Of a stretch of DNA of 64,000 nucleotides, positions 1-64,000 are shown piece after piece. Where the stretch lies: contig OY970393.1 of the NCBI GenBank assembly GCA_963720465.1, positions 160,001 through 224,000 of the forward strand, in the 5' to 3' direction. The notes under the pieces were generated by a model, which saw only the letters and a list, made by a program, of their open reading frames with translations, was not told where the DNA came from and searched no databases. Every line of letters starts with the position of its first letter. The first letter of the stretch is position 1. The position numbers and the translations under genes were made by a program. Source of the DNA: Methanobacteriota archaeon (GTDB lineage: Archaea; Halobacteriota; Bog-38; Methanoflorentales; Methanoflorentaceae).

Positions 1-87
1 CATATTGCAAAACTCGGAAGCAGTACAAACGGTGATCTCTCCGGCTGTTATCTTGGCGTTTATCCCTTCTATGCTTCTTATGCGCAC
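1..87 (-). CDS. N-terminal fragment (runs off window) of a DUF39-family protein, possibly methanogenesis marker 16 / ComF-like
   Basis: GTG at 87 (alternative GTG at 102) reads MRIRSIEGINAKITAGEITVCTASEFCNM, which resembles the DUF39 N-terminus (RTIxEINxKIxxGxAxVxTAxE). It lies directly downstream of hdrA and near com genes. Confidence 0.55.
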   Translation of the reverse strand, partial: MRIRSIEGINAKITAGEITVCTASEFCNM

Positions 88-121
88 GTTTGATTGTGGC
101 ACTAAATTTTATGGCTTCGGC

Positions 122-2461
122 TTAAGGCGCTGCGAGCTCTTCTTTCATCTCTCCAGTTTCTTTGATCTTGCCATCAAACTGCATGAGACGCTTGTGCAAG
201 CCCACAAAGTGCGGGATGTAAACGCGGTAAATCTTTAGTCGCGCGGGATCAATCCCACGCTGTACTACTTTCTTGCTCAAATCGTTGAGCCGCGTTTCGA
301 CACTTTCGAAGTTTTCACCGCAACTCTCGGCTTCGAACCCTTGTCCGATAAAAACGCCATCAGCGCCCAATTGGAACGCCAGGTCTATGTGTTGAGGCGC
401 GAGTCTCAACACTGATGGCACACTTATGATCCGAATAGAAGGGGGGTAGCGGAGCCGTGCTGCGCCAATATTGTCAGCTGCTGCGTACCCAATTCTTGTG
501 TCTAGGAACGCTATGTTCCTTATCTCTTTTTCGCGCTTACCTGCAAGGACCCCGCGTATGGAAGCTTCAAGTTGGGCTTCTGTACACCCGTGCAAATCAA
601 GGGCTGCAGTAGGGCAAACGTGTACACACGCGCCGCCACCGGTGCAGAGCATCGGATCGACCGTCGCTCTGCGATCAACCATCTTTATGGCATTGTTCTT
701 GCACTGCCGTACACACATACCGCAGCCATTGCAGCTATCCTTAACGAAGGCTGAAAGCGGTTCTATTGATACGTAGTCCTGACCAACAAGCGATAGCGCT
801 TCGAGAGCGGCTGCATCGGCTTGTAAAACGCTATAGGTGATATCTTTGGGACCTTGGGCGGTGCCGCATACATAGATCCCTTTAATGTTTGTACTAGCGC
901 CTTCAAGTTTTGGGTGTTTTTCCCTCACGAAAAAGTCATCACCTAGTTCGATACCGAGTGTCTCTCCAACTTGAACCGTCCCCTGAGAGGGCTTAATACC
1001 CGTCGAAAGGACCACCAAGTCCGCATCGAGTTCGAGGCACTGTCCACGCAACGTATCTTCAGCGCTTACGTACAATTTGCCCCCTTTACGCTTCACGTCA
1101 CTCGCACGTCCGCGGATAAATTTTACACCTTTCTCTTGCACGTGCCTATAGTAGTTTTCATAGATTCCCGGGGCTCGAATGTCTGTATAAAGCACTGTTA
1201 TGTCAGTTCCCGGAAAATAGTCAGTGATGTAGTTAGCGTGTTTAAGGGCGACCATACAACAAACGGAAGAGCAATACGGCAATCCGTGCGGCTTTTCGTC
1301 CCTCGACCCGACGCATTGTATCATCACTATTCGCTTTGGCGTTTTGCCGTCTGAAGGTCTTAAGAGTTCACCGTTTGTGGGCCCATTTACGCCAATTATC
1401 CGAGCGAGCTCTAACTGGGTAACAACGTCTTTAAAACGACCATAGCCATATTCAGGCCGCAAACTTGGATCGAACTCATCATGGCCCGTTGCTACGACGA
1501 TCGCGCCGACTTCTATTTTCCTAAGAGAAGGCTTGGCTTCGAGCTCAATTGCGTCGGACTTGCAGGCCTTGATGCATTTACCACATTTGACGCAGTGCTC
1601 TGCATCTATCGTATACCTATCAGGTACGGCCTGTGGAAAAGGTTTATAGATGGCTTTTCTTTTTCGTGTGTTGGCGTTCCACCAATCTGGCACTTCGATT
1701 GGACAAACAGTCGCACACTCCCCGCAGCTTGTACATCGTTCACTAACGCTTTGTGGTTTGATTTTGACGTCGACGTTGAAGTGACCAGCAGTTCCGTTTA
1801 TGTTGGCAATTTCAGCGTCAGTTAGGAGCTCGATTTCGTGGTTCTCGTAAACATCGTTCATTAACGGGCTGAGTGAGCACATCGCACACTCTTCCACCAT
1901 CTTGTGTGGTGAAAATACTTTTCCGATTCTTACCGTGTTGCCTCCAATAGAGGGCTCCTTTTCAACCAGATACGTTTTTACGCCATTTTGTGCCAAGGCG
2001 AGCGCTGCGGTGATTCCTGCGATGCCACCGCCTACAACGAGAGTGGCGTTGGTAACGTCAACACGAAACTCAGAAAGGGATTCCGCGTGCTCGAGCCGTT
2101 GTAGAGAAGCATTGATAAGGTCGCGCGCTTTCTTGGTAGCGCTCTTTCTGTCATCGGTGACCCACGAACATTGTTCCCTAATATTTGTGATCTCAAGAAG
2201 ATACGGATTAAGGCCTGCATCGCGCATACAGCCCCTGAAGGTCTGACCGTGATTGTTAGGCGAACAAGAAGCGATCACAACGCCATCGAGGTTGTGTTTG
2301 CGAATGGATTTCTTGATCTTCTGCTGGCCTTGTAGCGAACAGAGGTGTTGATCAGAGTCTACAACGTTGGTGCGTTTGAAATCCTTGTCTAACCTATCAA
2401 TATCGATTGAGTTTGAGATGTTTCCATCGCATCGACATAAGAAGACTCCGAATTTCGACAC
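122..2461 (-). CDS. hdrA: Heterodisulfide reductase subunit A with C-terminal MvhD-like fusion
   Basis: GVFLCRCDGNI, ASCSP, NIREQCSW, GGGIAG FAD motif, CVGSRD, YCSxVCC, several CxxCxxC motifs, then an MvhD-like tail (GYAAADNIG..RLRYP..AFQLGADGV). Likely start is GTG 2461 next to the hdrB stop; the ORF track starts at 2485. Confidence 0.95.
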   Translation of the reverse strand: MSKFGVFLCRCDGNISNSIDIDRLDKDFKRTNVVDSDQHLCSLQGQQKIKKSIRKHNLDGVVIASCSPNNHGQTFRGCMRDAGLNPYLLEITNIREQCSWVTDDRKSATKKARDLINASLQRLEHAESLSEFRVDVTNATLVVGGGIAGITAALALAQNGVKTYLVEKEPSIGGNTVRIGKVFSPHKMVEECAMCSLSPLMNDVYENHEIELLTDAEIANINGTAGHFNVDVKIKPQSVSERCTSCGECATVCPIEVPDWWNANTRKRKAIYKPFPQAVPDRYTIDAEHCVKCGKCIKACKSDAIELEAKPSLRKIEVGAIVVATGHDEFDPSLRPEYGYGRFKDVVTQLELARIIGVNGPTNGELLRPSDGKTPKRIVMIQCVGSRDEKPHGLPYCSSVCCMVALKHANYITDYFPGTDITVLYTDIRAPGIYENYYRHVQEKGVKFIRGRASDVKRKGGKLYVSAEDTLRGQCLELDADLVVLSTGIKPSQGTVQVGETLGIELGDDFFVREKHPKLEGASTNIKGIYVCGTAQGPKDITYSVLQADAAALEALSLVGQDYVSIEPLSAFVKDSCNGCGMCVRQCKNNAIKMVDRRATVDPMLCTGGGACVHVCPTAALDLHGCTEAQLEASIRGVLAGKREKEIRNIAFLDTRIGYAAADNIGAARLRYPPSIRIISVPSVLRLAPQHIDLAFQLGADGVFIGQGFEAESCGENFESVETRLNDLSKKVVQRGIDPARLKIYRVYIPHFVGLHKRLMQFDGKIKETGEMKEELAAP

Positions 2462-2462
2462 T

Positions 2463-3341
2463 TCAAACGGCCTCCATCTTTTCAATAAGTGGAGCTACAT
2501 CGATCGTCGAAAATTGAAGGCATGCGTCTCTTGATTTATCGGCTCCGAGTAACAATGCTACGAGTTGTGATACGTTTAACACAGGTACAAGGCGATTGAA
2601 TCGTTCTTCGAACTGGCGCTGAAATCTATCGAGAATTAATTGGCAGCCAGCACACATCGTCACGATAAGGTCGGGCTCTTCAGCAAGTACGCTCTCGAGC
2701 TTTCTAAAGCTTGTTGATTCTGTGTACTCGTCTACGTCGATAAGGTGCGAAAAACCGAGACCACAGCACGAAGATCGTTCAGAATAATCAACGAGTGTCG
2801 CTGAGAAAGCCGCACATATTTCATCCAGCAAGGTAGGATACTCCCACAACCCGCCAGTCACCTCGTCGTAAAATACTTTTGTATAATGGCACCCGTGATG
2901 CGTTGCTATGTTAACCTTAGAGAGAGAGAATTTCGCGCGCTCCGCGAGGATTTCTTTCAGACTATAAAGCACCTCAGCAGCGTGATAGACCGTTACGCCT
3001 CCTTTGTACTCGTAGTTCACTGCTTTCAAAACGTCGTTTATCGCTGCCCGCGTCTTGTTGTCGTTAAGTTCACCAATACACTCCTTTAGATTCGCGTATG
3101 ACGTGGGGCACGTGCAGACGACATTGGTGTACCCGGAATTGTATGCAAGCGCAAGATTTCTGGCATTAAGACTGAGATTGGCCTCAGGAGGAACCGCACC
3201 GCAGTGCCCCGCAAATCCGGTGCACGACGATTGGTTCGGATCATCGAAGTAGTCAACGTTCAAAGAATTCAGTATGAATCTGAACGATCGTTCTATGCCT
3301 GGGTAGAAAGTCCCTGCGACACAACTCTTGAAGAGGTACAA
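2463..3341 (-). CDS. hdrB: Heterodisulfide reductase subunit B
   Basis: Two CCG-type domains (SC..SSCTG..CPTS; HHGCH..CCG..CAGC). The true start may be further upstream (ACG at 3392). Confidence 0.92.
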   Translation of the reverse strand: MYLFKSCVAGTFYPGIERSFRFILNSLNVDYFDDPNQSSCTGFAGHCGAVPPEANLSLNARNLALAYNSGYTNVVCTCPTSYANLKECIGELNDNKTRAAINDVLKAVNYEYKGGVTVYHAAEVLYSLKEILAERAKFSLSKVNIATHHGCHYTKVFYDEVTGGLWEYPTLLDEICAAFSATLVDYSERSSCCGLGFSHLIDVDEYTESTSFRKLESVLAEEPDLIVTMCAGCQLILDRFQRQFEERFNRLVPVLNVSQLVALLLGADKSRDACLQFSTIDVAPLIEKMEAV

Positions 3342-3381
3342 GCGTTGAGGCAGCTTGGTGGAAGACGTTAAGACTAGCGGA

Positions 3382-3918
3382 TTAGTGGTCGTTTAAAAGC
3401 CCCCCTTTGTTGCAGGTTAATTTCAAAATGGTCCTAATCTCTTTGAGAGCTTTAGCTGGGACAGGTACGTCTCGAGAGTTTCGGGGAGGCAGTCCCAGCT
3501 CAACTCTCAGCGTTGTGATCTTATTATGGTCGACAAGTTTGCTCAACAAGCCAAGGTCGTGGTCGAACAATTCAGGTGAAACGGTCACGCCATTACTTTC
3601 TAAAGATTGAAACAGCAAAGAAGCTTTTTTGTAGATCTCATCCGGTGCGTATCCCTCTTTGAACGCTTTGTTTCTCGCGTTGAGTATTATGGACGCCGGA
3701 GTGTTATTTCGAGGACACCGAGAATTGCAGGTGTAACACTGACCGCAAAGCCAGATAAGCGGGTCTTTCGCAAGCTCCTCTGCTGAGCACTCTTGCGCAC
3801 GCCTAACGATCTCACGAGGGCTGTAGTCCTCGAATACTTTTGCAGCTGGGCATCCTGCTGTACATCGCCCACATTGTAGGCACTTAATCAGATTTTCCTT
3901 TTTTGTACAAAAACTCAA
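3382..3918 (-). CDS. hdrC: Heterodisulfide reductase subunit C
   Basis: CLQCGRCTAGCP and WLCGQCYTCNSRCPR 2x[4Fe-4S] motifs; first gene of hdrCBA. The 5' end may be frameshifted. Confidence 0.9.
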   Translation of the reverse strand: MSFCTKKENLIKCLQCGRCTAGCPAAKVFEDYSPREIVRRAQECSAEELAKDPLIWLCGQCYTCNSRCPRNNTPASIILNARNKAFKEGYAPDEIYKKASLLFQSLESNGVTVSPELFDHDLGLLSKLVDHNKITTLRVELGLPPRNSRDVPVPAKALKEIRTILKLTCNKGGLLNDH

Positions 3919-3974
3919 AAGTGGGTGATTCAGGACTGAAAACTTCTTTTTCTGATTCTTTTTCTCGATTCACG

Positions 3975-4124
3975 ACAATCAAACTATTTTTTATGAATAA
4001 TTCTATATATAATTATGCAAAAATAGAAAAAGATTGCCTATATGTATCAAATGACAGCCATTTTTTTGTACAATGCTACAACAACGAGGTAAACTTAAAT
4101 AAAAACAGAAGCTAAAATGTATTT
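3975..4124. promoter_or_regulatory. Divergent AT-rich promoter region (hdrCBA / cysteate synthase)
   Basis: AT-rich intergenic region between divergent operons with TATA-like TATATATAAT at about 4004-4013. Confidence 0.4.
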
Positions 4125-5417
4125 GTGGACATAAATAGCTCGGCGCCGAAACATTATAAAATTATCTGCTTGGGCTGTCACGCTGACATTTCTGGCGCGG
4201 GTTACGCCTTGCGTTGCGATTGCGATCACGCGCTTTTGCGCACGGTTTACCAGGACCATCGATTGGCAGTTACTGCGGAAGAAAGTATGTGGCGGTTTTC
4301 TGCGTGGCTGCCAACCGTAGGCAAATTGCCAACTTGCGGCCGGTCCGTTACGTACAAGAGCGAGGCGTTTGCGCGAGAGCTTGGACTGAGCGACCTATTC
4401 ATCAGTTTCAACGGATACTGGCCTGAAAACAACGCGTTCTTGGAGACGTGCAGCTTTAAAGAGCTTGAGTCGCCACCGACCGTGCAACGGGCTGTCGAGA
4501 ACAGGGTAAAAACACTGGTCGTCTCTTCGGTCGGCAACACAGCACGCGCTTTCGCGCACACAGTGTCCACGACTACTACCGATCTTAAGCTGGTTCTCGT
4601 CGGGTTGGAAAGCGCCATAGGAAAGTTGTGGCTCCCTGAGCCGCCTTCTGAGAGTATTACCCTAGTCGTGCTTCAGCGGGGAAATGATTATTCAGACGCT
4701 ATTGCGCTGGGTGACAGGCTCGCAGCATTACCGGGACTGACACAAGAAGGGGGAGCTATGAACGTCGCACGGCGTGACGGTATGGGCACGGTAATGCTTG
4801 AAGCTGCCGTTACCATCGGAAGAGCACCAGATCATTATTTTCAAGCAGTTGGCAGTGGAACGGGTGGAATTGCCGCCTGGGAGGCCTCGTTGCGTCTTAA
4901 ACAGGACGGCAGGTTTTTGAACGGCCCGCTTCCGAAATTGCATTTGTCCCAGAACTTGCCGTTTGCACCGATGGTCAATGCCTGGAACGCGAATAGAAGG
5001 ACTATCGAACCATCGATCGACATGCCCGACGCCAAGAAATCTATCGAAAAAATTCACGCGGATGTCTTATCGAACAGAAATCCCGCATATTCGGTCAAAG
5101 GCGGGGTGTTTGACGCTCTGAAGAGCACGAAAGGCCAGATGTATGCCGTGTCAAACGTTGAGGCGCGCCGCGCCGCACGTCTCTTTGAAGAGCTTGAAGG
5201 CGTAGACATTGTACCAGCAGCAGCAGTTGCTGCAGCGTCGCTGATGCAAGCGGTTGCACGCGGAGGCATGAATGATTCTGATGTGGTGCTTCTTAACGTG
5301 ACTGGGGGCGGCGTGCAAAATCTAGAAGAGGATAGAGACTGCTACCAGATTAAGTCCGACATTCGCTTGGCAACCCCAGAGGCGGACCTTGGCGAATTGC
5401 AAGAAGCGCTGATGTAG
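4125..5417 (+). CDS. Cysteate synthase (PLP-dependent, threonine synthase family; coenzyme M biosynthesis)
   Basis: FNGYWPE, TCSFKELES PLP-Lys motif, SSVGNTARAF, NVARRDGMGTV, YFQAVGSGTGGIAAWEA, VLSNRNP; adjacent to comDE. Confidence 0.93.
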   Translation: MDINSSAPKHYKIICLGCHADISGAGYALRCDCDHALLRTVYQDHRLAVTAEESMWRFSAWLPTVGKLPTCGRSVTYKSEAFARELGLSDLFISFNGYWPENNAFLETCSFKELESPPTVQRAVENRVKTLVVSSVGNTARAFAHTVSTTTTDLKLVLVGLESAIGKLWLPEPPSESITLVVLQRGNDYSDAIALGDRLAALPGLTQEGGAMNVARRDGMGTVMLEAAVTIGRAPDHYFQAVGSGTGGIAAWEASLRLKQDGRFLNGPLPKLHLSQNLPFAPMVNAWNANRRTIEPSIDMPDAKKSIEKIHADVLSNRNPAYSVKGGVFDALKSTKGQMYAVSNVEARRAARLFEELEGVDIVPAAAVAAASLMQAVARGGMNDSDVVLLNVTGGGVQNLEEDRDCYQIKSDIRLATPEADLGELQEALM

Positions 5418-5427
5418 AGGGACGACG

Positions 5428-6579
5428 ATGACTCCGGAAGAAGAAACCGTCAAGCTCTTCGAGCAAAACGACATTGACCTTGTAGCCACGCTGCCGTGCG
5501 ACAGGTTGAAGAACTTACTGCCTCTCGTAAGCAAGCGCTTTTTTGAGGTTCCGCTTACGAGGGAGGAAGATGGCATCGGAATCTGTGCCGGCGCGTTTCT
5601 CGCAGGAGCCAAACCGCTGATGCTGATTCAAAGCACCGGCATCGGCAACTTGCTGAACGCCTTATCGTCGCTCAATTTTACGTATGAACTTCCATTGCCG
5701 ATTGTAGCTAGCTGGCGCGGAGTCTATCAGGAAGGTATTCCCGCCCAGGTGTATTGGGGGACTCACATTGAGGCAGTGTTACACGCATTAGACGTCGCAA
5801 CTTATGAGGTTCACACTAGTGACGACCTGCCGGTTGTGGGTCAGGCTATACAGCAGTCGTTTCGCACAAACTTGCCGGTGGTCGTGCTCATCTCTCCCGA
5901 GTTGTGGCAGTGCACGCTCCCAGACGCATTTTTGCAACTGGGAGATGACAAACAAGACTTCTTGGAAAAGCAGAGGGATAAAAGATCAACAGCGGCTTTG
6001 TCGTTGGCAGCTCGGGCTGAGTGTCCTGCAATGACCCGCTATCAAGCGATCGAAGCGGCCGTTCCTTACCTCCGAGGGCGGACAGTGGTCTGCAATTTAG
6101 GTGTGCCGTGCAAGGAGCTGTATGCTCTGTGCGATCAACCGAGCAACTTTTATATGCTCGGAAGTATGGGTTTAGCTTCTTCGATCGGACTTGGCATTTC
6201 TCTTTATAGCAAAGGCGAAGTTGTTGTGCTCGACGGAGATGGAAGCCTCTTGATGAATCCGAATGCTATGTGCAGTATCGCTCAAGAGGCACGAGACAAT
6301 TTAACTGTTGTGGCTCTTGACAACGGCACGTATGGCTCTACCGGAGATCAGTGTACTGCAAGTCAAAAGCTTGACTTGGAGTTTCTGGCGCGAGGTTTTG
6401 GGATCGAACACACAACTAAAGTATACACTGCAGAGGATGTGCTCACAGCATTGCAGCTCCAGACAGGTCCTAAGCTAATTCACGTCGTAATAAAGCCAGG
6501 GAATGCCAACGTTCCGGATTTACCCTGTTCGGCGGCTGAGATCAAAGGGCGTTTTATGGCACATTTGCGCGGTGGGTAG
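5428..6579 (+). CDS. comDE: Sulfopyruvate decarboxylase, fused alpha/beta
   Basis: LPCD..TREEDGIGICAGA (ComD) fused to NFYMLGSMG..LDGDGSLLMN..DNGTYGSTGDQ (TPP-binding ComE). Confidence 0.93.
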   Translation: MTPEEETVKLFEQNDIDLVATLPCDRLKNLLPLVSKRFFEVPLTREEDGIGICAGAFLAGAKPLMLIQSTGIGNLLNALSSLNFTYELPLPIVASWRGVYQEGIPAQVYWGTHIEAVLHALDVATYEVHTSDDLPVVGQAIQQSFRTNLPVVVLISPELWQCTLPDAFLQLGDDKQDFLEKQRDKRSTAALSLAARAECPAMTRYQAIEAAVPYLRGRTVVCNLGVPCKELYALCDQPSNFYMLGSMGLASSIGLGISLYSKGEVVVLDGDGSLLMNPNAMCSIAQEARDNLTVVALDNGTYGSTGDQCTASQKLDLEFLARGFGIEHTTKVYTAEDVLTALQLQTGPKLIHVVIKPGNANVPDLPCSAAEIKGRFMAHLRGG

Positions 6580-7044
6580 TCGAAAAGGCTCCTGTCTCGG
6601 AGCGCTCATCTATTCTTTGATGGCTGTTCGGCGCCGTTCGGCAGTCGGTGCCTGCTGAGAGGCTAAAAAATCCCTATTAGCTGCGATACTAAGAATATGG
6701 AGACAGTTTTTCGCAAACACTGTTGCCATGAAATCTAGCATCTTATGCTGCCACTCCACTATATCAGTACGGGACCATAAATCACAAAAGCGATAAAAGC
6801 ATCTCGAACGCGGTTCCCGGCCAAGGTGTGCACCGCTGGTTTCCTTTTTTTGTTCCGTAACCCCTTGAACTTATTATCTTTTTCGATTTAGAGTGCTTAG
6901 TGGACTTGAATCTCTAAACGACGCAAACCACGATGGACTGACGGCCGCAAAACACCTCTCACGCGGCCGATACGTTTAAGCTGCATTGAAACTGTCTTAC
7001 GTATTTGTTTTAGTTGTCGGGAAGATGAGAAAACGGGTATAGGG

Positions 7045-7281
7045 TTGACCGTAGCAGGTTTGGCACTAACGTTGGTATATTTCGTAGTCGTCGGTTTTAT
7101 CGCCCTGATCTGCCTGATTATTTTTTGGCCGTTAGGGATAATTGTAGGTGTATGCTGGCTAGCGGCGAATTTCGTCAGTCTGATGGTCGCCTTCACCTAC
7201 TGTCTGTGTAGATTTCGAGCACAGAAATCGCAAGTTTCTCTGCATCGTGTGCGCACATCACTTGCTGCAACACTTCAATAA
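7045..7281 (+). CDS. Small hydrophobic hypothetical protein
   Basis: Two to three hydrophobic stretches; no family recognised. Confidence 0.3.
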   Translation: MTVAGLALTLVYFVVVGFIALICLIIFWPLGIIVGVCWLAANFVSLMVAFTYCLCRFRAQKSQVSLHRVRTSLAATLQ

Positions 7282-7892
7282 TCTGGCGCAGGGTTGGCTC
7301 TCCATCACTTTGCGCGTCTGGGCGCCTACGCGGCTGAGTTAGAACGACATCATAAATGTGCGAGGGTCTGGGCAAGCTGTTCTTTTAGCTCGAGCGCAAA
7401 CGTTCGTAAATACGACCCTTCAAGCCGTTCGGCTCTGCCTAGACAGTAGCTGCATGCTGCGCCGTGAATGACCACGTACCGTAGTTTAGCGTCTAGCCTA
7501 GCCCGTTCAACGCTTTCTAGTAGTTCTTCCAGCGGTATTGTGTGAATGTAGGCAGCAAAGAGATTGTAGATAGCCTGTTTCTTGTCGGCTGTATAGGTCG
7601 GGGGATGGATTGCTTGCACACAGATGAATTTGCTCGATCCGTTATAATGCAGCTGCAAGAACGTGCCGAAAGTGAAAGGAAAAAAGAGGCGCTTCTCTGC
7701 GCGGCAGCAGCTCAAAACTCTACTTGAACTGCTAATTTAGAAACCGGCAAATCCCATCGAAACATAAAATATGACCAAGACGGGGGCTTCTGCAACTTGT
7801 GCCGCATGTCTTTCTTGTTTTGCTGAAAGTCGTAGAGTTTGTTGTGGTGCACGATCAAAATGAACATTTATCTCGTGACGTAATGCGAGACT

Positions 7893-9365
7893 TTAGAGTC
7901 TTGAAAAAGGTGTTTCTGGAGAAGGAAACACACCCGATGCCAGGGCGTAAAGCAAGAGTTTATTCTTTTCCCTGAAACGCTTTGTTATCTCGTCTCGACC
8001 AAAACCAAGTTCCGACAACAAGCATACCTCCAAAATCAAATCGAGGCGCCTCACAACAATTGAGAGTTCGAGGCCGCGTGTGACTTTGTGTTTTGGTCTT
8101 TTGGGATCATAGTGCGTGTAATAGTTCCGACCATCCACCACTTTCTTGCTAAACGAAACGGGAGGCTCAAAGCATATAGCCCAAGCAATGTCATCGAAGT
8201 AGTTCATAATTTCCAAAATTCTTCGTAAGAGTGTCATATCTCTTCGCCTCTTATTCCATTGCTTATCATATGGCTGGGCGGAGATTTTGTTAACGACGCT
8301 CAGCAGCTGAGTACTTGCCGCACCGCTGAGCTTATATTTGTTAGCAAAGCGCATGTGGTAAGTTTCTAAGCCTTGAACTAGGCTCAAAAATGAGTGAATG
8401 TTATAGACGCACGGGTTGTGTCTGATGCCGAAATACAAATCAAGAACTGGCTCTAGTAGATCAGCTTTCTCAAACCAATTGCTAAGGGTTTCCTCAAAGT
8501 GGTCACTAATGTCGGGCAGAGTGAAAAGCATCGTGTGGGGCCAAATGTCAGGGACATTACTGGCGAAATGGGGAAGCTGATAGAAAATCTCAATCTTGTT
8601 GAAGGGATCTGTTGCTGACTGCGCTTCAATCGTTATCGGAAAAACCTGTTCGCGAACGGCGAGACTCAGAAAATTGCGTAAGCTGTACAAGACCTCTTCG
8701 TGTGTCGTTAAAAGCACAGGGTCAGGCGTCTCGATGATAACCCGATAAAATTGGGTGATACAGGCTTTTTTGTTTGCCTCGCGATTATTTGGGCGTAGCA
8801 GGAAGGGCCTGATGGACATTTGAAAGCTTTTCGCTGCTTTGAACTGGCGAATTTTAGCATCGAATGTTTTCGGAGATTTGAATCTCACAACACAGTCGTA
8901 ACCATCATCACCACCATACGCGTCAGAAAGATCAATACCGGAGATCGACGCCCATTCATCAAGATGTGTGTAGCTAATCTCTAGCCTGCTGAACTTGATG
9001 TCAGCTTTTGGATAAATGTGGTCGCCGTAGAGTATTGTCTTAGTATGGAAAACAAGTTCTACCGTCATTTCATCGCTTGTAATCTCTTGTGGCCACCCAT
9101 GGCAAAAGCTATCAACCAAGGTTATATACCCGTAGGGAGACTTTCCCAAAATAATCTCTTGTTGGCGTTTGTTCGAGATAACGTGGTTAAATAGCTTTTT
9201 GATATGCTTCTTAAGGCCCGTTACTTGTAAGAAACCGCCGCTTGACGGGGCATATTTTAGCGTACCGCAAAAATCGTCATCCGAGCATCCCGGAAAAGAC
9301 CATGTGCCTTGTACAGCGAATTCCTTAATCATGGTGATGTTGTCACTGCATTTGCGCTTTGTCAA
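7893..9365 (-). CDS. ApeA-like HEPN-domain protein (putative antiviral RNase)
   Basis: ApeA-type N-terminus (GTW..P...GTLKY..GGFL), FLSLVQGLETYH, and C-terminal HEPN RxxxxH motif (RNYYTH). Confidence 0.8.
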   Translation of the reverse strand: MTKRKCSDNITMIKEFAVQGTWSFPGCSDDDFCGTLKYAPSSGGFLQVTGLKKHIKKLFNHVISNKRQQEIILGKSPYGYITLVDSFCHGWPQEITSDEMTVELVFHTKTILYGDHIYPKADIKFSRLEISYTHLDEWASISGIDLSDAYGGDDGYDCVVRFKSPKTFDAKIRQFKAAKSFQMSIRPFLLRPNNREANKKACITQFYRVIIETPDPVLLTTHEEVLYSLRNFLSLAVREQVFPITIEAQSATDPFNKIEIFYQLPHFASNVPDIWPHTMLFTLPDISDHFEETLSNWFEKADLLEPVLDLYFGIRHNPCVYNIHSFLSLVQGLETYHMRFANKYKLSGAASTQLLSVVNKISAQPYDKQWNKRRRDMTLLRRILEIMNYFDDIAWAICFEPPVSFSKKVVDGRNYYTHYDPKRPKHKVTRGLELSIVVRRLDLILEVCLLSELGFGRDEITKRFREKNKLLLYALASGVFPSPETPFSRL

Positions 9366-9518
9366 TGGTGCTGTTAACCAACTCTATCAACTTTTCGAAA
9401 TGATCATACTTGTTAGGGCAGGCAGAGCGCGAAAAAGTAGTGATGTGGCCTAAAAAATGACTAGTTATCGAAGAGTGCATTACCACAATATCATATCAGA
9501 CATCCGTTCGTGCTTTTT

Positions 9519-10261
9519 CTAACGCAATCTAACTACTCTTTTGTGAAAACTAGCAGGGTCAGTATTGTAACGGAACTCAGGCCTCGTCAGTCTTTCTGCC
9601 GCTAACTTAACAGCTTCGCAAGATTTGTCTAATGATAAGCGTGCATTACGATCTCTGCATCCACCCAAATAGAAAAACGCTTTATCTCCCTCGACCATTA
9701 ATACCAGACAATGCCATATCGAGACCTCGCCTCGTACAAGCGCTTTGAAACGCACCTTACCACAAAATGGCCTGAGTTTCAGGGAAAAATCACATTGTCG
9801 TGCAGGGTTTGAAACACTTCGAGCGCGACTGGGACTACGACATCTGCGCGACGCGTTGGCCGTTGGATGACCTGCATATCTACTAGAAGAATCGGGTTTG
9901 TCAGCGCTTCGACTTCATAGTTTATTGCTTGTGCTTGGTCCTCTTCCGCCGAAACTAGTTTGTTCGTCGCATTGAGCTGATTGTCCTGTGCCGACAGCAT
10001 TTTCTTTTGTTCGACGACTAGTTCGTTTGTTGCCGTAACGTAATTGTTAGTAACGAGAACCAAAACGGCAGTTGCGAACACTAATGCAAAAGCGGGAATT
10101 ACGGAAACAAAGGCAGGTAGAACAAAACCCACAATTACAGTTACGATACCAACAATCACAATTACGACAGCGACATACGCTATCGTAGTGGCCAGCGACC
10201 TAGAACTTATATGGCCATTGTTAGAATCTGGTTTCTCGCTTCGAAACGTGTTTTTCTCCAT
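9519..10261 (-). pseudogene. Membrane-anchored hypothetical protein, apparently frameshifted near 9785
   Basis: ORF 9779-10261 has two TM segments followed by a coiled segment. An alternative frame (LKLRPFCGKVRFKAL...) opens at the T5/C3 run and continues to 9519. Confidence 0.45.
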
Positions 10262-10760
10262 TGTCTTTACCTAGTAGCTGGGAGTCGGTGCGAACGGCCC
10301 CCGCTTTAATCTTATTTTGTTGACCATTCTTCTACTAATTCAATGGCCTCTTTTGCCAATATCAAGCACACCGTCGTCGTGAAATTTTGGCATCTATTTA
10401 TTCTCCAATTTATTTGTCGAACCGCTGTCCTCGGCGATCCGTGAGCGTGATAAATCCGGCAGCACAGCAGCTGAGTTTGTAGCTGCTATTCTTACTATCG
10501 TAAACTTCTTTTTGTGGGGAGGCATTTATGGCAGTATTCTCACGAAGATTATAGATTGAAATATGATTAGCCGCGCCTTCCCTCGGCCGAGACGTTCGTG
10601 CTGTAATTTCTAATATCGCACAATTTAGCGCGTGAACAACAAATCAAAACCGCCAGCTTTATAATTGGGACAGTATCTTTATACGGCGAAGCTTAAACGC
10701 GCGATTTTTTTTAAGAAAATGCGAACTAGGCTTATTCATCTTACTAAAAAAGGCGATGAC

Positions 10761-11939
10761 ATGGCAAATGCTCCACTTCAAAATAAGTTGATTGCGACGG
10801 CAAAATTAGTGAGCGAAGCTCCGCCAACCGTGAAGCCCAACACAGATTTTGAAATTTCTGGCAAGTTGTACGACGAAGACGTGAATAATAAGGAGGTCTC
10901 TCTCAAACGCTCGTGTGATGGCGTCTTGTTTAAACGTATTAAGGGCGTTCAAAATGCGCGCACCAACGCTAAGGGCGAATACGCTTTTAGCGTACGCCAA
11001 AATGAAGCAGGGACGCATCTTTACAAAGCGACAATCGACGACGTTGACTCTGCATCCTATACGACCAACACCGTCGGCGTGACGACACTCGTGAGTTGGC
11101 CGCGACGGGACATAGGAGCCATAATTTGTTGTTTAGCCGTCCTCGGAGGCCTTCCAATACTATTGGCACTATTAGGCGTTGCAGGCATACACGTCACAAG
11201 TCTTTTAGAGATGTACATTATTTGGCTCATCGTCTTTGCAGCCACAACGACCCTCCTCATCGCAGCGGGACACGGCACTAAGGGTCGACTGTCTGGACTA
11301 CTCATTGACGAGCGTAACCGCATGAGCGCCTCCCGCCTACAGATCATCATGTGGACGCTCGTGATTTTGCCTGCGATTTTGGCGTTAATCTGCATCAACG
11401 TCGGATACGGCTCACCATCTGGTTCTGCATTAAGTATTGCGGTACCTGTTGAGCTTTGGGCATTGCTCGGAATTAGTGGTGGCGCAGCAGTAGCTGCTCC
11501 TGTCGCAAACGATGCGACAAATCGAAGCAAAGATTTAGCAGAGGGAGCGGCTGCTCGAGCGGGTACCTCTGTTGATGCACTAGATCACGAGGGTGTGCTT
11601 GACGTGAACCTACTCGTTAAGGATGCCAAATTTGCCGACATGTTCAAAGGTGATGAAGTTGGCAATCGAGATAACATCGACATATCAAAAGTGCAAATGC
11701 TCATACTTTCGTTCGGTCTCGCCGCCGGTTACGGATCTGCTATCGTACTTTTTATACTGCAGGCGATGCAAGCAAACCCTGTACACATACCGCTGCTAAA
11801 CGGCTTGCCTGCTGTCGATTCAAGCCTTGCGTCCCTCCTATTAATTAGCCAAGGAACGTACGTCGGATACAAAGCTGCGGCCCACACACAAGGCGCTGAT
11901 GAAACCGCAAAAAATAGTGATGGAAAGTCAAAGAGCTAG
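10761..11939 (+). CDS. Multi-pass membrane protein with N-terminal Ig-like beta domain
   Basis: Beta-rich N-terminus (ISGKL..V.L....TNAKGEYAF), several TM helices, and internally repeated SASRLQIIMWT / DISKVQMLILS motifs. ATG 10761 is the likely start. Confidence 0.65.
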   Translation: MANAPLQNKLIATAKLVSEAPPTVKPNTDFEISGKLYDEDVNNKEVSLKRSCDGVLFKRIKGVQNARTNAKGEYAFSVRQNEAGTHLYKATIDDVDSASYTTNTVGVTTLVSWPRRDIGAIICCLAVLGGLPILLALLGVAGIHVTSLLEMYIIWLIVFAATTTLLIAAGHGTKGRLSGLLIDERNRMSASRLQIIMWTLVILPAILALICINVGYGSPSGSALSIAVPVELWALLGISGGAAVAAPVANDATNRSKDLAEGAAARAGTSVDALDHEGVLDVNLLVKDAKFADMFKGDEVGNRDNIDISKVQMLILSFGLAAGYGSAIVLFILQAMQANPVHIPLLNGLPAVDSSLASLLLISQGTYVGYKAAAHTQGADETAKNSDGKSKS

Positions 11940-12532
11940 CAGCGCCTGACCTACATGGCACTTCGTTCCATAAGCAGAATTAATCAACCTGTGACGCCTG
12001 TAAAGCATTATGAGAAACGATAAAGACAGCCATAGCTCTTCGAATCGACTTCATTCCATAACAAGTTTGTTCTAATTTTTTTAAACAACACTAGATCCCA
12101 AATGATAGGTGCCGACGACTGAATACGCACTCGCAGCCGCGCATGATCCCACAATAATTCGGGGGCTTGAGACTAACTCGAATCAAAGATCTATCAAACC
12201 GACGATGTAGGGGGTTCAGATCTCATGAGACTACGATCGTCAATCAAGCGTAAACAAAAAGGCAAGGGTTGAAACAATCGACACGGTAGCGCCTTATTCC
12301 CGGCGAATAGCCCGTCTCGTAGCTTTTCGCTGGTCCAGCAGTTCACGCCCGAGGGCCGTTATTATGTTCGGATAGGCATAAAACCCTTTATCCGCTGCAG
12401 CGATGTTTAGATGCTATGATCAGCTAAGCGCTGAAGAAAAGTGATTGCTGTGCTTATCAGCTCGATTTGTGGCCGCGAACCTTCAAGGCTCGGCGAAAGT
12501 TGAGCTTGTTTAAGCTCTCAATTGAGAAGTTT

Positions 12533-13412
12533 ATGTGGGTGACAGCCGCAAATCGGAACGGTTGCAGCAGGGGTCGTCAACTTCACGTATGTCCAACCGC
12601 AAAAAGACAGACAAGATCGTAACGCGCGGATAGAAGAAGAGCGGCAGCGTATTGAAGAAAGTAAGCGCGAGCTGCACAGGGCGCTTTACAGCGAAATCAT
12701 ATCTCTGTACTGCCTTCTTAACCAGTATCTATTTGTCCTTAAAAAAATGAAGAATGATGAGGAGCTGCCTGCCAGCTTTTTTAGGCAGCTTACGTTTGAT
12801 TTGTACAATACAGTGCGACTAGGCAATCCTATGTTGTATTATCAATTAGATGATGCCCATCCTATTGATTCGTTCTATACAGCGATGAAAGGGGTTAAGA
12901 TCGAGCCAGGCGATCCTTCGATAACCGTGGGCGAACTGGTCGGCGCTTTCCAATCAACGTTGACTAGTCTTCACTCAGGTATGTGGAGTGGAGCGATTAA
13001 AATTAACAAAGATCTGTTGCTAGATTTATCACGAGACTCTCTGCATTGATCGTGCATTGATGAGTTGCTGAAGTTGTTGTGTAACCCGGAAGCAGTTTCG
13101 AAGGAGCTTCTAGAGCTGCCTGCGTTGCAACCCGTAATGGCTGACTATCAACTTCAATGGACAAAATGGGTAGAGAGCGGGTCGCTCAACATTGAGCTAA
13201 TAAAAAAATGGTTCGAAGAGCGTGGCTACCCATATGACAGAAGTGCTGGCATAAAATCGCTCGTCGCCGGGACAATCGAGATCGCAAAAAGGCAAGGCCG
13301 TAGCTTCAACGAGGATGCAGTTGCAAAAGAATTAGAGGAATATGTAGATGCACAAGGAGGTGTCATTAGTTTCGACGACGCTGACAAGATTATTGAAAAG
13401 GCGTGCGAGTAG
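12533..13412 (+). pseudogene. Disrupted membrane-anchored protein, paralog of 20385-21029
   Basis: MWVTAA, then an extra A at about 12551, then IGTVAAGVV...RALYSEII...AHPIDSFY; in-frame TGA at 13047-13049 with the frame continuing to 13412. Confidence 0.6.
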
Positions 13413-13610
13413 TCGAAATCGCTTGGCACATTTGAAGTTATACGAATCGAAATCGTTGCGGCTACCTTATTTTCGGGCTACTCAAATTATGTGGTTGTGC
13501 ACTGAAGATGACTTTCTTTATTCGAGATTTTGAGCGCTCCGAAACTGTCACAATATGGAAAGGCGTTGCAGCAACTAAACATCTGTGAGTAACCAGCGCG
13601 TTTTTAGTAT

Positions 13611-14042
13611 ATACAACCAATCTGCACGCACACAATAAGCGTTCAGAGTTCAAAGCCCTCTCACGCGTATCCGATTATTCGACTGCCACGTGAGTACCGA
13701 GAATTGGCAGGATCACAAGCAGAAGTTTATAGAACTACACATCAAGGGAAGCTTGCGTTTCTCGTGACGGTAGACAAAAAAGTAGACAACAGTTGTCGTC
13801 TACTTGGCCCAGAGATTGACATTGAATCTCGCATCTATGCCTTGGAATCAGAGATCAGCTCGCTCAAATTACTCCTTCTTTCAAAGGAAGGCGGCAGCCT
13901 TCACAAAAGAAAAAGTCAAGTCACAACGAAGAATGGCCAATCGCACAGTTTTTGGATTGAAGATGACAATGGGAATTGGGTGCTCTTAAACGCACATAAG
14001 ATAGTTTTCAAGCTCAGAAGTTATCACACAAAAACAAGATGA
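13611..14042 (+). pseudogene. Small ORF family copy 1 (AbrB-like / putative integrase N-terminal fragment), start codon apparently degenerate (ATA)
   Basis: IQPICTHTISVQSSKPSHAYPIIRLPREYRELAGSQAEVYRTTHQGKLAFLVTV, homologous to 17769-18107 and 22707-23012. Confidence 0.55.
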
Positions 14043-14259
14043 TATTCTGGCTAAGAATACTCTCTTGCGAGGCTTGAAGGGAACATCGCTGCAGTGATTG
14101 TTAACAAAAGTTAAAATAATTGACTTTGTGGAAGTTTCTTCCGGACGAAGGCGAAAGTTCTGACCTTGCGGCCCCACGATGCAGCAAAGTCGGCTTCCAA
14201 CCACTCATTTAAAAGTGGCACCATTTCGATTCTGCTATAGTAAAGAGACTTAAATTAAG

Positions 14260-14673
14260 TTAAGCGAGGCGTGTGCCGCTCATCCAGTCATATACCTCAG
14301 GGTCTAACTTAGGCGGCTCTGGATCTCTGCGACGGTAAGTCCACGGGTCCTCTGGTTTGTGATAAGGGACTATCCTGGTTACATATCGCGCCACGACTTC
14401 GACTTCGTGATCTTTGTTGTTGCTATCTCGAAATTTGAACCAACATATGGATCGGTAATACTTACTTATACCGTTCTTATCTGTCTCGATTTTGTTTCTC
14501 TCGCGAGTTTCGATTTCTTTAAGGTCTCGACCCTCTTCCTTTAATCTTTCCGACTCTTTCTTAGCATCGATTAGTTTCCACGTGGAATATTCTTGTGATC
14601 TACGCGTTGCTATGAGCTTTTCAAGCACGATCTTGCTGAGTTCGTTTATGTCGAGAGGTGGCACCTCTTGCAT
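14260..14673 (-). CDS. Hypothetical protein
   Basis: 137-aa ORF with ATG preceded by GGGGTGA; charged helical region; no family recognised. Confidence 0.45.
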   Translation of the reverse strand: MQEVPPLDINELSKIVLEKLIATRRSQEYSTWKLIDAKKESERLKEEGRDLKEIETRERNKIETDKNGISKYYRSICWFKFRDSNNKDHEVEVVARYVTRIVPYHKPEDPWTYRRRDPEPPKLDPEVYDWMSGTRLA

Positions 14674-14782
14674 TCCATCACCCCATTGAGTTTATTTCTT
14701 GATTTTGCATACTTGCTAGAATCTGCAGTTATGTAGTTATCTCCCAGAATGTAGCGCACTTATAAATAAAAACACCAGGCTC

Positions 14783-15005
14783 CTAATCACGCGCCGCATC
14801 GATTGCAAAAGCCTTCAATAAAGGTCCTGTGCGTGTTACTGCGGTGGGTTGACCATCGAGTTCGGTCTGAAATTCTTGCTTGTTAATTCTCTTCGGGCAA
14901 TGTTTAAACTTGCTGTCGCTTTTATCCCATTCGTTACTTTTGAACCAACCCACAACATAAATGCCGCCATCATACTTGTTATTCTTAAAATATCGATCAA
15001 ACAGC
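14783..15005 (-). pseudogene. C-terminal remnant of a large NTPase-associated nuclease-like protein
   Basis: LFDRYF..GGIYVVGWF..WD...LKAFAID resembles the C-terminus of large NACHT/ATPase-REase-type proteins; the 5' part is missing. Confidence 0.4.
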
Positions 15006-15150
15006 TTGTCAAAGCTTGCTGGATTGCCCACGAGAATTTACCAGATACTTCACGACGGAGCGCTTGCTTTCCTAGTGATCCTCGCACCTGCATATGGAGC
15101 GTCAAAAAACAACGCAGAGCGCTCCAAGTTGCCTGCCATGACATAGCGAC
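15005..15150 (+). mobile_element. Small ORF family copy 2 (5'-truncated) ending in degenerate tRNA-Val(GAC)-like att sequence
   Basis: LSKLAGLPTRIYQILHDGALAFLVI, followed by CCTGCCATGACATAGCG, similar to the anticodon arm GCCTTGACATGGCG. Confidence 0.55.
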
Positions 15151-15426
15151 GAATTTGAGAAGTAACAACGACTTGTGATCGCCTACATCAGGCAAAGGCT
15201 AAGTTAGGTTTCTAGATTGCCTCCTTCGCTTCAAACATCTGTACAGGCCGTCGTTGCAAAATCCGAATTTTAGCCGATGAAGGAAAAATCGGCATTAACC
15301 GTTGATACCACCAAAAATAGTGGTCGTAATAGAGAGTGAGTCAGCTCAAGATTGGAGTTGACGCAGAACACGACAGTTGGGATAAATGTTTATTTAAGCA
15401 GACCGTGCTAAAAAAGAGGGATCGGT

Positions 15427-17523
15427 ATGATATCTCAAGAAGCTCAAGCTAGCGTTGGGAACTGGCAGGAAGAAGTAAAAAAGCGTAGATTTGAATTGGG
15501 TTTAGAAGAACAAGATACAATAAAAATTAACCGTATTTGCGAAGAAGTGACGAAGATATGGAAAAAAACCCCCCCTCCTTACCCCTACACGCCTCACGAT
15601 CATACGCATTGTGAACGAGTTGAAGAGAAGATCTACCAACTTCTAACGACTTCAGAACTACAGAAATTCAGCAAGATAGAGCGGTTTTTACTCATTGCTA
15701 GTGCTTGGCTTCACGATATTGGAATGAATCCTTACGCGTTGCGTAAAGACCCCCCTTGGCGTCGAGGAATGGCACGCACAAAGAGTTGGAATGAAGAAAC
15801 TCGAAAGAAGCACAATGAAAGATCCTCAACATTCGTTGAAGAAAAGGCTAAAACGCTTGGTTTGACTGACAAAGATATTAAATATTTAAAAAAGCTTTGC
15901 TATTTCCATCGACATAGAACATATTCAGAACTACAGAAGTTAGATTGGGAAACTGAAGACGATAAAATCCACATCAAACTTCTAGCTGCTTTTTTGAGGT
16001 TAGCAGACGCGCTTCACATACGAGACAGATTCCTTGTTGAACAATTCCAGATTTATGACGCTCTCGGCTTAGATCCCGAAGCAAGGTTTCATTGGTTAAA
16101 AAGCAAATTCGTCCATAGCATTTTAATTGATTCTAAAACGCACAAAATAACAGTTCTTCTAAGAGTACGAAATACAAGTAAAAAATGTGAGAAGTGGATA
16201 AAACCACTAAGAGATCTTTTAGAATTAGAAGCTCAAGATGAATTGGACTCTCTTAAGGACATATTTGCCGAAGGAGCGGAGCTTGGGTTACCAGTCTATC
16301 TGTCTGTTAAGAGTGGCATTCAAAAAAGCAAAATGGAAGAAGAAGAATGGTCAACACTCGACGAGACGTTAAATTACCTTGAATTATTTGAGAGTGTTCT
16401 GAGTCCCAATGCAAGCGCAGTTATTACGAACATATTCAAACAAATTGACCTCTACCTGAATTTGAATGATCCGACTACTGTTGTAGATTATTTAACAGAT
16501 TATGAAAAAGACGTTTTACGCCCCATCTTAGACAAACGTCCTTGTCACGTTTATTTAGCGAAGATAGATCGTTTGTTAATCGATGTTCTTAAAGATGAGG
16601 CTGATGCTACCGAGAAAGTAGAGAGAATCAAAAGTACGGTCCAGAAATGGGAAAATGACAGAGAGAGTGCTTTGGAAACAATCCCAAAAATAGCGTATGG
16701 GACTCTTGCACAGGGCTTTCCAGCACTCCTCTACGGATATAGCGATACAATAGTTAGGTGTTTAGCATATATCCTAAAAGAGCAAAAACAGAGTTTTAAA
16801 GTGTATGTTTGTGAAGGAAGGACGAACACAGAGTACCGCTATAACAATAGGATCGTGTTTTGCGACGGGATCATGTATGCAGAAAAGCTTAAGGAAGCTG
16901 AAAAGACGGTAAACAAAGCTCTTAAACGCAAAAAGGACAACACGCTCAAAATCAATATTCAGTTCGTACCTGATTCCGCTGTTTCAAACCTATTGACGAA
17001 TAAAAAGATATCAATGATACTTTTTGGAGCGAATGGGATTAGTCCAAAGGGCAAAGTTTCGCATAAGCTTGGTCACTTAGCCATCGCAGATATGGCTGCA
17101 GGCGGAAAATACGCTACGCCCATATACGTAATTGCTGAATCAATGAAAATCGGCCTGTTTGAAGAAAAGCCAGATAATCAAAGAGAGAACAATTGGCTTA
17201 CGACTGATGTGCACCAAGAAGACAAATTTGAAAAAATTTTTAACTTATCCGAAGGGCAAGGAATAAAGAACTTACTTTATAATCCACGTGAAGACGTCGT
17301 TCCGCCTGATAGAATCTTGAAAATCATCACAGAAAAAGGCCCTGAAACTCCTCAAGAGATTTGGCGACATTCAGAGGAGGAACTCGAGATGTATAAGACA
17401 TTATCGTATGATGGTGTTGTCGGGATGCTTGACGGCATTGTCGAAATGCTTAAGCAAAACGCTAACTTGTTGACAGGCGGCCAAAGGATTAAGCTACTAA
17501 CTTTTCTAAGTCATCAAATCTAA
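15427..17523 (+). CDS. HD-domain phosphohydrolase fused to an IF-2B / ribose-1,5-bisphosphate isomerase-like domain
   Basis: N-terminus: YTPHDHTH, AWLHDIGM, HNERS, LRLADALH. C-terminus: KRPCHVYL, LYGYSDTI, VYVCEGR, VPDSAV, LFGANGI, HKLGHLAIA, PIYVIAESMK, NPREDVVPP..IITEKG. Confidence 0.8.
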   Translation: MISQEAQASVGNWQEEVKKRRFELGLEEQDTIKINRICEEVTKIWKKTPPPYPYTPHDHTHCERVEEKIYQLLTTSELQKFSKIERFLLIASAWLHDIGMNPYALRKDPPWRRGMARTKSWNEETRKKHNERSSTFVEEKAKTLGLTDKDIKYLKKLCYFHRHRTYSELQKLDWETEDDKIHIKLLAAFLRLADALHIRDRFLVEQFQIYDALGLDPEARFHWLKSKFVHSILIDSKTHKITVLLRVRNTSKKCEKWIKPLRDLLELEAQDELDSLKDIFAEGAELGLPVYLSVKSGIQKSKMEEEEWSTLDETLNYLELFESVLSPNASAVITNIFKQIDLYLNLNDPTTVVDYLTDYEKDVLRPILDKRPCHVYLAKIDRLLIDVLKDEADATEKVERIKSTVQKWENDRESALETIPKIAYGTLAQGFPALLYGYSDTIVRCLAYILKEQKQSFKVYVCEGRTNTEYRYNNRIVFCDGIMYAEKLKEAEKTVNKALKRKKDNTLKINIQFVPDSAVSNLLTNKKISMILFGANGISPKGKVSHKLGHLAIADMAAGGKYATPIYVIAESMKIGLFEEKPDNQRENNWLTTDVHQEDKFEKIFNLSEGQGIKNLLYNPREDVVPPDRILKIITEKGPETPQEIWRHSEEELEMYKTLSYDGVVGMLDGIVEMLKQNANLLTGGQRIKLLTFLSHQI

Positions 17524-17768
17524 GCGCAAGTCGTTGCAAATTCTTCAAAGTCACAGCGGCCTTGTAGATTGGGGTACGCTTTGTTAAGAAAGCGGAGGCC
17601 TAATTAACCCTGGTTTTTATAAGCCGCGAGTCTCGAACAGATCATCGACTTCCAGAACGACGTATAACGGAAAAAATGGGTTCAACATAACTCTTTTTTT
17701 GGCATTTGCCTTATCTCACGCGACTAATAACAACGATTAAGTATGCAGAATAGTCCTTATTCAGCACT

Positions 17769-18107
17769 ATGCTAGCCGCTGAACAATATCCAGGTCTCTT
17801 TTTAGACGGAATGCTGCCCAAGCGTGAGTTGTTACAGATTCACCACAGCAAAATCTCTCTGCACTACGCAAAAGAAGGCTATAGCTATCCTACGATACGG
17901 CTGCCGCATACGTTCTCAATGCTTGCTTGGCTTCCAATAAAGATCTATCAGACCATTCATGAAGGGTCTCTTGCTTTTCTCGTAGTCGTTTCGTCCAAAG
18001 AAAAAGCCGCAAGCAGTCTGAAATCCTCCGTCTTCACACGTCGACAATTATTTGTTATTAAGCTACCGAGGGCTACTAACGAGCATATCAGGAAAGAGTC
18101 TAAGTAA
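17769..18107 (+). mobile_element. Small ORF family copy 3 (putative int(N)) with att-like core at 18024-18040
   Basis: ELLQIHHSKISLH..GYSYPTIRLPHTFS..IYQT.HEG.LAFLVVV...SSVFTR; TCCTCCGTCTTCACACG matches the tRNA-Val(CAC) anticodon arm. Confidence 0.65.
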
Positions 18108-18215
18108 CCACAATTGAGGGTGATCGTCGCCTATGTCAGGCAACCACCTTTTGACGTCTATTTGTATCACAAACAAGCGGAAGTTCTAAGTGTCACGATC
18201 CTACTTCATAGATGC

Positions 18216-20090
18216 ATGAGCGGAGATATTCAAGCTAACCCTTTCACACATTTCATTGTAGGGATAAACTACATGCCACGCAGGAGCGCATGTGAAATGT
18301 GGACGGATTGGTCGGAGAGCTCTATCGAGAAAGACTTTGAACAAATGAAGGAGCTCGGCCTCAACACCGTGAGAACGTTTATTTTTTGGAATGATTTCCA
18401 GCCGCAGCCAGATTCGATCTCTCTTCCTGCCATCAAAAAGTTCGATAAAATGCTGCAAATTGCGGAGAAGCATAACCTCAAACTGATGCCGACGTTCTTC
18501 ACTGGCCACATGAGCGGCGAGCATTATGATGTTCCGTGGCGCGGCAGCAGAGACATATGGGAGGATCCGTTTATGTTGAGCGCGCAGGTGGCACTGGTGC
18601 GATATTTTGCCGAGCGATATGCGGATAATGACGCGATACTGTGTTGGGACCTAGCCAATGAACACGACACATTCGCCCAGCCGCGAAGTGCCTATTCGGG
18701 ATGGCTTTGGACACACCTTCTCTACAGAGAGATGAAGACCTTTGATTGTTCACATCCAATAACCGTAGGGACGCATATTTCGTCACTCTTAAATGATAAG
18801 CTTCGGTTCGACATGATCGCGGCTGATTTTTTGTGTACGCATCCCTACCCAATCTATACGCCCTTTATCATAGATCCATCAGATACGATACGAAGCACAC
18901 TTTTTCCTGCATTTTCCTCCAAGCTCGCACAATGCCTCGGCAAGAGGAGGGTAATGCTACAGGAGTTTGGTACAAGCACCGAAATGACCTCTGATGATAT
19001 GAGCGCCAGGTTTTATCAATCAGTACTTTACAGTAGCCTCATAAACGAGTCAATTGGCGCGCTCGCATGGTGTTGGGCTGACTACACTGTACCTCCGGAG
19101 CGAAAGCCCTATAATACGACTCCTCACGAGTTTGAGTTTGGGATTACGGATTATGACGGCGTGCCTAAGAAACACGCCTGGGTTCTTAAGGAGTTTGCCG
19201 AAAATGCTAACTCGATCGACTACGCGGCATTAGCTCCTGAAAAACCAAAAGCAGCCATTGTGATCCCCCAATTTTACTATGAAGAGCACAGCGTCTTTTT
19301 GCCTGCATATTCTGCTGAAGCACAACTACGTTCACTATTTAGTGCTTTTGTTCTCGCCAAGCAAGCAAATATCGACGTTGACTTCATTAAGCCCGATGAC
19401 CCATTCACTTACGACCTGCTCATTATTCCGTCAGTTCCCAGTAAGGGGCATCTCACCGCTCTGCAGTGGAAAAAAGTTGAGCAGTATGTCTTAGATGGAG
19501 GTAACGTGTACTGCTCCTACAATGGCGTTGCGTTCCCAGGACTTAGTGATCTATTCGGCATCAAGGTGATTTCTCAGCTCTCTGCACCAGACACTCAGAC
19601 GTTTCATCTGCATCAACCCACTGTTACGCTGAATTATCGTACCGTGCCGAGCAAGGTAATGCTTGCCGATGAACACGAAGGAGAGGTGATCGCTCGAGAT
19701 CAGGACAACAATCCCGCAATCGTGCGAAATATGCATGGAAAAGGAACGACTTTATTTGTCACATCTCCTATTGAATACTATCTCTCGTTTATGTTGAATG
19801 CGGCTGAAATAAATGACTCATATCAACTGTACAAAATCGCCGGCCAAAACATTCAACGTTCCATTGACTACGACAATCCGTTCGTCGAGTCCAAGCTGTT
19901 TTGTGGAAAGCGGGAGAAATACATTCTCTTTGTTAGCCACCGGAATACGCCTACGACATGTAGCTTCAACATTAACGTTACGCACGGCCGTTCCGAGCAA
20001 GTTAGCCCGCGCTCAGATGAGATCGGATCAGAAAAGCCGAATGTGGTGACTATTGAGCCAAACGGTTACGCAATATTGCGTATTGAATGA
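18216..20090 (+). CDS. Clan GH-A glycoside hydrolase (GH5/GH42-like; putative beta-mannosidase or beta-galactosidase)
   Basis: GINY, LGLNTVRTFIFW..FQP, WDLANEH acid/base, LQEFG nucleophile, C-terminal GH42 trimerisation-like domain. ATG 18216 is the likely start. Confidence 0.8.
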   Translation: MSGDIQANPFTHFIVGINYMPRRSACEMWTDWSESSIEKDFEQMKELGLNTVRTFIFWNDFQPQPDSISLPAIKKFDKMLQIAEKHNLKLMPTFFTGHMSGEHYDVPWRGSRDIWEDPFMLSAQVALVRYFAERYADNDAILCWDLANEHDTFAQPRSAYSGWLWTHLLYREMKTFDCSHPITVGTHISSLLNDKLRFDMIAADFLCTHPYPIYTPFIIDPSDTIRSTLFPAFSSKLAQCLGKRRVMLQEFGTSTEMTSDDMSARFYQSVLYSSLINESIGALAWCWADYTVPPERKPYNTTPHEFEFGITDYDGVPKKHAWVLKEFAENANSIDYAALAPEKPKAAIVIPQFYYEEHSVFLPAYSAEAQLRSLFSAFVLAKQANIDVDFIKPDDPFTYDLLIIPSVPSKGHLTALQWKKVEQYVLDGGNVYCSYNGVAFPGLSDLFGIKVISQLSAPDTQTFHLHQPTVTLNYRTVPSKVMLADEHEGEVIARDQDNNPAIVRNMHGKGTTLFVTSPIEYYLSFMLNAAEINDSYQLYKIAGQNIQRSIDYDNPFVESKLFCGKREKYILFVSHRNTPTTCSFNINVTHGRSEQVSPRSDEIGSEKPNVVTIEPNGYAILRIE

Positions 20091-20384
20091 GGTCGATGGC
20101 TTTACGAATCTCACAAGAAGATTTTTTGCAGATTTTAGTAAGCATTGACTCACGGGGTTTAAAAAAGATAAAACAACTAATAGCTGAGCTTTGATGATTT
20201 AACCTAAGCGGTTATTTGTGCAACGCGAGTTATCATTCTGAATTGTGCTGATCGGCGCGGAGCCTACAGTACGTTTGCAGCTTGCCAATCGATTTTCTTG
20301 ATAACCAGAGATTCACGAAAACGTTTATAACCTCGGCGAACGTTTGGGTATGCACTTTCATTCTAACGCTATGCTGGTTCAACT

Positions 20385-21029
20385 ATGGTTGAACTCGGAA
20401 TTGATACTACAGTGCTCCTCGCGCTCTTTGCGCTTATCGGAACGGTTGTAGTAGCATTTATCAATGGTATGTTCACCATCGTACGCGTGTGGTTGGACCC
20501 GCGCCGGCAAAGGCAGGAAGAGCTTAGACAACAGCAAGGGCTGGTTAAAGCGCTCTATAATGAAGTCATACATATGTGCAAGTTTTTGCTCGATAAGCCG
20601 GAGACGATCGCCGCGGCTCCTAATAGCTATTTTAATCTCGATGTTTATTATGCGACACGCAAGGACCCTATTAAGTTTTTCATGCTACCTACAGCGCACG
20701 AGCTTGACAGCTTCTACATGGAATTCCTTGACCTGAAAAATGAGTTAAAGACGATACTGAAAAAAAAAGGCACAGGCAGCCCCAAAGAGGCAATAACCAA
20801 AGCACTCGAGCGCATTGCAACTGATATTGTATGCAGTACAGCGTGTTTAAACCAGGTAGCGACAACGATCACGGGTGTTCCCAGTGCACGAGAGCAGTTG
20901 CTGGACCTCCTTAACAACGCACAAGATGAAGCGTGCCACAAACACCTGATTCCCGAGAAACAGAACCTCCGCCAACTATTTGGACTCGAACCCCCCACTG
21001 CAGGCCTAGAGAGGTACACTCCGTGCTAG
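20385..21029 (+). CDS. Membrane-anchored hypothetical protein
   Basis: N-terminal TM segment, KALYNEVI and LDVY...DP..FF.L..AHELDSFY motifs shared with the 12.5-13.4 kb pseudogene. Confidence 0.7.
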   Translation: MVELGIDTTVLLALFALIGTVVVAFINGMFTIVRVWLDPRRQRQEELRQQQGLVKALYNEVIHMCKFLLDKPETIAAAPNSYFNLDVYYATRKDPIKFFMLPTAHELDSFYMEFLDLKNELKTILKKKGTGSPKEAITKALERIATDIVCSTACLNQVATTITGVPSAREQLLDLLNNAQDEACHKHLIPEKQNLRQLFGLEPPTAGLERYTPC

Positions 21030-21958
21030 CTGCAGTCATCACTTTTTTTGCAAAAAAGATTCGTTATGTTACGCTTTTCAGCCGTATAGGTGGTGAGCAA
21101 CTCATCTTTTGACATCGGCGTCACCGTGTTAGTTTCTTCATTGATTTCCAAGAAGGTTGTAAAGCCATAAGATGTGAGCAGCTCTAAGAACGTCTCGGCG
21201 CTGGTGCCAAACTCTTTTAAGCCAAGGGGCCAGAACTCTGTAATAAGTCTGATCTCTCTATTAACCTTCAATAAATTCTCCATTCCTCTTATCGCCCCAT
21301 ATTCTGCTCCCTCAATATCGATCTTGATCAGATGTACCGGCGGAAACGTTGGATTGAAATACTGGTCTAAGGTGGTTACGTCGACAAAGATGCACTCTCT
21401 GTGTTCTTCGGTGCGATAAATTCGATGCGTCGATGTTTCGTTTGGGGCTAGGTAGAGCTGGGTACTACCGTTCGCATTCGAGACCGCTTTATTAGCGAGA
21501 ACGACGTTGGTGAGATTGTTGTGTTCGACGTTTTTCTTAAGCAACGTTAAGTTCTTTGGCTCAGGCTCAAAGGCGTATACCTTTCCGGTCTCGCCGACAA
21601 TCTGCGCAGCAAGTATCGTATAATAACCGATATTCGCTCCAATGTCTATGACTGTGTTCCCTGGTTGTATGTGTTCGGTAAACATGTGTGTCGCGAGCGG
21701 TTCCACCACTCCGAATAACGACATTTCAAGGTGATAAGACTCGTTCGATGCGAGAAACAAGGTATTGCCCGCCACCTTAGCCACTGTCGGTTTGAGATTC
21801 GAACGCAGCAGTTTGTGGGTAATTATGATTAGGTGGGTCTTGTTTATTCCGATCCTCGACAAAAGCTCTATGGTAAGCCTCAAGAACTTATGGAATATGG
21901 TCAACGCATTTAGGCCCTGCACCTTGGGCCGGTGGCGTAGAATATCAGAGTTCCACAT
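21026..21958 (-). CDS. FkbM-family SAM-dependent methyltransferase
   Basis: VIDIGANIGYYT, VYAFEPEP, LIKIDIEGAE. Confidence 0.9.
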   Translation of the reverse strand: MWNSDILRHRPKVQGLNALTIFHKFLRLTIELLSRIGINKTHLIIITHKLLRSNLKPTVAKVAGNTLFLASNESYHLEMSLFGVVEPLATHMFTEHIQPGNTVIDIGANIGYYTILAAQIVGETGKVYAFEPEPKNLTLLKKNVEHNNLTNVVLANKAVSNANGSTQLYLAPNETSTHRIYRTEEHRECIFVDVTTLDQYFNPTFPPVHLIKIDIEGAEYGAIRGMENLLKVNREIRLITEFWPLGLKEFGTSAETFLELLTSYGFTTFLEINEETNTVTPMSKDELLTTYTAEKRNITNLFCKKSDDCS

Positions 21959-22706
21959 CTCTCATCTGCAACAGGTAACTTGAAACGCGTCTTAGTGCAT
22001 TTCGTCATTTCTGCAGTCGAACTGCCTGCAGACTCGTCGCAATACAGCATTTACCCACAATATTCTGATACTCACTAACATATAGAAACTAGATACATGA
22101 CTCAAATAAAATCCAAATCTGCCTGTAGCAAATCATTCTTTTACTACTAGCGTCACAATTAAACATCGAAATGTATGTCGCCGTATGTTAAAGTTTTCGG
22201 CAAATAGTCTGCACTAGTTCGCGTATCCTTTCCGCTGCGCTGCAGATCACTTTCACGCGAGCCCAGAATTTAGAACGGCTTACGGGATGTCACGAGCTTT
22301 AATAATCTCGCTGCCGGAGTGCCATCATTGTAAAGGCCTAGGGTGGTTGGTCCAAAGCTGCATAATTCAAAATCTATACTACGTGAAGTGAATAACGCCA
22401 GTATATCGCTCCTACAAGGGCGATAGTGGCTTAAAATTCCTGTTCAGAGAGGTTAAAAGGAACCTCTCGCGGCGCTACTTTGTTGGCCTCTACGAAATTA
22501 TGCGGGGGGCAGCTACTACTTCTGTCTAAAATCGCAGAAGAATAACCCAGCGTCCTATGATCTTCTTTTTAACGACAACAGCCAGTTTAGAGCATTACGG
22601 AACAAAGCACGTTTAAGGGCCTTTCTTAGCTTATCTGCTGATCTGCAGTTAGCCGCGTGCGGCCAATCACAATGACTAAGTGTCTTCCGCTGACCCATCT
22701 ACCATT

Positions 22707-23012
22707 ATGCTAGCCCCCGAACATTGGTCAGAGCTTTTTTCAAACGGTGCGTATCCAAAAAATGAGCTGCTACAGATCCATCATAGCAAAATCTCGCTTC
22801 ACCGCGCAAAAACTGGTTACGACTACCCAACAATTCGGCTCCCACACACATTCTCGCGACTCACAGGTTTGTCCACCTGAATCTATCAGACCGCTCACGA
22901 GGGAGCGTTGGCTTTTCGCGTGGTCATTTCACGAACAGAAAAAGCCTCAGAAAGTCGCGAATCCTCCGTCTTCATACGGCGAAGGTCGGGCGTTCGAATC
23001 GCCATCCCCTGA
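22707..23012 (+). mobile_element. Small ORF family copy 4 (putative int(N), nonsense codon at 22878) running through a tRNA 3'-half-like att sequence (22967-23003)
   Basis: Close homolog of 17769-18107. After the in-frame TGA it continues IYQTAHEGALAF...SSVFIRRRSGVRIA; CGTCTTCATACGGCGAAGGTCGGGCGTTCGAATCGCC contains an anticodon arm and T-arm. Confidence 0.7.
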
Positions 23013-23040
23013 AGCGTCTTTGATGGCTCGGTTCGGTTTC

Positions 23041-25064
23041 TTACGCTTCCGCTATAGTCGAAATCCCGCGCTCTTTTGAGACCCGAAATATCTGATCTGC
23101 GAAGCTCTCGAGCTCTCGTTCGTGCGAGACGATAATCACCTGTGGACACTCGAGCTCGGTGAGGATATCCTGCACTTTGAGCAGCTGTTCTTTACTGAAG
23201 CCGTCCGTGGGCTCATCAAGGATAAGCAGATTCGACTCCATCGACGTTGCGACCTTGCGCACGATCATATTAAGCGCGAGCCGGTACGCGAGTGCCACGC
23301 TCGTTTTCTCACCGCCACTCAGATAATTCACATTTTGCTCGTAGCCGTCCTGCTCGACAATAATGGAGAAGTCCTCGTCGATGCGCGCGCTCTTTGTTGG
23401 ATCTTTCACCAGCAGCTCAAACCACTGTTGGAAGAACTGATTGAACTCCTGTTGGAACGCGATCATGACGTGCCGTTCAATCGCTTCCAAGGCCTTTATG
23501 AAGTAATCTGCAAGCCAAATCCTATTTTCAGTCAAAAAACGCGCTTTTTTGACGTCGCGCTCCTTTGCTTCAACTTCGCGTTCCAGGGAGGCTACGAGCT
23601 TTTTTTGCTGCTCGACGGTAGCTTCTAGTGACGACACTTTCTTACCGATCCTCGACATGGCGTCGGCCGTTTCGCGTCTTTTGCCCTCTAAGTTTGCCAG
23701 ATCCACGGCGATCTGCTTCATTCGTTCTACTTCATCGCGCGCCTTTCCTAACGACGATCCGAGCGTTGCAACCTCCTGCTCGGCGGTGCGTATTTTTTCC
23801 TCGTTGCGCGCGATTTTCTGTCGTACCATCTCCGCTGGCGCTTGCAGCAGCGCAAGTTTGTCTTGCGACCGGCTGTACGCGTCAAGAGCATTGAGCAGCG
23901 CTTTCGCCTCAGTGAGACCTTTTTCTATGCGTCGATTTGCTGCTGCAGCGTATCCTTTCTGGCCTTTTCAGCTGCGATCTTTTTCGTAAACTGCGCAGCG
24001 TCGGCCTCTCGTCCACACGTTGGGCAGACCCCTTCTGCGCGAATACGCTCGTAATTTCTGAGGGCAGAATCAACAAAAGCAGCTTCCTTCGCACATTTAG
24101 TATGCGATTGATCGAGCGCGTCAATCGATGCTTTGAGCTCGCTCTCTTCTTGCTCAGTCGGCCTTTTGAGCGCTCGCAATCCTTCGATCTCCCCCTCCCG
24201 CGTCGTGAGCTCTCTAGTGGCGTCAGCGAGTTCACGCTGTGCGACCCGGATGTCGTCTTGTGCTCTTTCTATCTGTCGTTCGAGCTGCGGAATTCCTCCC
24301 TCGGCTTGAGCAAGTGCCTCTTTCTGGCCGCGCAAATTTTTAAGTTGCTCATCAAGGGCGTCAAGCTCGCGTTGCAGCGCATCCTCTTCGATCCGTTTGT
24401 GTGCGATCGTCTGTTCGGCGTGGCGGATATCACCACTCAGGGAGAGCACCTCGGCGCGCTTGGTTTCCACGTCTAACGCGGAAGCCTCGAGAATCGCGGC
24501 TCGAGTGTTGCACGCAGTTGAGACGAGCTGAGCGTTATCTCGCGCGATCTTGTAGTCCTCGATTCGGAGCACCTTGTAGAGCGTTTTTAGTCGCTCCTGT
24601 GGATTGAGCGCTAAAATTGCCTTCATCTCCTCTTGAGGGGTGAAGATCGCATAGCGATAGATCAGACTCTGTGCTCGTGGGTCTCGAGGCTCGTTGAACC
24701 TCAGTATCTCCAGGATGCATTCCTTTAGCTCTGCCGGACTGAAACCCGTCACGCCGTTAGGCCCTTCAAGGTGCCCCTCCGCCTGCTGGACGTTGCCGCC
24801 TTTCCGTACGAGCGTCCGGCGCACGATATATTCGTCACCATCGACGGCAAATGCGAGACTAACGGAGCCTTTGGACTCGTTTGTCTTGAGCAGGGAGCCG
24901 CCCTTTTGCGATCCAAGGCCGAAGAGCGCGAATTCGATGGCCATCAGAATGGTAGACTTCCCTGAACCGATGTCGCCTTCAAAGAGCGATATGCCTTGGG
25001 GGAACGCTATCGTCGCCGTCTTATAACTCCTGACGTTTTCAAGTTTAAGCGAGCGTAGTATCAC
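23041..25064 (-). CDS. rad50: Rad50/SbcC ATPase, split by a 1-bp frameshift at about 23928
   Basis: Walker [10 protein letters not shown], coiled coil, CPTC zinc hook, LSGGE signature, LILDEPT Walker B. Adding one base at GACGC^ATAGAA joins the two ORFs. Confidence 0.88.
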
Positions 25065-26323
25065 TTCTCAAAGGCTCCTTTCAGTTGAAGGACTCCGAGC
25101 GCGTCTTCGATCATGCGCGCCTCGTACTCCTTCTTGTTCTCAGTAGCGCTTTTGTCCTCTTTCAGAACCCGTAGTAGTTCAAGGGAGAGATTGACGCCTA
25201 AATCACCCTGGAGCTCAGGAATGTTGGCTTGTACAGTCCCAACGTTCTCCTTGAAGAGCCGTTCTTCGATGACTGTTACATCCTCTCCAGCGACCTTTAT
25301 CGCGGCGTAGTCAGCTGAAGTGAGGCCGCGGCGACCGAGGTGCACGTCGACAGCGCCGCGTTCGTAAAGCAGGTTCTGCAAGTGTACAAAGTCTATATCA
25401 GACGTCTTTCCACCGGATAATTCGCCCCGTATCTTCAATACGACGATCTTACCGTCCACGTCAAGGCCGCCAAATGATTCGGCGAGTGTGTCTTGGGCGC
25501 GCGACGAATTGAGCCCTGTTAGATTATACTCTTTGTACGTGCTCTCGACCAAACCCGTTTCAACGAACTCCACGTCCGTGACCGTTTGATCGAAGCTTAT
25601 GATGTAAAATCCCCGGCGCTCGCCCCTGGCCGTGAACTCAAAATCGCGCCCATAACCAGCGAAAAGCGGTCCGGGGAACACGATCCTGTCGTATCCTGGG
25701 AGGCGGTGCTCTGAGTGCTGATGAACGTGTCCACCGGCGTAGTAGTCAAAACCCTTTGGGAAGAGCGAGATAGGGATTGAGTCCATCCTAGTGAGGTACT
25801 CGGGCTTGAGCTCGTCAATGCCGGAGTGAAAGGCAAAGATCTTGAACCCGTCGAGACATTCGAGATCGTCTCGATCGAGCATGTCGTAGTACTCGCGCTC
25901 TAATCCTATCCGTCGCGCTGAGATACCAACGAGCTTCGCGCCCGTACGCGCGTCTACGACGCACTCGAGTTTGAGCGTGCCGTCGATGACTTGTGGCTTG
26001 ACAATCTTCGTTAGGAGGCCAGCGCTTTCGATCACGTCTATAATGGACGTGCTCGTCGGCGTATAATCATGGCTTCCGTAAATAGCGTAAATCGGTATGC
26101 CGTGTTCGGTAACGTCTCGCATCTTTGCAACGGCTTGCCTTACTGTGTTGAGATCCGAGGGCACCCCGACGTGGAACAGGTCCCCTGAGATGACAATGAA
26201 ATCGACCTTGCGCGTAATGCAAATGTCCATGGCTCGCACAAAGGCGCCGATCTCCAACTCCGCCATCTTCCCGTGTCGGTTTGCACCGAGATGGACGTCT
26301 GCCATATGGGCAAATTGATGCAT
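25061..26323 (-). CDS. mre11: Mre11/SbcD nuclease
   Basis: ADVHLG, SGDLFH, GSHD, FHSG, GGHVH metallophosphoesterase motifs. Confidence 0.92.
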   Translation of the reverse strand: MHQFAHMADVHLGANRHGKMAELEIGAFVRAMDICITRKVDFIVISGDLFHVGVPSDLNTVRQAVAKMRDVTEHGIPIYAIYGSHDYTPTSTSIIDVIESAGLLTKIVKPQVIDGTLKLECVVDARTGAKLVGISARRIGLEREYYDMLDRDDLECLDGFKIFAFHSGIDELKPEYLTRMDSIPISLFPKGFDYYAGGHVHQHSEHRLPGYDRIVFPGPLFAGYGRDFEFTARGERRGFYIISFDQTVTDVEFVETGLVESTYKEYNLTGLNSSRAQDTLAESFGGLDVDGKIVVLKIRGELSGGKTSDIDFVHLQNLLYERGAVDVHLGRRGLTSADYAAIKVAGEDVTVIEERLFKENVGTVQANIPELQGDLGVNLSLELLRVLKEDKSATENKKEYEARMIEDALGVLQLKGAFEK

Positions 26324-26334
26324 CGTTGAAAGCC

Positions 26335-27930
26335 TCAGACAACTCTTCGGTTGGGTTTTAGGTGAATGTCGTGCTTGTCTTCAGGGGTATCTCTAGTGGG
26401 GTATTCTGCCACGTAGTCGTCAAAGAGTGGTACCTGGATAGGAATTGCAAATTTGGTGAATATGCTGCTTACGATAGCCTCCCCTTTGTCCAAACTACCA
26501 ATCGTCGCGTAGTCCTCCTTGAGGTCTTGTGCGGCGCTACTGATGATCGCGTTTCGTTCGCTCGCCATCTCGTTTCCGAAGATGATCTTAGTATTCAGGT
26601 TTGCTAAGACCGTAGTGGGGATAACGCTCGTTAACTGGGTAATCGCCACGAGGCCGATCTTAAATTTCCTTCCTTCGCGCGCGACGGTGCTGTACGTGGT
26701 ATCGCCCCCTTGACTTAGCACATCGGCGCCGAGCACGCGCGGGGCCTCCTCAATCACGATGCTTACCACGGGCTTGTCCTCGAGTTTGGAAACGCCGCTG
26801 CTCCCGGTCTCTTGTTTGTACCTTTGATACTTCGTCAAAATCTCGTTTATGACCAGGCTTCCGATAAGGAGCTCAGCTTTGTCGCTAAGCCTCGACGTAT
26901 CCACGACAACGATCATCCCGCTTTCCAGAGCTGCGATCATTTCGCTGAGCGTCGACTCTCCTGAGGTGGCGCTGAAGGCTCGGTTGTAACAGATAAGGTC
27001 TCCTTGCTCGTTGACGTCTAAACCCAATGCCGTCTTAAACTTCCTTTGAAGGACAGCTGCGGTCATTGGGGCGACGTTTTCAGGTCGCTCGTCTTTAAAG
27101 ATGGCTGCGATCCACTGTTTATCCTTTTTATGGGCGAAGTAATAGCCGTACAGCGCTTCAGACTGCGCGTCAGTGAGGTTGACAAGCTCCTCAATATGCC
27201 ACGGCATTATCGATTTTAGGTTGATAACAAGCGTACTTGTTCCCGCGGGGGCCGCAAGCGAGTAGTACTTTATCTTATCTTTCGCGTCAGGGTGATTGCT
27301 GAGGCCGAGTTCTTTGCCCCTGCCGCCGTAATACTCGTCGTGCGCGTCGAGGACCAACACTCCGAGGTCGTCGTCGTTTACCACGCTCCACAGCAGAACC
27401 TTCACAAGGTTGCTTTTTCCTCTGCCCGTCGTCGCGGGGATGAGCACGTGGTGGGTGAACAAATCCTGTGCGTTGAGCCTCACGGGCACGTCGAGAACGT
27501 TCGATCCGCTCCGCACCTTGCCGAGGAACGCCGTGTTCTCAGGTACCTCCATGAACTGAAGGTCCTCGTTAATTACGTGCCGCACCGAGGAGAAAAAGTC
27601 AGGCAGCGCCTTTGGAATCGTGACCTGCGTTCCCGAAACCAAGGCGACCGCTCGAGCTTCGGCCAAAACATAGTTCCGCAGACTTGGATCGAAGAACTCC
27701 AGACTGCCTCCGCGACCTTCCAGTTCTAGTCCAGCAGTGAGTTCGAGCAGGTTCTGAGAAACCTGACTGCCATAGAACAGGTTGTGAACCTGAAGGATAA
27801 GCGAACCACCTTCGCCGCTTTCTGCAACCAAAAGATTTCCCAGCTCTATTTTCGCGTCAGTCTTCTCTCTGATAAGGATATGTGCCACCTTGCCGGCGAT
27901 GACTTGGCCGACGATCTCCAATTCTTCCAT
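26335..27930 (-). CDS. herA: HerA helicase/ATPase
   Basis: HAS-barrel-like N-terminus, [34 protein letters not shown]. Confidence 0.9.
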
Positions 27931-27935
27931 GCGTG

Positions 27936-29047
27936 TTACCCCAATGTGTTTAAGAGGCTATGAGCATCAGTAGCCTTGACGTGCCGGTAAAACTTCTCCC
28001 ACTTCCCCATCGTGGCCATCTGCGAGCGCAGTATGGTGTAATAATGCTCGCGCTCGGAACTCGTTACTCGCGCAAAGCGGTCGGCGTCGATGAGCCCATA
28101 CGGGTATCCCGGGAACGTGTAATCCGTTGAATTTCGCACGAGCTGCGTGAGAATCTCGCTGAGCGCACGCTCATCAAGTGATTGAAATTGATCTCTTTGG
28201 ATCTCGAGTCGGAATATGCGCTCTGAAATCGCGTTGAGCTTTACGCCGAGTATGAACACATAGTGATCCTTGTTCGTCGCGTCCGCTATCGGGTAGTACC
28301 ATTCTGAGATAATGCCTTTTTCAGACGAGAGCTTGTCAAGCGCGCCGAGCAGCGAATAGCCCGTGTCAGTGAAAAGAGCGCTCGTCTTAGAAAGTCCTGC
28401 GAGAACGACCCCTTTCTTCTGTGCCGCCTGGCTGAGCTCGTTCAAATACTCGTACTCATTCGGAAACGCCGTCTGAAGGGTGCCATCGAGCACTATCACG
28501 TCGCCAGCAACGAGCTCGTTTTCAACAACGCTCTTTGCCAGCACGAGCTCTGAGAATCGTCGCGAGATAGAGCCGACTCGATAGATGTCCGCACGCTGAT
28601 TTCCGACGGTGATCGACCGATCCATCGAGCTAAACGAGAGATCACGTTCTCGCGGGAGAATGGTCTCTTCATCGGAGAGCGGGACAAGCGTGGTGTGTAC
28701 TGGATCTCTCCTCTGTCGAAGTCGGAGAACGTCGCTGCGAAGAACTCGACCCGCTTGGGGATGGACCTTTCGGGTATCCTTGTGTTTCCGTTCCAAACGC
28801 CAAAATAGACCCGGTTGAGTTGGACAGAAAAGTTGGGCGCTCCTAGTATCTCTTGATTGCCGCCATCAACGAACGCCGTTTTTTTGTCGGAATCGAGGCG
28901 TTGGATGATCTTGAATCCGCTAGGCGTGAGTGGGAAAGGCTGTACCCCTCGTTCAGGGAAAAAGGGGTTGCCTATCCTCTCGTCGTCTAAGTGGGAGTCT
29001 AGGCGTTCGATGAGCTCGCCAGCGACTTGTGAAGTTTCCTTCTTCAT
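27936..29047 (-). CDS. nurA: NurA 5'-3' nuclease, split by a 1-bp frameshift at about 28695
   Basis: AFVDGGN in the upstream frame; VLDGTL, LSKTS and [15 protein letters not shown] in the downstream frame. The frames join at TAC^ACACC. Confidence 0.85.
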
Positions 29048-29457
29048 TTGAAGACCTGTAACGATCCAGTGCGCATTGTAAATTAGACAAATTGATAACA
29101 ATATGCAGTCTAGTTATTCCTTGCTATTTGTTTAATTTGAATTTCTTTCAAATTCTGCACAGAAGATGCTGTGCCAAGAATCGTGCTGCCATTTAGTATT
29201 GTTATCAACGACCGGCGACTAATGAATGTCTCCTGAGCGCGTGCCGAAAGTGTGCCGCTCGGCCGTTGGTTAAGATTGCCACATTTTTTTAAAAGGTGAA
29301 CAAGCCGCTCCCCGCAACGTCCTTTTGGCTGCGTGCATGAAACAGTTGACCCAGTGGTTAGCAGTTTTTTATAAAAAAAATGAACGGAGCCCAATATGGC
29401 GTTATCCCGTAGTCGGGTTTATATACGCGTTTTTGTAGACGCATGTTAGGTGATAAC

Positions 29458-29604
29458 ATGGTACGATATCAGAACACGAAGTCGATTACGATCGACAAAC
29501 TTATCGCTCCCTCGCGTCGGCCCACGGAGATCCGAGGGGTCGGCTCTGAAGGAATGCGTGTTGAAAGAACAGGAGTGGACGAAATAAGGCGAGGCGATCG
29601 GTAA
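29458..29604 (+). CDS. Possible 48-aa ORF coupled to the downstream gene
   Basis: AGGTGA RBS, ATG 29458, TAA abutting the next ATG (TAAATG). Confidence 0.3.
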   Translation: MVRYQNTKSITIDKLIAPSRRPTEIRGVGSEGMRVERTGVDEIRRGDR

Positions 29605-29931
29605 ATGCCCTATGCAGACCCCGACCGGCGTCGTGAATACGACAAGGAATACAAGCAGATGGTGCGGGTCCAGGGACGGACAAAAAAAGGCATGGAAACC
29701 CGTCTAACCGCCCTTGAAATTAAAGAGGCTGAAGACCTGCGCGGCCTCGTCAACGAAGTTGTCGATGAGGCACGAAACGCCGATAGCTCTTCTTTACCGC
29801 TTGAGGCCAAGTTGCGAATCAAGTTACGGGCCGTGGAGATCGGCCTTCGGGTCATTGAGATCACGAATCACGAGCGACGGATAGCTGCGCTCGAGGACAA
29901 ATCCCATGGAGAGACACGAACCTCGAATTAG
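29605..29931 (+). CDS. Small helical protein, putative terminase small subunit
   Basis: Overlaps the terL start; C-terminal ERRIAALE coiled-coil motif. Assignment is positional. Confidence 0.5.
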   Translation: MPYADPDRRREYDKEYKQMVRVQGRTKKGMETRLTALEIKEAEDLRGLVNEVVDEARNADSSSLPLEAKLRIKLRAVEIGLRVIEITNHERRIAALEDKSHGETRTSN

Positions 29932-31816
29932 CAAACTTGAAAAGTTCCATACGGCTCGAGCTGGGGCTGAGCACGAGATTCCGCGTGATCCCGTGGCGTT
30001 CGCGAGGTTGTTGGGCGTAGAGCCCGACCCTTGGCAATGCGATCTCCTTTACGCAACGGATCAGCACATCATCCTTAATTGCGCGCGACAGTCCGGTAAA
30101 TCGACGATTGTCGCTCTCCGTGCGCTTCATCACGCCCTGACAACCCCCGGCTCACTTGTGCTCATCCTTTCGCCATCACTGCGGCAGTCCGGGGAGCTCT
30201 TCAAGAAGATAACCGAGTTTTATCGTGACCTCGGCACACGCGAAGGCAGCGACGGCATCTCAGCTACCACGTTGCAACTCAAAAACCGGAGCCGCATAGT
30301 ATCGCTCCCTGGATCAGAATCGACGATCCGGGGCTATAGCGCGCCGTCCCTCGTGCTGATCGATGAAGCCGCACAGGTTTCCCACGAGTTGTACTACACT
30401 GTGAGGCCTATGCTCGCCACCTCGCAGGGGCAGCTGATCCTCCTCAGCACACCGCGCGGCAAACAGGGAATATTTTGGCATGCGTGGGACCGAGAACCGG
30501 ACTGGAAGAAGGTTAAGGTGACCGCCGACCAATGCCCACGCATCACAGAGGAGTACTTAGACCAGGAGCGGCGCGCATTGCCGGCCGCGTGGTTTGCCCA
30601 AGAATACTGTTGCGAATTCGTGCAGGACGACGCCAGCATCTTTAAAGAAGGATGGATTCAGTATTTCGATCCCGAGTATGTACCAAACATGGATATCATT
30701 ATCCAAGCGTGGGATACAGCGCAAACGAAAAGCAGCACGTCAGATTTCGTAGTAGGCCAGGTTTGGGGCAAAATTGGCGGTGATTTTTATTTGTTAGATC
30801 AAGTTCGTGATAGATGGGATTTTGACGAAACTGTCGCAGCGATCAAAGACTTATCAAAGCACTGGCCCCAATGCAGCTCAAAGATCGTAGAAGCGCAAAC
30901 ACTCGGTGCTGCATTGTCGTCACACTTAAAACACCAAATCCCCGGCATCATTCCCATTCACGTTAAAGGCTCTAAGGAACTGCGAGCCCTCAACTGCGTG
31001 CCGGTCTGGCAATCAAAGAACGTCTACATACCGAAACCGGACGACGGCGAATATGCGTGGGTTCACGAGTATGTAGTCGAACTCCTCAATTTTCCGAACG
31101 CCGGTAATGATGACCAGGTCGATGCGACTACTCTTGCTTTGAATCAGCTGCAAGGAAGGTTATTTCCGAAAGTTAAGGCCGCAGCATACGCTGCTACTGA
31201 TATACCCCCTGTACACGGCCATATCTACACAATAGGATGGGTTCCGGCGCGTTTTGACGACGAGTTTACCGTCGTGGTCTTTGATAGTGACGCGAATGAA
31301 GCCGTAAAGTTCGACAGGATGGCGGCGGAACCGATCGACGGGCAGATTTCACGGATATTTACCACGTCGCGGACATACAACGGCGCCATAGTCAGAGTGA
31401 TTGACGGCTCAGACGAAGCGCTGATCGGCGCAGTCGAGCTCAAAGGCACCTACGTCCAGCGAATTAAGTTTCATAAGCAGAAGTTTGATGCCGCATATGA
31501 AAACCTTAGCCAGCTCCTAAGTAAAAGACTCGTGGATTTGCCGGACAACCGAGAGCTTATGGCCGAGCTCGAGGTGTTCCACAGTGAGCCGACGTTCGAT
31601 GAGTCAGCAGACTACACGGCGCAAATCGCTCGGCAGTCAGGGGTTCACGCGCTCTGTCTTGTGACCCATGATCTCAGCCCTGCACGGTCGGAGTTTAGGC
31701 CAACCGTCTACTATAGCTTTGACAGGGACCAGATCGAGCCCTGGCGGGGGTCGTATTCTCCAGAAAACCCCCCACCACATTCGATTTTAAAGCGTTTTAG
31801 GCGGCCCTTAAGATAA
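29906..31816 (+). CDS. terL: Terminase large subunit with an additional degenerate C-terminal RNase H-like domain
   Basis: PDPWQ, CARQSGKST Walker A, LIDEAA Walker B, LSTP, FAQEY, nuclease motifs AWDTA..SDF..VEA..DDQVDA. Confidence 0.88.
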   Translation: MERHEPRISKLEKFHTARAGAEHEIPRDPVAFARLLGVEPDPWQCDLLYATDQHIILNCARQSGKSTIVALRALHHALTTPGSLVLILSPSLRQSGELFKKITEFYRDLGTREGSDGISATTLQLKNRSRIVSLPGSESTIRGYSAPSLVLIDEAAQVSHELYYTVRPMLATSQGQLILLSTPRGKQGIFWHAWDREPDWKKVKVTADQCPRITEEYLDQERRALPAAWFAQEYCCEFVQDDASIFKEGWIQYFDPEYVPNMDIIIQAWDTAQTKSSTSDFVVGQVWGKIGGDFYLLDQVRDRWDFDETVAAIKDLSKHWPQCSSKIVEAQTLGAALSSHLKHQIPGIIPIHVKGSKELRALNCVPVWQSKNVYIPKPDDGEYAWVHEYVVELLNFPNAGNDDQVDATTLALNQLQGRLFPKVKAAAYAATDIPPVHGHIYTIGWVPARFDDEFTVVVFDSDANEAVKFDRMAAEPIDGQISRIFTTSRTYNGAIVRVIDGSDEALIGAVELKGTYVQRIKFHKQKFDAAYENLSQLLSKRLVDLPDNRELMAELEVFHSEPTFDESADYTAQIARQSGVHALCLVTHDLSPARSEFRPTVYYSFDRDQIEPWRGSYSPENPPPHSILKRFRRPLR

Positions 31817-31890
31817 GAAAAGCGTTCGGCGGGCGGTCACGTAACGAAGGTAAAATGTAATAACATCAGCAAAGCGCGCGCCGAAAGCAA

Positions 31891-31964
31891 TGGGCTCGGC
31901 CGGATTCGAACCGGCGACCTCCGCCGTGTGAAGGCGACGTCATAACCACCTAGACCACGAGCCC
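31891..31964 (-). tRNA. tRNA-Val (anticodon CAC)
   Basis: GGGCTCGTGGTCTAGGTGGTTATGACGTCGCCTTCACACGGCGGAGGTCGCCGGTTCGAATCCGGCCGAGCCCA folds into a complete cloverleaf. Confidence 0.97.
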
Positions 31965-32083
31965 TGTTTTTCACGTCTTTTGCAAAACAGATAAGTTTAT
32001 CGTTCTGTTACCTCAATTCTCATTTTGCTAAAGAAAGTGCGAGAAGAGTCGCTTTCGGAGTATCCGCCGAGCGGAACGCGTTC

Positions 32084-32944
32084 ATGCAAGGAAATCACAA
32101 AACAACCGAGTTTTCTGACATTGATCTAAGTCGCTGGAAGGACTACGACGACGTCATCTTTGACTCCCTGTGGCTCCTCGGCCCACGCGACAAGACCGGG
32201 CCGCACGTCGGGGACTACTGGGGCAACTTCATCCCACAGATCCCATATCAAGTGTTGACCCGTTTCACGAAGCGCGGCGAGGTGGTCGTTGACCTCTTCA
32301 GCGGCATGGGCACGACGCTTATCGAGTGCAAGCGACTCGGCCGCGCCGGACTCGGCGTCGAGATCGACCCGGGCGTAGCTGAACGCTCATTGGAGCGCAT
32401 AAACACCGCTGAGAACCCCTACAACGTTCCGGTCGCCGTGCTCGTGGGTGACTCCACAACGGCTCTAACGGCAAAACGCGTCCGCGCCACGCTTAAGGAA
32501 TGGGGCGGAGCCGCGGCCGATTGCATCATCTTGCATCCGCCTTACCACGACATCATCAGGTTCAGCGAATGCGAAGGCGACTTGTCGCGCGTGTCAACAG
32601 AGGTCGCTTTTCTGGACAAGATCGGCCTGGTCGTGCGGCGCGCGTATGAGGTGCTGAAGCCGGCCGGGTTCATGGCGCTCGTGATCGGCGACAAATACGT
32701 GGATTCGCAGCTCGTCCCGCTCGGATTTATGTGCATGCAGCGCTGCATCGACGCGGGTTTTGTGCTCAAGGCGATCAACGTAAAGGAGATCCTCAACAAC
32801 GAGCGCGGCAAGGGCAAGAACGGTAACCTTTGGAAGTATCGCGCGCTCGTGGGCGGGTTCTATCTGTTCAAGCACGAATACGTCATGATCTTTCGCAAGC
32901 CAGCGGCTCGTGGCAAGCGAGCACCTAAAGGTGCCGCGCCATAA
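32084..32944 (+). CDS. Orphan amino (N6A/N4C) DNA methyltransferase
   Basis: GNFIPQIP, DLFSGMGTT (motif I), HPPY (motif IV), HEYVMIFRK. Confidence 0.8.
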   Translation: MQGNHKTTEFSDIDLSRWKDYDDVIFDSLWLLGPRDKTGPHVGDYWGNFIPQIPYQVLTRFTKRGEVVVDLFSGMGTTLIECKRLGRAGLGVEIDPGVAERSLERINTAENPYNVPVAVLVGDSTTALTAKRVRATLKEWGGAAADCIILHPPYHDIIRFSECEGDLSRVSTEVAFLDKIGLVVRRAYEVLKPAGFMALVIGDKYVDSQLVPLGFMCMQRCIDAGFVLKAINVKEILNNERGKGKNGNLWKYRALVGGFYLFKHEYVMIFRKPAARGKRAPKGAAP

Positions 32945-33785
32945 GCTTGTTGACGTCGATATCGTCGATCGGCACGTGCGCGAGGGGCTCCGCGTTTAAG
33001 GAGCGGTACTCCTCGTCGAACGTGGGTTTGTCGGCCTCGTACAGCACCCCGATAGGAAGCTTGTCCCCGACTTCCTGCGCTTTTTTGAGGGCGAGCTCGT
33101 AATTGGAGCGATCGTACTCCGTTTCGTCAAGCGTGTACACGTGGTCGTTCCACCACTTCCAGGTGTTGACGTGGTTGAATGTGACGCACGGCTGTCCGAT
33201 GTCGACGAGCGAGAATCCCTTGTGCCGGATCGCTTTAGTCATAAGGTCGCTGAGGTGCTTGTTCTCGCCGCTGAAGCCGCGTCCGACAAAGGTCGCTCCG
33301 GCGAGCAGCGCGAGGGGCAGCGGCGTGACGGGCGAAGCAACGACGCCTTCCGGGGCCACTTTCCACTTCGTGCCCTTGAAGCTTGTTGGCGAGGGCTGGC
33401 CGGTCGTGAGGCCGTAGACCTGGTTATCGTGCACAAAAACCGTGATGTCGATGTTTCGTCGCGCGGCGTGCAAAAGATGGCCGAGTCCCTCACCATACGT
33501 GTCGCCGTCTCCCGCGTGCACGATGACCGTAAGGTCGCCGTTTGCGAGTTTGATGCCCTGCGCCACGGGGATCGACCTCCCGTGTAGGCTGTGGAGCACG
33601 TATGTGTTGATCCAGTAGCTGAGGTTTCCAGAGCACCCGATGCCGCACACGATCGCCGTCGTATGGGGGGCGAGGTCCATGCTCGCGTAAGCGGCTTTCA
33701 TCGCGTTCCAAATCCCGAAGTTGCCGCACCCCGGACACCACGTGGGCCAGGTGTCAGGCACGTCATAGCGATGCACGTCTCCCAT
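32925..33785 (-). CDS. korB: 2-oxoacid:ferredoxin oxidoreductase beta subunit
   Basis: TWCPGCGNF, GIGCS, LHGR, GDGD, DNQVYGLTTGQ. ATG 33785 is the likely start. Confidence 0.92.
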   Translation of the reverse strand: MGDVHRYDVPDTWPTWCPGCGNFGIWNAMKAAYASMDLAPHTTAIVCGIGCSGNLSYWINTYVLHSLHGRSIPVAQGIKLANGDLTVIVHAGDGDTYGEGLGHLLHAARRNIDITVFVHDNQVYGLTTGQPSPTSFKGTKWKVAPEGVVASPVTPLPLALLAGATFVGRGFSGENKHLSDLMTKAIRHKGFSLVDIGQPCVTFNHVNTWKWWNDHVYTLDETEYDRSNYELALKKAQEVGDKLPIGVLYEADKPTFDEEYRSLNAEPLAHVPIDDIDVNKLMARHL

Positions 33786-33786
33786 T

Positions 33787-35511
33787 TCAGAGCACCTCTT
33801 TGATGCGATTGTAGAGTTCGTCCGCGTTGAACGCCCTCCCGTCATACCTTAAAATGGTGTGATCCGGGCGGATCTGGGCGTGCTCTTTGATGAGGCTGCC
33901 GAGCTGCGCTCCCCGATTGTTCTCAATTAAAATGACGCGAGTCCCCTCAAGACGCTCTCTTACCAATTGTGAGGGGAAGGGGCTCATAAATAGGACCTGC
34001 AAAAACCCGAGATCAATGCCGTCATTTCCTCGAAGGAGGTCCATCGCGTCGAGAATGGCTCCTTTCGTCGAGCCCCACCCGACGAGCACCGTGTTCGTCC
34101 CAGAGTTGCCGTGGAACTTGATCCCGTTGACAAGCGTGGCCGCCGTGAAGTACTTCCTGCACCGTTTGTCGACCTGCGTTGCGACAACCGGGGCGTCTTC
34201 CGAGAAGTAGCCACGCTCGTCGTGTTCATCGCTGTTTGAGTTGAATATGCCTCCTGGCAGTCCCGGAACGGTTCGCGTTGACACGCCGGTGGGAGTCGCC
34301 TCATAGCGCTTGAAATCGGGAGGTACGTCGCCCTTGGCGAGCAGCAAGCCGCGATCGACGCTCAGCCCTTCAGTTGTGAACGGTTCTGCCGCAAAAAACG
34401 ACGTCGCCAGATGCTTATCGGTCAGGATAAGCACAGGCGTTTGGAGTGCATCAGCGAGATTGAACGCCCTGAAAGTTTCGAAAAAGCACTCTTCGGGGTC
34501 GCCTGGCGCGAGTACTACCCTGAAGAAGTCCCCCTGAGATGCGTGGAGGCAGAATCGCAGGTCGCCTTGGGCCGTTCGCGTCGCGAGCCCAGTGGAAGGA
34601 CCTGGGCGCTGACCTTCGACGACGACCAGCGGGTTCTCGGTCGCCCCTGCGAGGCCGAGCCCCTCGACCATGAGTGAAAAGCCTCCGCCCGAGGTTGCTA
34701 CCATTGAGCGAGCGCCCGCAAAGCTGGCTCCAACGGCGAGGTTGATCCCGGCGATTTCATCCTCGGGCTGTATCATCATAACGCCGTACTCGCGCGCGTG
34801 CGCAGCCATGTACGTCATAATGGTGTGCGTTGGCGTCATCGGATAGATGGCGATGAACTTCATTCCGGCTTTGAGGGCGCCTATGCAGATCGCGTCATTC
34901 CCAGTCAGAGTCATTCTGGGCGGCCCTTCGATCGAGGCCATCCCGCCCCTGTACGGCTCTGGGTAGGTGCGGGTTACGTACTCGTATCCCGCCCGTGCTG
35001 CGCCCACGTTTTGTTCGACGATTTTTTCGCCTTTATCGCCAAACGCGTCTTGAATGGCTGCATTTAGTAGGGCAAGCTCATAGCCGATCAGGCCGATGGA
35101 GGCCCCCATGGCGGCCATGTTCATGGCCACCTTAGGGAGGTGGAGGTCCGACATGAGCTGCGCGAGGGGTACGTCACACAGGGTAATATCTTCGCGCGCT
35201 GGCGCAACGTTGGAGTTTGCCGCGTCGTAGAGAAGCAAACCGCCGGGAATTAAATCGTCCAGATCCAGTTCTATTGTTTCCGCATTCAGCGCCACAAGGA
35301 CGTCGACGGGCTGGATCGGAGCCCGTATCTGCTGAGCGTCAATCCTGACCTGAAAGGTATTATGGCCACCGCGGATTAGTGAAGGGTATTCGGTGTGCGC
35401 TACAACGTAGTACCCGCCTCTGATAAACGCTTTTGAGAAGATCTCTCCGACGGTCATTATGCCGTATCCGGCTTCGCCCCCAATCTTCCAATTCAGTTGA
35501 CTGTTACTCAT
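33787..35511 (-). CDS. korA: 2-oxoacid:ferredoxin oxidoreductase alpha (gamma-alpha fused) subunit
   Basis: IGGEAGYGI, EYPSLIRGGHN, YPMTP, EDEIA, TSGGGFSLM, QRPGPSTGL. Confidence 0.93.
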   Translation of the reverse strand: MSNSQLNWKIGGEAGYGIMTVGEIFSKAFIRGGYYVVAHTEYPSLIRGGHNTFQVRIDAQQIRAPIQPVDVLVALNAETIELDLDDLIPGGLLLYDAANSNVAPAREDITLCDVPLAQLMSDLHLPKVAMNMAAMGASIGLIGYELALLNAAIQDAFGDKGEKIVEQNVGAARAGYEYVTRTYPEPYRGGMASIEGPPRMTLTGNDAICIGALKAGMKFIAIYPMTPTHTIMTYMAAHAREYGVMMIQPEDEIAGINLAVGASFAGARSMVATSGGGFSLMVEGLGLAGATENPLVVVEGQRPGPSTGLATRTAQGDLRFCLHASQGDFFRVVLAPGDPEECFFETFRAFNLADALQTPVLILTDKHLATSFFAAEPFTTEGLSVDRGLLLAKGDVPPDFKRYEATPTGVSTRTVPGLPGGIFNSNSDEHDERGYFSEDAPVVATQVDKRCRKYFTAATLVNGIKFHGNSGTNTVLVGWGSTKGAILDAMDLLRGNDGIDLGFLQVLFMSPFPSQLVRERLEGTRVILIENNRGAQLGSLIKEHAQIRPDHTILRYDGRAFNADELYNRIKEVL

Positions 35512-35891
35512 CGCGTCTCCTCATTTCTTTCTCCTGCGCAGACGTGACCCGTCCTGCCGTTGAAGCTCCTTCCGGTCGACACGCATGCAGAGCGAGTCTA
35601 AGACGTCTTAAGACTTGTGGCCAGAGTGATATACCTTGAGCATTTTTTTTGGGGCGCAATTTCTGCAATAAGTGCGGAAAAGCCGGCCAAGCGAGTGGCT
35701 CTCTTCAGACGAACAAACGCTGACATATCGCGGGTGGAACAACTGCCTCAAGGGTCTTGACCAAGCGCGAACGAGGTCGCGCAAGCTTTGCCTGACTATT
35801 TGAGCATAATCTAATCCTGACGGTGGCTCAGCACTTGCCCAGGCGGGTTTAGAGAACGTGGAAATGCTTCTGTCCAGTCGTCGGACTGCAA

Positions 35892-36326
35892 TTACTCTGA
35901 GGTGACGGCGCTGAGCTTCTCTATCAAGATCTTGTAGACGCCCCCAACTCGGCCACTTGCTATGGCTCGTGCGGTCTCCTCATATGATCCCTCGATCAAA
36001 TTGATGTTCTTTTCGATTGCCCTGAGCGACTCTCTGAGTTCCGCAGGATCGGTGACGCGGCTGATCCAGCCCTCAATGATGACCGATGTCCAGTCGAGCA
36101 AGCCCTTAATATCGTGAATTTCAAAGCAGGCTCTTTGATTTGCTTCAAGATATTCCAGCGTTCGTCCGCGCGAGTGTTGGTAGAGGAGAAGTGCGGCATC
36201 AGTGTGCGTGTAGGCGATCGGGATGCTATAAGGCTGATTCCTATTGCACAGGGCTAAATTTCCGTACTTTTTTGTTTTGATAAACGCTAATGCTTCGTCT
36301 TTTGAGAGTTCTTGCATGCTAATCAC
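35892..36326 (-). CDS. Pyridoxamine 5'-phosphate oxidase-like (NimA-type) flavin-binding protein
   Basis: YGNLAL..QPYSIPIAY, N.RACFE, WTSVIIEG. Confidence 0.75.
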   Translation of the reverse strand: MISMQELSKDEALAFIKTKKYGNLALCNRNQPYSIPIAYTHTDAALLLYQHSRGRTLEYLEANQRACFEIHDIKGLLDWTSVIIEGWISRVTDPAELRESLRAIEKNINLIEGSYEETARAIASGRVGGVYKILIEKLSAVTSE

Positions 36327-36583
36327 CTAAAACACGATTGGTAAAAAATGTATTTATAGGTAGAAGTGAAAGCACCAGATTGTTGATGGATTTAGTCAGT
36401 CTTCGTTGGGCCGTCGGACCTTTTCTATTTTTTGAAGACGGCTTTTTACGTGAGGGTCTTCTCGGAAGCGGGTCAATCTGGCGGCAAGAAGCCGAAAAAG
36501 CCCCAGACACAACTCTAATGTTTATATAATCTGAGGCGACATAACTAGATACATACCGAGAAATCGGAGGTTTCGAAAAAGGC

Positions 36584-36892
36584 ATGAGCTCTGGAATGTG
36601 TACCGTTTGCGGACTCCCTAGCGAGTTATGCATATGCGAAGAAGTAGCCAAGGAACAGCAGCGAATAACGGTGAAGGTAAACAAAAGGCGCTACGGAAAG
36701 GAGGTCACCGTAATAGAGGGAATGGACCCTCACGAAATCGACCTCGCCGAGCTTACGAGCTACCTCAAGGCACGACTTGCATGCGGAGGAACTGTGAAAG
36801 ACGGTCTCATTGAATTGCAAGGGAATCACAAGGACAGAGTCAAAGAAATCCTTGCGGGAAAAGGATTCTCTGCCGCGCAGATCAAAGCTTAG
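36584..36892 (+). CDS. Translation initiation factor aIF-1 (SUI1/YciH)
   Basis: [44 protein letters not shown]. Confidence 0.95.
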
Positions 36893-37348
36893 ATTCGGCT
36901 GCGTAAGCATTGGTATGGAACCCGGTTTCATATAAGCGAAAAATGGCGGCTCACGCCCCATTCTCTCGTAACTATCTGTTGTTCTGAGGTGCTTTTACAG
37001 ACGCCCATCGATGTGCGGGGATCTCCGTACGGCCTATGCGCTCTTCACTGTTTTGTGCAAAGGTCCTCTTCTTACCGAACCCCATCGGTCAGAAACTTAG
37101 ACCACGTTTGTCTTTTGACATAGCGGGTCGCCGCGCACTATGAAATCCGGTCACGGCATTTTGTGACAGCGTCATTTTTCGAAGTTTATTGATTGGCACG
37201 ACGCGATTTCATCGTTTTTAGAAAATGCCGCACTCTTTTCAGCATAGCTAAATATTTTTAGCATGGCTCGACTCTGTATTGTATGTAAAGCTGGGAGTTT
37301 AGCGGTGAGGCCGCCGCTGCGCCATCTCGGCGCTGCCCCAACAGGAGA

Positions 37349-38410
37349 ATGACTTTGAACGTAGACTATGGCGACCACGAAACGGCACTCAAGCTGTCCG
37401 ACAAAATAGGCCAGCTCGCGCGCAAACACGGCAAAGAGATCAAGATAATGCACGTCTGTGGAACCCACGAGGCGTCGATAACTCGTTTCGGCGTGAGATC
37501 CCTCTTGCCTGAAACCTTTCGAGTAGTCATGGGTCCCGGCTGCCCGGTGTGCATCACCCCCCAAGGCGAAATCGATGCGGCCATAAAGATGGCGAAGGAT
37601 GGCATTACGGTCGCGACCTACGGAGATCTAATGCGCGTGCCCGGGACTGAAGGGTCTCTTGCCGACTCAGGAGGGGACGTGCACATCGTCGGCAGCATCA
37701 CGCACGCTGTGGAGCTCGCAAAAAAGACCGACAATGAAGTGGTATTTATCGCTGTGGGATTCGAAACAACCGCGCCAACCACGTCTGTAGCGCTATTGCA
37801 GACGCTGCCTGATAATTTTTCGATCATGTGCTCGCATCGGCTCATTCCTCCGGCGCTACGGTGGCTTTTGGAGCAAGTATACCAATCTGGGGCCCAAATA
37901 GACGGTTTTTTGCTGCCGGGACACGTCTGCACTATTATCGGGTTGCGCCCATTCGAAGAATTCCAAGTTCCACAGGTAGTTGCAGGATTTGAGCCTAATG
38001 ACGTGCTCTATGGGCTCTATCTTATCGCCAAGCAAATTGTTAATGGCGAGCACAAGGTGGAAAATGCCTATCCGCGTGTCGTGCACTACGAAGGAAACGT
38101 CAAAGCGCAAGAGCTCATGCAACGGACATTCGACGTCGTTGACGTTGAATGGCGCGGTTTTCCTGTGATCAGTCAGTCAGGGTATGCGATAAAAGGTGAG
38201 TTTGCGTCCTACGATGCTCGCCTTAGGCACAATCTTGATTTTACGAGCAAAAAAGTCAAAACCGGGTGTATTTGCAACCTCGTCTTGCAGGGGCTCAGAG
38301 TGCCGACCGACTGCAAACTCTTTGCAAAGGTCTGCATGCCGCACAAAGCGGTAGGGCCGTGCATGGTTTCCGGCGAAGGTGCGTGTAACGTGTGGTACAA
38401 GAATCGCTGA
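37349..38410 (+). CDS. hypD: Hydrogenase maturation protein HypD
   Basis: MHVCGTHE, GPGCPVC, GFETTAP, PGHV, GPCMVSGEGAC. Confidence 0.97.
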   Translation: MTLNVDYGDHETALKLSDKIGQLARKHGKEIKIMHVCGTHEASITRFGVRSLLPETFRVVMGPGCPVCITPQGEIDAAIKMAKDGITVATYGDLMRVPGTEGSLADSGGDVHIVGSITHAVELAKKTDNEVVFIAVGFETTAPTTSVALLQTLPDNFSIMCSHRLIPPALRWLLEQVYQSGAQIDGFLLPGHVCTIIGLRPFEEFQVPQVVAGFEPNDVLYGLYLIAKQIVNGEHKVENAYPRVVHYEGNVKAQELMQRTFDVVDVEWRGFPVISQSGYAIKGEFASYDARLRHNLDFTSKKVKTGCICNLVLQGLRVPTDCKLFAKVCMPHKAVGPCMVSGEGACNVWYKNR

Positions 38411-38632
38411 GGCCGTGCCCGCTACCCTCAGACCTGTCGGTCCTCCAACTACTGTATTGCGCAAAGACTATCACGTCCCGTGCACCTAGGGTGTTCGCTA
38501 TTCGTACGCATTGAGCTGCGCGTTAGAAAGTCGGATATCAACTCACGGTGCTCGCTGATGAGGGCGGCCATCGCGTGCTTGCCGAGCGACACGTGGTTTG
38601 TATAGGCGCTGATAGCCGCCGCAGGGAGTTCC

Positions 38633-39436
38633 GTGTCGCGGGAAAAAACAATTCTGATCACGAACGACGATGGAATAGGGTCCCTGGGGCTAGTCGCAGC
38701 AGCAAACGCGCTAAGCGATCTTGGCAGACTCATCGTCGTCGCGCCGTCGTTCCAAAAAAGCGGCGTAGGAAGGTCACTTTCGCTCTTTGAGCCAATTCGG
38801 GTATCCAGTGCGAATGTTGAGGGACACGAAGCATATGCGGTCGCAGGGACCCCTACGGACGCCGTGCTCATTGCTGAATACGCGATCTTGAAACGGAAAC
38901 CAGATCTGTTGGTGGCAGGCATCAACGTCGGCGAGAATCTTAGCACAGAGTCCGTCATGACCTCGGGCACCTTAGGCGCCGCGTTAACTGGCGCAAGCCA
39001 GGACATTCCCGCGATTGCCATCTCACTGCAGGCGCACCGGGCACACGTCTTTGAGACACGATCCGAAGTAGATTTTGGTTTGGCAGCAGACGTTGGCAGG
39101 ACATTAGCCGCTCACACCATTGCACGCGGGCTACCGGCGAAGGTAGATGTGCTGAACGTTAACGTTCCGATGGGTGCTGCCGTCGCGCGATACAAAACAA
39201 CGCGGCTCCAGCGAAACGTTTTTGACATCAGGATCATAGAACGCTTGGACCCGCGCGGAAACGCTTACTTTTGGATCGGAAGCGACCTTAAGAATAGTCA
39301 GCAGCCCGATACCGATGTTTACGCCCTGAACAACGGGTTTGTCTCCGTTACACCACTCACGCTCGACAACACCGCAGCTACCGACAAACGCTCACTCCAA
39401 GAGTGGCTCAAGGAGGTTGATCGCGGTTCGCGCTAG
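38633..39436 (+). CDS. surE: 5'/3'-nucleotidase SurE
   Basis: ILITNDDG, SGVG, GTPTD, GINVGEN, SGTLGAA. Confidence 0.95.
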   Translation: MSREKTILITNDDGIGSLGLVAAANALSDLGRLIVVAPSFQKSGVGRSLSLFEPIRVSSANVEGHEAYAVAGTPTDAVLIAEYAILKRKPDLLVAGINVGENLSTESVMTSGTLGAALTGASQDIPAIAISLQAHRAHVFETRSEVDFGLAADVGRTLAAHTIARGLPAKVDVLNVNVPMGAAVARYKTTRLQRNVFDIRIIERLDPRGNAYFWIGSDLKNSQQPDTDVYALNNGFVSVTPLTLDNTAATDKRSLQEWLKEVDRGSR

Positions 39437-42012
39437 GTGACCTGAGCGGTCAGTTCAATCAGTTTAAATCCACCCACTTCGAGTCCGACGGTGAAACCGC
39501 GGATGTTGCTGCTTTCGCGCACTCCTTGATCGTACCAGTCATCGATTTCGCTGTGGAACACCCGTATTCGATAGCGGCCGGGCGTGACGTAGGTTTCGAC
39601 GATCTTACTCACGCTGAAAGTGAACGAAGTCGAACTATCCGCCATGTTGCCGACACAGATAACGACGTGGGACGGCGACGCGAGCGCAACGAGGTGTATC
39701 TCTTCAAGCTGCTCGTGAATCATGGCCGAAACATCATCATCGAGTTCGATGCCAGCGTTTTTCAAACTCGTCCCAAACGGATAGTTTGCGAAAATAGTGA
39801 GGCGCCCTTTTACCCAGCACGCAAAATAGGTCACAGCGCTGCCGTGATACGGCATGTTTGAGAGGCTTACCCATTTCCATCTGAGGGGAATGTTGGGGTT
39901 GATGTGCAACCCGCGGTAGAGGCCGACGCCACACACGCCTTCCACGGCGGTCCACAAGTATTTCGGTGGGAACCACGGCGAAAGCTTCATGCCGTTATTG
40001 ACGAGGGATTCCCCGTGATACCACTCGGAGAACTGCCCCGGCACGGTGTTCTGGTTTGTTGGGTCAAGCTCGTACTGGCGAAACGTGCCGCGCATGATGC
40101 TTACCATAACATCCGGCTGATGTGTCGAGCACGAGTAGGCAAACATGAAGGCAACGTCAGGCCACACGCCGCCCGTCAAGCCCCATCCTCGTTCGGGATG
40201 GTAGTTGAGCGCCGTCCGCGGCACGGTCCGTAAGCCTGCTGTCGTTAAGAAGTCGGGGCGGTTGAGCCGGTCGATGATGAGGTGCGATGTTGCAGGGGTG
40301 GCTACGTTCCAAATCACCGGAAATATTAGATCGCACGTAACGTCCGGGTGCTCATTGCCGGCCACATCGATGTTTAGGTAGTAAAGACCGCTCTTGAGGT
40401 CGATTAAGTGCGTGTTGATCGCGTTCTTGAGCTTCCTGGCTTCCGTTCGAAAATATGCCGCTCGATCGTCGTGGCCCATGAAATCGGCCAACAGCGCAGT
40501 CGCTCGCAGCGCCGCGAAGCATTCAGCATTAACCTCGGTAACCGCACCGTTTACGGCGTAGTTTGGGATTATATTCCGCCAGCCGCAGATGCCATAGACG
40601 CCCACGCCGTTTGATTTGCAGTATACGAGGCCACGCTCGTCTTTCTGAGAAACAATGTAATCAGCAGCTTTTTCTATGGAAGGATACATCTCTTCGAGAA
40701 ATGAGCGGTCATCGGTGATCTGGAACGTGTGCTCGACGGCGAGGATGTAGAGCGGCGTATCGTCGTTAATATTGAGCTGATAGTCGTCAACTTCTCCGGT
40801 CACGCCGTTATAGTATTCGGCGATGAGCCCATCGGCGGATTGCAGCCGTTTAAAGACTCTCAGAGCCTCCTTAGAAAACTCCGGAGTTACGTAGTCGCAC
40901 CCAAATGCAAACCACGCGGTATCTCGGGCGACGATATTGCTTGAGAGGCTCGGATCATTCGTGAATCCCCAGCCTTGCGGATAGAGGGCTTTCACGCGAG
41001 CCATATTGGCTTTGGCCCACTGCACCCCTCTGTTAATGACCTGGTCAGGGGTCGTGACCACAGAATAGCTGCATTCATTCACGAAATGCCGTAATGTCTG
41101 TTCGTATGCATTTTCATAGTTTTCAAGCAGCTCAAATGTGCGAATGGCGTCTGCGTCGCCCGCCATCGAGAAGCCAATCACAAAGGTGAACTCTTCCTCC
41201 TCCTCTGGAGGTAGGTCGACGTCCACTTGGATCCTGCCGATGATTGCGCGATTGTCAGCGCTGCCTCTCGCTGAATTTGGTTCAGCAGATTCGTTTTCCA
41301 GCGGAACGTATTGTACGGAACAGCGCTCTGAGGAGAAACTGCCTCCAAGATACTGCTCACACGAAGGACGCAGGCTCGGGGTGACATTGAAATTGTCGGT
41401 GACCGCTGAAATGTCGGTAGTATATGAGCATATTGGATTCGTCGCAGTCGTTCCAAAGAACCTCGTCCAGTGCTCATTGCTTTGATTGCTCGCTATTATG
41501 GCTGCGTTCTTGTAGTTATAACGGATTTCCACATCGGGAGCTGTTGCGAGGTACTTAGGGCGCAGGTCAGAATAGGCCACTATAGAGATCCGCTGGACGT
41601 CTGCGGTTTTGTTCGTAATGTGTAGCCCTAAATAAGCAGCCGCACACTCGTCAAGATGGTCTTGCGGCGCATTTGGCACGTAGAAGATCTCTGAAACGCG
41701 GAGTCCGTGGGCGAGTTTGAACGTGCGTTTTTGAAAGGCCGGATGAATTGTGAAATCTCCGGTGCCAGTCTGTTCAAGCAACACGCCGGATTCCGCGTCG
41801 TAGTAGCGGACGAGCGTTGAGCCAATGACGTTCCTCCCCAGGTCTAGCGAAAACAAGCTTTCGATCGCTCCCGTCGCCTTTGAATTCGCGAAGCATTTCT
41901 TGTTTCCGTAGCTGCTTCCGGTCACCAGTTTGTCATCTGGAAGCACGTAGGCCCACAGATCGTTTATCCGTTCAATCTGCACGATGTTTGCTGCTTCTGC
42001 TTCGCTTCTCAT
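39433..42012 (-). CDS. Six-hairpin glycoside hydrolase (amylo-alpha-1,6-glucosidase / GH116-like)
   Basis: VARDTAWF, INDDTPLYI, YPSIEKAADY, GLRT, GGVWP, PGQFSEW; consistent with an (alpha/alpha)6 barrel. Confidence 0.7.
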   Translation of the reverse strand: MRSEAEAANIVQIERINDLWAYVLPDDKLVTGSSYGNKKCFANSKATGAIESLFSLDLGRNVIGSTLVRYYDAESGVLLEQTGTGDFTIHPAFQKRTFKLAHGLRVSEIFYVPNAPQDHLDECAAAYLGLHITNKTADVQRISIVAYSDLRPKYLATAPDVEIRYNYKNAAIIASNQSNEHWTRFFGTTATNPICSYTTDISAVTDNFNVTPSLRPSCEQYLGGSFSSERCSVQYVPLENESAEPNSARGSADNRAIIGRIQVDVDLPPEEEEEFTFVIGFSMAGDADAIRTFELLENYENAYEQTLRHFVNECSYSVVTTPDQVINRGVQWAKANMARVKALYPQGWGFTNDPSLSSNIVARDTAWFAFGCDYVTPEFSKEALRVFKRLQSADGLIAEYYNGVTGEVDDYQLNINDDTPLYILAVEHTFQITDDRSFLEEMYPSIEKAADYIVSQKDERGLVYCKSNGVGVYGICGWRNIIPNYAVNGAVTEVNAECFAALRATALLADFMGHDDRAAYFRTEARKLKNAINTHLIDLKSGLYYLNIDVAGNEHPDVTCDLIFPVIWNVATPATSHLIIDRLNRPDFLTTAGLRTVPRTALNYHPERGWGLTGGVWPDVAFMFAYSCSTHQPDVMVSIMRGTFRQYELDPTNQNTVPGQFSEWYHGESLVNNGMKLSPWFPPKYLWTAVEGVCGVGLYRGLHINPNIPLRWKWVSLSNMPYHGSAVTYFACWVKGRLTIFANYPFGTSLKNAGIELDDDVSAMIHEQLEEIHLVALASPSHVVICVGNMADSSTSFTFSVSKIVETYVTPGRYRIRVFHSEIDDWYDQGVRESSNIRGFTVGLEVGGFKLIELTAQVT

Positions 42013-42204
42013 GGAACCAATAGTAATAGCAGTGCTGCTAGTTTAATGTTTTTGTAAACGAAATCAACTGCGGAACGCTTGTGCACGGTCAGCGCTTGCT
42101 GGGCGTCGTTTCACCAATGCATAAAATAGTTATATAAGGGTAGAGCACTCAGGGACTTCGAAGGAAGTGAGCCCATTAGCGGATACAAAAGCTCGTGGAC
42201 CATT

Positions 42205-43104
42205 TTGCATACGTACCTCGGCTTAAAACAAACGGAGACCGTGCTTATCGTCACCGACACGCTGAGGATTAGGATTGCCAAATCGTTGTATGATACCGCG
42301 CGCGAAATGGACTGCGACGCTATAATGATGACGATGCCGCCGCGTTCCCGCCACGGAGAAGAGCCCCCCCGAGCAGTGGCAGAAGCGATGCGAAGCGTTG
42401 ACGTTGTTATCGCCCCTACGACGATGTCACTGACGCACACGAGCGCGCGAAAGCAGGCAAATGATGCCGGTGTGCGAACCGCGAGCATGCCCGGCGTCAC
42501 TGAGCGAATGATGATTGAAGGCGGTTTAACCGCGAATCCGCGGGAGGTGGTGGAACATACCCACCACCTAGCTGAAACGTTCAAAGGCGCGTCCGAGATC
42601 CGACTTATGTCAGATCTCGGAACCGACATCTCGTTTGAAGTCGACACGTCCAAATGGAACCTCGACGTGGGGTGCTGTCATCAGCAAGGTTGCAGCACAA
42701 ACTTGCCGGCAGGGGAAGTCTATACGGCTCCCGAAAACTGTAAAGGCACCGTCGTGATCGATGGCTCCATGGCCGGTCTCGAACTTTTGAAACATCCGAT
42801 AAAGATTCAAGTCGAAGAAGGTCGCGCCGTTGACGTCCAAGGCGACCGTGCGAAGGAAGTCCTCAAGATCATCAACCCACTTGGAGACGAAGCACGAAAT
42901 ATCGCAGAACTCGGAATCGGGACAAATCCCCGCGCGCGCATAATCGGGGTTGTTTTGGAAGATGAGAAGGTGCGAGGCACTGCGCATATCGCTTTAGGCG
43001 ACAACAGTACGATTGGAGGTCACGTCGTCGCAGGAGTGCACCTCGATGCGATAATTCGCAAACCGCGAGTTTTTGCTGACGGGCACGAGATTGATCTGGT
43101 GTAA
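42205..43104 (+). CDS. M29-family (AmpS-like) aminopeptidase
   Basis: HGEEPP, SLTHT, NLPAGEVY.AP, IAELGIGTNP, LEDEKV.GTAHIALG, HLD. Confidence 0.88.
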   Translation: MHTYLGLKQTETVLIVTDTLRIRIAKSLYDTAREMDCDAIMMTMPPRSRHGEEPPRAVAEAMRSVDVVIAPTTMSLTHTSARKQANDAGVRTASMPGVTERMMIEGGLTANPREVVEHTHHLAETFKGASEIRLMSDLGTDISFEVDTSKWNLDVGCCHQQGCSTNLPAGEVYTAPENCKGTVVIDGSMAGLELLKHPIKIQVEEGRAVDVQGDRAKEVLKIINPLGDEARNIAELGIGTNPRARIIGVVLEDEKVRGTAHIALGDNSTIGGHVVAGVHLDAIIRKPRVFADGHEIDLV

Positions 43105-43269
43105 CTCAACAGATCGTCGTGGAACGGTCAAAAGTGCTGATAGCCTCCGCTGCTGCATCTGAAGCAAGGTTTCAGTCGTTTTCAAAAAATAGGCCTGATG
43201 CGCAGCATCTCACCGTTGAAAGTTGATCAGTGCAGCGCTAAAAGGTTTCAAGGCCTCGTAACAAAAGTG

Positions 43270-43689
43270 CTACATGGTTGCTAGCTCTGATCCTTTTTGC
43301 TGGCACGATTCGAGATCGGCTTTGGTCGGTTTGCCCTTCACTCTGATTGGCGGCGTGAGAACAGTCGCGCCTTTTGAGCGGAAAAAGTCTATGGTTTGGT
43401 CGATCGCGTCACCGAGTTCCTCGCACGAACCTAACACGAAAGCGGTCTTGCCGCTAAAATCGAAATTATCATAATTCTTCATGAAATAACGCACGTTCGA
43501 GGGCGGTTTTTGATGGTAGGTAGGAGTGGCGACAACGACCACGTCTGCGTTCTTGACGTCGAAAGGCTTGATTTGCCGTATGTTTCTGATCACTGTCTCG
43601 GCTCCTGCTTCTCGTGCTCCGCGCTCCAATGCATATGCCATCGTTCGCGTGTTGCCATGGTAACTCTCGTATCCTATGACAATTTTCAT
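43270..43689 (-). CDS. Flavodoxin-domain protein
   Basis: YESYHGNT..MA, ATPTY, FVLGS. Confidence 0.85.
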   Translation of the reverse strand: MKIVIGYESYHGNTRTMAYALERGAREAGAETVIRNIRQIKPFDVKNADVVVVATPTYHQKPPSNVRYFMKNYDNFDFSGKTAFVLGSCEELGDAIDQTIDFFRSKGATVLTPPIRVKGKPTKADLESCQQKGSELATM

Positions 43690-43838
43690 GGTTTTTACTA
43701 TCTTTTTATCAACATAAACCTTTCAGCACAGAACGAGATCGGTTGTTCTAGCTTTTTTTGACTTCAGAGACGACGCTGTGTCACGCGGCAAACGATATAT
43801 ACGCGCAACCAAAATTAAGTCAGAACGAGGCACAAAAA

Positions 43839-44357
43839 ATGGAGAGCGAAGGCTCTAGAAAGGAATTAGGAACACGAACTGGCGAGGCCTTAGTTGGCGA
43901 AATGCCGGAACTTGCACACATAGACATCGCCATCGGTCAAAAAGGAGGCGCTTTTGAGACGGCTTTCCTCACCGGTCTCGCGACGCCGCGAATGGGTCAT
44001 ACTGCGTTGTTGGCAATATTGGCTCCCAACTATGCCGTCAAGCCGACCACGCTTATGGTAAACAAGGTCTCGATTAAGGGTGAAGCACAAGCTGAGCTTA
44101 TGTTCGGGCCCGTCCAAGCCGCGATAGCAAAAGCAGTCCTCGACAGTGTTCAAGAAAACATTATTCCGGCCTTTATGGCAAATGAGCTGATGATAATCGC
44201 TTCAGTCTATATTCACGGCAGCGCCAAAGATAAGAAAAAACTATATGACTATAACTACCAGGCGACAAAAAGTGCAATCAGCAACGCAATGAAGGATTCG
44301 CCGACAATAGACGAACTATTGTCGAAGAAGGACACAATCGTGCATCCCTTGATGTAG
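43839..44357 (+). CDS. fae: Formaldehyde-activating enzyme
   Basis: GEALVG..ELAHID, GHTALLA, VKP.TL.VNKV, FGPVQAAIAKAV.D, YNYQATK.AI. Confidence 0.92.
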   Translation: MESEGSRKELGTRTGEALVGEMPELAHIDIAIGQKGGAFETAFLTGLATPRMGHTALLAILAPNYAVKPTTLMVNKVSIKGEAQAELMFGPVQAAIAKAVLDSVQENIIPAFMANELMIIASVYIHGSAKDKKKLYDYNYQATKSAISNAMKDSPTIDELLSKKDTIVHPLM

Positions 44358-44374
44358 GAAACGGCTAGCACCTT

Positions 44375-44716
44375 TTACGGAAACAGCGTGATACCTTCCT
44401 TTTCAATTAACGCTTGGTACGCTGGCTCTATCTCTTCTTCCCACTTTAGGACGACGTGCAATTCGCGCTGAGGCTCAAGATCGGTTATTATTCGATAAAC
44501 CTCAGCGTAAAACTGAGGATGATCGAAATCACTGGAAAAAAGCATCGCTATGTCGATGTCATAAACTTCTGGAAAAACACCTTTGGCAACTGAACCGTAG
44601 AGAACGATCCTTTTGAGACTTGTTGGCGCCCATGCTTGCACTGCGCTCACAAAACTACTGATCAGATCTCGATCAGGCGCCGGTATATCTAGAAAGTTAA
44701 ACTTGTGTTCACCCAT
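44375..44716 (-). CDS. Minimal nucleotidyltransferase (MNT) domain protein
   Basis: IVLYGSVAKG....DIDIA, I.KEGITL. Confidence 0.8.
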   Translation of the reverse strand: MGEHKFNFLDIPAPDRDLISSFVSAVQAWAPTSLKRIVLYGSVAKGVFPEVYDIDIAMLFSSDFDHPQFYAEVYRIITDLEPQRELHVVLKWEEEIEPAYQALIEKEGITLFP

Positions 44717-45413
44717 TTCTAGCCCTCGAAGGTTGCACGTGGCTATTGCTGCGTCCTTTGCGTGCTCAGCGAGCAACTAATATGACTTCGCGTTAATTCA
44801 GCTTGTCCTTTTTTGTATTCTTCTCACGCGCGATTATGGATTGCGGCGGCCTCACCAGGTTCAAAGAAGTTTCTCAGGATACCGACGTAAATATGTGATG
44901 GATCTGGGAGATTACTAAGAGAGACGCGCATCGCCTGAAAAAAAAATAGCGGAGCCCTCACTTTGTTAATTCAGGATCTCGAACGCGCCGGAGCTGGTAA
45001 ATGTGAGTTGGCGGCTCAGTATGGTTCGCTCGCTCCTCGGCTTTAGCACGAGACGCAATCTTAGTTGTTCGGCAATCGATCGGTCTTGGATATGGGCGTC
45101 TCCTCGCATATTTTCGACGTGGATGAATCCAACGGTATTGCTAACAACAAAGGCTTCGGCGTGTTAGGGGCTTTCGAACGTTTGGCAAATTCTGTTGCCT
45201 TAAAGGTCAACACAGGCAAGGAGCTGTCTTCGCAGCCAACAATGCTTATTTGCGCAACGTTGTCGCTTACACGTTTTTCCTGCCAGTGGAAGATAACAAT
45301 GTTATCATTGATATCTGCTTGAGCATCTCGTGCTGTCATGGCAGCCATCAGAAAAGGCTCTTTCGAGAGCAAAGCAATGAAAGGCGGAGATAGGCCTGTC
45401 GTTAACTGACTGA

Positions 45414-46037
45414 TTAGGGACGTTTCGGCATTCTTTCGCGCCTTTCGACCGCCATATCTTTGAGCAAAAAGGCGTCGTAATTTTTTGTGTCGACGGCCAG
45501 AGTTTGGTCAAAACACTCGATAGCTAAATCAAGCTCGCCTAGACCAAGGTAAAAACACCCAAGGTTATTCCAGGCCATAGTGTAGACGGGATCAATGTCT
45601 ATGGCTTTTTTCAGGTCTTCAATCCCTTCGCTATCAAGACCGAGGTTGAATTCGGACAAAGCCCGCGCGTTAAGCGCTTCCTTGTTCGTCGGCGTAAGTC
45701 GTACAATCCCATCTAACAGATTTTTAGCCTCTTGGAAGTTTCTGTTGCTATTTAGTGATATCGCTTTATTGAGCTTCACGTGGGATGCATTTGGCTGGAT
45801 CTCAAGCGCTCTGTCATAGCACTCGATTGATTTTCCGAACTTGCTAAGAGCGAACAATGCCAATCCTTTGTTGTGCAGTGCTCGGAAATTGTTGGGCGCT
45901 CGCTCAAGCACTGCGTCATAGTGATTGACCGCGTCGCCGAACTGCCCGTGCTTGAACTTCTCATCTGCCTGGTCGATGAGGTCAGTGATGTCTTTATTAC
46001 GCAGCAGTTTACTTTTTTTTGTCTGACGTCTAAACAT
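45414..46037 (-). CDS. TPR-repeat protein
   Basis: Repeated NKG.AL..L......CYD.AL...P units. Confidence 0.88.
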   Translation of the reverse strand: MFRRQTKKSKLLRNKDITDLIDQADEKFKHGQFGDAVNHYDAVLERAPNNFRALHNKGLALFALSKFGKSIECYDRALEIQPNASHVKLNKAISLNSNRNFQEAKNLLDGIVRLTPTNKEALNARALSEFNLGLDSEGIEDLKKAIDIDPVYTMAWNNLGCFYLGLGELDLAIECFDQTLAVDTKNYDAFLLKDMAVERRERMPKRP

Positions 46038-46255
46038 CGAACCTCGCGGCCATCGAACGCAGCAGCGTCACTCAACATCATCTTCTGCTGCAGGTAATAT
46101 ATAAGGGACGCCGGTAGGCGCACCCTTTAAATACTTCACGATGCTCTAAAATATGTGTTTGCGCTGCCAATTGGCACCTCGATGGAGCAAGCGAACGTGC
46201 CTCAAAAGACCTAGTAGCTGCATCGAGCGACCTGTGAGGAGAGATTCACACGAAC

Positions 46256-48592
46256 TTGGGATGGTTTAGAGAAAAGCACGCGGAAAGGGCCGTGATGCTT
46301 CTTGTTATCTTCATCGTTGCTCTCTATTTGCGGATTATACTTCCGTGGGCGAGTTCCATCCAAGGTGGCAGCATTATCATCAACGATTTTGATCCGTACT
46401 ATCACCTCCGGATAATCGAGAACACGATACAGCATTTTCCTTATGTGCTTGCCTATGATCCTTACGTCAACTATCCCACCGGATTTTGGATCGGCTGGCC
46501 ACCACTCTACGATTTTCTCGCTGCAGCATACACGCTGGTGGCGATGGCGCTGTTTCACGTCGGCTGGCAAGTTGGCGTCGCGACGTTCCCTGCGCTCTTA
46601 GGGGCTCTCGCGATCTTGCCCATATATTACATAACAAAGCTTATCTTTGACTGGAAGGCGGGCATCGTCGCGGCCGCACTTCTTACGGTCATCCCAGCGA
46701 ATATCCAGGATTCGATGGTAGGCAATATCAATCACCACGTCGCTGTGGAAGTGCTTTTTCCGGCGCTTTTGTTCCTGTTCTTGATGCTTGCGTTGAGGGG
46801 TGAGTTGACGTTTGGGAAGGTTCGGCATTTTTCCTTCACTGGTGGAGACAAGCGGACCTTGCTCTACGGAGCGCTCGCTGGCGTTTTTGTAACCGCCTGT
46901 TTGCTGACGTGGCTCGGCTCGTTCTTCTTCCTCGGCATTATCGGGGGGTATGCTATTGTCCAGTATAGTTTAAACCACGTGAAGCGGGTTTCATCCGACA
47001 ATCTCACGATTGTCTTGTTAACTATGCTTTTCATATCGCTGATTACGATCCTTCCTGTGAGTCTCACGACCCATTTCGGACGGACAATAGATACCCTGCA
47101 CCTCTCTCTGTTCCAGCCGCTGTTTTTGCTGGCACTAATAGTCATTTTTACGATATTTGGATTCCTCGCGTATTACATGCGAGGCATGCGGCGGGCAGTT
47201 TACCCACTGACGATCTGCGCGCTCGTAGTCGCTGCGAGCATTGGCCTCTATGTGTGGAACCCGAGCCTCACTGTAACGGTGTTCAGTGGGTATGGCTTCT
47301 TCACGCAAACAGGGGTCTTGCAGACCGTAGCCGAGGCGCAACCGCTATTCTTCGTGGGAGGAAGCTTCACGCTCGCTGCGGCCGCTAGCTACTTCCAGCT
47401 TTTGCTATTCGTGGGTCTCGCCGGTCTCGTGGTGCTCGTATATCGCGCGTTGAAGAAACAGGACGCGGCGGCCGTATTGCTGGCCGTTTGGAGCGTCTTT
47501 GCCTTTGTACTTGGCAGTATCCAGGTACAATTTGCGTTTCTGATGTCTGCCAACGTCGCGATCCTTTCTGGGTTCGTGATAGTGTGGATTATGGACGCGC
47601 TTATTGGCAAATCCTATAGCAAGTTGTCGGGCGTACGCGATGCTGCGGCGGTTCCTCAGCTCTTCGGGCGTGAAGTGAAATACACGCAACTTCTCGGAGT
47701 CCTCATTGTCGTGGCCGTTTTGCTCCTGCCAAGTATTAGTGCGACCACGACGACTGCGAAGAGCGTCTCCGCTATACCAAGCGACTGGGCGGAAGCGCTT
47801 CAGTGGCTGAATGCTAACACGCCAGCAACTTCGAACTATAATGTGACGTCGAACCAGATACCGCAATATGGGGTGCTTAGCTGGTGGGATTACGGGAACT
47901 GGATCATTTTCTTAGGCCATAGGCCAGCCATCGCGAACAACTTCCAAACGGGAGTCAACGACTCCGCGACTTTTTTCGTGAGCCAGAATGAATCAGGCAC
48001 CTTAGGCATCATCCAGAAAGACCACGTCAAGTATGTGATGACCGATTACGAAATGGCGGACTACACCGACAAGTTCCCCGCGATTGCGCTTTTATCGGGA
48101 CAAGGGGTCGATACGTTCCTCACAACGCAGGAGCAGTTAGACCAAAGTGGCCAACTGACTCAGCAGACCGTGCCAACCGCCGCGTATTATAACACGACGG
48201 TCGTCAGATTGCAATATTACGACGGCAATGGATACAGCCACTATCGTTTGATTTACGAATCGCCAACTACGGTGGGCACGCTCAACGGAACTAATATACA
48301 GTATGTTAAGATCTTTGAATACGTTGAGGGCGCACGGATAGCTGTCAGCGGCAATGGAAACGCTACGCTATCTCTCAACGTCACCACAAATCAAAACCGG
48401 ACGTTCACCTATACGCAGAGTGCTAGAGTGAACGGCACCCATGTGTTTGTGGTTCCCTATGCGACGGTTGGGATGCCGTACGGAATCAAAACTGGCCCTG
48501 CATACAAGGCGACGATCGGCAACGTCACGAAGCAAATCGCAGTGAGTGAGAGCGACGTCCAAAACGGGACCGAACTTACTCTCAGTTTCTAG
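46256..48592 (+). CDS. aglB: Oligosaccharyltransferase AglB (STT3)
   Basis: DPYYH, many TM helices, TVAEAQP, SWWDYG motif, NNFQ.G. Confidence 0.95.
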   Translation: MGWFREKHAERAVMLLVIFIVALYLRIILPWASSIQGGSIIINDFDPYYHLRIIENTIQHFPYVLAYDPYVNYPTGFWIGWPPLYDFLAAAYTLVAMALFHVGWQVGVATFPALLGALAILPIYYITKLIFDWKAGIVAAALLTVIPANIQDSMVGNINHHVAVEVLFPALLFLFLMLALRGELTFGKVRHFSFTGGDKRTLLYGALAGVFVTACLLTWLGSFFFLGIIGGYAIVQYSLNHVKRVSSDNLTIVLLTMLFISLITILPVSLTTHFGRTIDTLHLSLFQPLFLLALIVIFTIFGFLAYYMRGMRRAVYPLTICALVVAASIGLYVWNPSLTVTVFSGYGFFTQTGVLQTVAEAQPLFFVGGSFTLAAAASYFQLLLFVGLAGLVVLVYRALKKQDAAAVLLAVWSVFAFVLGSIQVQFAFLMSANVAILSGFVIVWIMDALIGKSYSKLSGVRDAAAVPQLFGREVKYTQLLGVLIVVAVLLLPSISATTTTAKSVSAIPSDWAEALQWLNANTPATSNYNVTSNQIPQYGVLSWWDYGNWIIFLGHRPAIANNFQTGVNDSATFFVSQNESGTLGIIQKDHVKYVMTDYEMADYTDKFPAIALLSGQGVDTFLTTQEQLDQSGQLTQQTVPTAAYYNTTVVRLQYYDGNGYSHYRLIYESPTTVGTLNGTNIQYVKIFEYVEGARIAVSGNGNATLSLNVTTNQNRTFTYTQSARVNGTHVFVVPYATVGMPYGIKTGPAYKATIGNVTKQIAVSESDVQNGTELTLSF

Positions 48593-48696
48593 AGAGCTCA
48601 ACTCGGGTGCCGAGCCTTTGCACAGAAGCAGTTCGCGCAGAGTTTGCGCATTTGAGCTGGACGTGGCCCGTTCTTGTTAGCAAGAATTCGATCGGC

Positions 48697-51606
48697 TTAC
48701 TCAACATACCGAATGGCCTCTGCGGGCAGTATTCGCGACACATTTCTTGCAGGGATGGCAGTGCAGATGGCGACGGCTAGATAAATGACTAAAAGAACTA
48801 GGATAACCTGGACGATGGGAATCGTAAACGGCACTTTCACGGTTTCATTCAAGTTAGCGTATATGGCGTAAGAAACGACCAATCCGGCTGAGAGGCCTAC
48901 TGCTGCTGCCAACGTGGTCGCAAAGGTCGCTTCAAACAGTAACGACTTAACGACAAGTCTGCGGTTGAAACCTATGGCGCGCATGATGCCGATCTCTTGG
49001 CGCCGCTCTATAGTGGATCGCACCGTCACGACTCCAACGCTAGCGATGCCAACGATAAGCCCGAGGCCGAGATAGGTCGCCGTGAGCTGAAAGAACTGTT
49101 GGCTCTGCGTCATCATCTGCGAAACCTCGTCGCTAATGAGAAATGCGTTGAGGCCAGCAGCTTTGTAACCTCTCTCGAGGTCGTAGCTAAGATCGATAGG
49201 TTTCATCCCGCTCGCTGATTTTATGAGAAACAGCGTATCGCCCTTTACCTCCGGAAAATAGTGCTGCATTTGTTGCTTGCTCATAAAAATGCCGTGCAGA
49301 TCGTACTCATTGAGGACGCCGGCAACCAAAAAGCGTGCAGTGCCGTTACCCGCTTGAAATGAGATGGTGTCGCCTGCGCTGACTTGGGTGCCGTTGGGGC
49401 CATACGAATAGCTTGAGTCTACGATGACGTAGTGAGGGTTGTTTACCAGATTCCAGACTTCCGACGAGTTGAAGCCAGCAAGCGTGTCCTTGAAGTCGTA
49501 CTGTGCGTGCTCCGAAAAATTCGCATCTACGCCATAAACGTTTGTTTCAGGTCCCTGCTCGTAGAGCGCTTGACCATTTATGCTCGTCCCTGTTGCATTC
49601 GCAACAAAGAGGCCATCGTAGAAGTCTATATCCGACGCGTTCAAGAGCGCCACAGGTTTTGCGGGTGATTCGGACGTGGGTGACTGGACCTCCAGGGTGG
49701 TCAAGTTTGATAATGGCGTGCTTGATGTTGCACGAATGTCGTATCCGCCGGTTTGCTGGCTTATATCTGGTTGATAGACAGCGGCAGTAACTAGCGCTAC
49801 GATCATTAGAAAAATGACGAGAGATAATATCGTAACCGTCGTTCCCAACGTCTCCCTTTTTTGGAGGCAGTACGCCGACGAAGGTCTAATCAGAGCTTGA
49901 CTGGCTTTAAGCCTTGTCAGCGGCTTGGAGAATAGCTTCAATAACGGGGTAGCATTGACGAGAACTATCAGAACCGCTCCTAGCACTAAAAGAAGGCAGC
50001 TCACGGTGAAACTAACCGCTGTGGCGAAATTGCTGAAGCCTGAGGTGCTAAAGATCATGCCTGCGTTGTAGAGTACTAGCGCTGCTCCTGCTACAGTGAG
50101 TACTTGCTGTCGTTTGATGGCTCGTAGGGCGACGAGGGCGAGGCCAAAGATGATAAGCGGGGGTGCGATAACTTGCGCCGCCAGACCTTGAGGTGAAACG
50201 CCGTACGCGACAACCCCGAAAACTAGTAGACCCACACCGAGTGTGGGCGCCCCCCGCGGTAGGCGCGGCGCTTGTTCGGAATTTTCGGCATTTCGTATCG
50301 CGCGGACGATGTTCAACCTGCTGATTCTGTAGGAAGCGAACGCAATCGTTGCGATCGTGACAAGTAGACCTATGAGAAAAGCGGTCAAGAGGTCAGTGAG
50401 ATCATAATGCAGAACAAGAGACGCTCCTCCGGGGGTTCCTGTCGTAGTGGCCGCGTTGAGCGTATTTATAAGACCAGCGCCGATTCCGATCCCCAGTATT
50501 GACCCGATGGCTGCAGCCAGTAGCGCGCAGGTTACCCCTTCAAGAAGAAAGAGGAGTATGACATGCCTGCGTTTCATGCCCAAAGCGCGGGCCAATCCGA
50601 GCTCACTTCTACGCTGTTCAGAAAGCGTCACAAAAACGTTGACAATCAGCATCGCGCTTGTTATGATTGAAAACGCCCCTAGCGCCACGAGTAAGTTTAA
50701 AAACTGGGCACCACGCGCATCTGCAGCGGCCAGCATATCTTGTTTGACGGGGTTGACGTCGAATCGTTGCGACGAACCTGACAGGGCTTGCGTGAGAAGC
50801 GCGGACACATTACCAGATTTTGCCGCTCCTGATTCAGCATCGCCGAGGTTCGAGACCCTAATCTCATTGATTTGACCTTCGTGTTGAAAAACAGCTTGCG
50901 CTGCACTGAGCTGCATAAAGAGATTTTCATTCAACTCGTACTGCGCCTTGCCTTCGTTTTGTGCGATGTACTTGACCGTGAACGTGTAAGCTTTAGCGGA
51001 AGAAGCGCTCTCGCCGTAATAAACAACAAGCCTATCGCCGGTATGTGCATCTAAATCTTGAGCAAGCTTGTCGTTGATTAAGACTTGACTGCCAGTCAAA
51101 TCGCTCGCATTGGTGTATGTGCCGTTCTGTAAAACAAAGTGGCCAAAGGGGGCGTCTAGAGTGAAGTTCAAACCGACGAGCGTGACTCCTGTTGACGTGA
51201 TGCCGCTTGTAACGTCGTCCACAGACGGGACCCCCCCGTAGAGGCTTGGAGAGAGCCCGTCTGTGTTGTTGGTTATCGCTGAATCGGCTGCAACGTGTTG
51301 ATATACTGAGTAGTTGAATGGTTGGCCATTAAGGGCAACGGTTTCATCAACGTTGCCAAGTGCATCGTACGTTGCCTTGACGACAGAATAACCAAGGGAG
51401 CTACTTGCGACGAGCGACCCTGAGATAATTGCTGTGCTCACCAGGAGCGCTCCGACTATAATTGCTGTGCTTTTCGGGCGTCGTATAATGTTTCTTACGC
51501 CCATTGTGAAGATTGACTTGTTTGAAACTACAAGCGCGGCAAAAAGTAACAGTACAGTAGCGGCACAGCCGAGAAGTGCTAGGTACATCGGTAAGTACAT
51601 GTACAT
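48697..51606 (-). CDS. ABC transporter permease (FtsX/LolE-like, duplicated)
   Basis: Two FtsX-like repeats (EQRRSELGLARALG; ERRQEIGIMRAIG). Confidence 0.88.
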   Translation of the reverse strand: MYMYLPMYLALLGCAATVLLLFAALVVSNKSIFTMGVRNIIRRPKSTAIIVGALLVSTAIISGSLVASSSLGYSVVKATYDALGNVDETVALNGQPFNYSVYQHVAADSAITNNTDGLSPSLYGGVPSVDDVTSGITSTGVTLVGLNFTLDAPFGHFVLQNGTYTNASDLTGSQVLINDKLAQDLDAHTGDRLVVYYGESASSAKAYTFTVKYIAQNEGKAQYELNENLFMQLSAAQAVFQHEGQINEIRVSNLGDAESGAAKSGNVSALLTQALSGSSQRFDVNPVKQDMLAAADARGAQFLNLLVALGAFSIITSAMLIVNVFVTLSEQRRSELGLARALGMKRRHVILLFLLEGVTCALLAAAIGSILGIGIGAGLINTLNAATTTGTPGGASLVLHYDLTDLLTAFLIGLLVTIATIAFASYRISRLNIVRAIRNAENSEQAPRLPRGAPTLGVGLLVFGVVAYGVSPQGLAAQVIAPPLIIFGLALVALRAIKRQQVLTVAGAALVLYNAGMIFSTSGFSNFATAVSFTVSCLLLVLGAVLIVLVNATPLLKLFSKPLTRLKASQALIRPSSAYCLQKRETLGTTVTILSLVIFLMIVALVTAAVYQPDISQQTGGYDIRATSSTPLSNLTTLEVQSPTSESPAKPVALLNASDIDFYDGLFVANATGTSINGQALYEQGPETNVYGVDANFSEHAQYDFKDTLAGFNSSEVWNLVNNPHYVIVDSSYSYGPNGTQVSAGDTISFQAGNGTARFLVAGVLNEYDLHGIFMSKQQMQHYFPEVKGDTLFLIKSASGMKPIDLSYDLERGYKAAGLNAFLISDEVSQMMTQSQQFFQLTATYLGLGLIVGIASVGVVTVRSTIERRQEIGIMRAIGFNRRLVVKSLLFEATFATTLAAAVGLSAGLVVSYAIYANLNETVKVPFTIPIVQVILVLLVIYLAVAICTAIPARNVSRILPAEAIRYVE

Positions 51607-51628
51607 CCCTCAATCTGTGCTTGGCCAA

Positions 51629-52321
51629 TCAGACAATAGGCGCAGCTGATTCTGAGAGTATAGCTCCGTCTTTCATGCTGATCAATCGATCCGCGGTCTT
51701 TGCAACGGACGGATCGTGCGTAACGATAACGAATGTTTGCCGGTTAGCTTTATTTAGCCTTTTTAGAAGCGCTGTGATCTGGTTTGCACCTGCTGAGTCT
51801 AAGTTTCCTGTCGGCTCATCTGCCCAGATGATTGCAGGCCTGCTTATAAGCGCCCGGGCGACCGCCACTTGCTGCTGTTGTCCCCCGCTGAGTTCGAAGG
51901 GTTTGTGATGTGCCCACTCTTGGAGATCAACGCTTGATAGCATGCTTAAGGCCCGCGAGCGCGCCTCTTTCTCATTAATGCCGGCTACAAGCAGCGGCAA
52001 CTCAACATTCTCTAGGGCAGTCAAGACGGGCAGCAGATTGAACGATTGAAAGATAAATCCCATCCTCGTCGCGCGATATTCTGACAATTCATTGTCGTTC
52101 ATTTGTGCGAGCGGTATCCCTTCGATTTTGACTATTCCCGATGTTGGTTCGTCGAGCCCTGAAAGACAGTTAAGGAGCGTGGTCTTACCGCAGCCGCTTG
52201 GGCCCATAATTACTACCATATCTCCTTTTTCGATTAGAAGGTTCACGTCTTTAAGCGCGTGGACTTTCAAGCCGTTCAGTTCGTATATTTTGTGCACGCG
52301 GTGCGCTTCGACCATCAACAT
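51629..52321 (-). CDS. ABC transporter ATP-binding protein (LolD/MacB-like)
   Basis: GPSGCGKTT, LSGGQQQ, WADEPTGNLD, VTHD. Confidence 0.93.
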   Translation of the reverse strand: MLMVEAHRVHKIYELNGLKVHALKDVNLLIEKGDMVVIMGPSGCGKTTLLNCLSGLDEPTSGIVKIEGIPLAQMNDNELSEYRATRMGFIFQSFNLLPVLTALENVELPLLVAGINEKEARSRALSMLSSVDLQEWAHHKPFELSGGQQQQVAVARALISRPAIIWADEPTGNLDSAGANQITALLKRLNKANRQTFVIVTHDPSVAKTADRLISMKDGAILSESAAPIV

Positions 52322-52545
52322 GATACGCTCTGTTATGTTCACTGACCACGTTGCGAATGGTGTAGCCGAAATTTAGGCGCAGACGCGGCCTAATGCGCCA
52401 CGTGCTCACAACGGCCGGAGCAATCCAATTCGTACTTACTTGAACGAACGCTTTATTTAGAGCTGCCGGCAAGCGGCTGAAACGTATAAATATAATCGCA
52501 TTATACCCGAAGTACGTATCGGGAACAATTACACAAGGTTACACG

Positions 52546-53139
52546 ATGAAAAACGCAAAGAACCTCTATGTGCCGTTCACTGACGAGCGTTGGCGCAACT
52601 GGATAGACTGCGCAAGGCAAAGTGACTACAAGAACATGCACGAGACAGCCACGACAGTATTCGTTGAAATGGAAGAAGACGTAATAATTGCGTGCTGGAA
52701 GGTTGTTAGAGGTTTCGAAATTGGCAAGCTCACGCGTGAAGAATCTTTGGATGGCTTACAAAACATTGAGGCGATAATCAGGGAAAAAGCTGACACAGGT
52801 GACGTGGAGCTTGACGACTTAATAGGATTGATCCAATCTTCTCTTGTTGGCGCTTTTGCATCGTTTGAGAGCTATATGAAAGCGTCTTTCGCAGATAAGG
52901 CTTCTATGGACGAATTAATACGAGAGGCGCTGGGTCAAGAGAAAAAAGGACACTTTGATCTAGCCTTAGCGATAGTCGGAAAAGTCGGCGCGCGAGTTAT
53001 CGCAGGCGAGCCGCTGCGTCAAGAAACTATTGCTGAATTGGAAGACAGCTATGTGGCCGAGTGGCTTGATGGAGTTGACTCGATATCTGCTGCCATCGCC
53101 AGTTCCATAGAATACGATAGCGGCGAGGGAGCGACTTAG
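52546..53139 (+). CDS. DUF2150-family archaeal protein
   Basis: FT.ERW.NW, M.EDV.IAC.KV, IGA.V..G, V.EW..G.DSI. Confidence 0.7.
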   Translation: MKNAKNLYVPFTDERWRNWIDCARQSDYKNMHETATTVFVEMEEDVIIACWKVVRGFEIGKLTREESLDGLQNIEAIIREKADTGDVELDDLIGLIQSSLVGAFASFESYMKASFADKASMDELIREALGQEKKGHFDLALAIVGKVGARVIAGEPLRQETIAELEDSYVAEWLDGVDSISAAIASSIEYDSGEGAT

Positions 53140-53158
53140 AAGCCTTGCACGCGACTGT

Positions 53159-54379
53159 TCAACCTCCGACGGGACGGCGCATCTGTACCACAGCATTGAG
53201 GAGGAGTTCGGTTTTGTGGGCGATTACGTGCCAGTCCCAGTAGCGGGAGATTAGAGAGTTAGCGCGCTTTCGAAGCGAAGCGCTTGCTTCACCAGAAAGT
53301 TGCAGAAGTTCAATCACAGCGGATTTTACCGCTTCGCTATCGCCCACGGGAAAGAATTTTATGATGTCAGAGCCGTGGTCAATGAATCGATGTGGGGCTA
53401 TGTCGCTCGCTGCCACCAAGCAACCTGATGCGAGGCCTTCCAGAAGTGTTATCCCAAATCCTTCTGCTGAAGATGCAGATAAAAGAATTTTTGATTTTGA
53501 AAGCAACTCCTTTTTTCTCCCTTCGCTAACGCTACCAGCGAACTGAATGTTCTTGCTCGCCCAGCGACGTTCAATAGTGGGTCTAAGTTTTCCATCGCCA
53601 ACTATGACCGTTTGAACCTCCGTGTCGAATAGCGCCTCACAAACTATGTCTATGTTCTTATAGGGCGCGTCGAAGCGTGCTATACAAATGACATCAATTT
53701 CCTTCGTGTTCTGCGTAAATTCTTTTAGGTAAACGCCGTTGCCAGTGACTCTAATCTTGTGTCGGGGGATCCAATATTTCAATATTTCAAAAGTGGGGTC
53801 TGAAACGGTTATTGTGATCGGGCAGGTCGAGGCGTAACGAAGACAGGCGCGTTCTAGCAAACAAGCTTGTACCCCCTTTAGCGTGTCGCCTCCTTTCAGA
53901 TCACGCCACGCGGCGATGCCGTTGGCCAACGGCAAAGGCTGATACACGTCGTGTACGATCGGCACGACCGGCACCTTTGTGCGACTGAGAGATGCTGAGA
54001 AGACAGGTATGAGTGTTTGCGGAACAATAATGTCGAACTTGTTGCTGATACGCTTTAACTCTCGCGACAGGCGTACTGCGTATCGCAGATCCGCTGAGCC
54101 TTGACCCGCAGTTTTGCGGTTGTATACCGTGTATACGCGGAACGGAAATCGGTCTTCCGGATAAGTGGTTGTCGGCACGTGTGACGTCAGCACGGCCACG
54201 TTATTCCTACCAGAAAGCTCGCGGCCTAAGGCATACATGTGGTTTTCCCCTCCCCCCGGCATTTGCAATTCTCCGGCGGCGTCGCAAAAAGGAAAAAACT
54301 CACTTACAAGCAATATGTTCACGGTATGGCCTCTTTTTTTGCTTAATTTCAGCTTCGCAATACGCGGTTGCTCATACAA
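53159..54379 (-). CDS. GT4 glycosyltransferase
   Basis: GGGENH, NGV, SAEGFGITLLEGLASG. Confidence 0.88.
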   Translation of the reverse strand: MYEQPRIAKLKLSKKRGHTVNILLVSEFFPFCDAAGELQMPGGGENHMYALGRELSGRNNVAVLTSHVPTTTYPEDRFPFRVYTVYNRKTAGQGSADLRYAVRLSRELKRISNKFDIIVPQTLIPVFSASLSRTKVPVVPIVHDVYQPLPLANGIAAWRDLKGGDTLKGVQACLLERACLRYASTCPITITVSDPTFEILKYWIPRHKIRVTGNGVYLKEFTQNTKEIDVICIARFDAPYKNIDIVCEALFDTEVQTVIVGDGKLRPTIERRWASKNIQFAGSVSEGRKKELLSKSKILLSASSAEGFGITLLEGLASGCLVAASDIAPHRFIDHGSDIIKFFPVGDSEAVKSAVIELLQLSGEASASLRKRANSLISRYWDWHVIAHKTELLLNAVVQMRRPVGG

Positions 54380-54447
54380 TGGTGCCCGCTGTAATAATGT
54401 TTTTGAAATCGCCGGTGTTTGGCGTGTCGTGGCAACTCAGTTTTCGC

Positions 54448-55527
54448 TTACGTCAGCGACTCATACAACTTTCGAAGTTCTGCACTTAAGAGATCCCAGT
54501 CAAAGAAAGCTGCGCCAGCTTTTGCAGCCCGCTGCATACGCTCTTTATCGACTTCAAGCAGCGCTGCTCGGAGCTGATCTTCGGTGAGATCAACGACAAA
54601 TCCGTTCTGTCCGTGAGTGACGAGCTCTCTTGCCGCATTTTTTCGAACATTGCTCGTAATGACGGGCGTACCACAAGCTAGCGCCTCGAGGGCAACGATG
54701 CCAAAGCCTTCACGGTTGGAAGGCAAAACTAACGAATTTGCGGCTTTCATCACGCCTATAAGGTCTTCGTAAGGCAATTCCGAACGGAAACGCACGTTAG
54801 TGCTGAGTTCTTTCGAGAGTTGAACGAGTTTTGCTTTTTCAGGACCATCGCCGATTATGCAGAGCGTTTTGCTTGGAGGCATCGCCCGTACCAGCAATTC
54901 GACGTTTTTTTCGGGAATCAGCCTTCCCACAAATAGCGCATCGACTGAGATTTCAGCCGGTGCGATCGAATCGATCAAGGAGGTATCGACCCCATTCGGC
55001 ACGAGTGATACGCTTTTTCTGAACTGCGCGATGAGTTCTTTCGTGGTCACAGAGACAGCGATCACCTCGTCAGCTATCCCAAGGGTTGCTCTCTCTGTCA
55101 GTTTGCCAAAGAATCCGAGCTTGCCCAAGTACTCGTACCAGTCATCGCCCCAAAACTCGTGCCACGTAATGACTAGCGGGATACGTTTCAGTTGCGAAAT
55201 TAGCCTCGACGGAAAGCAGTGCAAGTACGGAAATTGATTGCAGTCAATAATATCGAGGTCTTGCTTAAAAATGGAGCCCAAACTGCCTGCAAATCTCGCT
55301 GCTTCTCGAAAAGACCGGCGCCCTCCTGCATAAAGGCTGAGCGGTTTGCAAATACCGTGGATGTGAATCCCGCCCAACTCGATATCGCTCTTCCCTTCCC
55401 ACCACTTCACGCTAAAGATGTGCACCTCGTCACTTATGGCAAGACGCTTTGCCATTTCGTAGATACGCTTCTCAGCTCCGCCTTTCACGAAAGGATAAAC
55501 TACATCTGAAATATAGCCAATGTTCAT
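54448..55527 (-). CDS. GT4 glycosyltransferase
   Basis: YPFVKGGAEKR, VGRL..EKN, PS.REGFGIVALEALACG. Confidence 0.9.
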   Translation of the reverse strand: MNIGYISDVVYPFVKGGAEKRIYEMAKRLAISDEVHIFSVKWWEGKSDIELGGIHIHGICKPLSLYAGGRRSFREAARFAGSLGSIFKQDLDIIDCNQFPYLHCFPSRLISQLKRIPLVITWHEFWGDDWYEYLGKLGFFGKLTERATLGIADEVIAVSVTTKELIAQFRKSVSLVPNGVDTSLIDSIAPAEISVDALFVGRLIPEKNVELLVRAMPPSKTLCIIGDGPEKAKLVQLSKELSTNVRFRSELPYEDLIGVMKAANSLVLPSNREGFGIVALEALACGTPVITSNVRKNAARELVTHGQNGFVVDLTEDQLRAALLEVDKERMQRAAKAGAAFFDWDLLSAELRKLYESLT

Positions 55528-55535
55528 TTTGGTAG

Positions 55536-56414
55536 TTATCGTCGTCGCAGGTTCGTTAGTACGATATCCGCTAGCAAACCGAAAAGCGTTATCTGCAAGC
55601 CGGTCAAAATGAGGAAGACGGAGAGAACCGCACCTGCCAAGCGCGTCACGATGCCGGTTGTGGTGTATTCGATAAGTATCGTTGTGCCATAGCCCAGGCC
55701 TATGAGTATAAGCGCGAGACCAATGGGCAAAAAAATAACGATTGGATTGTAGTCCCTGACGAGGCGAACTGTGGTAAACAAGATGCTAAATGCATCCCTG
55801 TACGGATACAGCTTAGCACGGCCCACTCTGTTCCGATACCTTATGGGAACCTCTGTAATGGCGAGGTCCTCTTTTTGTGCCTCGATGATCATTTCGCTCG
55901 CGAACGGCATGTTAGGCGATTCAAGTGTTAAACGATCGAGTGCGGAGCGTCGTATGGCGCGCATTCCTGATTGAGAATCGGTTATGCGTACGTGATACAG
56001 AACTCGTATGAGGGCGGTTAGCAGTCTGTTGCCGAGCGCGTTTCTCCTACTCATCGCTCCTTTGTCCATAAGAGCAAATCGAGCACCTATTACAAAGTCA
56101 GCGCCGTCGTTGATAGCCTCAAGCAACTTCGGAATGTCGTACGGATCGTAAGTATAGTCGCCATCAAGAATGACGACTGTCTCCGTGTCTTCGGATATGT
56201 GTTGAAATCCTGTAATGTACGCATCTCCATACCCTGTTCCGGTCTGATGGATTACCTTTGCTCCGAGCTCTGCCGCACGCATGGCTGTCTCATCTTTTGA
56301 CTTGTCGACCACGATTACTTCCACGCTGTGCTGTTGCAGCGCGTCAAGGACGTCGTGAAGAACGTCAGCAATGGCTGGCTCATTCATCGTCGGAATAATT
56401 ACAGATATCTTCAT
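55536..56414 (-). CDS. GT2 dolichol-phosphate glycosyltransferase (AglJ/DPM-like)
   Basis: VIIPT.NE, GYG.A, DGD.TYDP, DSQSGMRA, two C-terminal TM helices. Confidence 0.88.
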   Translation of the reverse strand: MKISVIIPTMNEPAIADVLHDVLDALQQHSVEVIVVDKSKDETAMRAAELGAKVIHQTGTGYGDAYITGFQHISEDTETVVILDGDYTYDPYDIPKLLEAINDGADFVIGARFALMDKGAMSRRNALGNRLLTALIRVLYHVRITDSQSGMRAIRRSALDRLTLESPNMPFASEMIIEAQKEDLAITEVPIRYRNRVGRAKLYPYRDAFSILFTTVRLVRDYNPIVIFLPIGLALILIGLGYGTTILIEYTTTGIVTRLAGAVLSVFLILTGLQITLFGLLADIVLTNLRRR

Positions 56415-56629
56415 AGGCTGCTACAGAACGGAGGCGCTCTACGCTCGATTTTATTCTATAATCTTAGCGTCAAAAGGTATAGTTATCTATTCGCATGTAG
56501 TTAATTCTCATTGGGTTCGACGACGTTTCATCGATCACACTGCAAGCAGCTGAAGTTGGAGAGGGTCGAAACGATTCACGCGAATTTGTACTTGCCTCGC
56601 GCACGGCATACGGGCTTTGAGCAAGAGCA

Positions 56630-57853
56630 ATGACCTCGGTTTATCTAGAAACCTATGGTTGCACGTTAAACCAAAGCGAAAGCGAGGAGTTGACGCTTAA
56701 GCTAAAAGGCCACAGGGTGGTCGAATCGACCGAGGATGCTCAGGTACTCGTTCTAAACACGTGCATGGTTATCGGGAGGACCGAAAAAAAGATCCTAAGG
56801 CGGATCGACATTCTGTATCATCAGTTGGGGGAGCGGACGCTCATTATCACAGGCTGCATGGCGGGGCCATTTGGCGATCGGCTCCACGCGTCGTATCCAG
56901 AATTGAAAACCATGCGGATCAGCGGCGTGGCGTCTTACATAGACGCTCATTTCTCGCGCAGTGCCACCTATGAACCAAGACCCAACATCACAGCCAAAGT
57001 AAAGATCGCTCAAGGATGTGAGGGAAGCTGTAGCTACTGCATCGTGAAGCGCATTAGAGGTCCCGTGAAGAGTCGAAGCATCGAAGCCATTACCAGAGAT
57101 GTGGAGTGGAGGGTTCAAAATGGTGCGAGACAAATATTCCTGACTGCGCAAGACGGCGGAGCGTACGGGTTAGATCGGGGCTACCGGTTACCCGACCTTG
57201 TTAAAGCGCTATGCGACATTGAATACGACTTCAAGCTCCGCGTCGGGATGATGAACGTGTCCTCAATTCTCGATATCGCAGAGGATCTGTTGAAAGCGTT
57301 TGACCATCCTCGGATATACAAATTCGTTCATTTGCCGGTGCAGTCGGGTTCTGATCGGATTTTGGAGTTAATGGAGCGAGGTCATACGGTGTCCGACTTT
57401 AAGCGTATTGTCTCGAGCTTCCGTCACGAATTTAGAGACGTCACTGTATCGACTGACTTCATTGTAGGCTTCCCGACTGAAACGGCTGAGGATTTTAGGG
57501 CCACGTTGGACCTACTGCGAGAGGTTACCCCGCTCAAAGTGAACATCACACGTTTTTCGCGAAGGGAGGGCACTAAGGCATTTTTCTTGAGACCTGTGAA
57601 CGGCGGAGTGCAGAAAGGCCGATCGCGAATGCTGACTGCGGAGCACCATCGCGTTGCCCGCCAGCGAAACTGTGAGTGCATCGGAGAGGGCTACATGGCG
57701 CTAGCAGTAGAAAGGGGCAAGAAGGGAAGCACCGTCTTATACAACGACAACTATAGGCCGATAGTTGTGCTGCGCGAACTGCCTCTTGGCCGCTTCTATG
57801 CGGTGCGCATCACTGGAGTCACCTCGACGTATTTAATAGGCAGCCTTAATTGA
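56630..57853 (+). CDS. tRNA t6A37 methylthiotransferase (archaeal e-MtaB/MiaB-like radical SAM)
   Basis: ETYGC..N, NTC, TGC, CEGSCSYC, HLPVQSGS, DFIVGFPTET, C-terminal TRAM domain. Confidence 0.9.
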   Translation: MTSVYLETYGCTLNQSESEELTLKLKGHRVVESTEDAQVLVLNTCMVIGRTEKKILRRIDILYHQLGERTLIITGCMAGPFGDRLHASYPELKTMRISGVASYIDAHFSRSATYEPRPNITAKVKIAQGCEGSCSYCIVKRIRGPVKSRSIEAITRDVEWRVQNGARQIFLTAQDGGAYGLDRGYRLPDLVKALCDIEYDFKLRVGMMNVSSILDIAEDLLKAFDHPRIYKFVHLPVQSGSDRILELMERGHTVSDFKRIVSSFRHEFRDVTVSTDFIVGFPTETAEDFRATLDLLREVTPLKVNITRFSRREGTKAFFLRPVNGGVQKGRSRMLTAEHHRVARQRNCECIGEGYMALAVERGKKGSTVLYNDNYRPIVVLRELPLGRFYAVRITGVTSTYLIGSLN

Positions 57854-57941
57854 TTCGTTTTGAAAAATAAGCTCGCTTCCAAGTTATTTTTCGCAAAAGA
57901 AGCAATAGGATTTTATACCATAAGGTAATGTATGGTGTGAT

Positions 57942-58100
57942 ATGCAACGGCCGCGATACCAACTTAGAATTGATTGGATTACGCTTGCCTTAGTCTTCAT
58001 CATATCGTTGATTTTGTACGAGATCCCGTACCTTCACGATCTCCTAATCATAGCAGCTATAACTGTGATCTTGTACACGTTCGTCAAAAGTTTATACTAG
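57942..58100 (+). CDS. 52-aa two-TM membrane protein (below the ORF-track cutoff)
   Basis: MQRPRYQLRIDWITLALVFIISLILYEIPYLHDLLIIAAITVILYTFVKSLY, with upstream GGTG RBS-like site and TTTTATA box. Confidence 0.55.
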   Translation: MQRPRYQLRIDWITLALVFIISLILYEIPYLHDLLIIAAITVILYTFVKSLY

Positions 58101-58240
58101 CCAAAGGCCTTCTTTGAGGCGAACACACTTGTATTACGGGTTTTTTTAGCTTTAAAGACCGCGTGAGCCGTGAAGGCAGCACCGGTCCCCATTGCAGAAC
58201 CACCATGCGACCGTGATTTGAGAACTGAGGACTGCTACAT

Positions 58241-60055
58241 ATGCGACTTCTGTTAATGCACGTCGACTACATCGAGTACGAGGTCACAAAGGCAAGCAAG
58301 TACGCTGAAGAAATCGAAGATTCACGCAAACACGCGCGGATGGAGGAAGCTTTAGTCGCCTTTGTCGCTGCAGAACGCGGTGACGAGACCAGTATTGACG
58401 ATGTGGCAACCGAAGCGGCGACTGCGATAGGCGATGTTGCGACTAAGGTAGCCACGAAGAGGGTGATGATCTATCCCTACGCACATTTGAGTTCCGAGTT
58501 GGCGTCACCCGAGACTGCTTTGAACATCCTGCAGAAGATTGAATCTCTGCTCGTCGCCTGTGAAGTGCTGAGAGCGCCATTCGCATGGTATAAATCGTTC
58601 AGTTTGAAGTGCAAGGGTCATCCTCTTGCTGAGTTATCCAGATCTATCCATCCAGAGGCAAAACCGCAGAAGAAGAAAGTCGAAAGAGAATTTTACGTCC
58701 TTGATCCTGACGGAATGATAACTCCGGCGACTGCGTTTCACTCGACGGACGCTGAATTTACAGACATTATTAGTTACGAATTGGGACAACACGCCCTCCA
58801 CACCACGGAAGCGGAGCTGCCGCATATTAAGCTAATGAAAGAGAAGGAGCTCGTCGAGTACGAGCCGCTGTCAGACGTCGGACACCTCAAGTGGTTGCCG
58901 AAAGGCAAGCTAGTACGCGATCTCCTGATCGACTATTCGTATCTGCTGGCGGTGAATTACGGCGCTATGCCGGTCGAGACGCCGGTTATGTATGACCTTT
59001 CGAGCAGAGCGGTGAGTGAACACGCAAGTAAGTTTGGTGAGCGACAATATCGGCTGAAAGCGGGCGCCCGCGATATGATGCTCAGATTCGCCGCCTGCTT
59101 CGGCATGTTTAGCATGATGCACCAGATGCATTTGACTGAAAAAGACCTGCCGCTGAAACTGTACGAGCTTTCGACTTATTCTTTCAGGTATGAGCAGCGA
59201 GGCGAAGTGACTGGCCTCAAGCGTCAACGGGCGTTCACGATGCCTGACATGCACACCGCTTGCCGAGAGATGAGCGAAGCCAAGCGTTTTTTCATCGAGC
59301 AGCTGAGACTCGGGTTCAAATCGGGTTTGGATCTCGACGTGAAATATCAGGCGATATTTCGGAGCACGAGGGCATTTTATGATGACAACAAAAAGTGGGT
59401 AGAGCAGATCGCTCGCGAGTTTAAGCGCCCCTTCTTGGTAGAACTCTTGTCAGAACGCGTTCATTACTGGGTCTGCAAGTGCGATCTCGCGGCTTTAGAT
59501 ACTTCGCGGAAACCAATCGAATGTCCGACCGTTCAAATTGACGTGGAGAGCGCAGAGCGGTTTGATATCAAGTACTATACCGAAGCGGGAGAACGCTGGC
59601 CCATTATCCTGCATACGTCGCCGACGGGTGGCATAGAGCGCGTGCTTTGCGCGATCCTCGAGGCGCAGGCGTTCGAGAGAGTCCCGGCCCTTCCCGTATG
59701 GCTCGCCCCGACGCAGGTGAGGGTCGTTCCTGTCTCCGAAAAGCATCTTCAATACGCGCGAGAGATCGCAAGCGAGGTCAGAAATGCGAAAATACGCGTT
59801 GACATCGACGACCGCGATGAGTCAGTCAGCAAGAAAGTCGCCTCTGCCGGGAGAGAATGGGTGCCCTATGTCGTTGTCATCGGGGAAAAAGAGGAACAGA
59901 GGAAAAGCCTCGCCGTGACGGTACGCTTTTCGGGGCAAAAAGAATCGATGACTACTAATACGCTGATAGATCACGTGCGCCAAAAAATCGAGCAAATGCC
60001 TTATCGACCACCAACATTACCCGAAATGCTCTCGCAGCGACCAAAATTCGTGTGA
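58241..60055 (+). CDS. thrS: Threonyl-tRNA synthetase (archaeal type)
   Basis: Archaeal editing domain (MRLLLMH..YPYAHLSS..CKGHPL.ELSR), LRFAACFG, FTMPDMH, LH.SP.G.IER. Confidence 0.97.
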   Translation: MRLLLMHVDYIEYEVTKASKYAEEIEDSRKHARMEEALVAFVAAERGDETSIDDVATEAATAIGDVATKVATKRVMIYPYAHLSSELASPETALNILQKIESLLVACEVLRAPFAWYKSFSLKCKGHPLAELSRSIHPEAKPQKKKVEREFYVLDPDGMITPATAFHSTDAEFTDIISYELGQHALHTTEAELPHIKLMKEKELVEYEPLSDVGHLKWLPKGKLVRDLLIDYSYLLAVNYGAMPVETPVMYDLSSRAVSEHASKFGERQYRLKAGARDMMLRFAACFGMFSMMHQMHLTEKDLPLKLYELSTYSFRYEQRGEVTGLKRQRAFTMPDMHTACREMSEAKRFFIEQLRLGFKSGLDLDVKYQAIFRSTRAFYDDNKKWVEQIAREFKRPFLVELLSERVHYWVCKCDLAALDTSRKPIECPTVQIDVESAERFDIKYYTEAGERWPIILHTSPTGGIERVLCAILEAQAFERVPALPVWLAPTQVRVVPVSEKHLQYAREIASEVRNAKIRVDIDDRDESVSKKVASAGREWVPYVVVIGEKEEQRKSLAVTVRFSGQKESMTTNTLIDHVRQKIEQMPYRPPTLPEMLSQRPKFV

Positions 60056-60126
60056 ACGAACGCGAGATTTGTTCATCCTTTTCAAGCGGAAAGTCAATTC
60101 GTCCTTGTATTTAACAGAGCCAGACC

Positions 60127-61587
60127 TCAGAATGTATCATCCTGTGCATAGCTCCTGCCCAGCTCGAGAGCGATTTCTGCCTTTTTCAACTCGCGTCCAA
60201 GATACGCTGCATGGGAGGCTGTGGATACGAGCTCAAGCTCAAGAATAGCATCAAGTATACGTTTCGCGGAAATGCCTCGTACGGCGGTTCCCGTGTCGTG
60301 CCTCGCAACGATCATCCCTTCTTTGACACCGATCACGAAATTGCCAGATGGGTCAGGCGCCCACTTCGCTGTGTCAAAATCCTTTGCGTCGAGGACGTTC
60401 TTGCTGGTGATTTGATACTCGGGTCGCCGCCTGCGCTCTTTCAATACGAGAAGATCAATGCCTAGATCTTTGGGTGGACTTTTTCGGTGCTGCGCGAGCT
60501 GCATCATCTGAGCTGCTGTCTTCAGCTCCTTAACGCTGCCCTTTGCTTTGTCACTGTGCTCAGGAGTGAAGAGCACGCCAACACCGAGCTCCATTGCCAG
60601 ACCGGCAAGCAGAGCGTTAGCTCCTATCGAATCTGCTTCCATAAGCTCAACGATATTGCCGACGCCGAGGAACAGTGGGACGTTGCTGACCGATCTGACG
60701 TGGAGGTACTCTGCGAGCGAGTTGGAGGCGCCACTGCCTATCGGGTACAACACGGGATCGGCGATGATTTTGCTGATGCCAAAAGTGCGCGCGAGGGCCA
60801 CGGCAGAGCAAACGTCGCCGTTTTCGGGCAACACCACAACTGCAAGGTCTTTTCTTGCGACTGTGGGCCCTATCTCAGCGGCGTTTTCTGCCGTAAATGA
60901 GAGAACGAGGTCAGCGCCTGACTCTATTCCAGTGCATATGAGCTCTGGATCGAGACTATCGATGCTGAGGGGGACATTGTACTCACCGGTTACCGCGCTG
61001 ACCTCCGCAAAAGTGCGGCTCACCTCGCGCTTCGCGGTCCCAAGAGGTATGCCGACGTCGATGATGTCCGCCCCGTTGCGTACATGCTGCAAAGCAATGC
61101 GCTTGGCATCTGCAACTGGGGCGTCGATTATCTCTCCAAGGACCTTCATTCGAGAGTTTCCTCCGATTTTGAGGTCTCGAATTTTGAAATCATAGGCTGC
61201 AGAGCTTTCTAGCTGCGCCAATAGGTTCAAGGCGTCACTTCTGCGCTTTTCGCGAATGATGCGGTCAGCTGGCTCATTGAGTGAAAGTAGGGATTGATCG
61301 AGGGAGTTAAGCACCAAGCCGAGGTCATAGGCCTGTTTTGGGCCCAGAGCAATTTTCACGCTCAGCTCATTACCGAGCGCCCCAAAGTCAGCGGGATTCG
61401 CAGCGCCGGGAATCAAGATCACATCGTGCTTGTGACTCTGCCGTCTCGCGAACTCGACATACGCTTCCCTTAAGAGGGAAGGCGTCATCAGCGCCGCAAT
61501 GTCTACATCTAGAACCAACACATCTGCGCCTGCGCCTACAGCCTCTTTAACGACGTGTTCGGCGCAGCGACCGGTCGCCACAAGCAC
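60127..61587 (-). CDS. Dihydropteroate synthase-related protein with C-terminal DUF4346-like domain
   Basis: VATG..A, LGPK.A.DL, RMKV.GEI.DA, GADIID.G, DS.G.NA.LA, DP.GNF, HAAYLGREL.KAE.AL. Confidence 0.85.
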   Translation of the reverse strand: MLVATGRCAEHVVKEAVGAGADVLVLDVDIAALMTPSLLREAYVEFARRQSHKHDVILIPGAANPADFGALGNELSVKIALGPKQAYDLGLVLNSLDQSLLSLNEPADRIIREKRRSDALNLLAQLESSAAYDFKIRDLKIGGNSRMKVLGEIIDAPVADAKRIALQHVRNGADIIDVGIPLGTAKREVSRTFAEVSAVTGEYNVPLSIDSLDPELICTGIESGADLVLSFTAENAAEIGPTVARKDLAVVVLPENGDVCSAVALARTFGISKIIADPVLYPIGSGASNSLAEYLHVRSVSNVPLFLGVGNIVELMEADSIGANALLAGLAMELGVGVLFTPEHSDKAKGSVKELKTAAQMMQLAQHRKSPPKDLGIDLLVLKERRRRPEYQITSKNVLDAKDFDTAKWAPDPSGNFVIGVKEGMIVARHDTGTAVRGISAKRILDAILELELVSTASHAAYLGRELKKAEIALELGRSYAQDDTF

Positions 61588-61652
61588 TCGTGCGATAGAT
61601 TTCCACCACTAACTACATACTCTTAATATGTTATATCAGAATTACTGATGAT

Positions 61653-62318
61653 ATGAAGTTTGATCTGCACATTCATTCACACTTTTCTCCTGACTCAAAC
61701 AGCTCAGTGGAAGCGATACTTAAGCAGGCACAAGAAGCGGGTCTGGACGGACTCGCGATTACTGATCACGATTCTGTGCAATCTTTCTTTGATGCAGCGA
61801 GGCTTACGGAAGATCTAGGACTGAATCTAATCATACTACCGGGCGCTGAGATCTCAACAGCGGAGGGCCATTTGATAACGCTCGGAAATCACACTCTTGT
61901 GCCCCCCGGTCTATCTGCTTCTGAAACCATCAAATGCGCTCACGGCGGCGGCGGCATCGTCGTGGCGCCGCATCCGTTCGAATTGTTCAGAAATGGCATT
62001 CGGAGTTTGCGCAACAAGAGGATAGACGCTGTCGAAGCGTTTAATTCAAGGGACCTTCTTGGAGTCTCAAATTATCTCGCGACTCGTTCAGCTGCCCGGC
62101 TGAACCTTGGGGTCACCGGCGGAAGTGATTCTCACTACGTGGAGACGGTCGGTTTTGGGTACACTGAAGTAGATACTGCGAGCGGCGTCACTGTGCAGGA
62201 CATACTACGCGCCATACAGGCCGGTAGATCTAAAGCCGGGGGCCACGTGTCGCCTCGTCTCCGGTCAACAAGTTATTCACTTAAGGCGCGGGTCTTGAAT
62301 CATAGGAATAGCCGCTAA
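61653..62318 (+). CDS. PHP-domain phosphoesterase
   Basis: DLHIHS, AITDHD, G.EIST..GH, APHP, GGSDSH. Confidence 0.9.
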   Translation: MKFDLHIHSHFSPDSNSSVEAILKQAQEAGLDGLAITDHDSVQSFFDAARLTEDLGLNLIILPGAEISTAEGHLITLGNHTLVPPGLSASETIKCAHGGGGIVVAPHPFELFRNGIRSLRNKRIDAVEAFNSRDLLGVSNYLATRSAARLNLGVTGGSDSHYVETVGFGYTEVDTASGVTVQDILRAIQAGRSKAGGHVSPRLRSTSYSLKARVLNHRNSR

Positions 62319-62366
62319 ATTACCCTTAACAACATCAAACTGGGCGTCTCAGTTCGGACGTGCGGA

Positions 62367-63071
62367 TCAGATGATCGTCAAAAGTGCCTCTTCAAGCTGG
62401 TGCGGGCTGTCGAGAATCGTGATTCCTTCCGAATCTCTTAGGGTTTGGACGTTGTGTTTGTCAATGTCGCGGACGACGAGGTTCACTGTCCCCTCTTGGA
62501 TCGCGCCATAATCACAAACGTCTTTGCACAAGCCGCAGCCATCGCATTTTAGGTAGTCGATTTGCTCGTCAATCGCATCGTTTGGGCAAGCTTGAGCGCA
62601 TTCTCGGCATCCAGTGCAGAGATCTCTATTTATGAAGTAAGGCACAGGACTTTTAACGCTGCCTACAATATCGACAGGAACGATGAAAACCAGAACCCCG
62701 CCTTTCACGGCGTGCGCGACCGCATTAGTAACAAGTGTATCTGCAATGCCGTGGGCTATTTTGGCTATCGTATTGGACGTAGTCGGGGACACAAACAATG
62801 CGTCATAGATGCCGCGCGAGAAGCGCCCAGTCTTTGGATAGCTCCATCCTTGTTCGCGTTCGAGTATGACCTCCTCCATGTACCCTCCAGGAGAAACTCG
62901 ATCCAATTGTTGAAAAAGGCCGTATACCCGTGCAACCTCCTCTGCAGCCCGCGAGACAAATGAAGTCACAGCGACGCGGTCGCCGTAGACTTCCTTTGCT
63001 CTCACGAACAAATCAAACGTTTCCCGTAAATGATGCCCAGCTCCCGTAATGCCCCACGCGATTCTTACCAT
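62367..63071 (-). CDS. dmrX: Dihydromethanopterin reductase (DmrX-type flavoprotein with ferredoxin domain)
   Basis: IAWGITGAGH, P.TSNTIAKI..GIADTLVTNAVA, two CxxCxxC motifs. ATG 63071. Confidence 0.8.
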   Translation of the reverse strand: MVRIAWGITGAGHHLRETFDLFVRAKEVYGDRVAVTSFVSRAAEEVARVYGLFQQLDRVSPGGYMEEVILEREQGWSYPKTGRFSRGIYDALFVSPTTSNTIAKIAHGIADTLVTNAVAHAVKGGVLVFIVPVDIVGSVKSPVPYFINRDLCTGCRECAQACPNDAIDEQIDYLKCDGCGLCKDVCDYGAIQEGTVNLVVRDIDKHNVQTLRDSEGITILDSPHQLEEALLTII

Positions 63072-63093
63072 AGCCTCTCCACCTGTTCTGATC

Positions 63094-63675
63094 TTAATCC
63101 TGCGGTTTGGATGTGCGCGTGTGGCCAAGATATTTTTTTAGAAGCTCGAATGCTTCAAGCTCGCGCCTTCCACCGCACTTTCTAACGATGCCCTCGCAGT
63201 GAGTCATTCGCTCGAGGTAAGCTGGGTCTTCAAGGGTCTGATAACGTGTTGCGTGAATCGTTGCTTCAAGCACAGCGCAAAATGCTCTGTTCACAGGTAT
63301 TATCGGTCTCTGCAGGACGACAGATCTCACAGGCTTAAGCTCTACTATGGCGCTTTTTTGAGTCGGTTTTTCCAAAATCGAACATGCAAATTCTACCCAT
63401 GCGTACGCTGCCTTTAGGACTGGCGCTTTCTCATCGGGGAAAAAAAAATCGAGGTCGAGATCCTCAAAGGCGGTTTTTACGTAAAGCAACGGATCCGCAA
63501 CAAAGTTGGCAACTAGCTGACGATTTTTCTTAACGTTCAAAAAGGTGTGGCTGTCTTTGTAAACGACAATGTAGAGGGAGCCGCGATTTATGACGCCCAT
63601 AGGTGCGGCGTTGGGCTGGCCATTGCGCGTCGTTGCTATGACTTCTGAGATGCCTTCGTAAAATTGCACATCCAT
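63094..63675 (-). CDS. DUF447-family protein
   Basis: EGISEVIATT, NAAPMG, S.T..N, NRA...V.EA.IHATR. Confidence 0.8.
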   Translation of the reverse strand: MDVQFYEGISEVIATTRNGQPNAAPMGVINRGSLYIVVYKDSHTFLNVKKNRQLVANFVADPLLYVKTAFEDLDLDFFFPDEKAPVLKAAYAWVEFACSILEKPTQKSAIVELKPVRSVVLQRPIIPVNRAFCAVLEATIHATRYQTLEDPAYLERMTHCEGIVRKCGGRRELEAFELLKKYLGHTRTSKPQD

Positions 63676-64000
63676 CAGTACCGGAAGCCTCCTAAGAGCA
63701 CGACAAATAATGATCCAATCACGAGATCGGCTGTCGTTCCGGGGTTGACGTGCCGCGCGACGAGCTCGTTGTCGAACTCATCAGCGTCGCCCTCTTTCAG
63801 TATGTGGGCTGCTTTTGCCGAAACTTCAAGGGCTAAATCAGTGCTGAATTTTTTCGCTATGAGTGTATCGGGGAACTCACTGAGGAGTCGAAGAAATAAG
63901 TGCACAATTGAATTCTTAACACTGAGTCCCGATTCAACATAGTGTGTCACCAACTCGGCGCCGTAAAAAGTGCGGGGAAACCCTTCAATCCACTCCTTTG
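63675..64000 (-). CDS. CitG-family (triphosphoribosyl-dephospho-CoA synthase-like) protein, C-terminal part
   Basis: PDTLI.KK, NPGTTADL; the frame is open to the window edge (KEWIEGFPRT...). Confidence 0.8.
   Translation of the reverse strand, partial: KEWIEGFPRTFYGAELVTHYVESGLSVKNSIVHLFLRLLSEFPDTLIAKKFSTDLALEVSAKAAHILKEGDADEFDNELVARHVNPGTTADLVIGSLFVVLLGGFRY

Follow-up and report, generated by a model that had tools for sequence, protein, structure and literature searches.

An island-borne archaeal gene joins an HD-CE domain to a ribose-1,5-bisphosphate isomerase fold that lacks the catalytic residues: a possible single-gene conflict effector

Background

HD dNTPases and the HD domain of Cas3 are HD-domain outputs of defence systems. 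Ribose-1,5-bisphosphate (R15P) isomerase forms a hexamer. The roles assigned here to its residues, both catalytic and phosphate-contacting, follow passages of PMC5789824, in which the catalytic pair is Cys135/Asp204 in Pyrococcus horikoshii and Cys133/Asp202 in T. kodakarensis. The alpha, beta and delta regulatory subunits of eIF2B have the same IF-2B fold and are non-catalytic; the titles of two Foldseek entries (7kmf, 7kma) refer to activation of eIF2B by sugar phosphates and to ligand-bound eIF2B alpha, and these entries set a precedent for a dead isomerase fold acting as a metabolite sensor and assembly unit. Pepco (Trypco1/2) is described, in the passages used of bioRxiv 10.1101/2025.11.14.688446, as a pore-forming toxin that an adjacent trypsin-like protease sets free; the releasing proteases have a variety of sensors as fusion partners, and Trypco1/Pepco has been tested experimentally as a protease-activated defence toxin. 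The C-terminal domain of the UG24 reverse transcriptase is described in part of PMC9226505 as a phosphohydrolase, with a predicted role in defence.

The gene considered here lies in a 64,000-nucleotide stretch of archaeal DNA (the window, meaning the whole stretch analysed) and encodes a protein that resembles each of these systems in part. With R15P isomerase (e2b2; PDB 5yfj, 3a11) it has the whole two-subdomain fold in common, including residues R371, S439 and K574 at the positions of Arg65, Ser137 and Lys240; the isomerase dimerises through its C-terminal subdomain and the same is predicted for the window protein. The isomerase differs in its catalytic Cys135/Asp204, which are Gly and Asn in the window protein, and in having no HD fusion; the window's genome, moreover, gave no RuBisCO match. 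Like the eIF2B regulatory subunits, the window protein combines an IF-2B fold with absence of the catalytic residues, but it is prokaryotic, accessory, mobile and fused to a phosphohydrolase, has no translation-factor context and carries its own set of pocket residues. One relative, at locus L015, shares exactly the layout of the Pepco/Trypco1-protease-sensor modules (Kaur et al. 2020, PMC7159879; Evans et al. 2025, bioRxiv 10.1101/2025.11.14.688446): Trypco1 lies directly upstream, Trypsin_2 stands at the start of the protein, and HD-CE-IF-2B takes the place of the modules' sensor. Unlike those modules, the window protein has neither a peptidase domain nor a Trypco neighbour. The UG24 reverse transcriptase has an HD-superfamily site, and its C-terminal part weakly matches the HD part of the window protein, which differs from these HD defence proteins in lacking a reverse transcriptase, a helicase and a dNTPase-type regulatory site.

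The gene and its island

The gene is a single uninterrupted reading frame with an ATG start (Table 1). A first-pass annotation, made from the sequence alone, had described it as intact and as a two-domain HD/IF-2B fusion; both descriptions hold, since each Pfam domain scores above its cut-off and the full-length AF2 model (pLDDT 88.4, pTM 0.84) agrees. Relatives shown in an alignment of 47 sequences (alignment A1) stop near residue 650, and the tail beyond that point is without a counterpart there. Upstream, TTTATTTAAG is possibly a TATA-like promoter element of the gene. The flanking ORFs gave zero matches in a Pfam search.

Table 1. Features of the HD-CE-IF-2B gene and its surroundings (window coordinates).
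Feature	Position	Strand	Basis
Variable island, GC 45%, studded with dispersed repeats	6700..23040	.	Comparison with five same-genus genomes
ApeA (ApeA_NTD1 + HEPN_Apea), distinct defence-type gene	7893..9365	-	Pfam
14-nt direct repeat, left copy, possible insertion scar	15250..15263	+	Repeat search
TTTATTTAAG, possible archaeal TATA-like box, ~30 nt 5' of ATG	15389..15398	+	Read from sequence
GAGGGA upstream of ATG	15416..15421	+	Read from sequence
HD-CE + IF-2B-fold pseudo-isomerase gene, 698 aa, complete	15427..17523	+	ORF scan, Pfam, AF2
HD-CE domain, residues 54-264	15586..16218	+	Pfam PF24391, E 3.9e-29
IF-2B fold, helical N-terminal subdomain, residues ~305-427	16339..16707	+	R15P isomerase profile alignment, secondary structure
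IF-2B fold, Rossmann-like C-terminal subdomain, residues ~430-648	16714..17370	+	Profile alignment, conservation counts
Helical C-terminal tail, residues ~650-698	17374..17520	+	AF2, pLDDT 48-70 (low confidence)
14-nt direct repeat, right copy, 7 nt past stop codon	17530..17543	+	Repeat search

The gene is AT-rich, as had been noticed at first reading, with a GC content of 39.3% (GC3 37.2%) against 51.8% for the window outside the island. No collinear match for the island (~16 kb) was found in any of the five same-genus genomes compared (5/5). The earlier placement of the gene in an island with ApeA is likewise borne out; the ApeA domains (ApeA_NTD1, E 7.5e-31; HEPN_Apea, E 3.8e-22) lie 6 kb from the gene in the same island. 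These observations support an accessory, foreign, island-borne gene.

The att-like scars proposed around the gene hold up only in part. A 14-nt direct repeat, with 11 nt exact and no further copy in the window, does bracket the gene, but aligning the surroundings of the two copies gave no longer repeat, and an exact match of this length occurs in 3% of shuffles, a post hoc figure for a pattern drawn from the same data. The repeat is weak evidence alone and gains weight only from the far longer repeats that bracket homologues elsewhere.

The HD-CE domain

Pfam HD-CE (PF24391) matches at 102.6 bits (cut-off 27), which places the N-terminal domain in this family. The full set of metal ligands (H57, H61, H96-D97, H129, H161 and D194) is present, as the first reading of a complete HD-CE-type metal site had it. 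Each ligand position is conserved in 42-46 of the 47 sequences of alignment A1, and H96-D97 in all 37 of the locus representatives that cover the region. A few members (2-5/47 per ligand position) are without HD residues and retain the IF-2B part, so HD activity would not always be the output of the family.

The domain closes with a small three-strand/two-helix cap that reaches residue ~300, and its separate model has a pLDDT of 91.5. The closest solved folds are not nucleases: GppA/PPX C-terminal domains come first (VIA Z 13.7, rmsd 3.8, 183 aligned), followed by cyclic-nucleotide phosphodiesterases (VIA Z 10-11). The wider set of matches (VIA Z 9-13.7) takes in HD-GYP domains and small alarmone hydrolases besides these two groups, the phosphodiesterases being of class I; SAMHD1-type structures are farther away (VIA Z 8.2). 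Foldseek matches reach E 2e-4 to 1e-2. These model-based matches are no more specific than the HD superfamily and indicate no substrate.

The IF-2B module

The full IF-2B module of the first-pass annotation is recovered by three routes. Pfam IF-2B (PF01008) matches at 67.6 bits (cut-off 22.4; E 1.4e-18); the profile of alignment A1 covers residues 7-308 of the 324 of P. horikoshii R15P isomerase (E 1.5e-23); and Foldseek with the AF2 model retrieves eIF2B-alpha and R15P isomerase (E 1e-12 to 1e-13, TM by target 0.6-0.7), with eIF2B alpha as the top match (E 3.6e-13). The C-terminal two thirds of the protein have the IF-2B fold and come from the R15P isomerase branch. The NCBIfam model for R15P isomerase itself (TIGR00511) scores 41.3 bits, below its cut-off of 314.1.

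Both catalytic residues of the isomerase are replaced, as the motifs YGYS and GAN had suggested. YGYS (residues 436-439) aligns with THCHS of the isomerase and puts Gly437 at the position of Cys135; this residue is G in 45/47 sequences of alignment A1 and in all 39 locus-group representatives, on which locus-level counts are based, with Cys in 0/39. GAN (residues 534-536) aligns with GAD and puts Asn536 at the position of Asp204; N is found in 46/47 sequences, and Asp in none of the 39 representatives (N 35, H 2, R 1, T 1). Among PDB sequences, that of the D204N mutant of R15P isomerase matches the family profile best. Owing to these two changes, Cys to Gly and Asp to Asn, the module cannot isomerise by the known mechanism.

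By alignment, the substrate-binding pocket appears to be partly kept. KRPCHV (residues 370-375), which had been read as a preserved RP phosphate motif, does align with TRPTAV, so that Arg371 corresponds to Arg65; R371 occurs in 42/47 and the nearly invariant H374 in 43/47 sequences of alignment A1. Ser439 (Ser137) and Lys574 (Lys240) are conserved in 47/47 each. Other positions have changed: PNAS (327-330) sits at Arg22-Gly-Ala-Gly of the isomerase, with Pro in place of Arg22; Lys215 is Thr in most members and Lys547 in the window protein; an 11-residue insert (residues 470-480) lies at the position of Gln166; and Trp231, at the AMP-activator site, is replaced by Pro. Among the substrate phosphate residues, then, Arg65, Ser137 and Lys240 are retained, and Arg22, Lys215 (in most members) and Gln166 are altered. 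Judged by alignment, the putative 5-phosphate residues (Ser439, Lys574) and one putative 1-phosphate arginine (Arg371) are kept, and three histidines appear to have been gained where the isomerase contacts the sugar and the 1-phosphate: His374, His546 (at Asn214; 45/47) and His550 (at Thr218; 46/47).

Structure prediction supports dimerisation of the module through its Rossmann-like subdomain, as in the rest of its family. The predicted homodimer of residues 300-655 scores 0.78 (best of three controls, 0.00), with at least 98% of contacts agreeing between runs and a partner pLDDT of at least 83; the score mark is reached by 20/30 proteins solved as same-chain pairs and by 1/23 solved as single chains. 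The predicted interface falls within residues 460-626, and the conserved pocket residues all lie outside it. Since dimers of the IF-2B family have already been solved, this result may stem from model memory.

Distribution and neighbourhoods

The family has more than a hundred diverse members scattered across archaea and bacteria, and is rare around the window's own lineage: full-length relatives occur in 0/23 genomes of the same family and, at E <= 1e-20, in 3/401 phylum genomes, own genome included. The nearest relatives share 41-50% identity with it and belong to Methanothrix, a Zixibacteria MAG and unclassified bacteria. Collections annotated with Pfam already list the HD-CE + IF-2B combination with no function attached, and so does an ESM Atlas cluster of 85 members. 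The literature searched, including passages of papers, gave no described system with this architecture, in line with the first reading. HD-CE and IF-2B are unnamed among the sensors of Pepco modules in the passages used of PMC7159879 and bioRxiv 10.1101/2025.11.14.688446, which place further "uncharacterized types" in supplements.

Loci collected with 12 close sequences as query have no conserved partner gene; FBPase_3 is adjacent in 6/39 locus groups and is the sole recurrent neighbour, all other neighbour families recurring in at most 3/39. Immediate neighbours are mostly ordinary (aminotransferase, Na/H exchanger, IMPDH-like protein, PrmC, fumarase-type lyase, acetyl-CoA hydrolase, pyruvate formate-lyase-like protein, histidine kinases). 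An enrichment in defence islands, proposed at first reading as a check, is not apparent; most neighbours of homologues are housekeeping genes. A PADLOC tally of 104 neighbour ORFs did return Cas3c (3 members), WYL, PD-T4-6, mad and AriA, but the tally was uncontrolled and at least partly unspecific, does not name the matching proteins, and was set aside as a measure of defence enrichment; by Pfam, the large neighbours include one Ser/Thr kinase and two histidine kinases among ordinary enzymes, and the PD-T4-6 matches may be ordinary kinases.

Probable movement as a cassette

Housekeeping surroundings had been named in advance as an argument against a defence or signalling role, and in the literal sense many loci have them; the arrangement of these loci, however, points to insertion and not to a shared pathway, because single-gene inserts are bracketed by repeats, strongly divergent alleles sit between nearly identical flanks, and the same slot is empty or otherwise filled in sister genomes.

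Direct repeats bracket the gene at L063 (120 nt, 99%), L023 (79 nt), L057 (37 nt) and L014 (34 nt); they are convincing at these four loci only, and most loci are repeat-free. The inserts at L014 and L063 consist of the gene and one small ORF. At L057 the repeat consists of the ribosome-binding site of the downstream FBPase_3 gene together with its first 11 codons, and insertion is at the 5' end of a conserved gene; at L014 it is at the 3' end of an IMPDH-like gene. Proteins at least 80% identical occur in three different contexts each. Repeat arrays that look like cassette arrays surround the L023 and L063 copies.

A selfish single-gene element, in which the protein itself drives insertion or upkeep of its cassette by a homing-type or addiction mechanism, might be read from inserts of ~1.9-2.6 kb that carry target direct repeats on both sides, lie at the ends of conserved genes and contain no recombinase. 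Such an element is highly improbable. The repeats range from 11 to 120 nt and are locus-specific, a variation that fits host recombination or a recombinase acting in trans better than one transposase; they are missing at most loci; no known recombinase or homing nuclease has either fold; and an rve integrase-core fragment adjoining the L085 copy suggests movement by other elements.

The FBPase_3 neighbourhood bears on a further possibility, that the protein is a metabolic or salvage enzyme: an HD nucleotidase or sugar-bisphosphate/nucleotide phosphohydrolase controlled by the IF-2B module and tied to pentose-bisphosphates, RuBisCO or gluconeogenesis. In loci of the Methanothrix type, a form-III-like RuBisCO stands on one side of the gene and the FBP aldolase/phosphatase (FBPase_3) on the other. 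Adjacency to FBPase_3 in six groups, one of them L067, where the FBPase shares just 42-46% identity with the other adjacent FBPases, could reflect a functional connection with sugar-bisphosphate metabolism. R15P isomerase is the nearest relative of the IF-2B part, a eukaryotic cluster joins IF-2B to NUDIX, another phosphohydrolase, and many neighbours are housekeeping genes.

The turnover of this slot argues the other way. L010 and L015 have RuBisCO and FBPase_3 flanks that are 97.9% and 97.8% identical, whereas their HD-IF-2B proteins are 31% identical and in opposite orientation, with Trypsin_2 in L015; overall, slot alleles are 25-37% identical between flanks of 87-98%. FBPase_3 is present in 78/81 genomes of a Methanothrix family sample, but HD-CE adjoins it in only three, which are those that entered through the analysis's own loci. 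In ten further genomes from the top of the Methanothrix-family list the slot is empty (183-253 nt) in three and holds a conserved pair of class-I FBPase and class-II aldolase-like genes in seven. The duplicated FBPase 5' end at L057 marks insertion, and the window's own genome, which is one contig of 2.31 Mb and by marker genes 91% complete, has no match to RuBisCO_large (PF00016) and carries its FBPase_3 495 kb away. Loss of both isomerase catalytic residues and occurrence in just 3/401 phylum genomes also count against a metabolic enzyme, which is distinctly unlikely. Linkage to RuBisCO and FBPase_3 was accordingly dropped as the main reading, the slot having proved to be an insertion hotspot. 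In its behaviour the gene resembles a rare single-gene cassette of immune or conflict type that moves horizontally.

Links to conflict systems

The conflict-system affinity proposed at first reading is strengthened by the relatives. Members of the family fuse the HD-IF-2B core to Trypsin_2, Metallophos, nSTAND6 or TPR domains, and at L015 a Trypco1 gene stops one base ahead of the Trypsin_2-HD-CE-IF-2B gene. The window protein itself matches no system model of PADLOC-DB 2.0 above noise; its sole match is to RT_UG24 (E 1.1e-5), residues 122-236 on profile positions 797-910 of 1036.

A regulator in place of a killer is also conceivable: the HD domain, as a phosphodiesterase or alarmone hydrolase, would remove a signalling nucleotide (a cyclic nucleotide, a (p)ppGpp-like compound or an immune signal) when the IF-2B module reports a metabolite, and would either tune a response with genes elsewhere or act as counter-defence for a mobile element. 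The similarity of the HD fold to GppA/PPX, cyclic-nucleotide phosphodiesterases, HD-GYP and small alarmone hydrolases is consistent with such a role, as are the mobility of the cassette and its single, partnerless gene. These fold matches, however, are superfamily-level and give no substrate. Counter-defence would be expected in viruses, phages and plasmids, and no relatives were found in IMG/VR viral contigs by pattern scan or in PLSDB plasmids and INPHARED phages, at the sensitivities of those searches; the Pepco-linked trypsin and STAND NTPase fusions put the core on the sensing side of the host. A regulator of this kind is unlikely.

Proposed function

The reading we prefer, with a chance that we regard as about even, is that HD-CE-IF-2B serves a conflict system, probably an antiviral one, as an HD effector encoded by one gene and gated by a ligand. 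The protein would be a self-contained sensor-effector carried on a small mobile cassette. Its IF-2B module would dimerise and hold a small phosphorylated ligand, most likely a compound bearing ribose 5-phosphate, such as a nucleotide or nucleotide breakdown product. Binding would shut the two IF-2B subdomains together, as in the isomerase, and this closure would turn on the HD domain; by hydrolysing the phosphoester bonds of nucleotides, of signalling nucleotides or of nucleic acids, the active domain would halt either the infected cell or the invader. Among relatives, the HD-IF-2B core would be coupled to other outputs, namely a trypsin-like peptidase beside Pepco/Trypco1, a metallophosphoesterase or a STAND NTPase.

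A broader proposal, more tentative and somewhat short of an even chance, is that the dead R15P isomerase represents a new class of small-molecule sensor domain in prokaryotic immunity, with interchangeable outputs, travelling as an end-duplicating single-gene cassette. The dead isomerase would sense a ribose-phosphate-type metabolite or nucleotide breakdown product and act through a fused HD hydrolase, a trypsin peptidase that frees the Pepco pore toxin, a metallophosphoesterase or a STAND NTPase; insertion of the cassette would duplicate the end of a conserved gene, that for FBP aldolase/phosphatase being one example.

Should the protein prove to be a metabolic enzyme, the finding would be modest. 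The repeat-bracketed inserts and the hypervariable Methanothrix slot offer a clean natural example of archaeal cassette turnover at a fixed site, and the family is readily testable, with one gene, more than 100 diverse members and clear point mutants (HD site; pocket His, Ser and Lys). To our knowledge, the small-molecule sensors of prokaryotic immunity are of few domain kinds (CARF, SAVED, SLOG, TIR-linked and similar). If the sensor reading is true, the IF-2B pseudo-isomerase would add an immune sensor derived from central sugar-phosphate metabolism and tie the sensing of infection to ribose-phosphate or nucleotide breakdown. Eukaryotes would then offer an evolutionary parallel in eIF2B, the hub of their stress response, whose non-catalytic regulatory subunits bind sugar phosphates; metabolite sensing by those subunits would have its counterpart in prokaryotes.

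Domain Architecture and Distribution

The HD-IF-2B gene is one ORF that exactly fills its interval, and its product combines an HD-CE domain (PF24391; residues 54-264; 102.6 bits against a cut-off of 27, E 3.9e-29) with a C-terminal IF-2B domain (PF01008; 67.6 bits against 22.4, E 1.4e-18) by Pfam; NCBIfam matches to ribose-1,5-bisphosphate (R15P) isomerase and MtnA fall far below threshold (41.3 bits against 314.1). In Foldseek, an AlphaFold2 model built with 47 relatives as input (pLDDT 88.4, pTM 0.84) most resembles eIF2B alpha and the R15P isomerases, at E 1e-12 to 4e-13 and a TM by target of 0.6-0.7 across ~350 columns. The family profile spans chain residues 7-308 of 324 of P. horikoshii R15P isomerase (E 1.5e-23); by this near-full-length alignment the IF-2B module is complete, with both a predicted helical N-subdomain and a Rossmann-like C-subdomain. 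Pfam, AlphaFold2/Foldseek and the family profile agree on the HD and IF-2B fusion proposed in the first-pass annotation.

The architecture is already catalogued in sequence collections. PF24391 and PF01008 occur together in 56 of 78 proteins matched in a 90%-clustered collection; a 50%-clustered library gives 970 representatives at E <= 1e-3 (128 at E <= 1e-30); and an ESM Atlas cluster of 85 members is automatically named 'HD-CE/Initiation factor 2 subunit family'. The literature searched yielded no description or test of it, and it is absent from PADLOC 2.0. Relatives come from archaea (Methanothrix/Methanosaeta, Methanophagales, and Ca. Argoarchaeum) and from Zixibacteria, Dehalococcoidia, Planctomycetota, Acidobacteria, Thermodesulfobacteriota, Flavobacteriales, and proteobacterial MAGs. 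Some carry N-terminal Trypsin_2 (at times with TPR), N-terminal Metallophos or C-terminal nSTAND6; remoter HD-CE proteins have different C-terminal parts. Among the 60 relatives first searched, the only other full-length copy (L002, G038:C1:295742-297553) contains one in-frame TGA and may be decaying. The ESM Atlas structural neighbours include a eukaryotic cluster of IF-2B and NUDIX hydrolase fusions (111 members, mostly Ascomycota), an independent pairing of the IF-2B fold with a phosphohydrolase.

The Pseudo-Isomerase Pocket

Alignment to R15P isomerase confirms each of the motifs read in the first-pass annotation. Among 39 locus representatives, an independent set, none has Cys at position 437 or Asp at 536, and the top PDB match of the family profile is the D204N mutant. 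Judged from these alignments, loss of the catalytic residues is family-wide, as are the retained and new pocket residues.

Pocket residues of P. horikoshii R15P isomerase and their equivalents by family-profile alignment; roles as assigned in the available part of PMC5789824; conservation of the window protein's residue in 47 sequences selected as full-length two-domain matches
R15P isomerase	Role	Window protein	Conservation
Cys135	catalytic	Gly437	45/47
Asp204	catalytic	Asn536	46/47
Arg65	1-phosphate	Arg371 (kept)	42/47
Ser137	5-phosphate	Ser439 (kept)	47/47
Lys240	5-phosphate	Lys574 (kept)	47/47
Arg22	1-phosphate	Pro327	
Asn214	sugar contact	His546	45/47
Lys215	1-phosphate and sugar	Lys547 (Thr in most relatives)	
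Thr218		His550	46/47
Gln166	1-phosphate	11-residue insert in corresponding region	
Trp231	AMP-activator site	Pro565	
		His374	43/47

Modelling predicts homodimerization through residues 460-626 (score 0.78, best of three controls 0.00), with runs sharing at least 98% of contacts and a partner pLDDT of at least 83. Of proteins solved as one-chain pairs, 20 of 30 reach the mark used, against 1 of 23 among those solved as single chains; like complexes are already solved, and the pass may therefore reflect memorised structures. Residues S439, N536, H546, H550, K574, R371, and H374 of the pocket lie outside the predicted interface, which argues that they are retained for a ligand. Retention of the 5-phosphate site, together with a 1-phosphate site remodelled by histidines, would suit a ligand with a ribose-5-phosphate-like end and a C1 group other than phosphate; a nucleotide or derivative is a speculative example.

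The HD Domain

The metal site, reported earlier as complete, does have every ligand (H57, H61, H96-D97, H129, H161, and D194), each conserved in 42-46 of the 47 aligned sequences. For the domain modelled separately (pLDDT 91.5), Foldseek and VIA-align find no close solved structure. GppA/PPX C-terminal domains match in Foldseek (E 2e-4), and GppA in VIA-align at Z 13.7 (rmsd 3.8, 183 aligned), which is close to what a shared general arrangement can by itself produce for mostly helical models; class-I cyclic-nucleotide phosphodiesterases, HD-GYP domains, and small alarmone hydrolases give Z 9-11. Such model-based matches settle the HD superfamily but point to no substrate. A signal-degrading or regulatory role for the protein is considered unlikely. 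The sole PADLOC match, a weak one (E 1.1e-5), is to the C-terminal region of the model for UG24, described in the available part of PMC9226505 as a reverse transcriptase with a C-terminal phosphohydrolase domain and a predicted defence role.

An Accessory Gene in a Variable Island

The HD-IF-2B gene is accessory and foreign in its host genome. It is visibly AT-rich, as first noted, with a GC content of 39.3% (GC3 37.2%) against 51.8% in the window outside the island. Housekeeping genes flank the island on both sides, with Hdr genes and genes for a PLP and a TPP enzyme on the left and a Rad50-Mre11-HerA-NurA operon on the right; none of five same-genus genomes has a collinear match to it, their sole matches being short repeats found in many places each. 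ApeA (HEPN) lies within the same island, as first noted. Querying with the protein gave no full-length relative in 23 same-family genomes (17 from the genus and 6 from a sister genus, several incomplete) and, at E <= 1e-20, one in 3 of 401 sampled phylum genomes, its own included.

Features of the window
Feature	Position (strand)	Description
HD-IF-2B gene	15427-17523 (+)	698 residues
Left flank segment	5000-6700	matched at 79-85% in 5/5 same-genus genomes
Variable island	~6700-23040	
Right flank segment	23043-24999	matched at 94% in 1/5 same-genus genomes
Dispersed repeats	7200-7690, 9660-9780, 13610-13900, 17700-18140, 22650-23000	several kinds
Repeat pair	17765-18044, 22703-22982	69% mutual identity
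Membrane protein (predicted)	10665-11939 (+)	424 aa; Ig-like N-terminal part, several hydrophobic stretches; no family above threshold, no PADLOC match
Glycoside-hydrolase-like protein	18114-20090 (+)	658 aa; weak GH42, GH5, GH35 and GH42 trimerisation domain
FkbM-type methyltransferase	21026-21958 (-)	in island
Rad50, two ORFs	23041-23829 (-), 23925-25064 (-)	95 nt apart; 379-aa N-terminal ATPase part, 262-aa C-terminal part
Terminase large subunit	29906-31816 (+)	Terminase_6N + 6C; 75 nt from tRNA-Val
tRNA-Val(CAC)	31891-31964 (-)	

All five dispersed-repeat regions match many places in the five same-genus genomes, and the own genome holds 12-14 diverged copies (67-84% identical) of each of the two searched. 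ORFs of ~110-120 aa, unmatched in Pfam, overlap four of the five regions, and two of these ORFs share an 'H.G.LAFLV' motif. Two repeat copies flank the glycoside-hydrolase-like gene, which lies just downstream of the HD-IF-2B gene. The two-ORF form of Rad50, directly at the right island border, may reflect a split gene, a frameshift or an unusually short protein, and the terminase beside tRNA-Val(CAC) suggests an integrated virus or remnant.

Cassette-Like Features

Direct repeats were sought in 500 nt on each side of each copy, omitting loci with <60 nt on one side.

Direct repeats around the HD-IF-2B gene and its relatives in other genomes
Locus	Length (nt)	Identity	Remark
L063	120	99%	
L023	79	94%	
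L057	37	97%	
L014	34	94%	3' end of upstream IMPDH-like gene
L061	19		
L065	12		
Window copy	11 exact		14 with one mismatch

The 11-nt matches in L012 and L022 (E 0.047), which on one or both sides sit ~320-470 nt away from the gene, probably arose by chance. The bracketed segments measure ~1.9-2.6 kb and contain the HD-IF-2B gene by itself or, in L014 and L063, with one small ORF; the L023 and L063 repeats are members of arrays that separate adjacent small gene sets. Within groups 1 and 2, whose proteins share 80% identity or more, copies occur in three different contexts per group, and an rve integrase-core fragment adjoins the L085 copy. The varied repeat lengths would fit Campbell-type integration via a brief stretch of common sequence, or the action of a recombinase in trans. 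That the gene itself serves as a selfish element is considered highly improbable.

Neighbours of Relatives

The 53 loci with a full-length copy form 39 groups at 80% protein identity, across which there is no conserved partner gene; ~40 neighbours are mostly ordinary genes by Pfam. FBP aldolase/phosphatase (FBPase_3) is the one recurrent neighbour, adjoining the HD-IF-2B gene in 6 of 39 groups, and in three of these a form-III-like RuBisCO flanks the opposite side, which made a metabolic role a serious rival that was then tested. It now appears quite unlikely. The own genome lacks a RuBisCO_large match and its FBPase_3 is 495 kb distant; one canonical IF-2B gene lies elsewhere in it. Loci L010 and L015 have flanks that are 97.9% (RuBisCO) and 97.8% (FBPase_3) identical, whereas their HD-IF-2B proteins are 31% identical, the genes being inverted relative to each other and one including Trypsin_2; over four Methanothrix-type loci, flanks are 87-98% and cores 25-37% identical. 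FBPase_3 occurs in 78 and the HD-CE domain in 22 of 81 sampled genomes of that Methanothrix family, but they are adjacent in just three, all of which came into the sample through the HD-IF-2B loci gathered here. Ten further genomes were drawn from the head of the FBPase list: three have an empty interval of 183-253 nt between RuBisCO and FBPase_3, and seven have a conserved pair there, class-I FBPase and class-II aldolase-like. The downstream copy of the repeat around the L057 gene comprises the ribosome-binding site plus the opening 11 codons of an intact FBPase_3; read from sequence, its upstream counterpart is a duplicate left stranded, which hits a stop after 26 codons. On these five lines the FBPase_3 adjacency is best explained by insertion at a favoured position beside a conserved gene end rather than by an operon. 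L067 could instead point to a functional tie: there too FBPase_3 lies downstream, only 42-46% identical to the other FBPases, and the search gave no repeat.

The RuBisCO-FBPase_3 slot of Methanothrix-family genomes (L136-L145, L010, L015, L024, L085) has three states: empty, the FBPase and aldolase-like pair, or an HD-IF-2B allele; in L024 it is partly deleted, with part of RuBisCO also lost.

Possible Link to Conflict Systems and Putative Mechanism

In L015, a 105-aa Trypco1 gene (E 8.2e-16) stops one base 5' of the Trypsin_2-HD-CE-IF-2B gene. The available part of PMC7159879 names Trypco1/2 as conflict-system partners of trypsin-like peptidases; that of bioRxiv 10.1101/2025.11.14.688446, where they are called Pepco, demonstrates that they are pore-forming toxins activated by a neighbouring protease that is fused to diverse sensors. 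Compared with Pepco systems as described there, the HD-IF-2B core of L015 occupies the sensor's place. By analogy, this layout is the strongest single argument for membership in immunity and for sensing by the IF-2B part, and it concerns a relative 33% identical to the window protein rather than that protein itself.

In the mechanism proposed, the HD domain would be gated through subdomain closure or a change of oligomer, and its substrate would be hydrolysed under that gating. For the HD-IF-2B protein, the conflict-system reading stands at about even confidence. The protein fits the known modular logic by which conflict proteins combine sensor and effector, but its sensor fold is not known to have served in that role before. 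The idea of a pseudo-isomerase sensor is both specific and testable, and the relative linked to Pepco lends it support.
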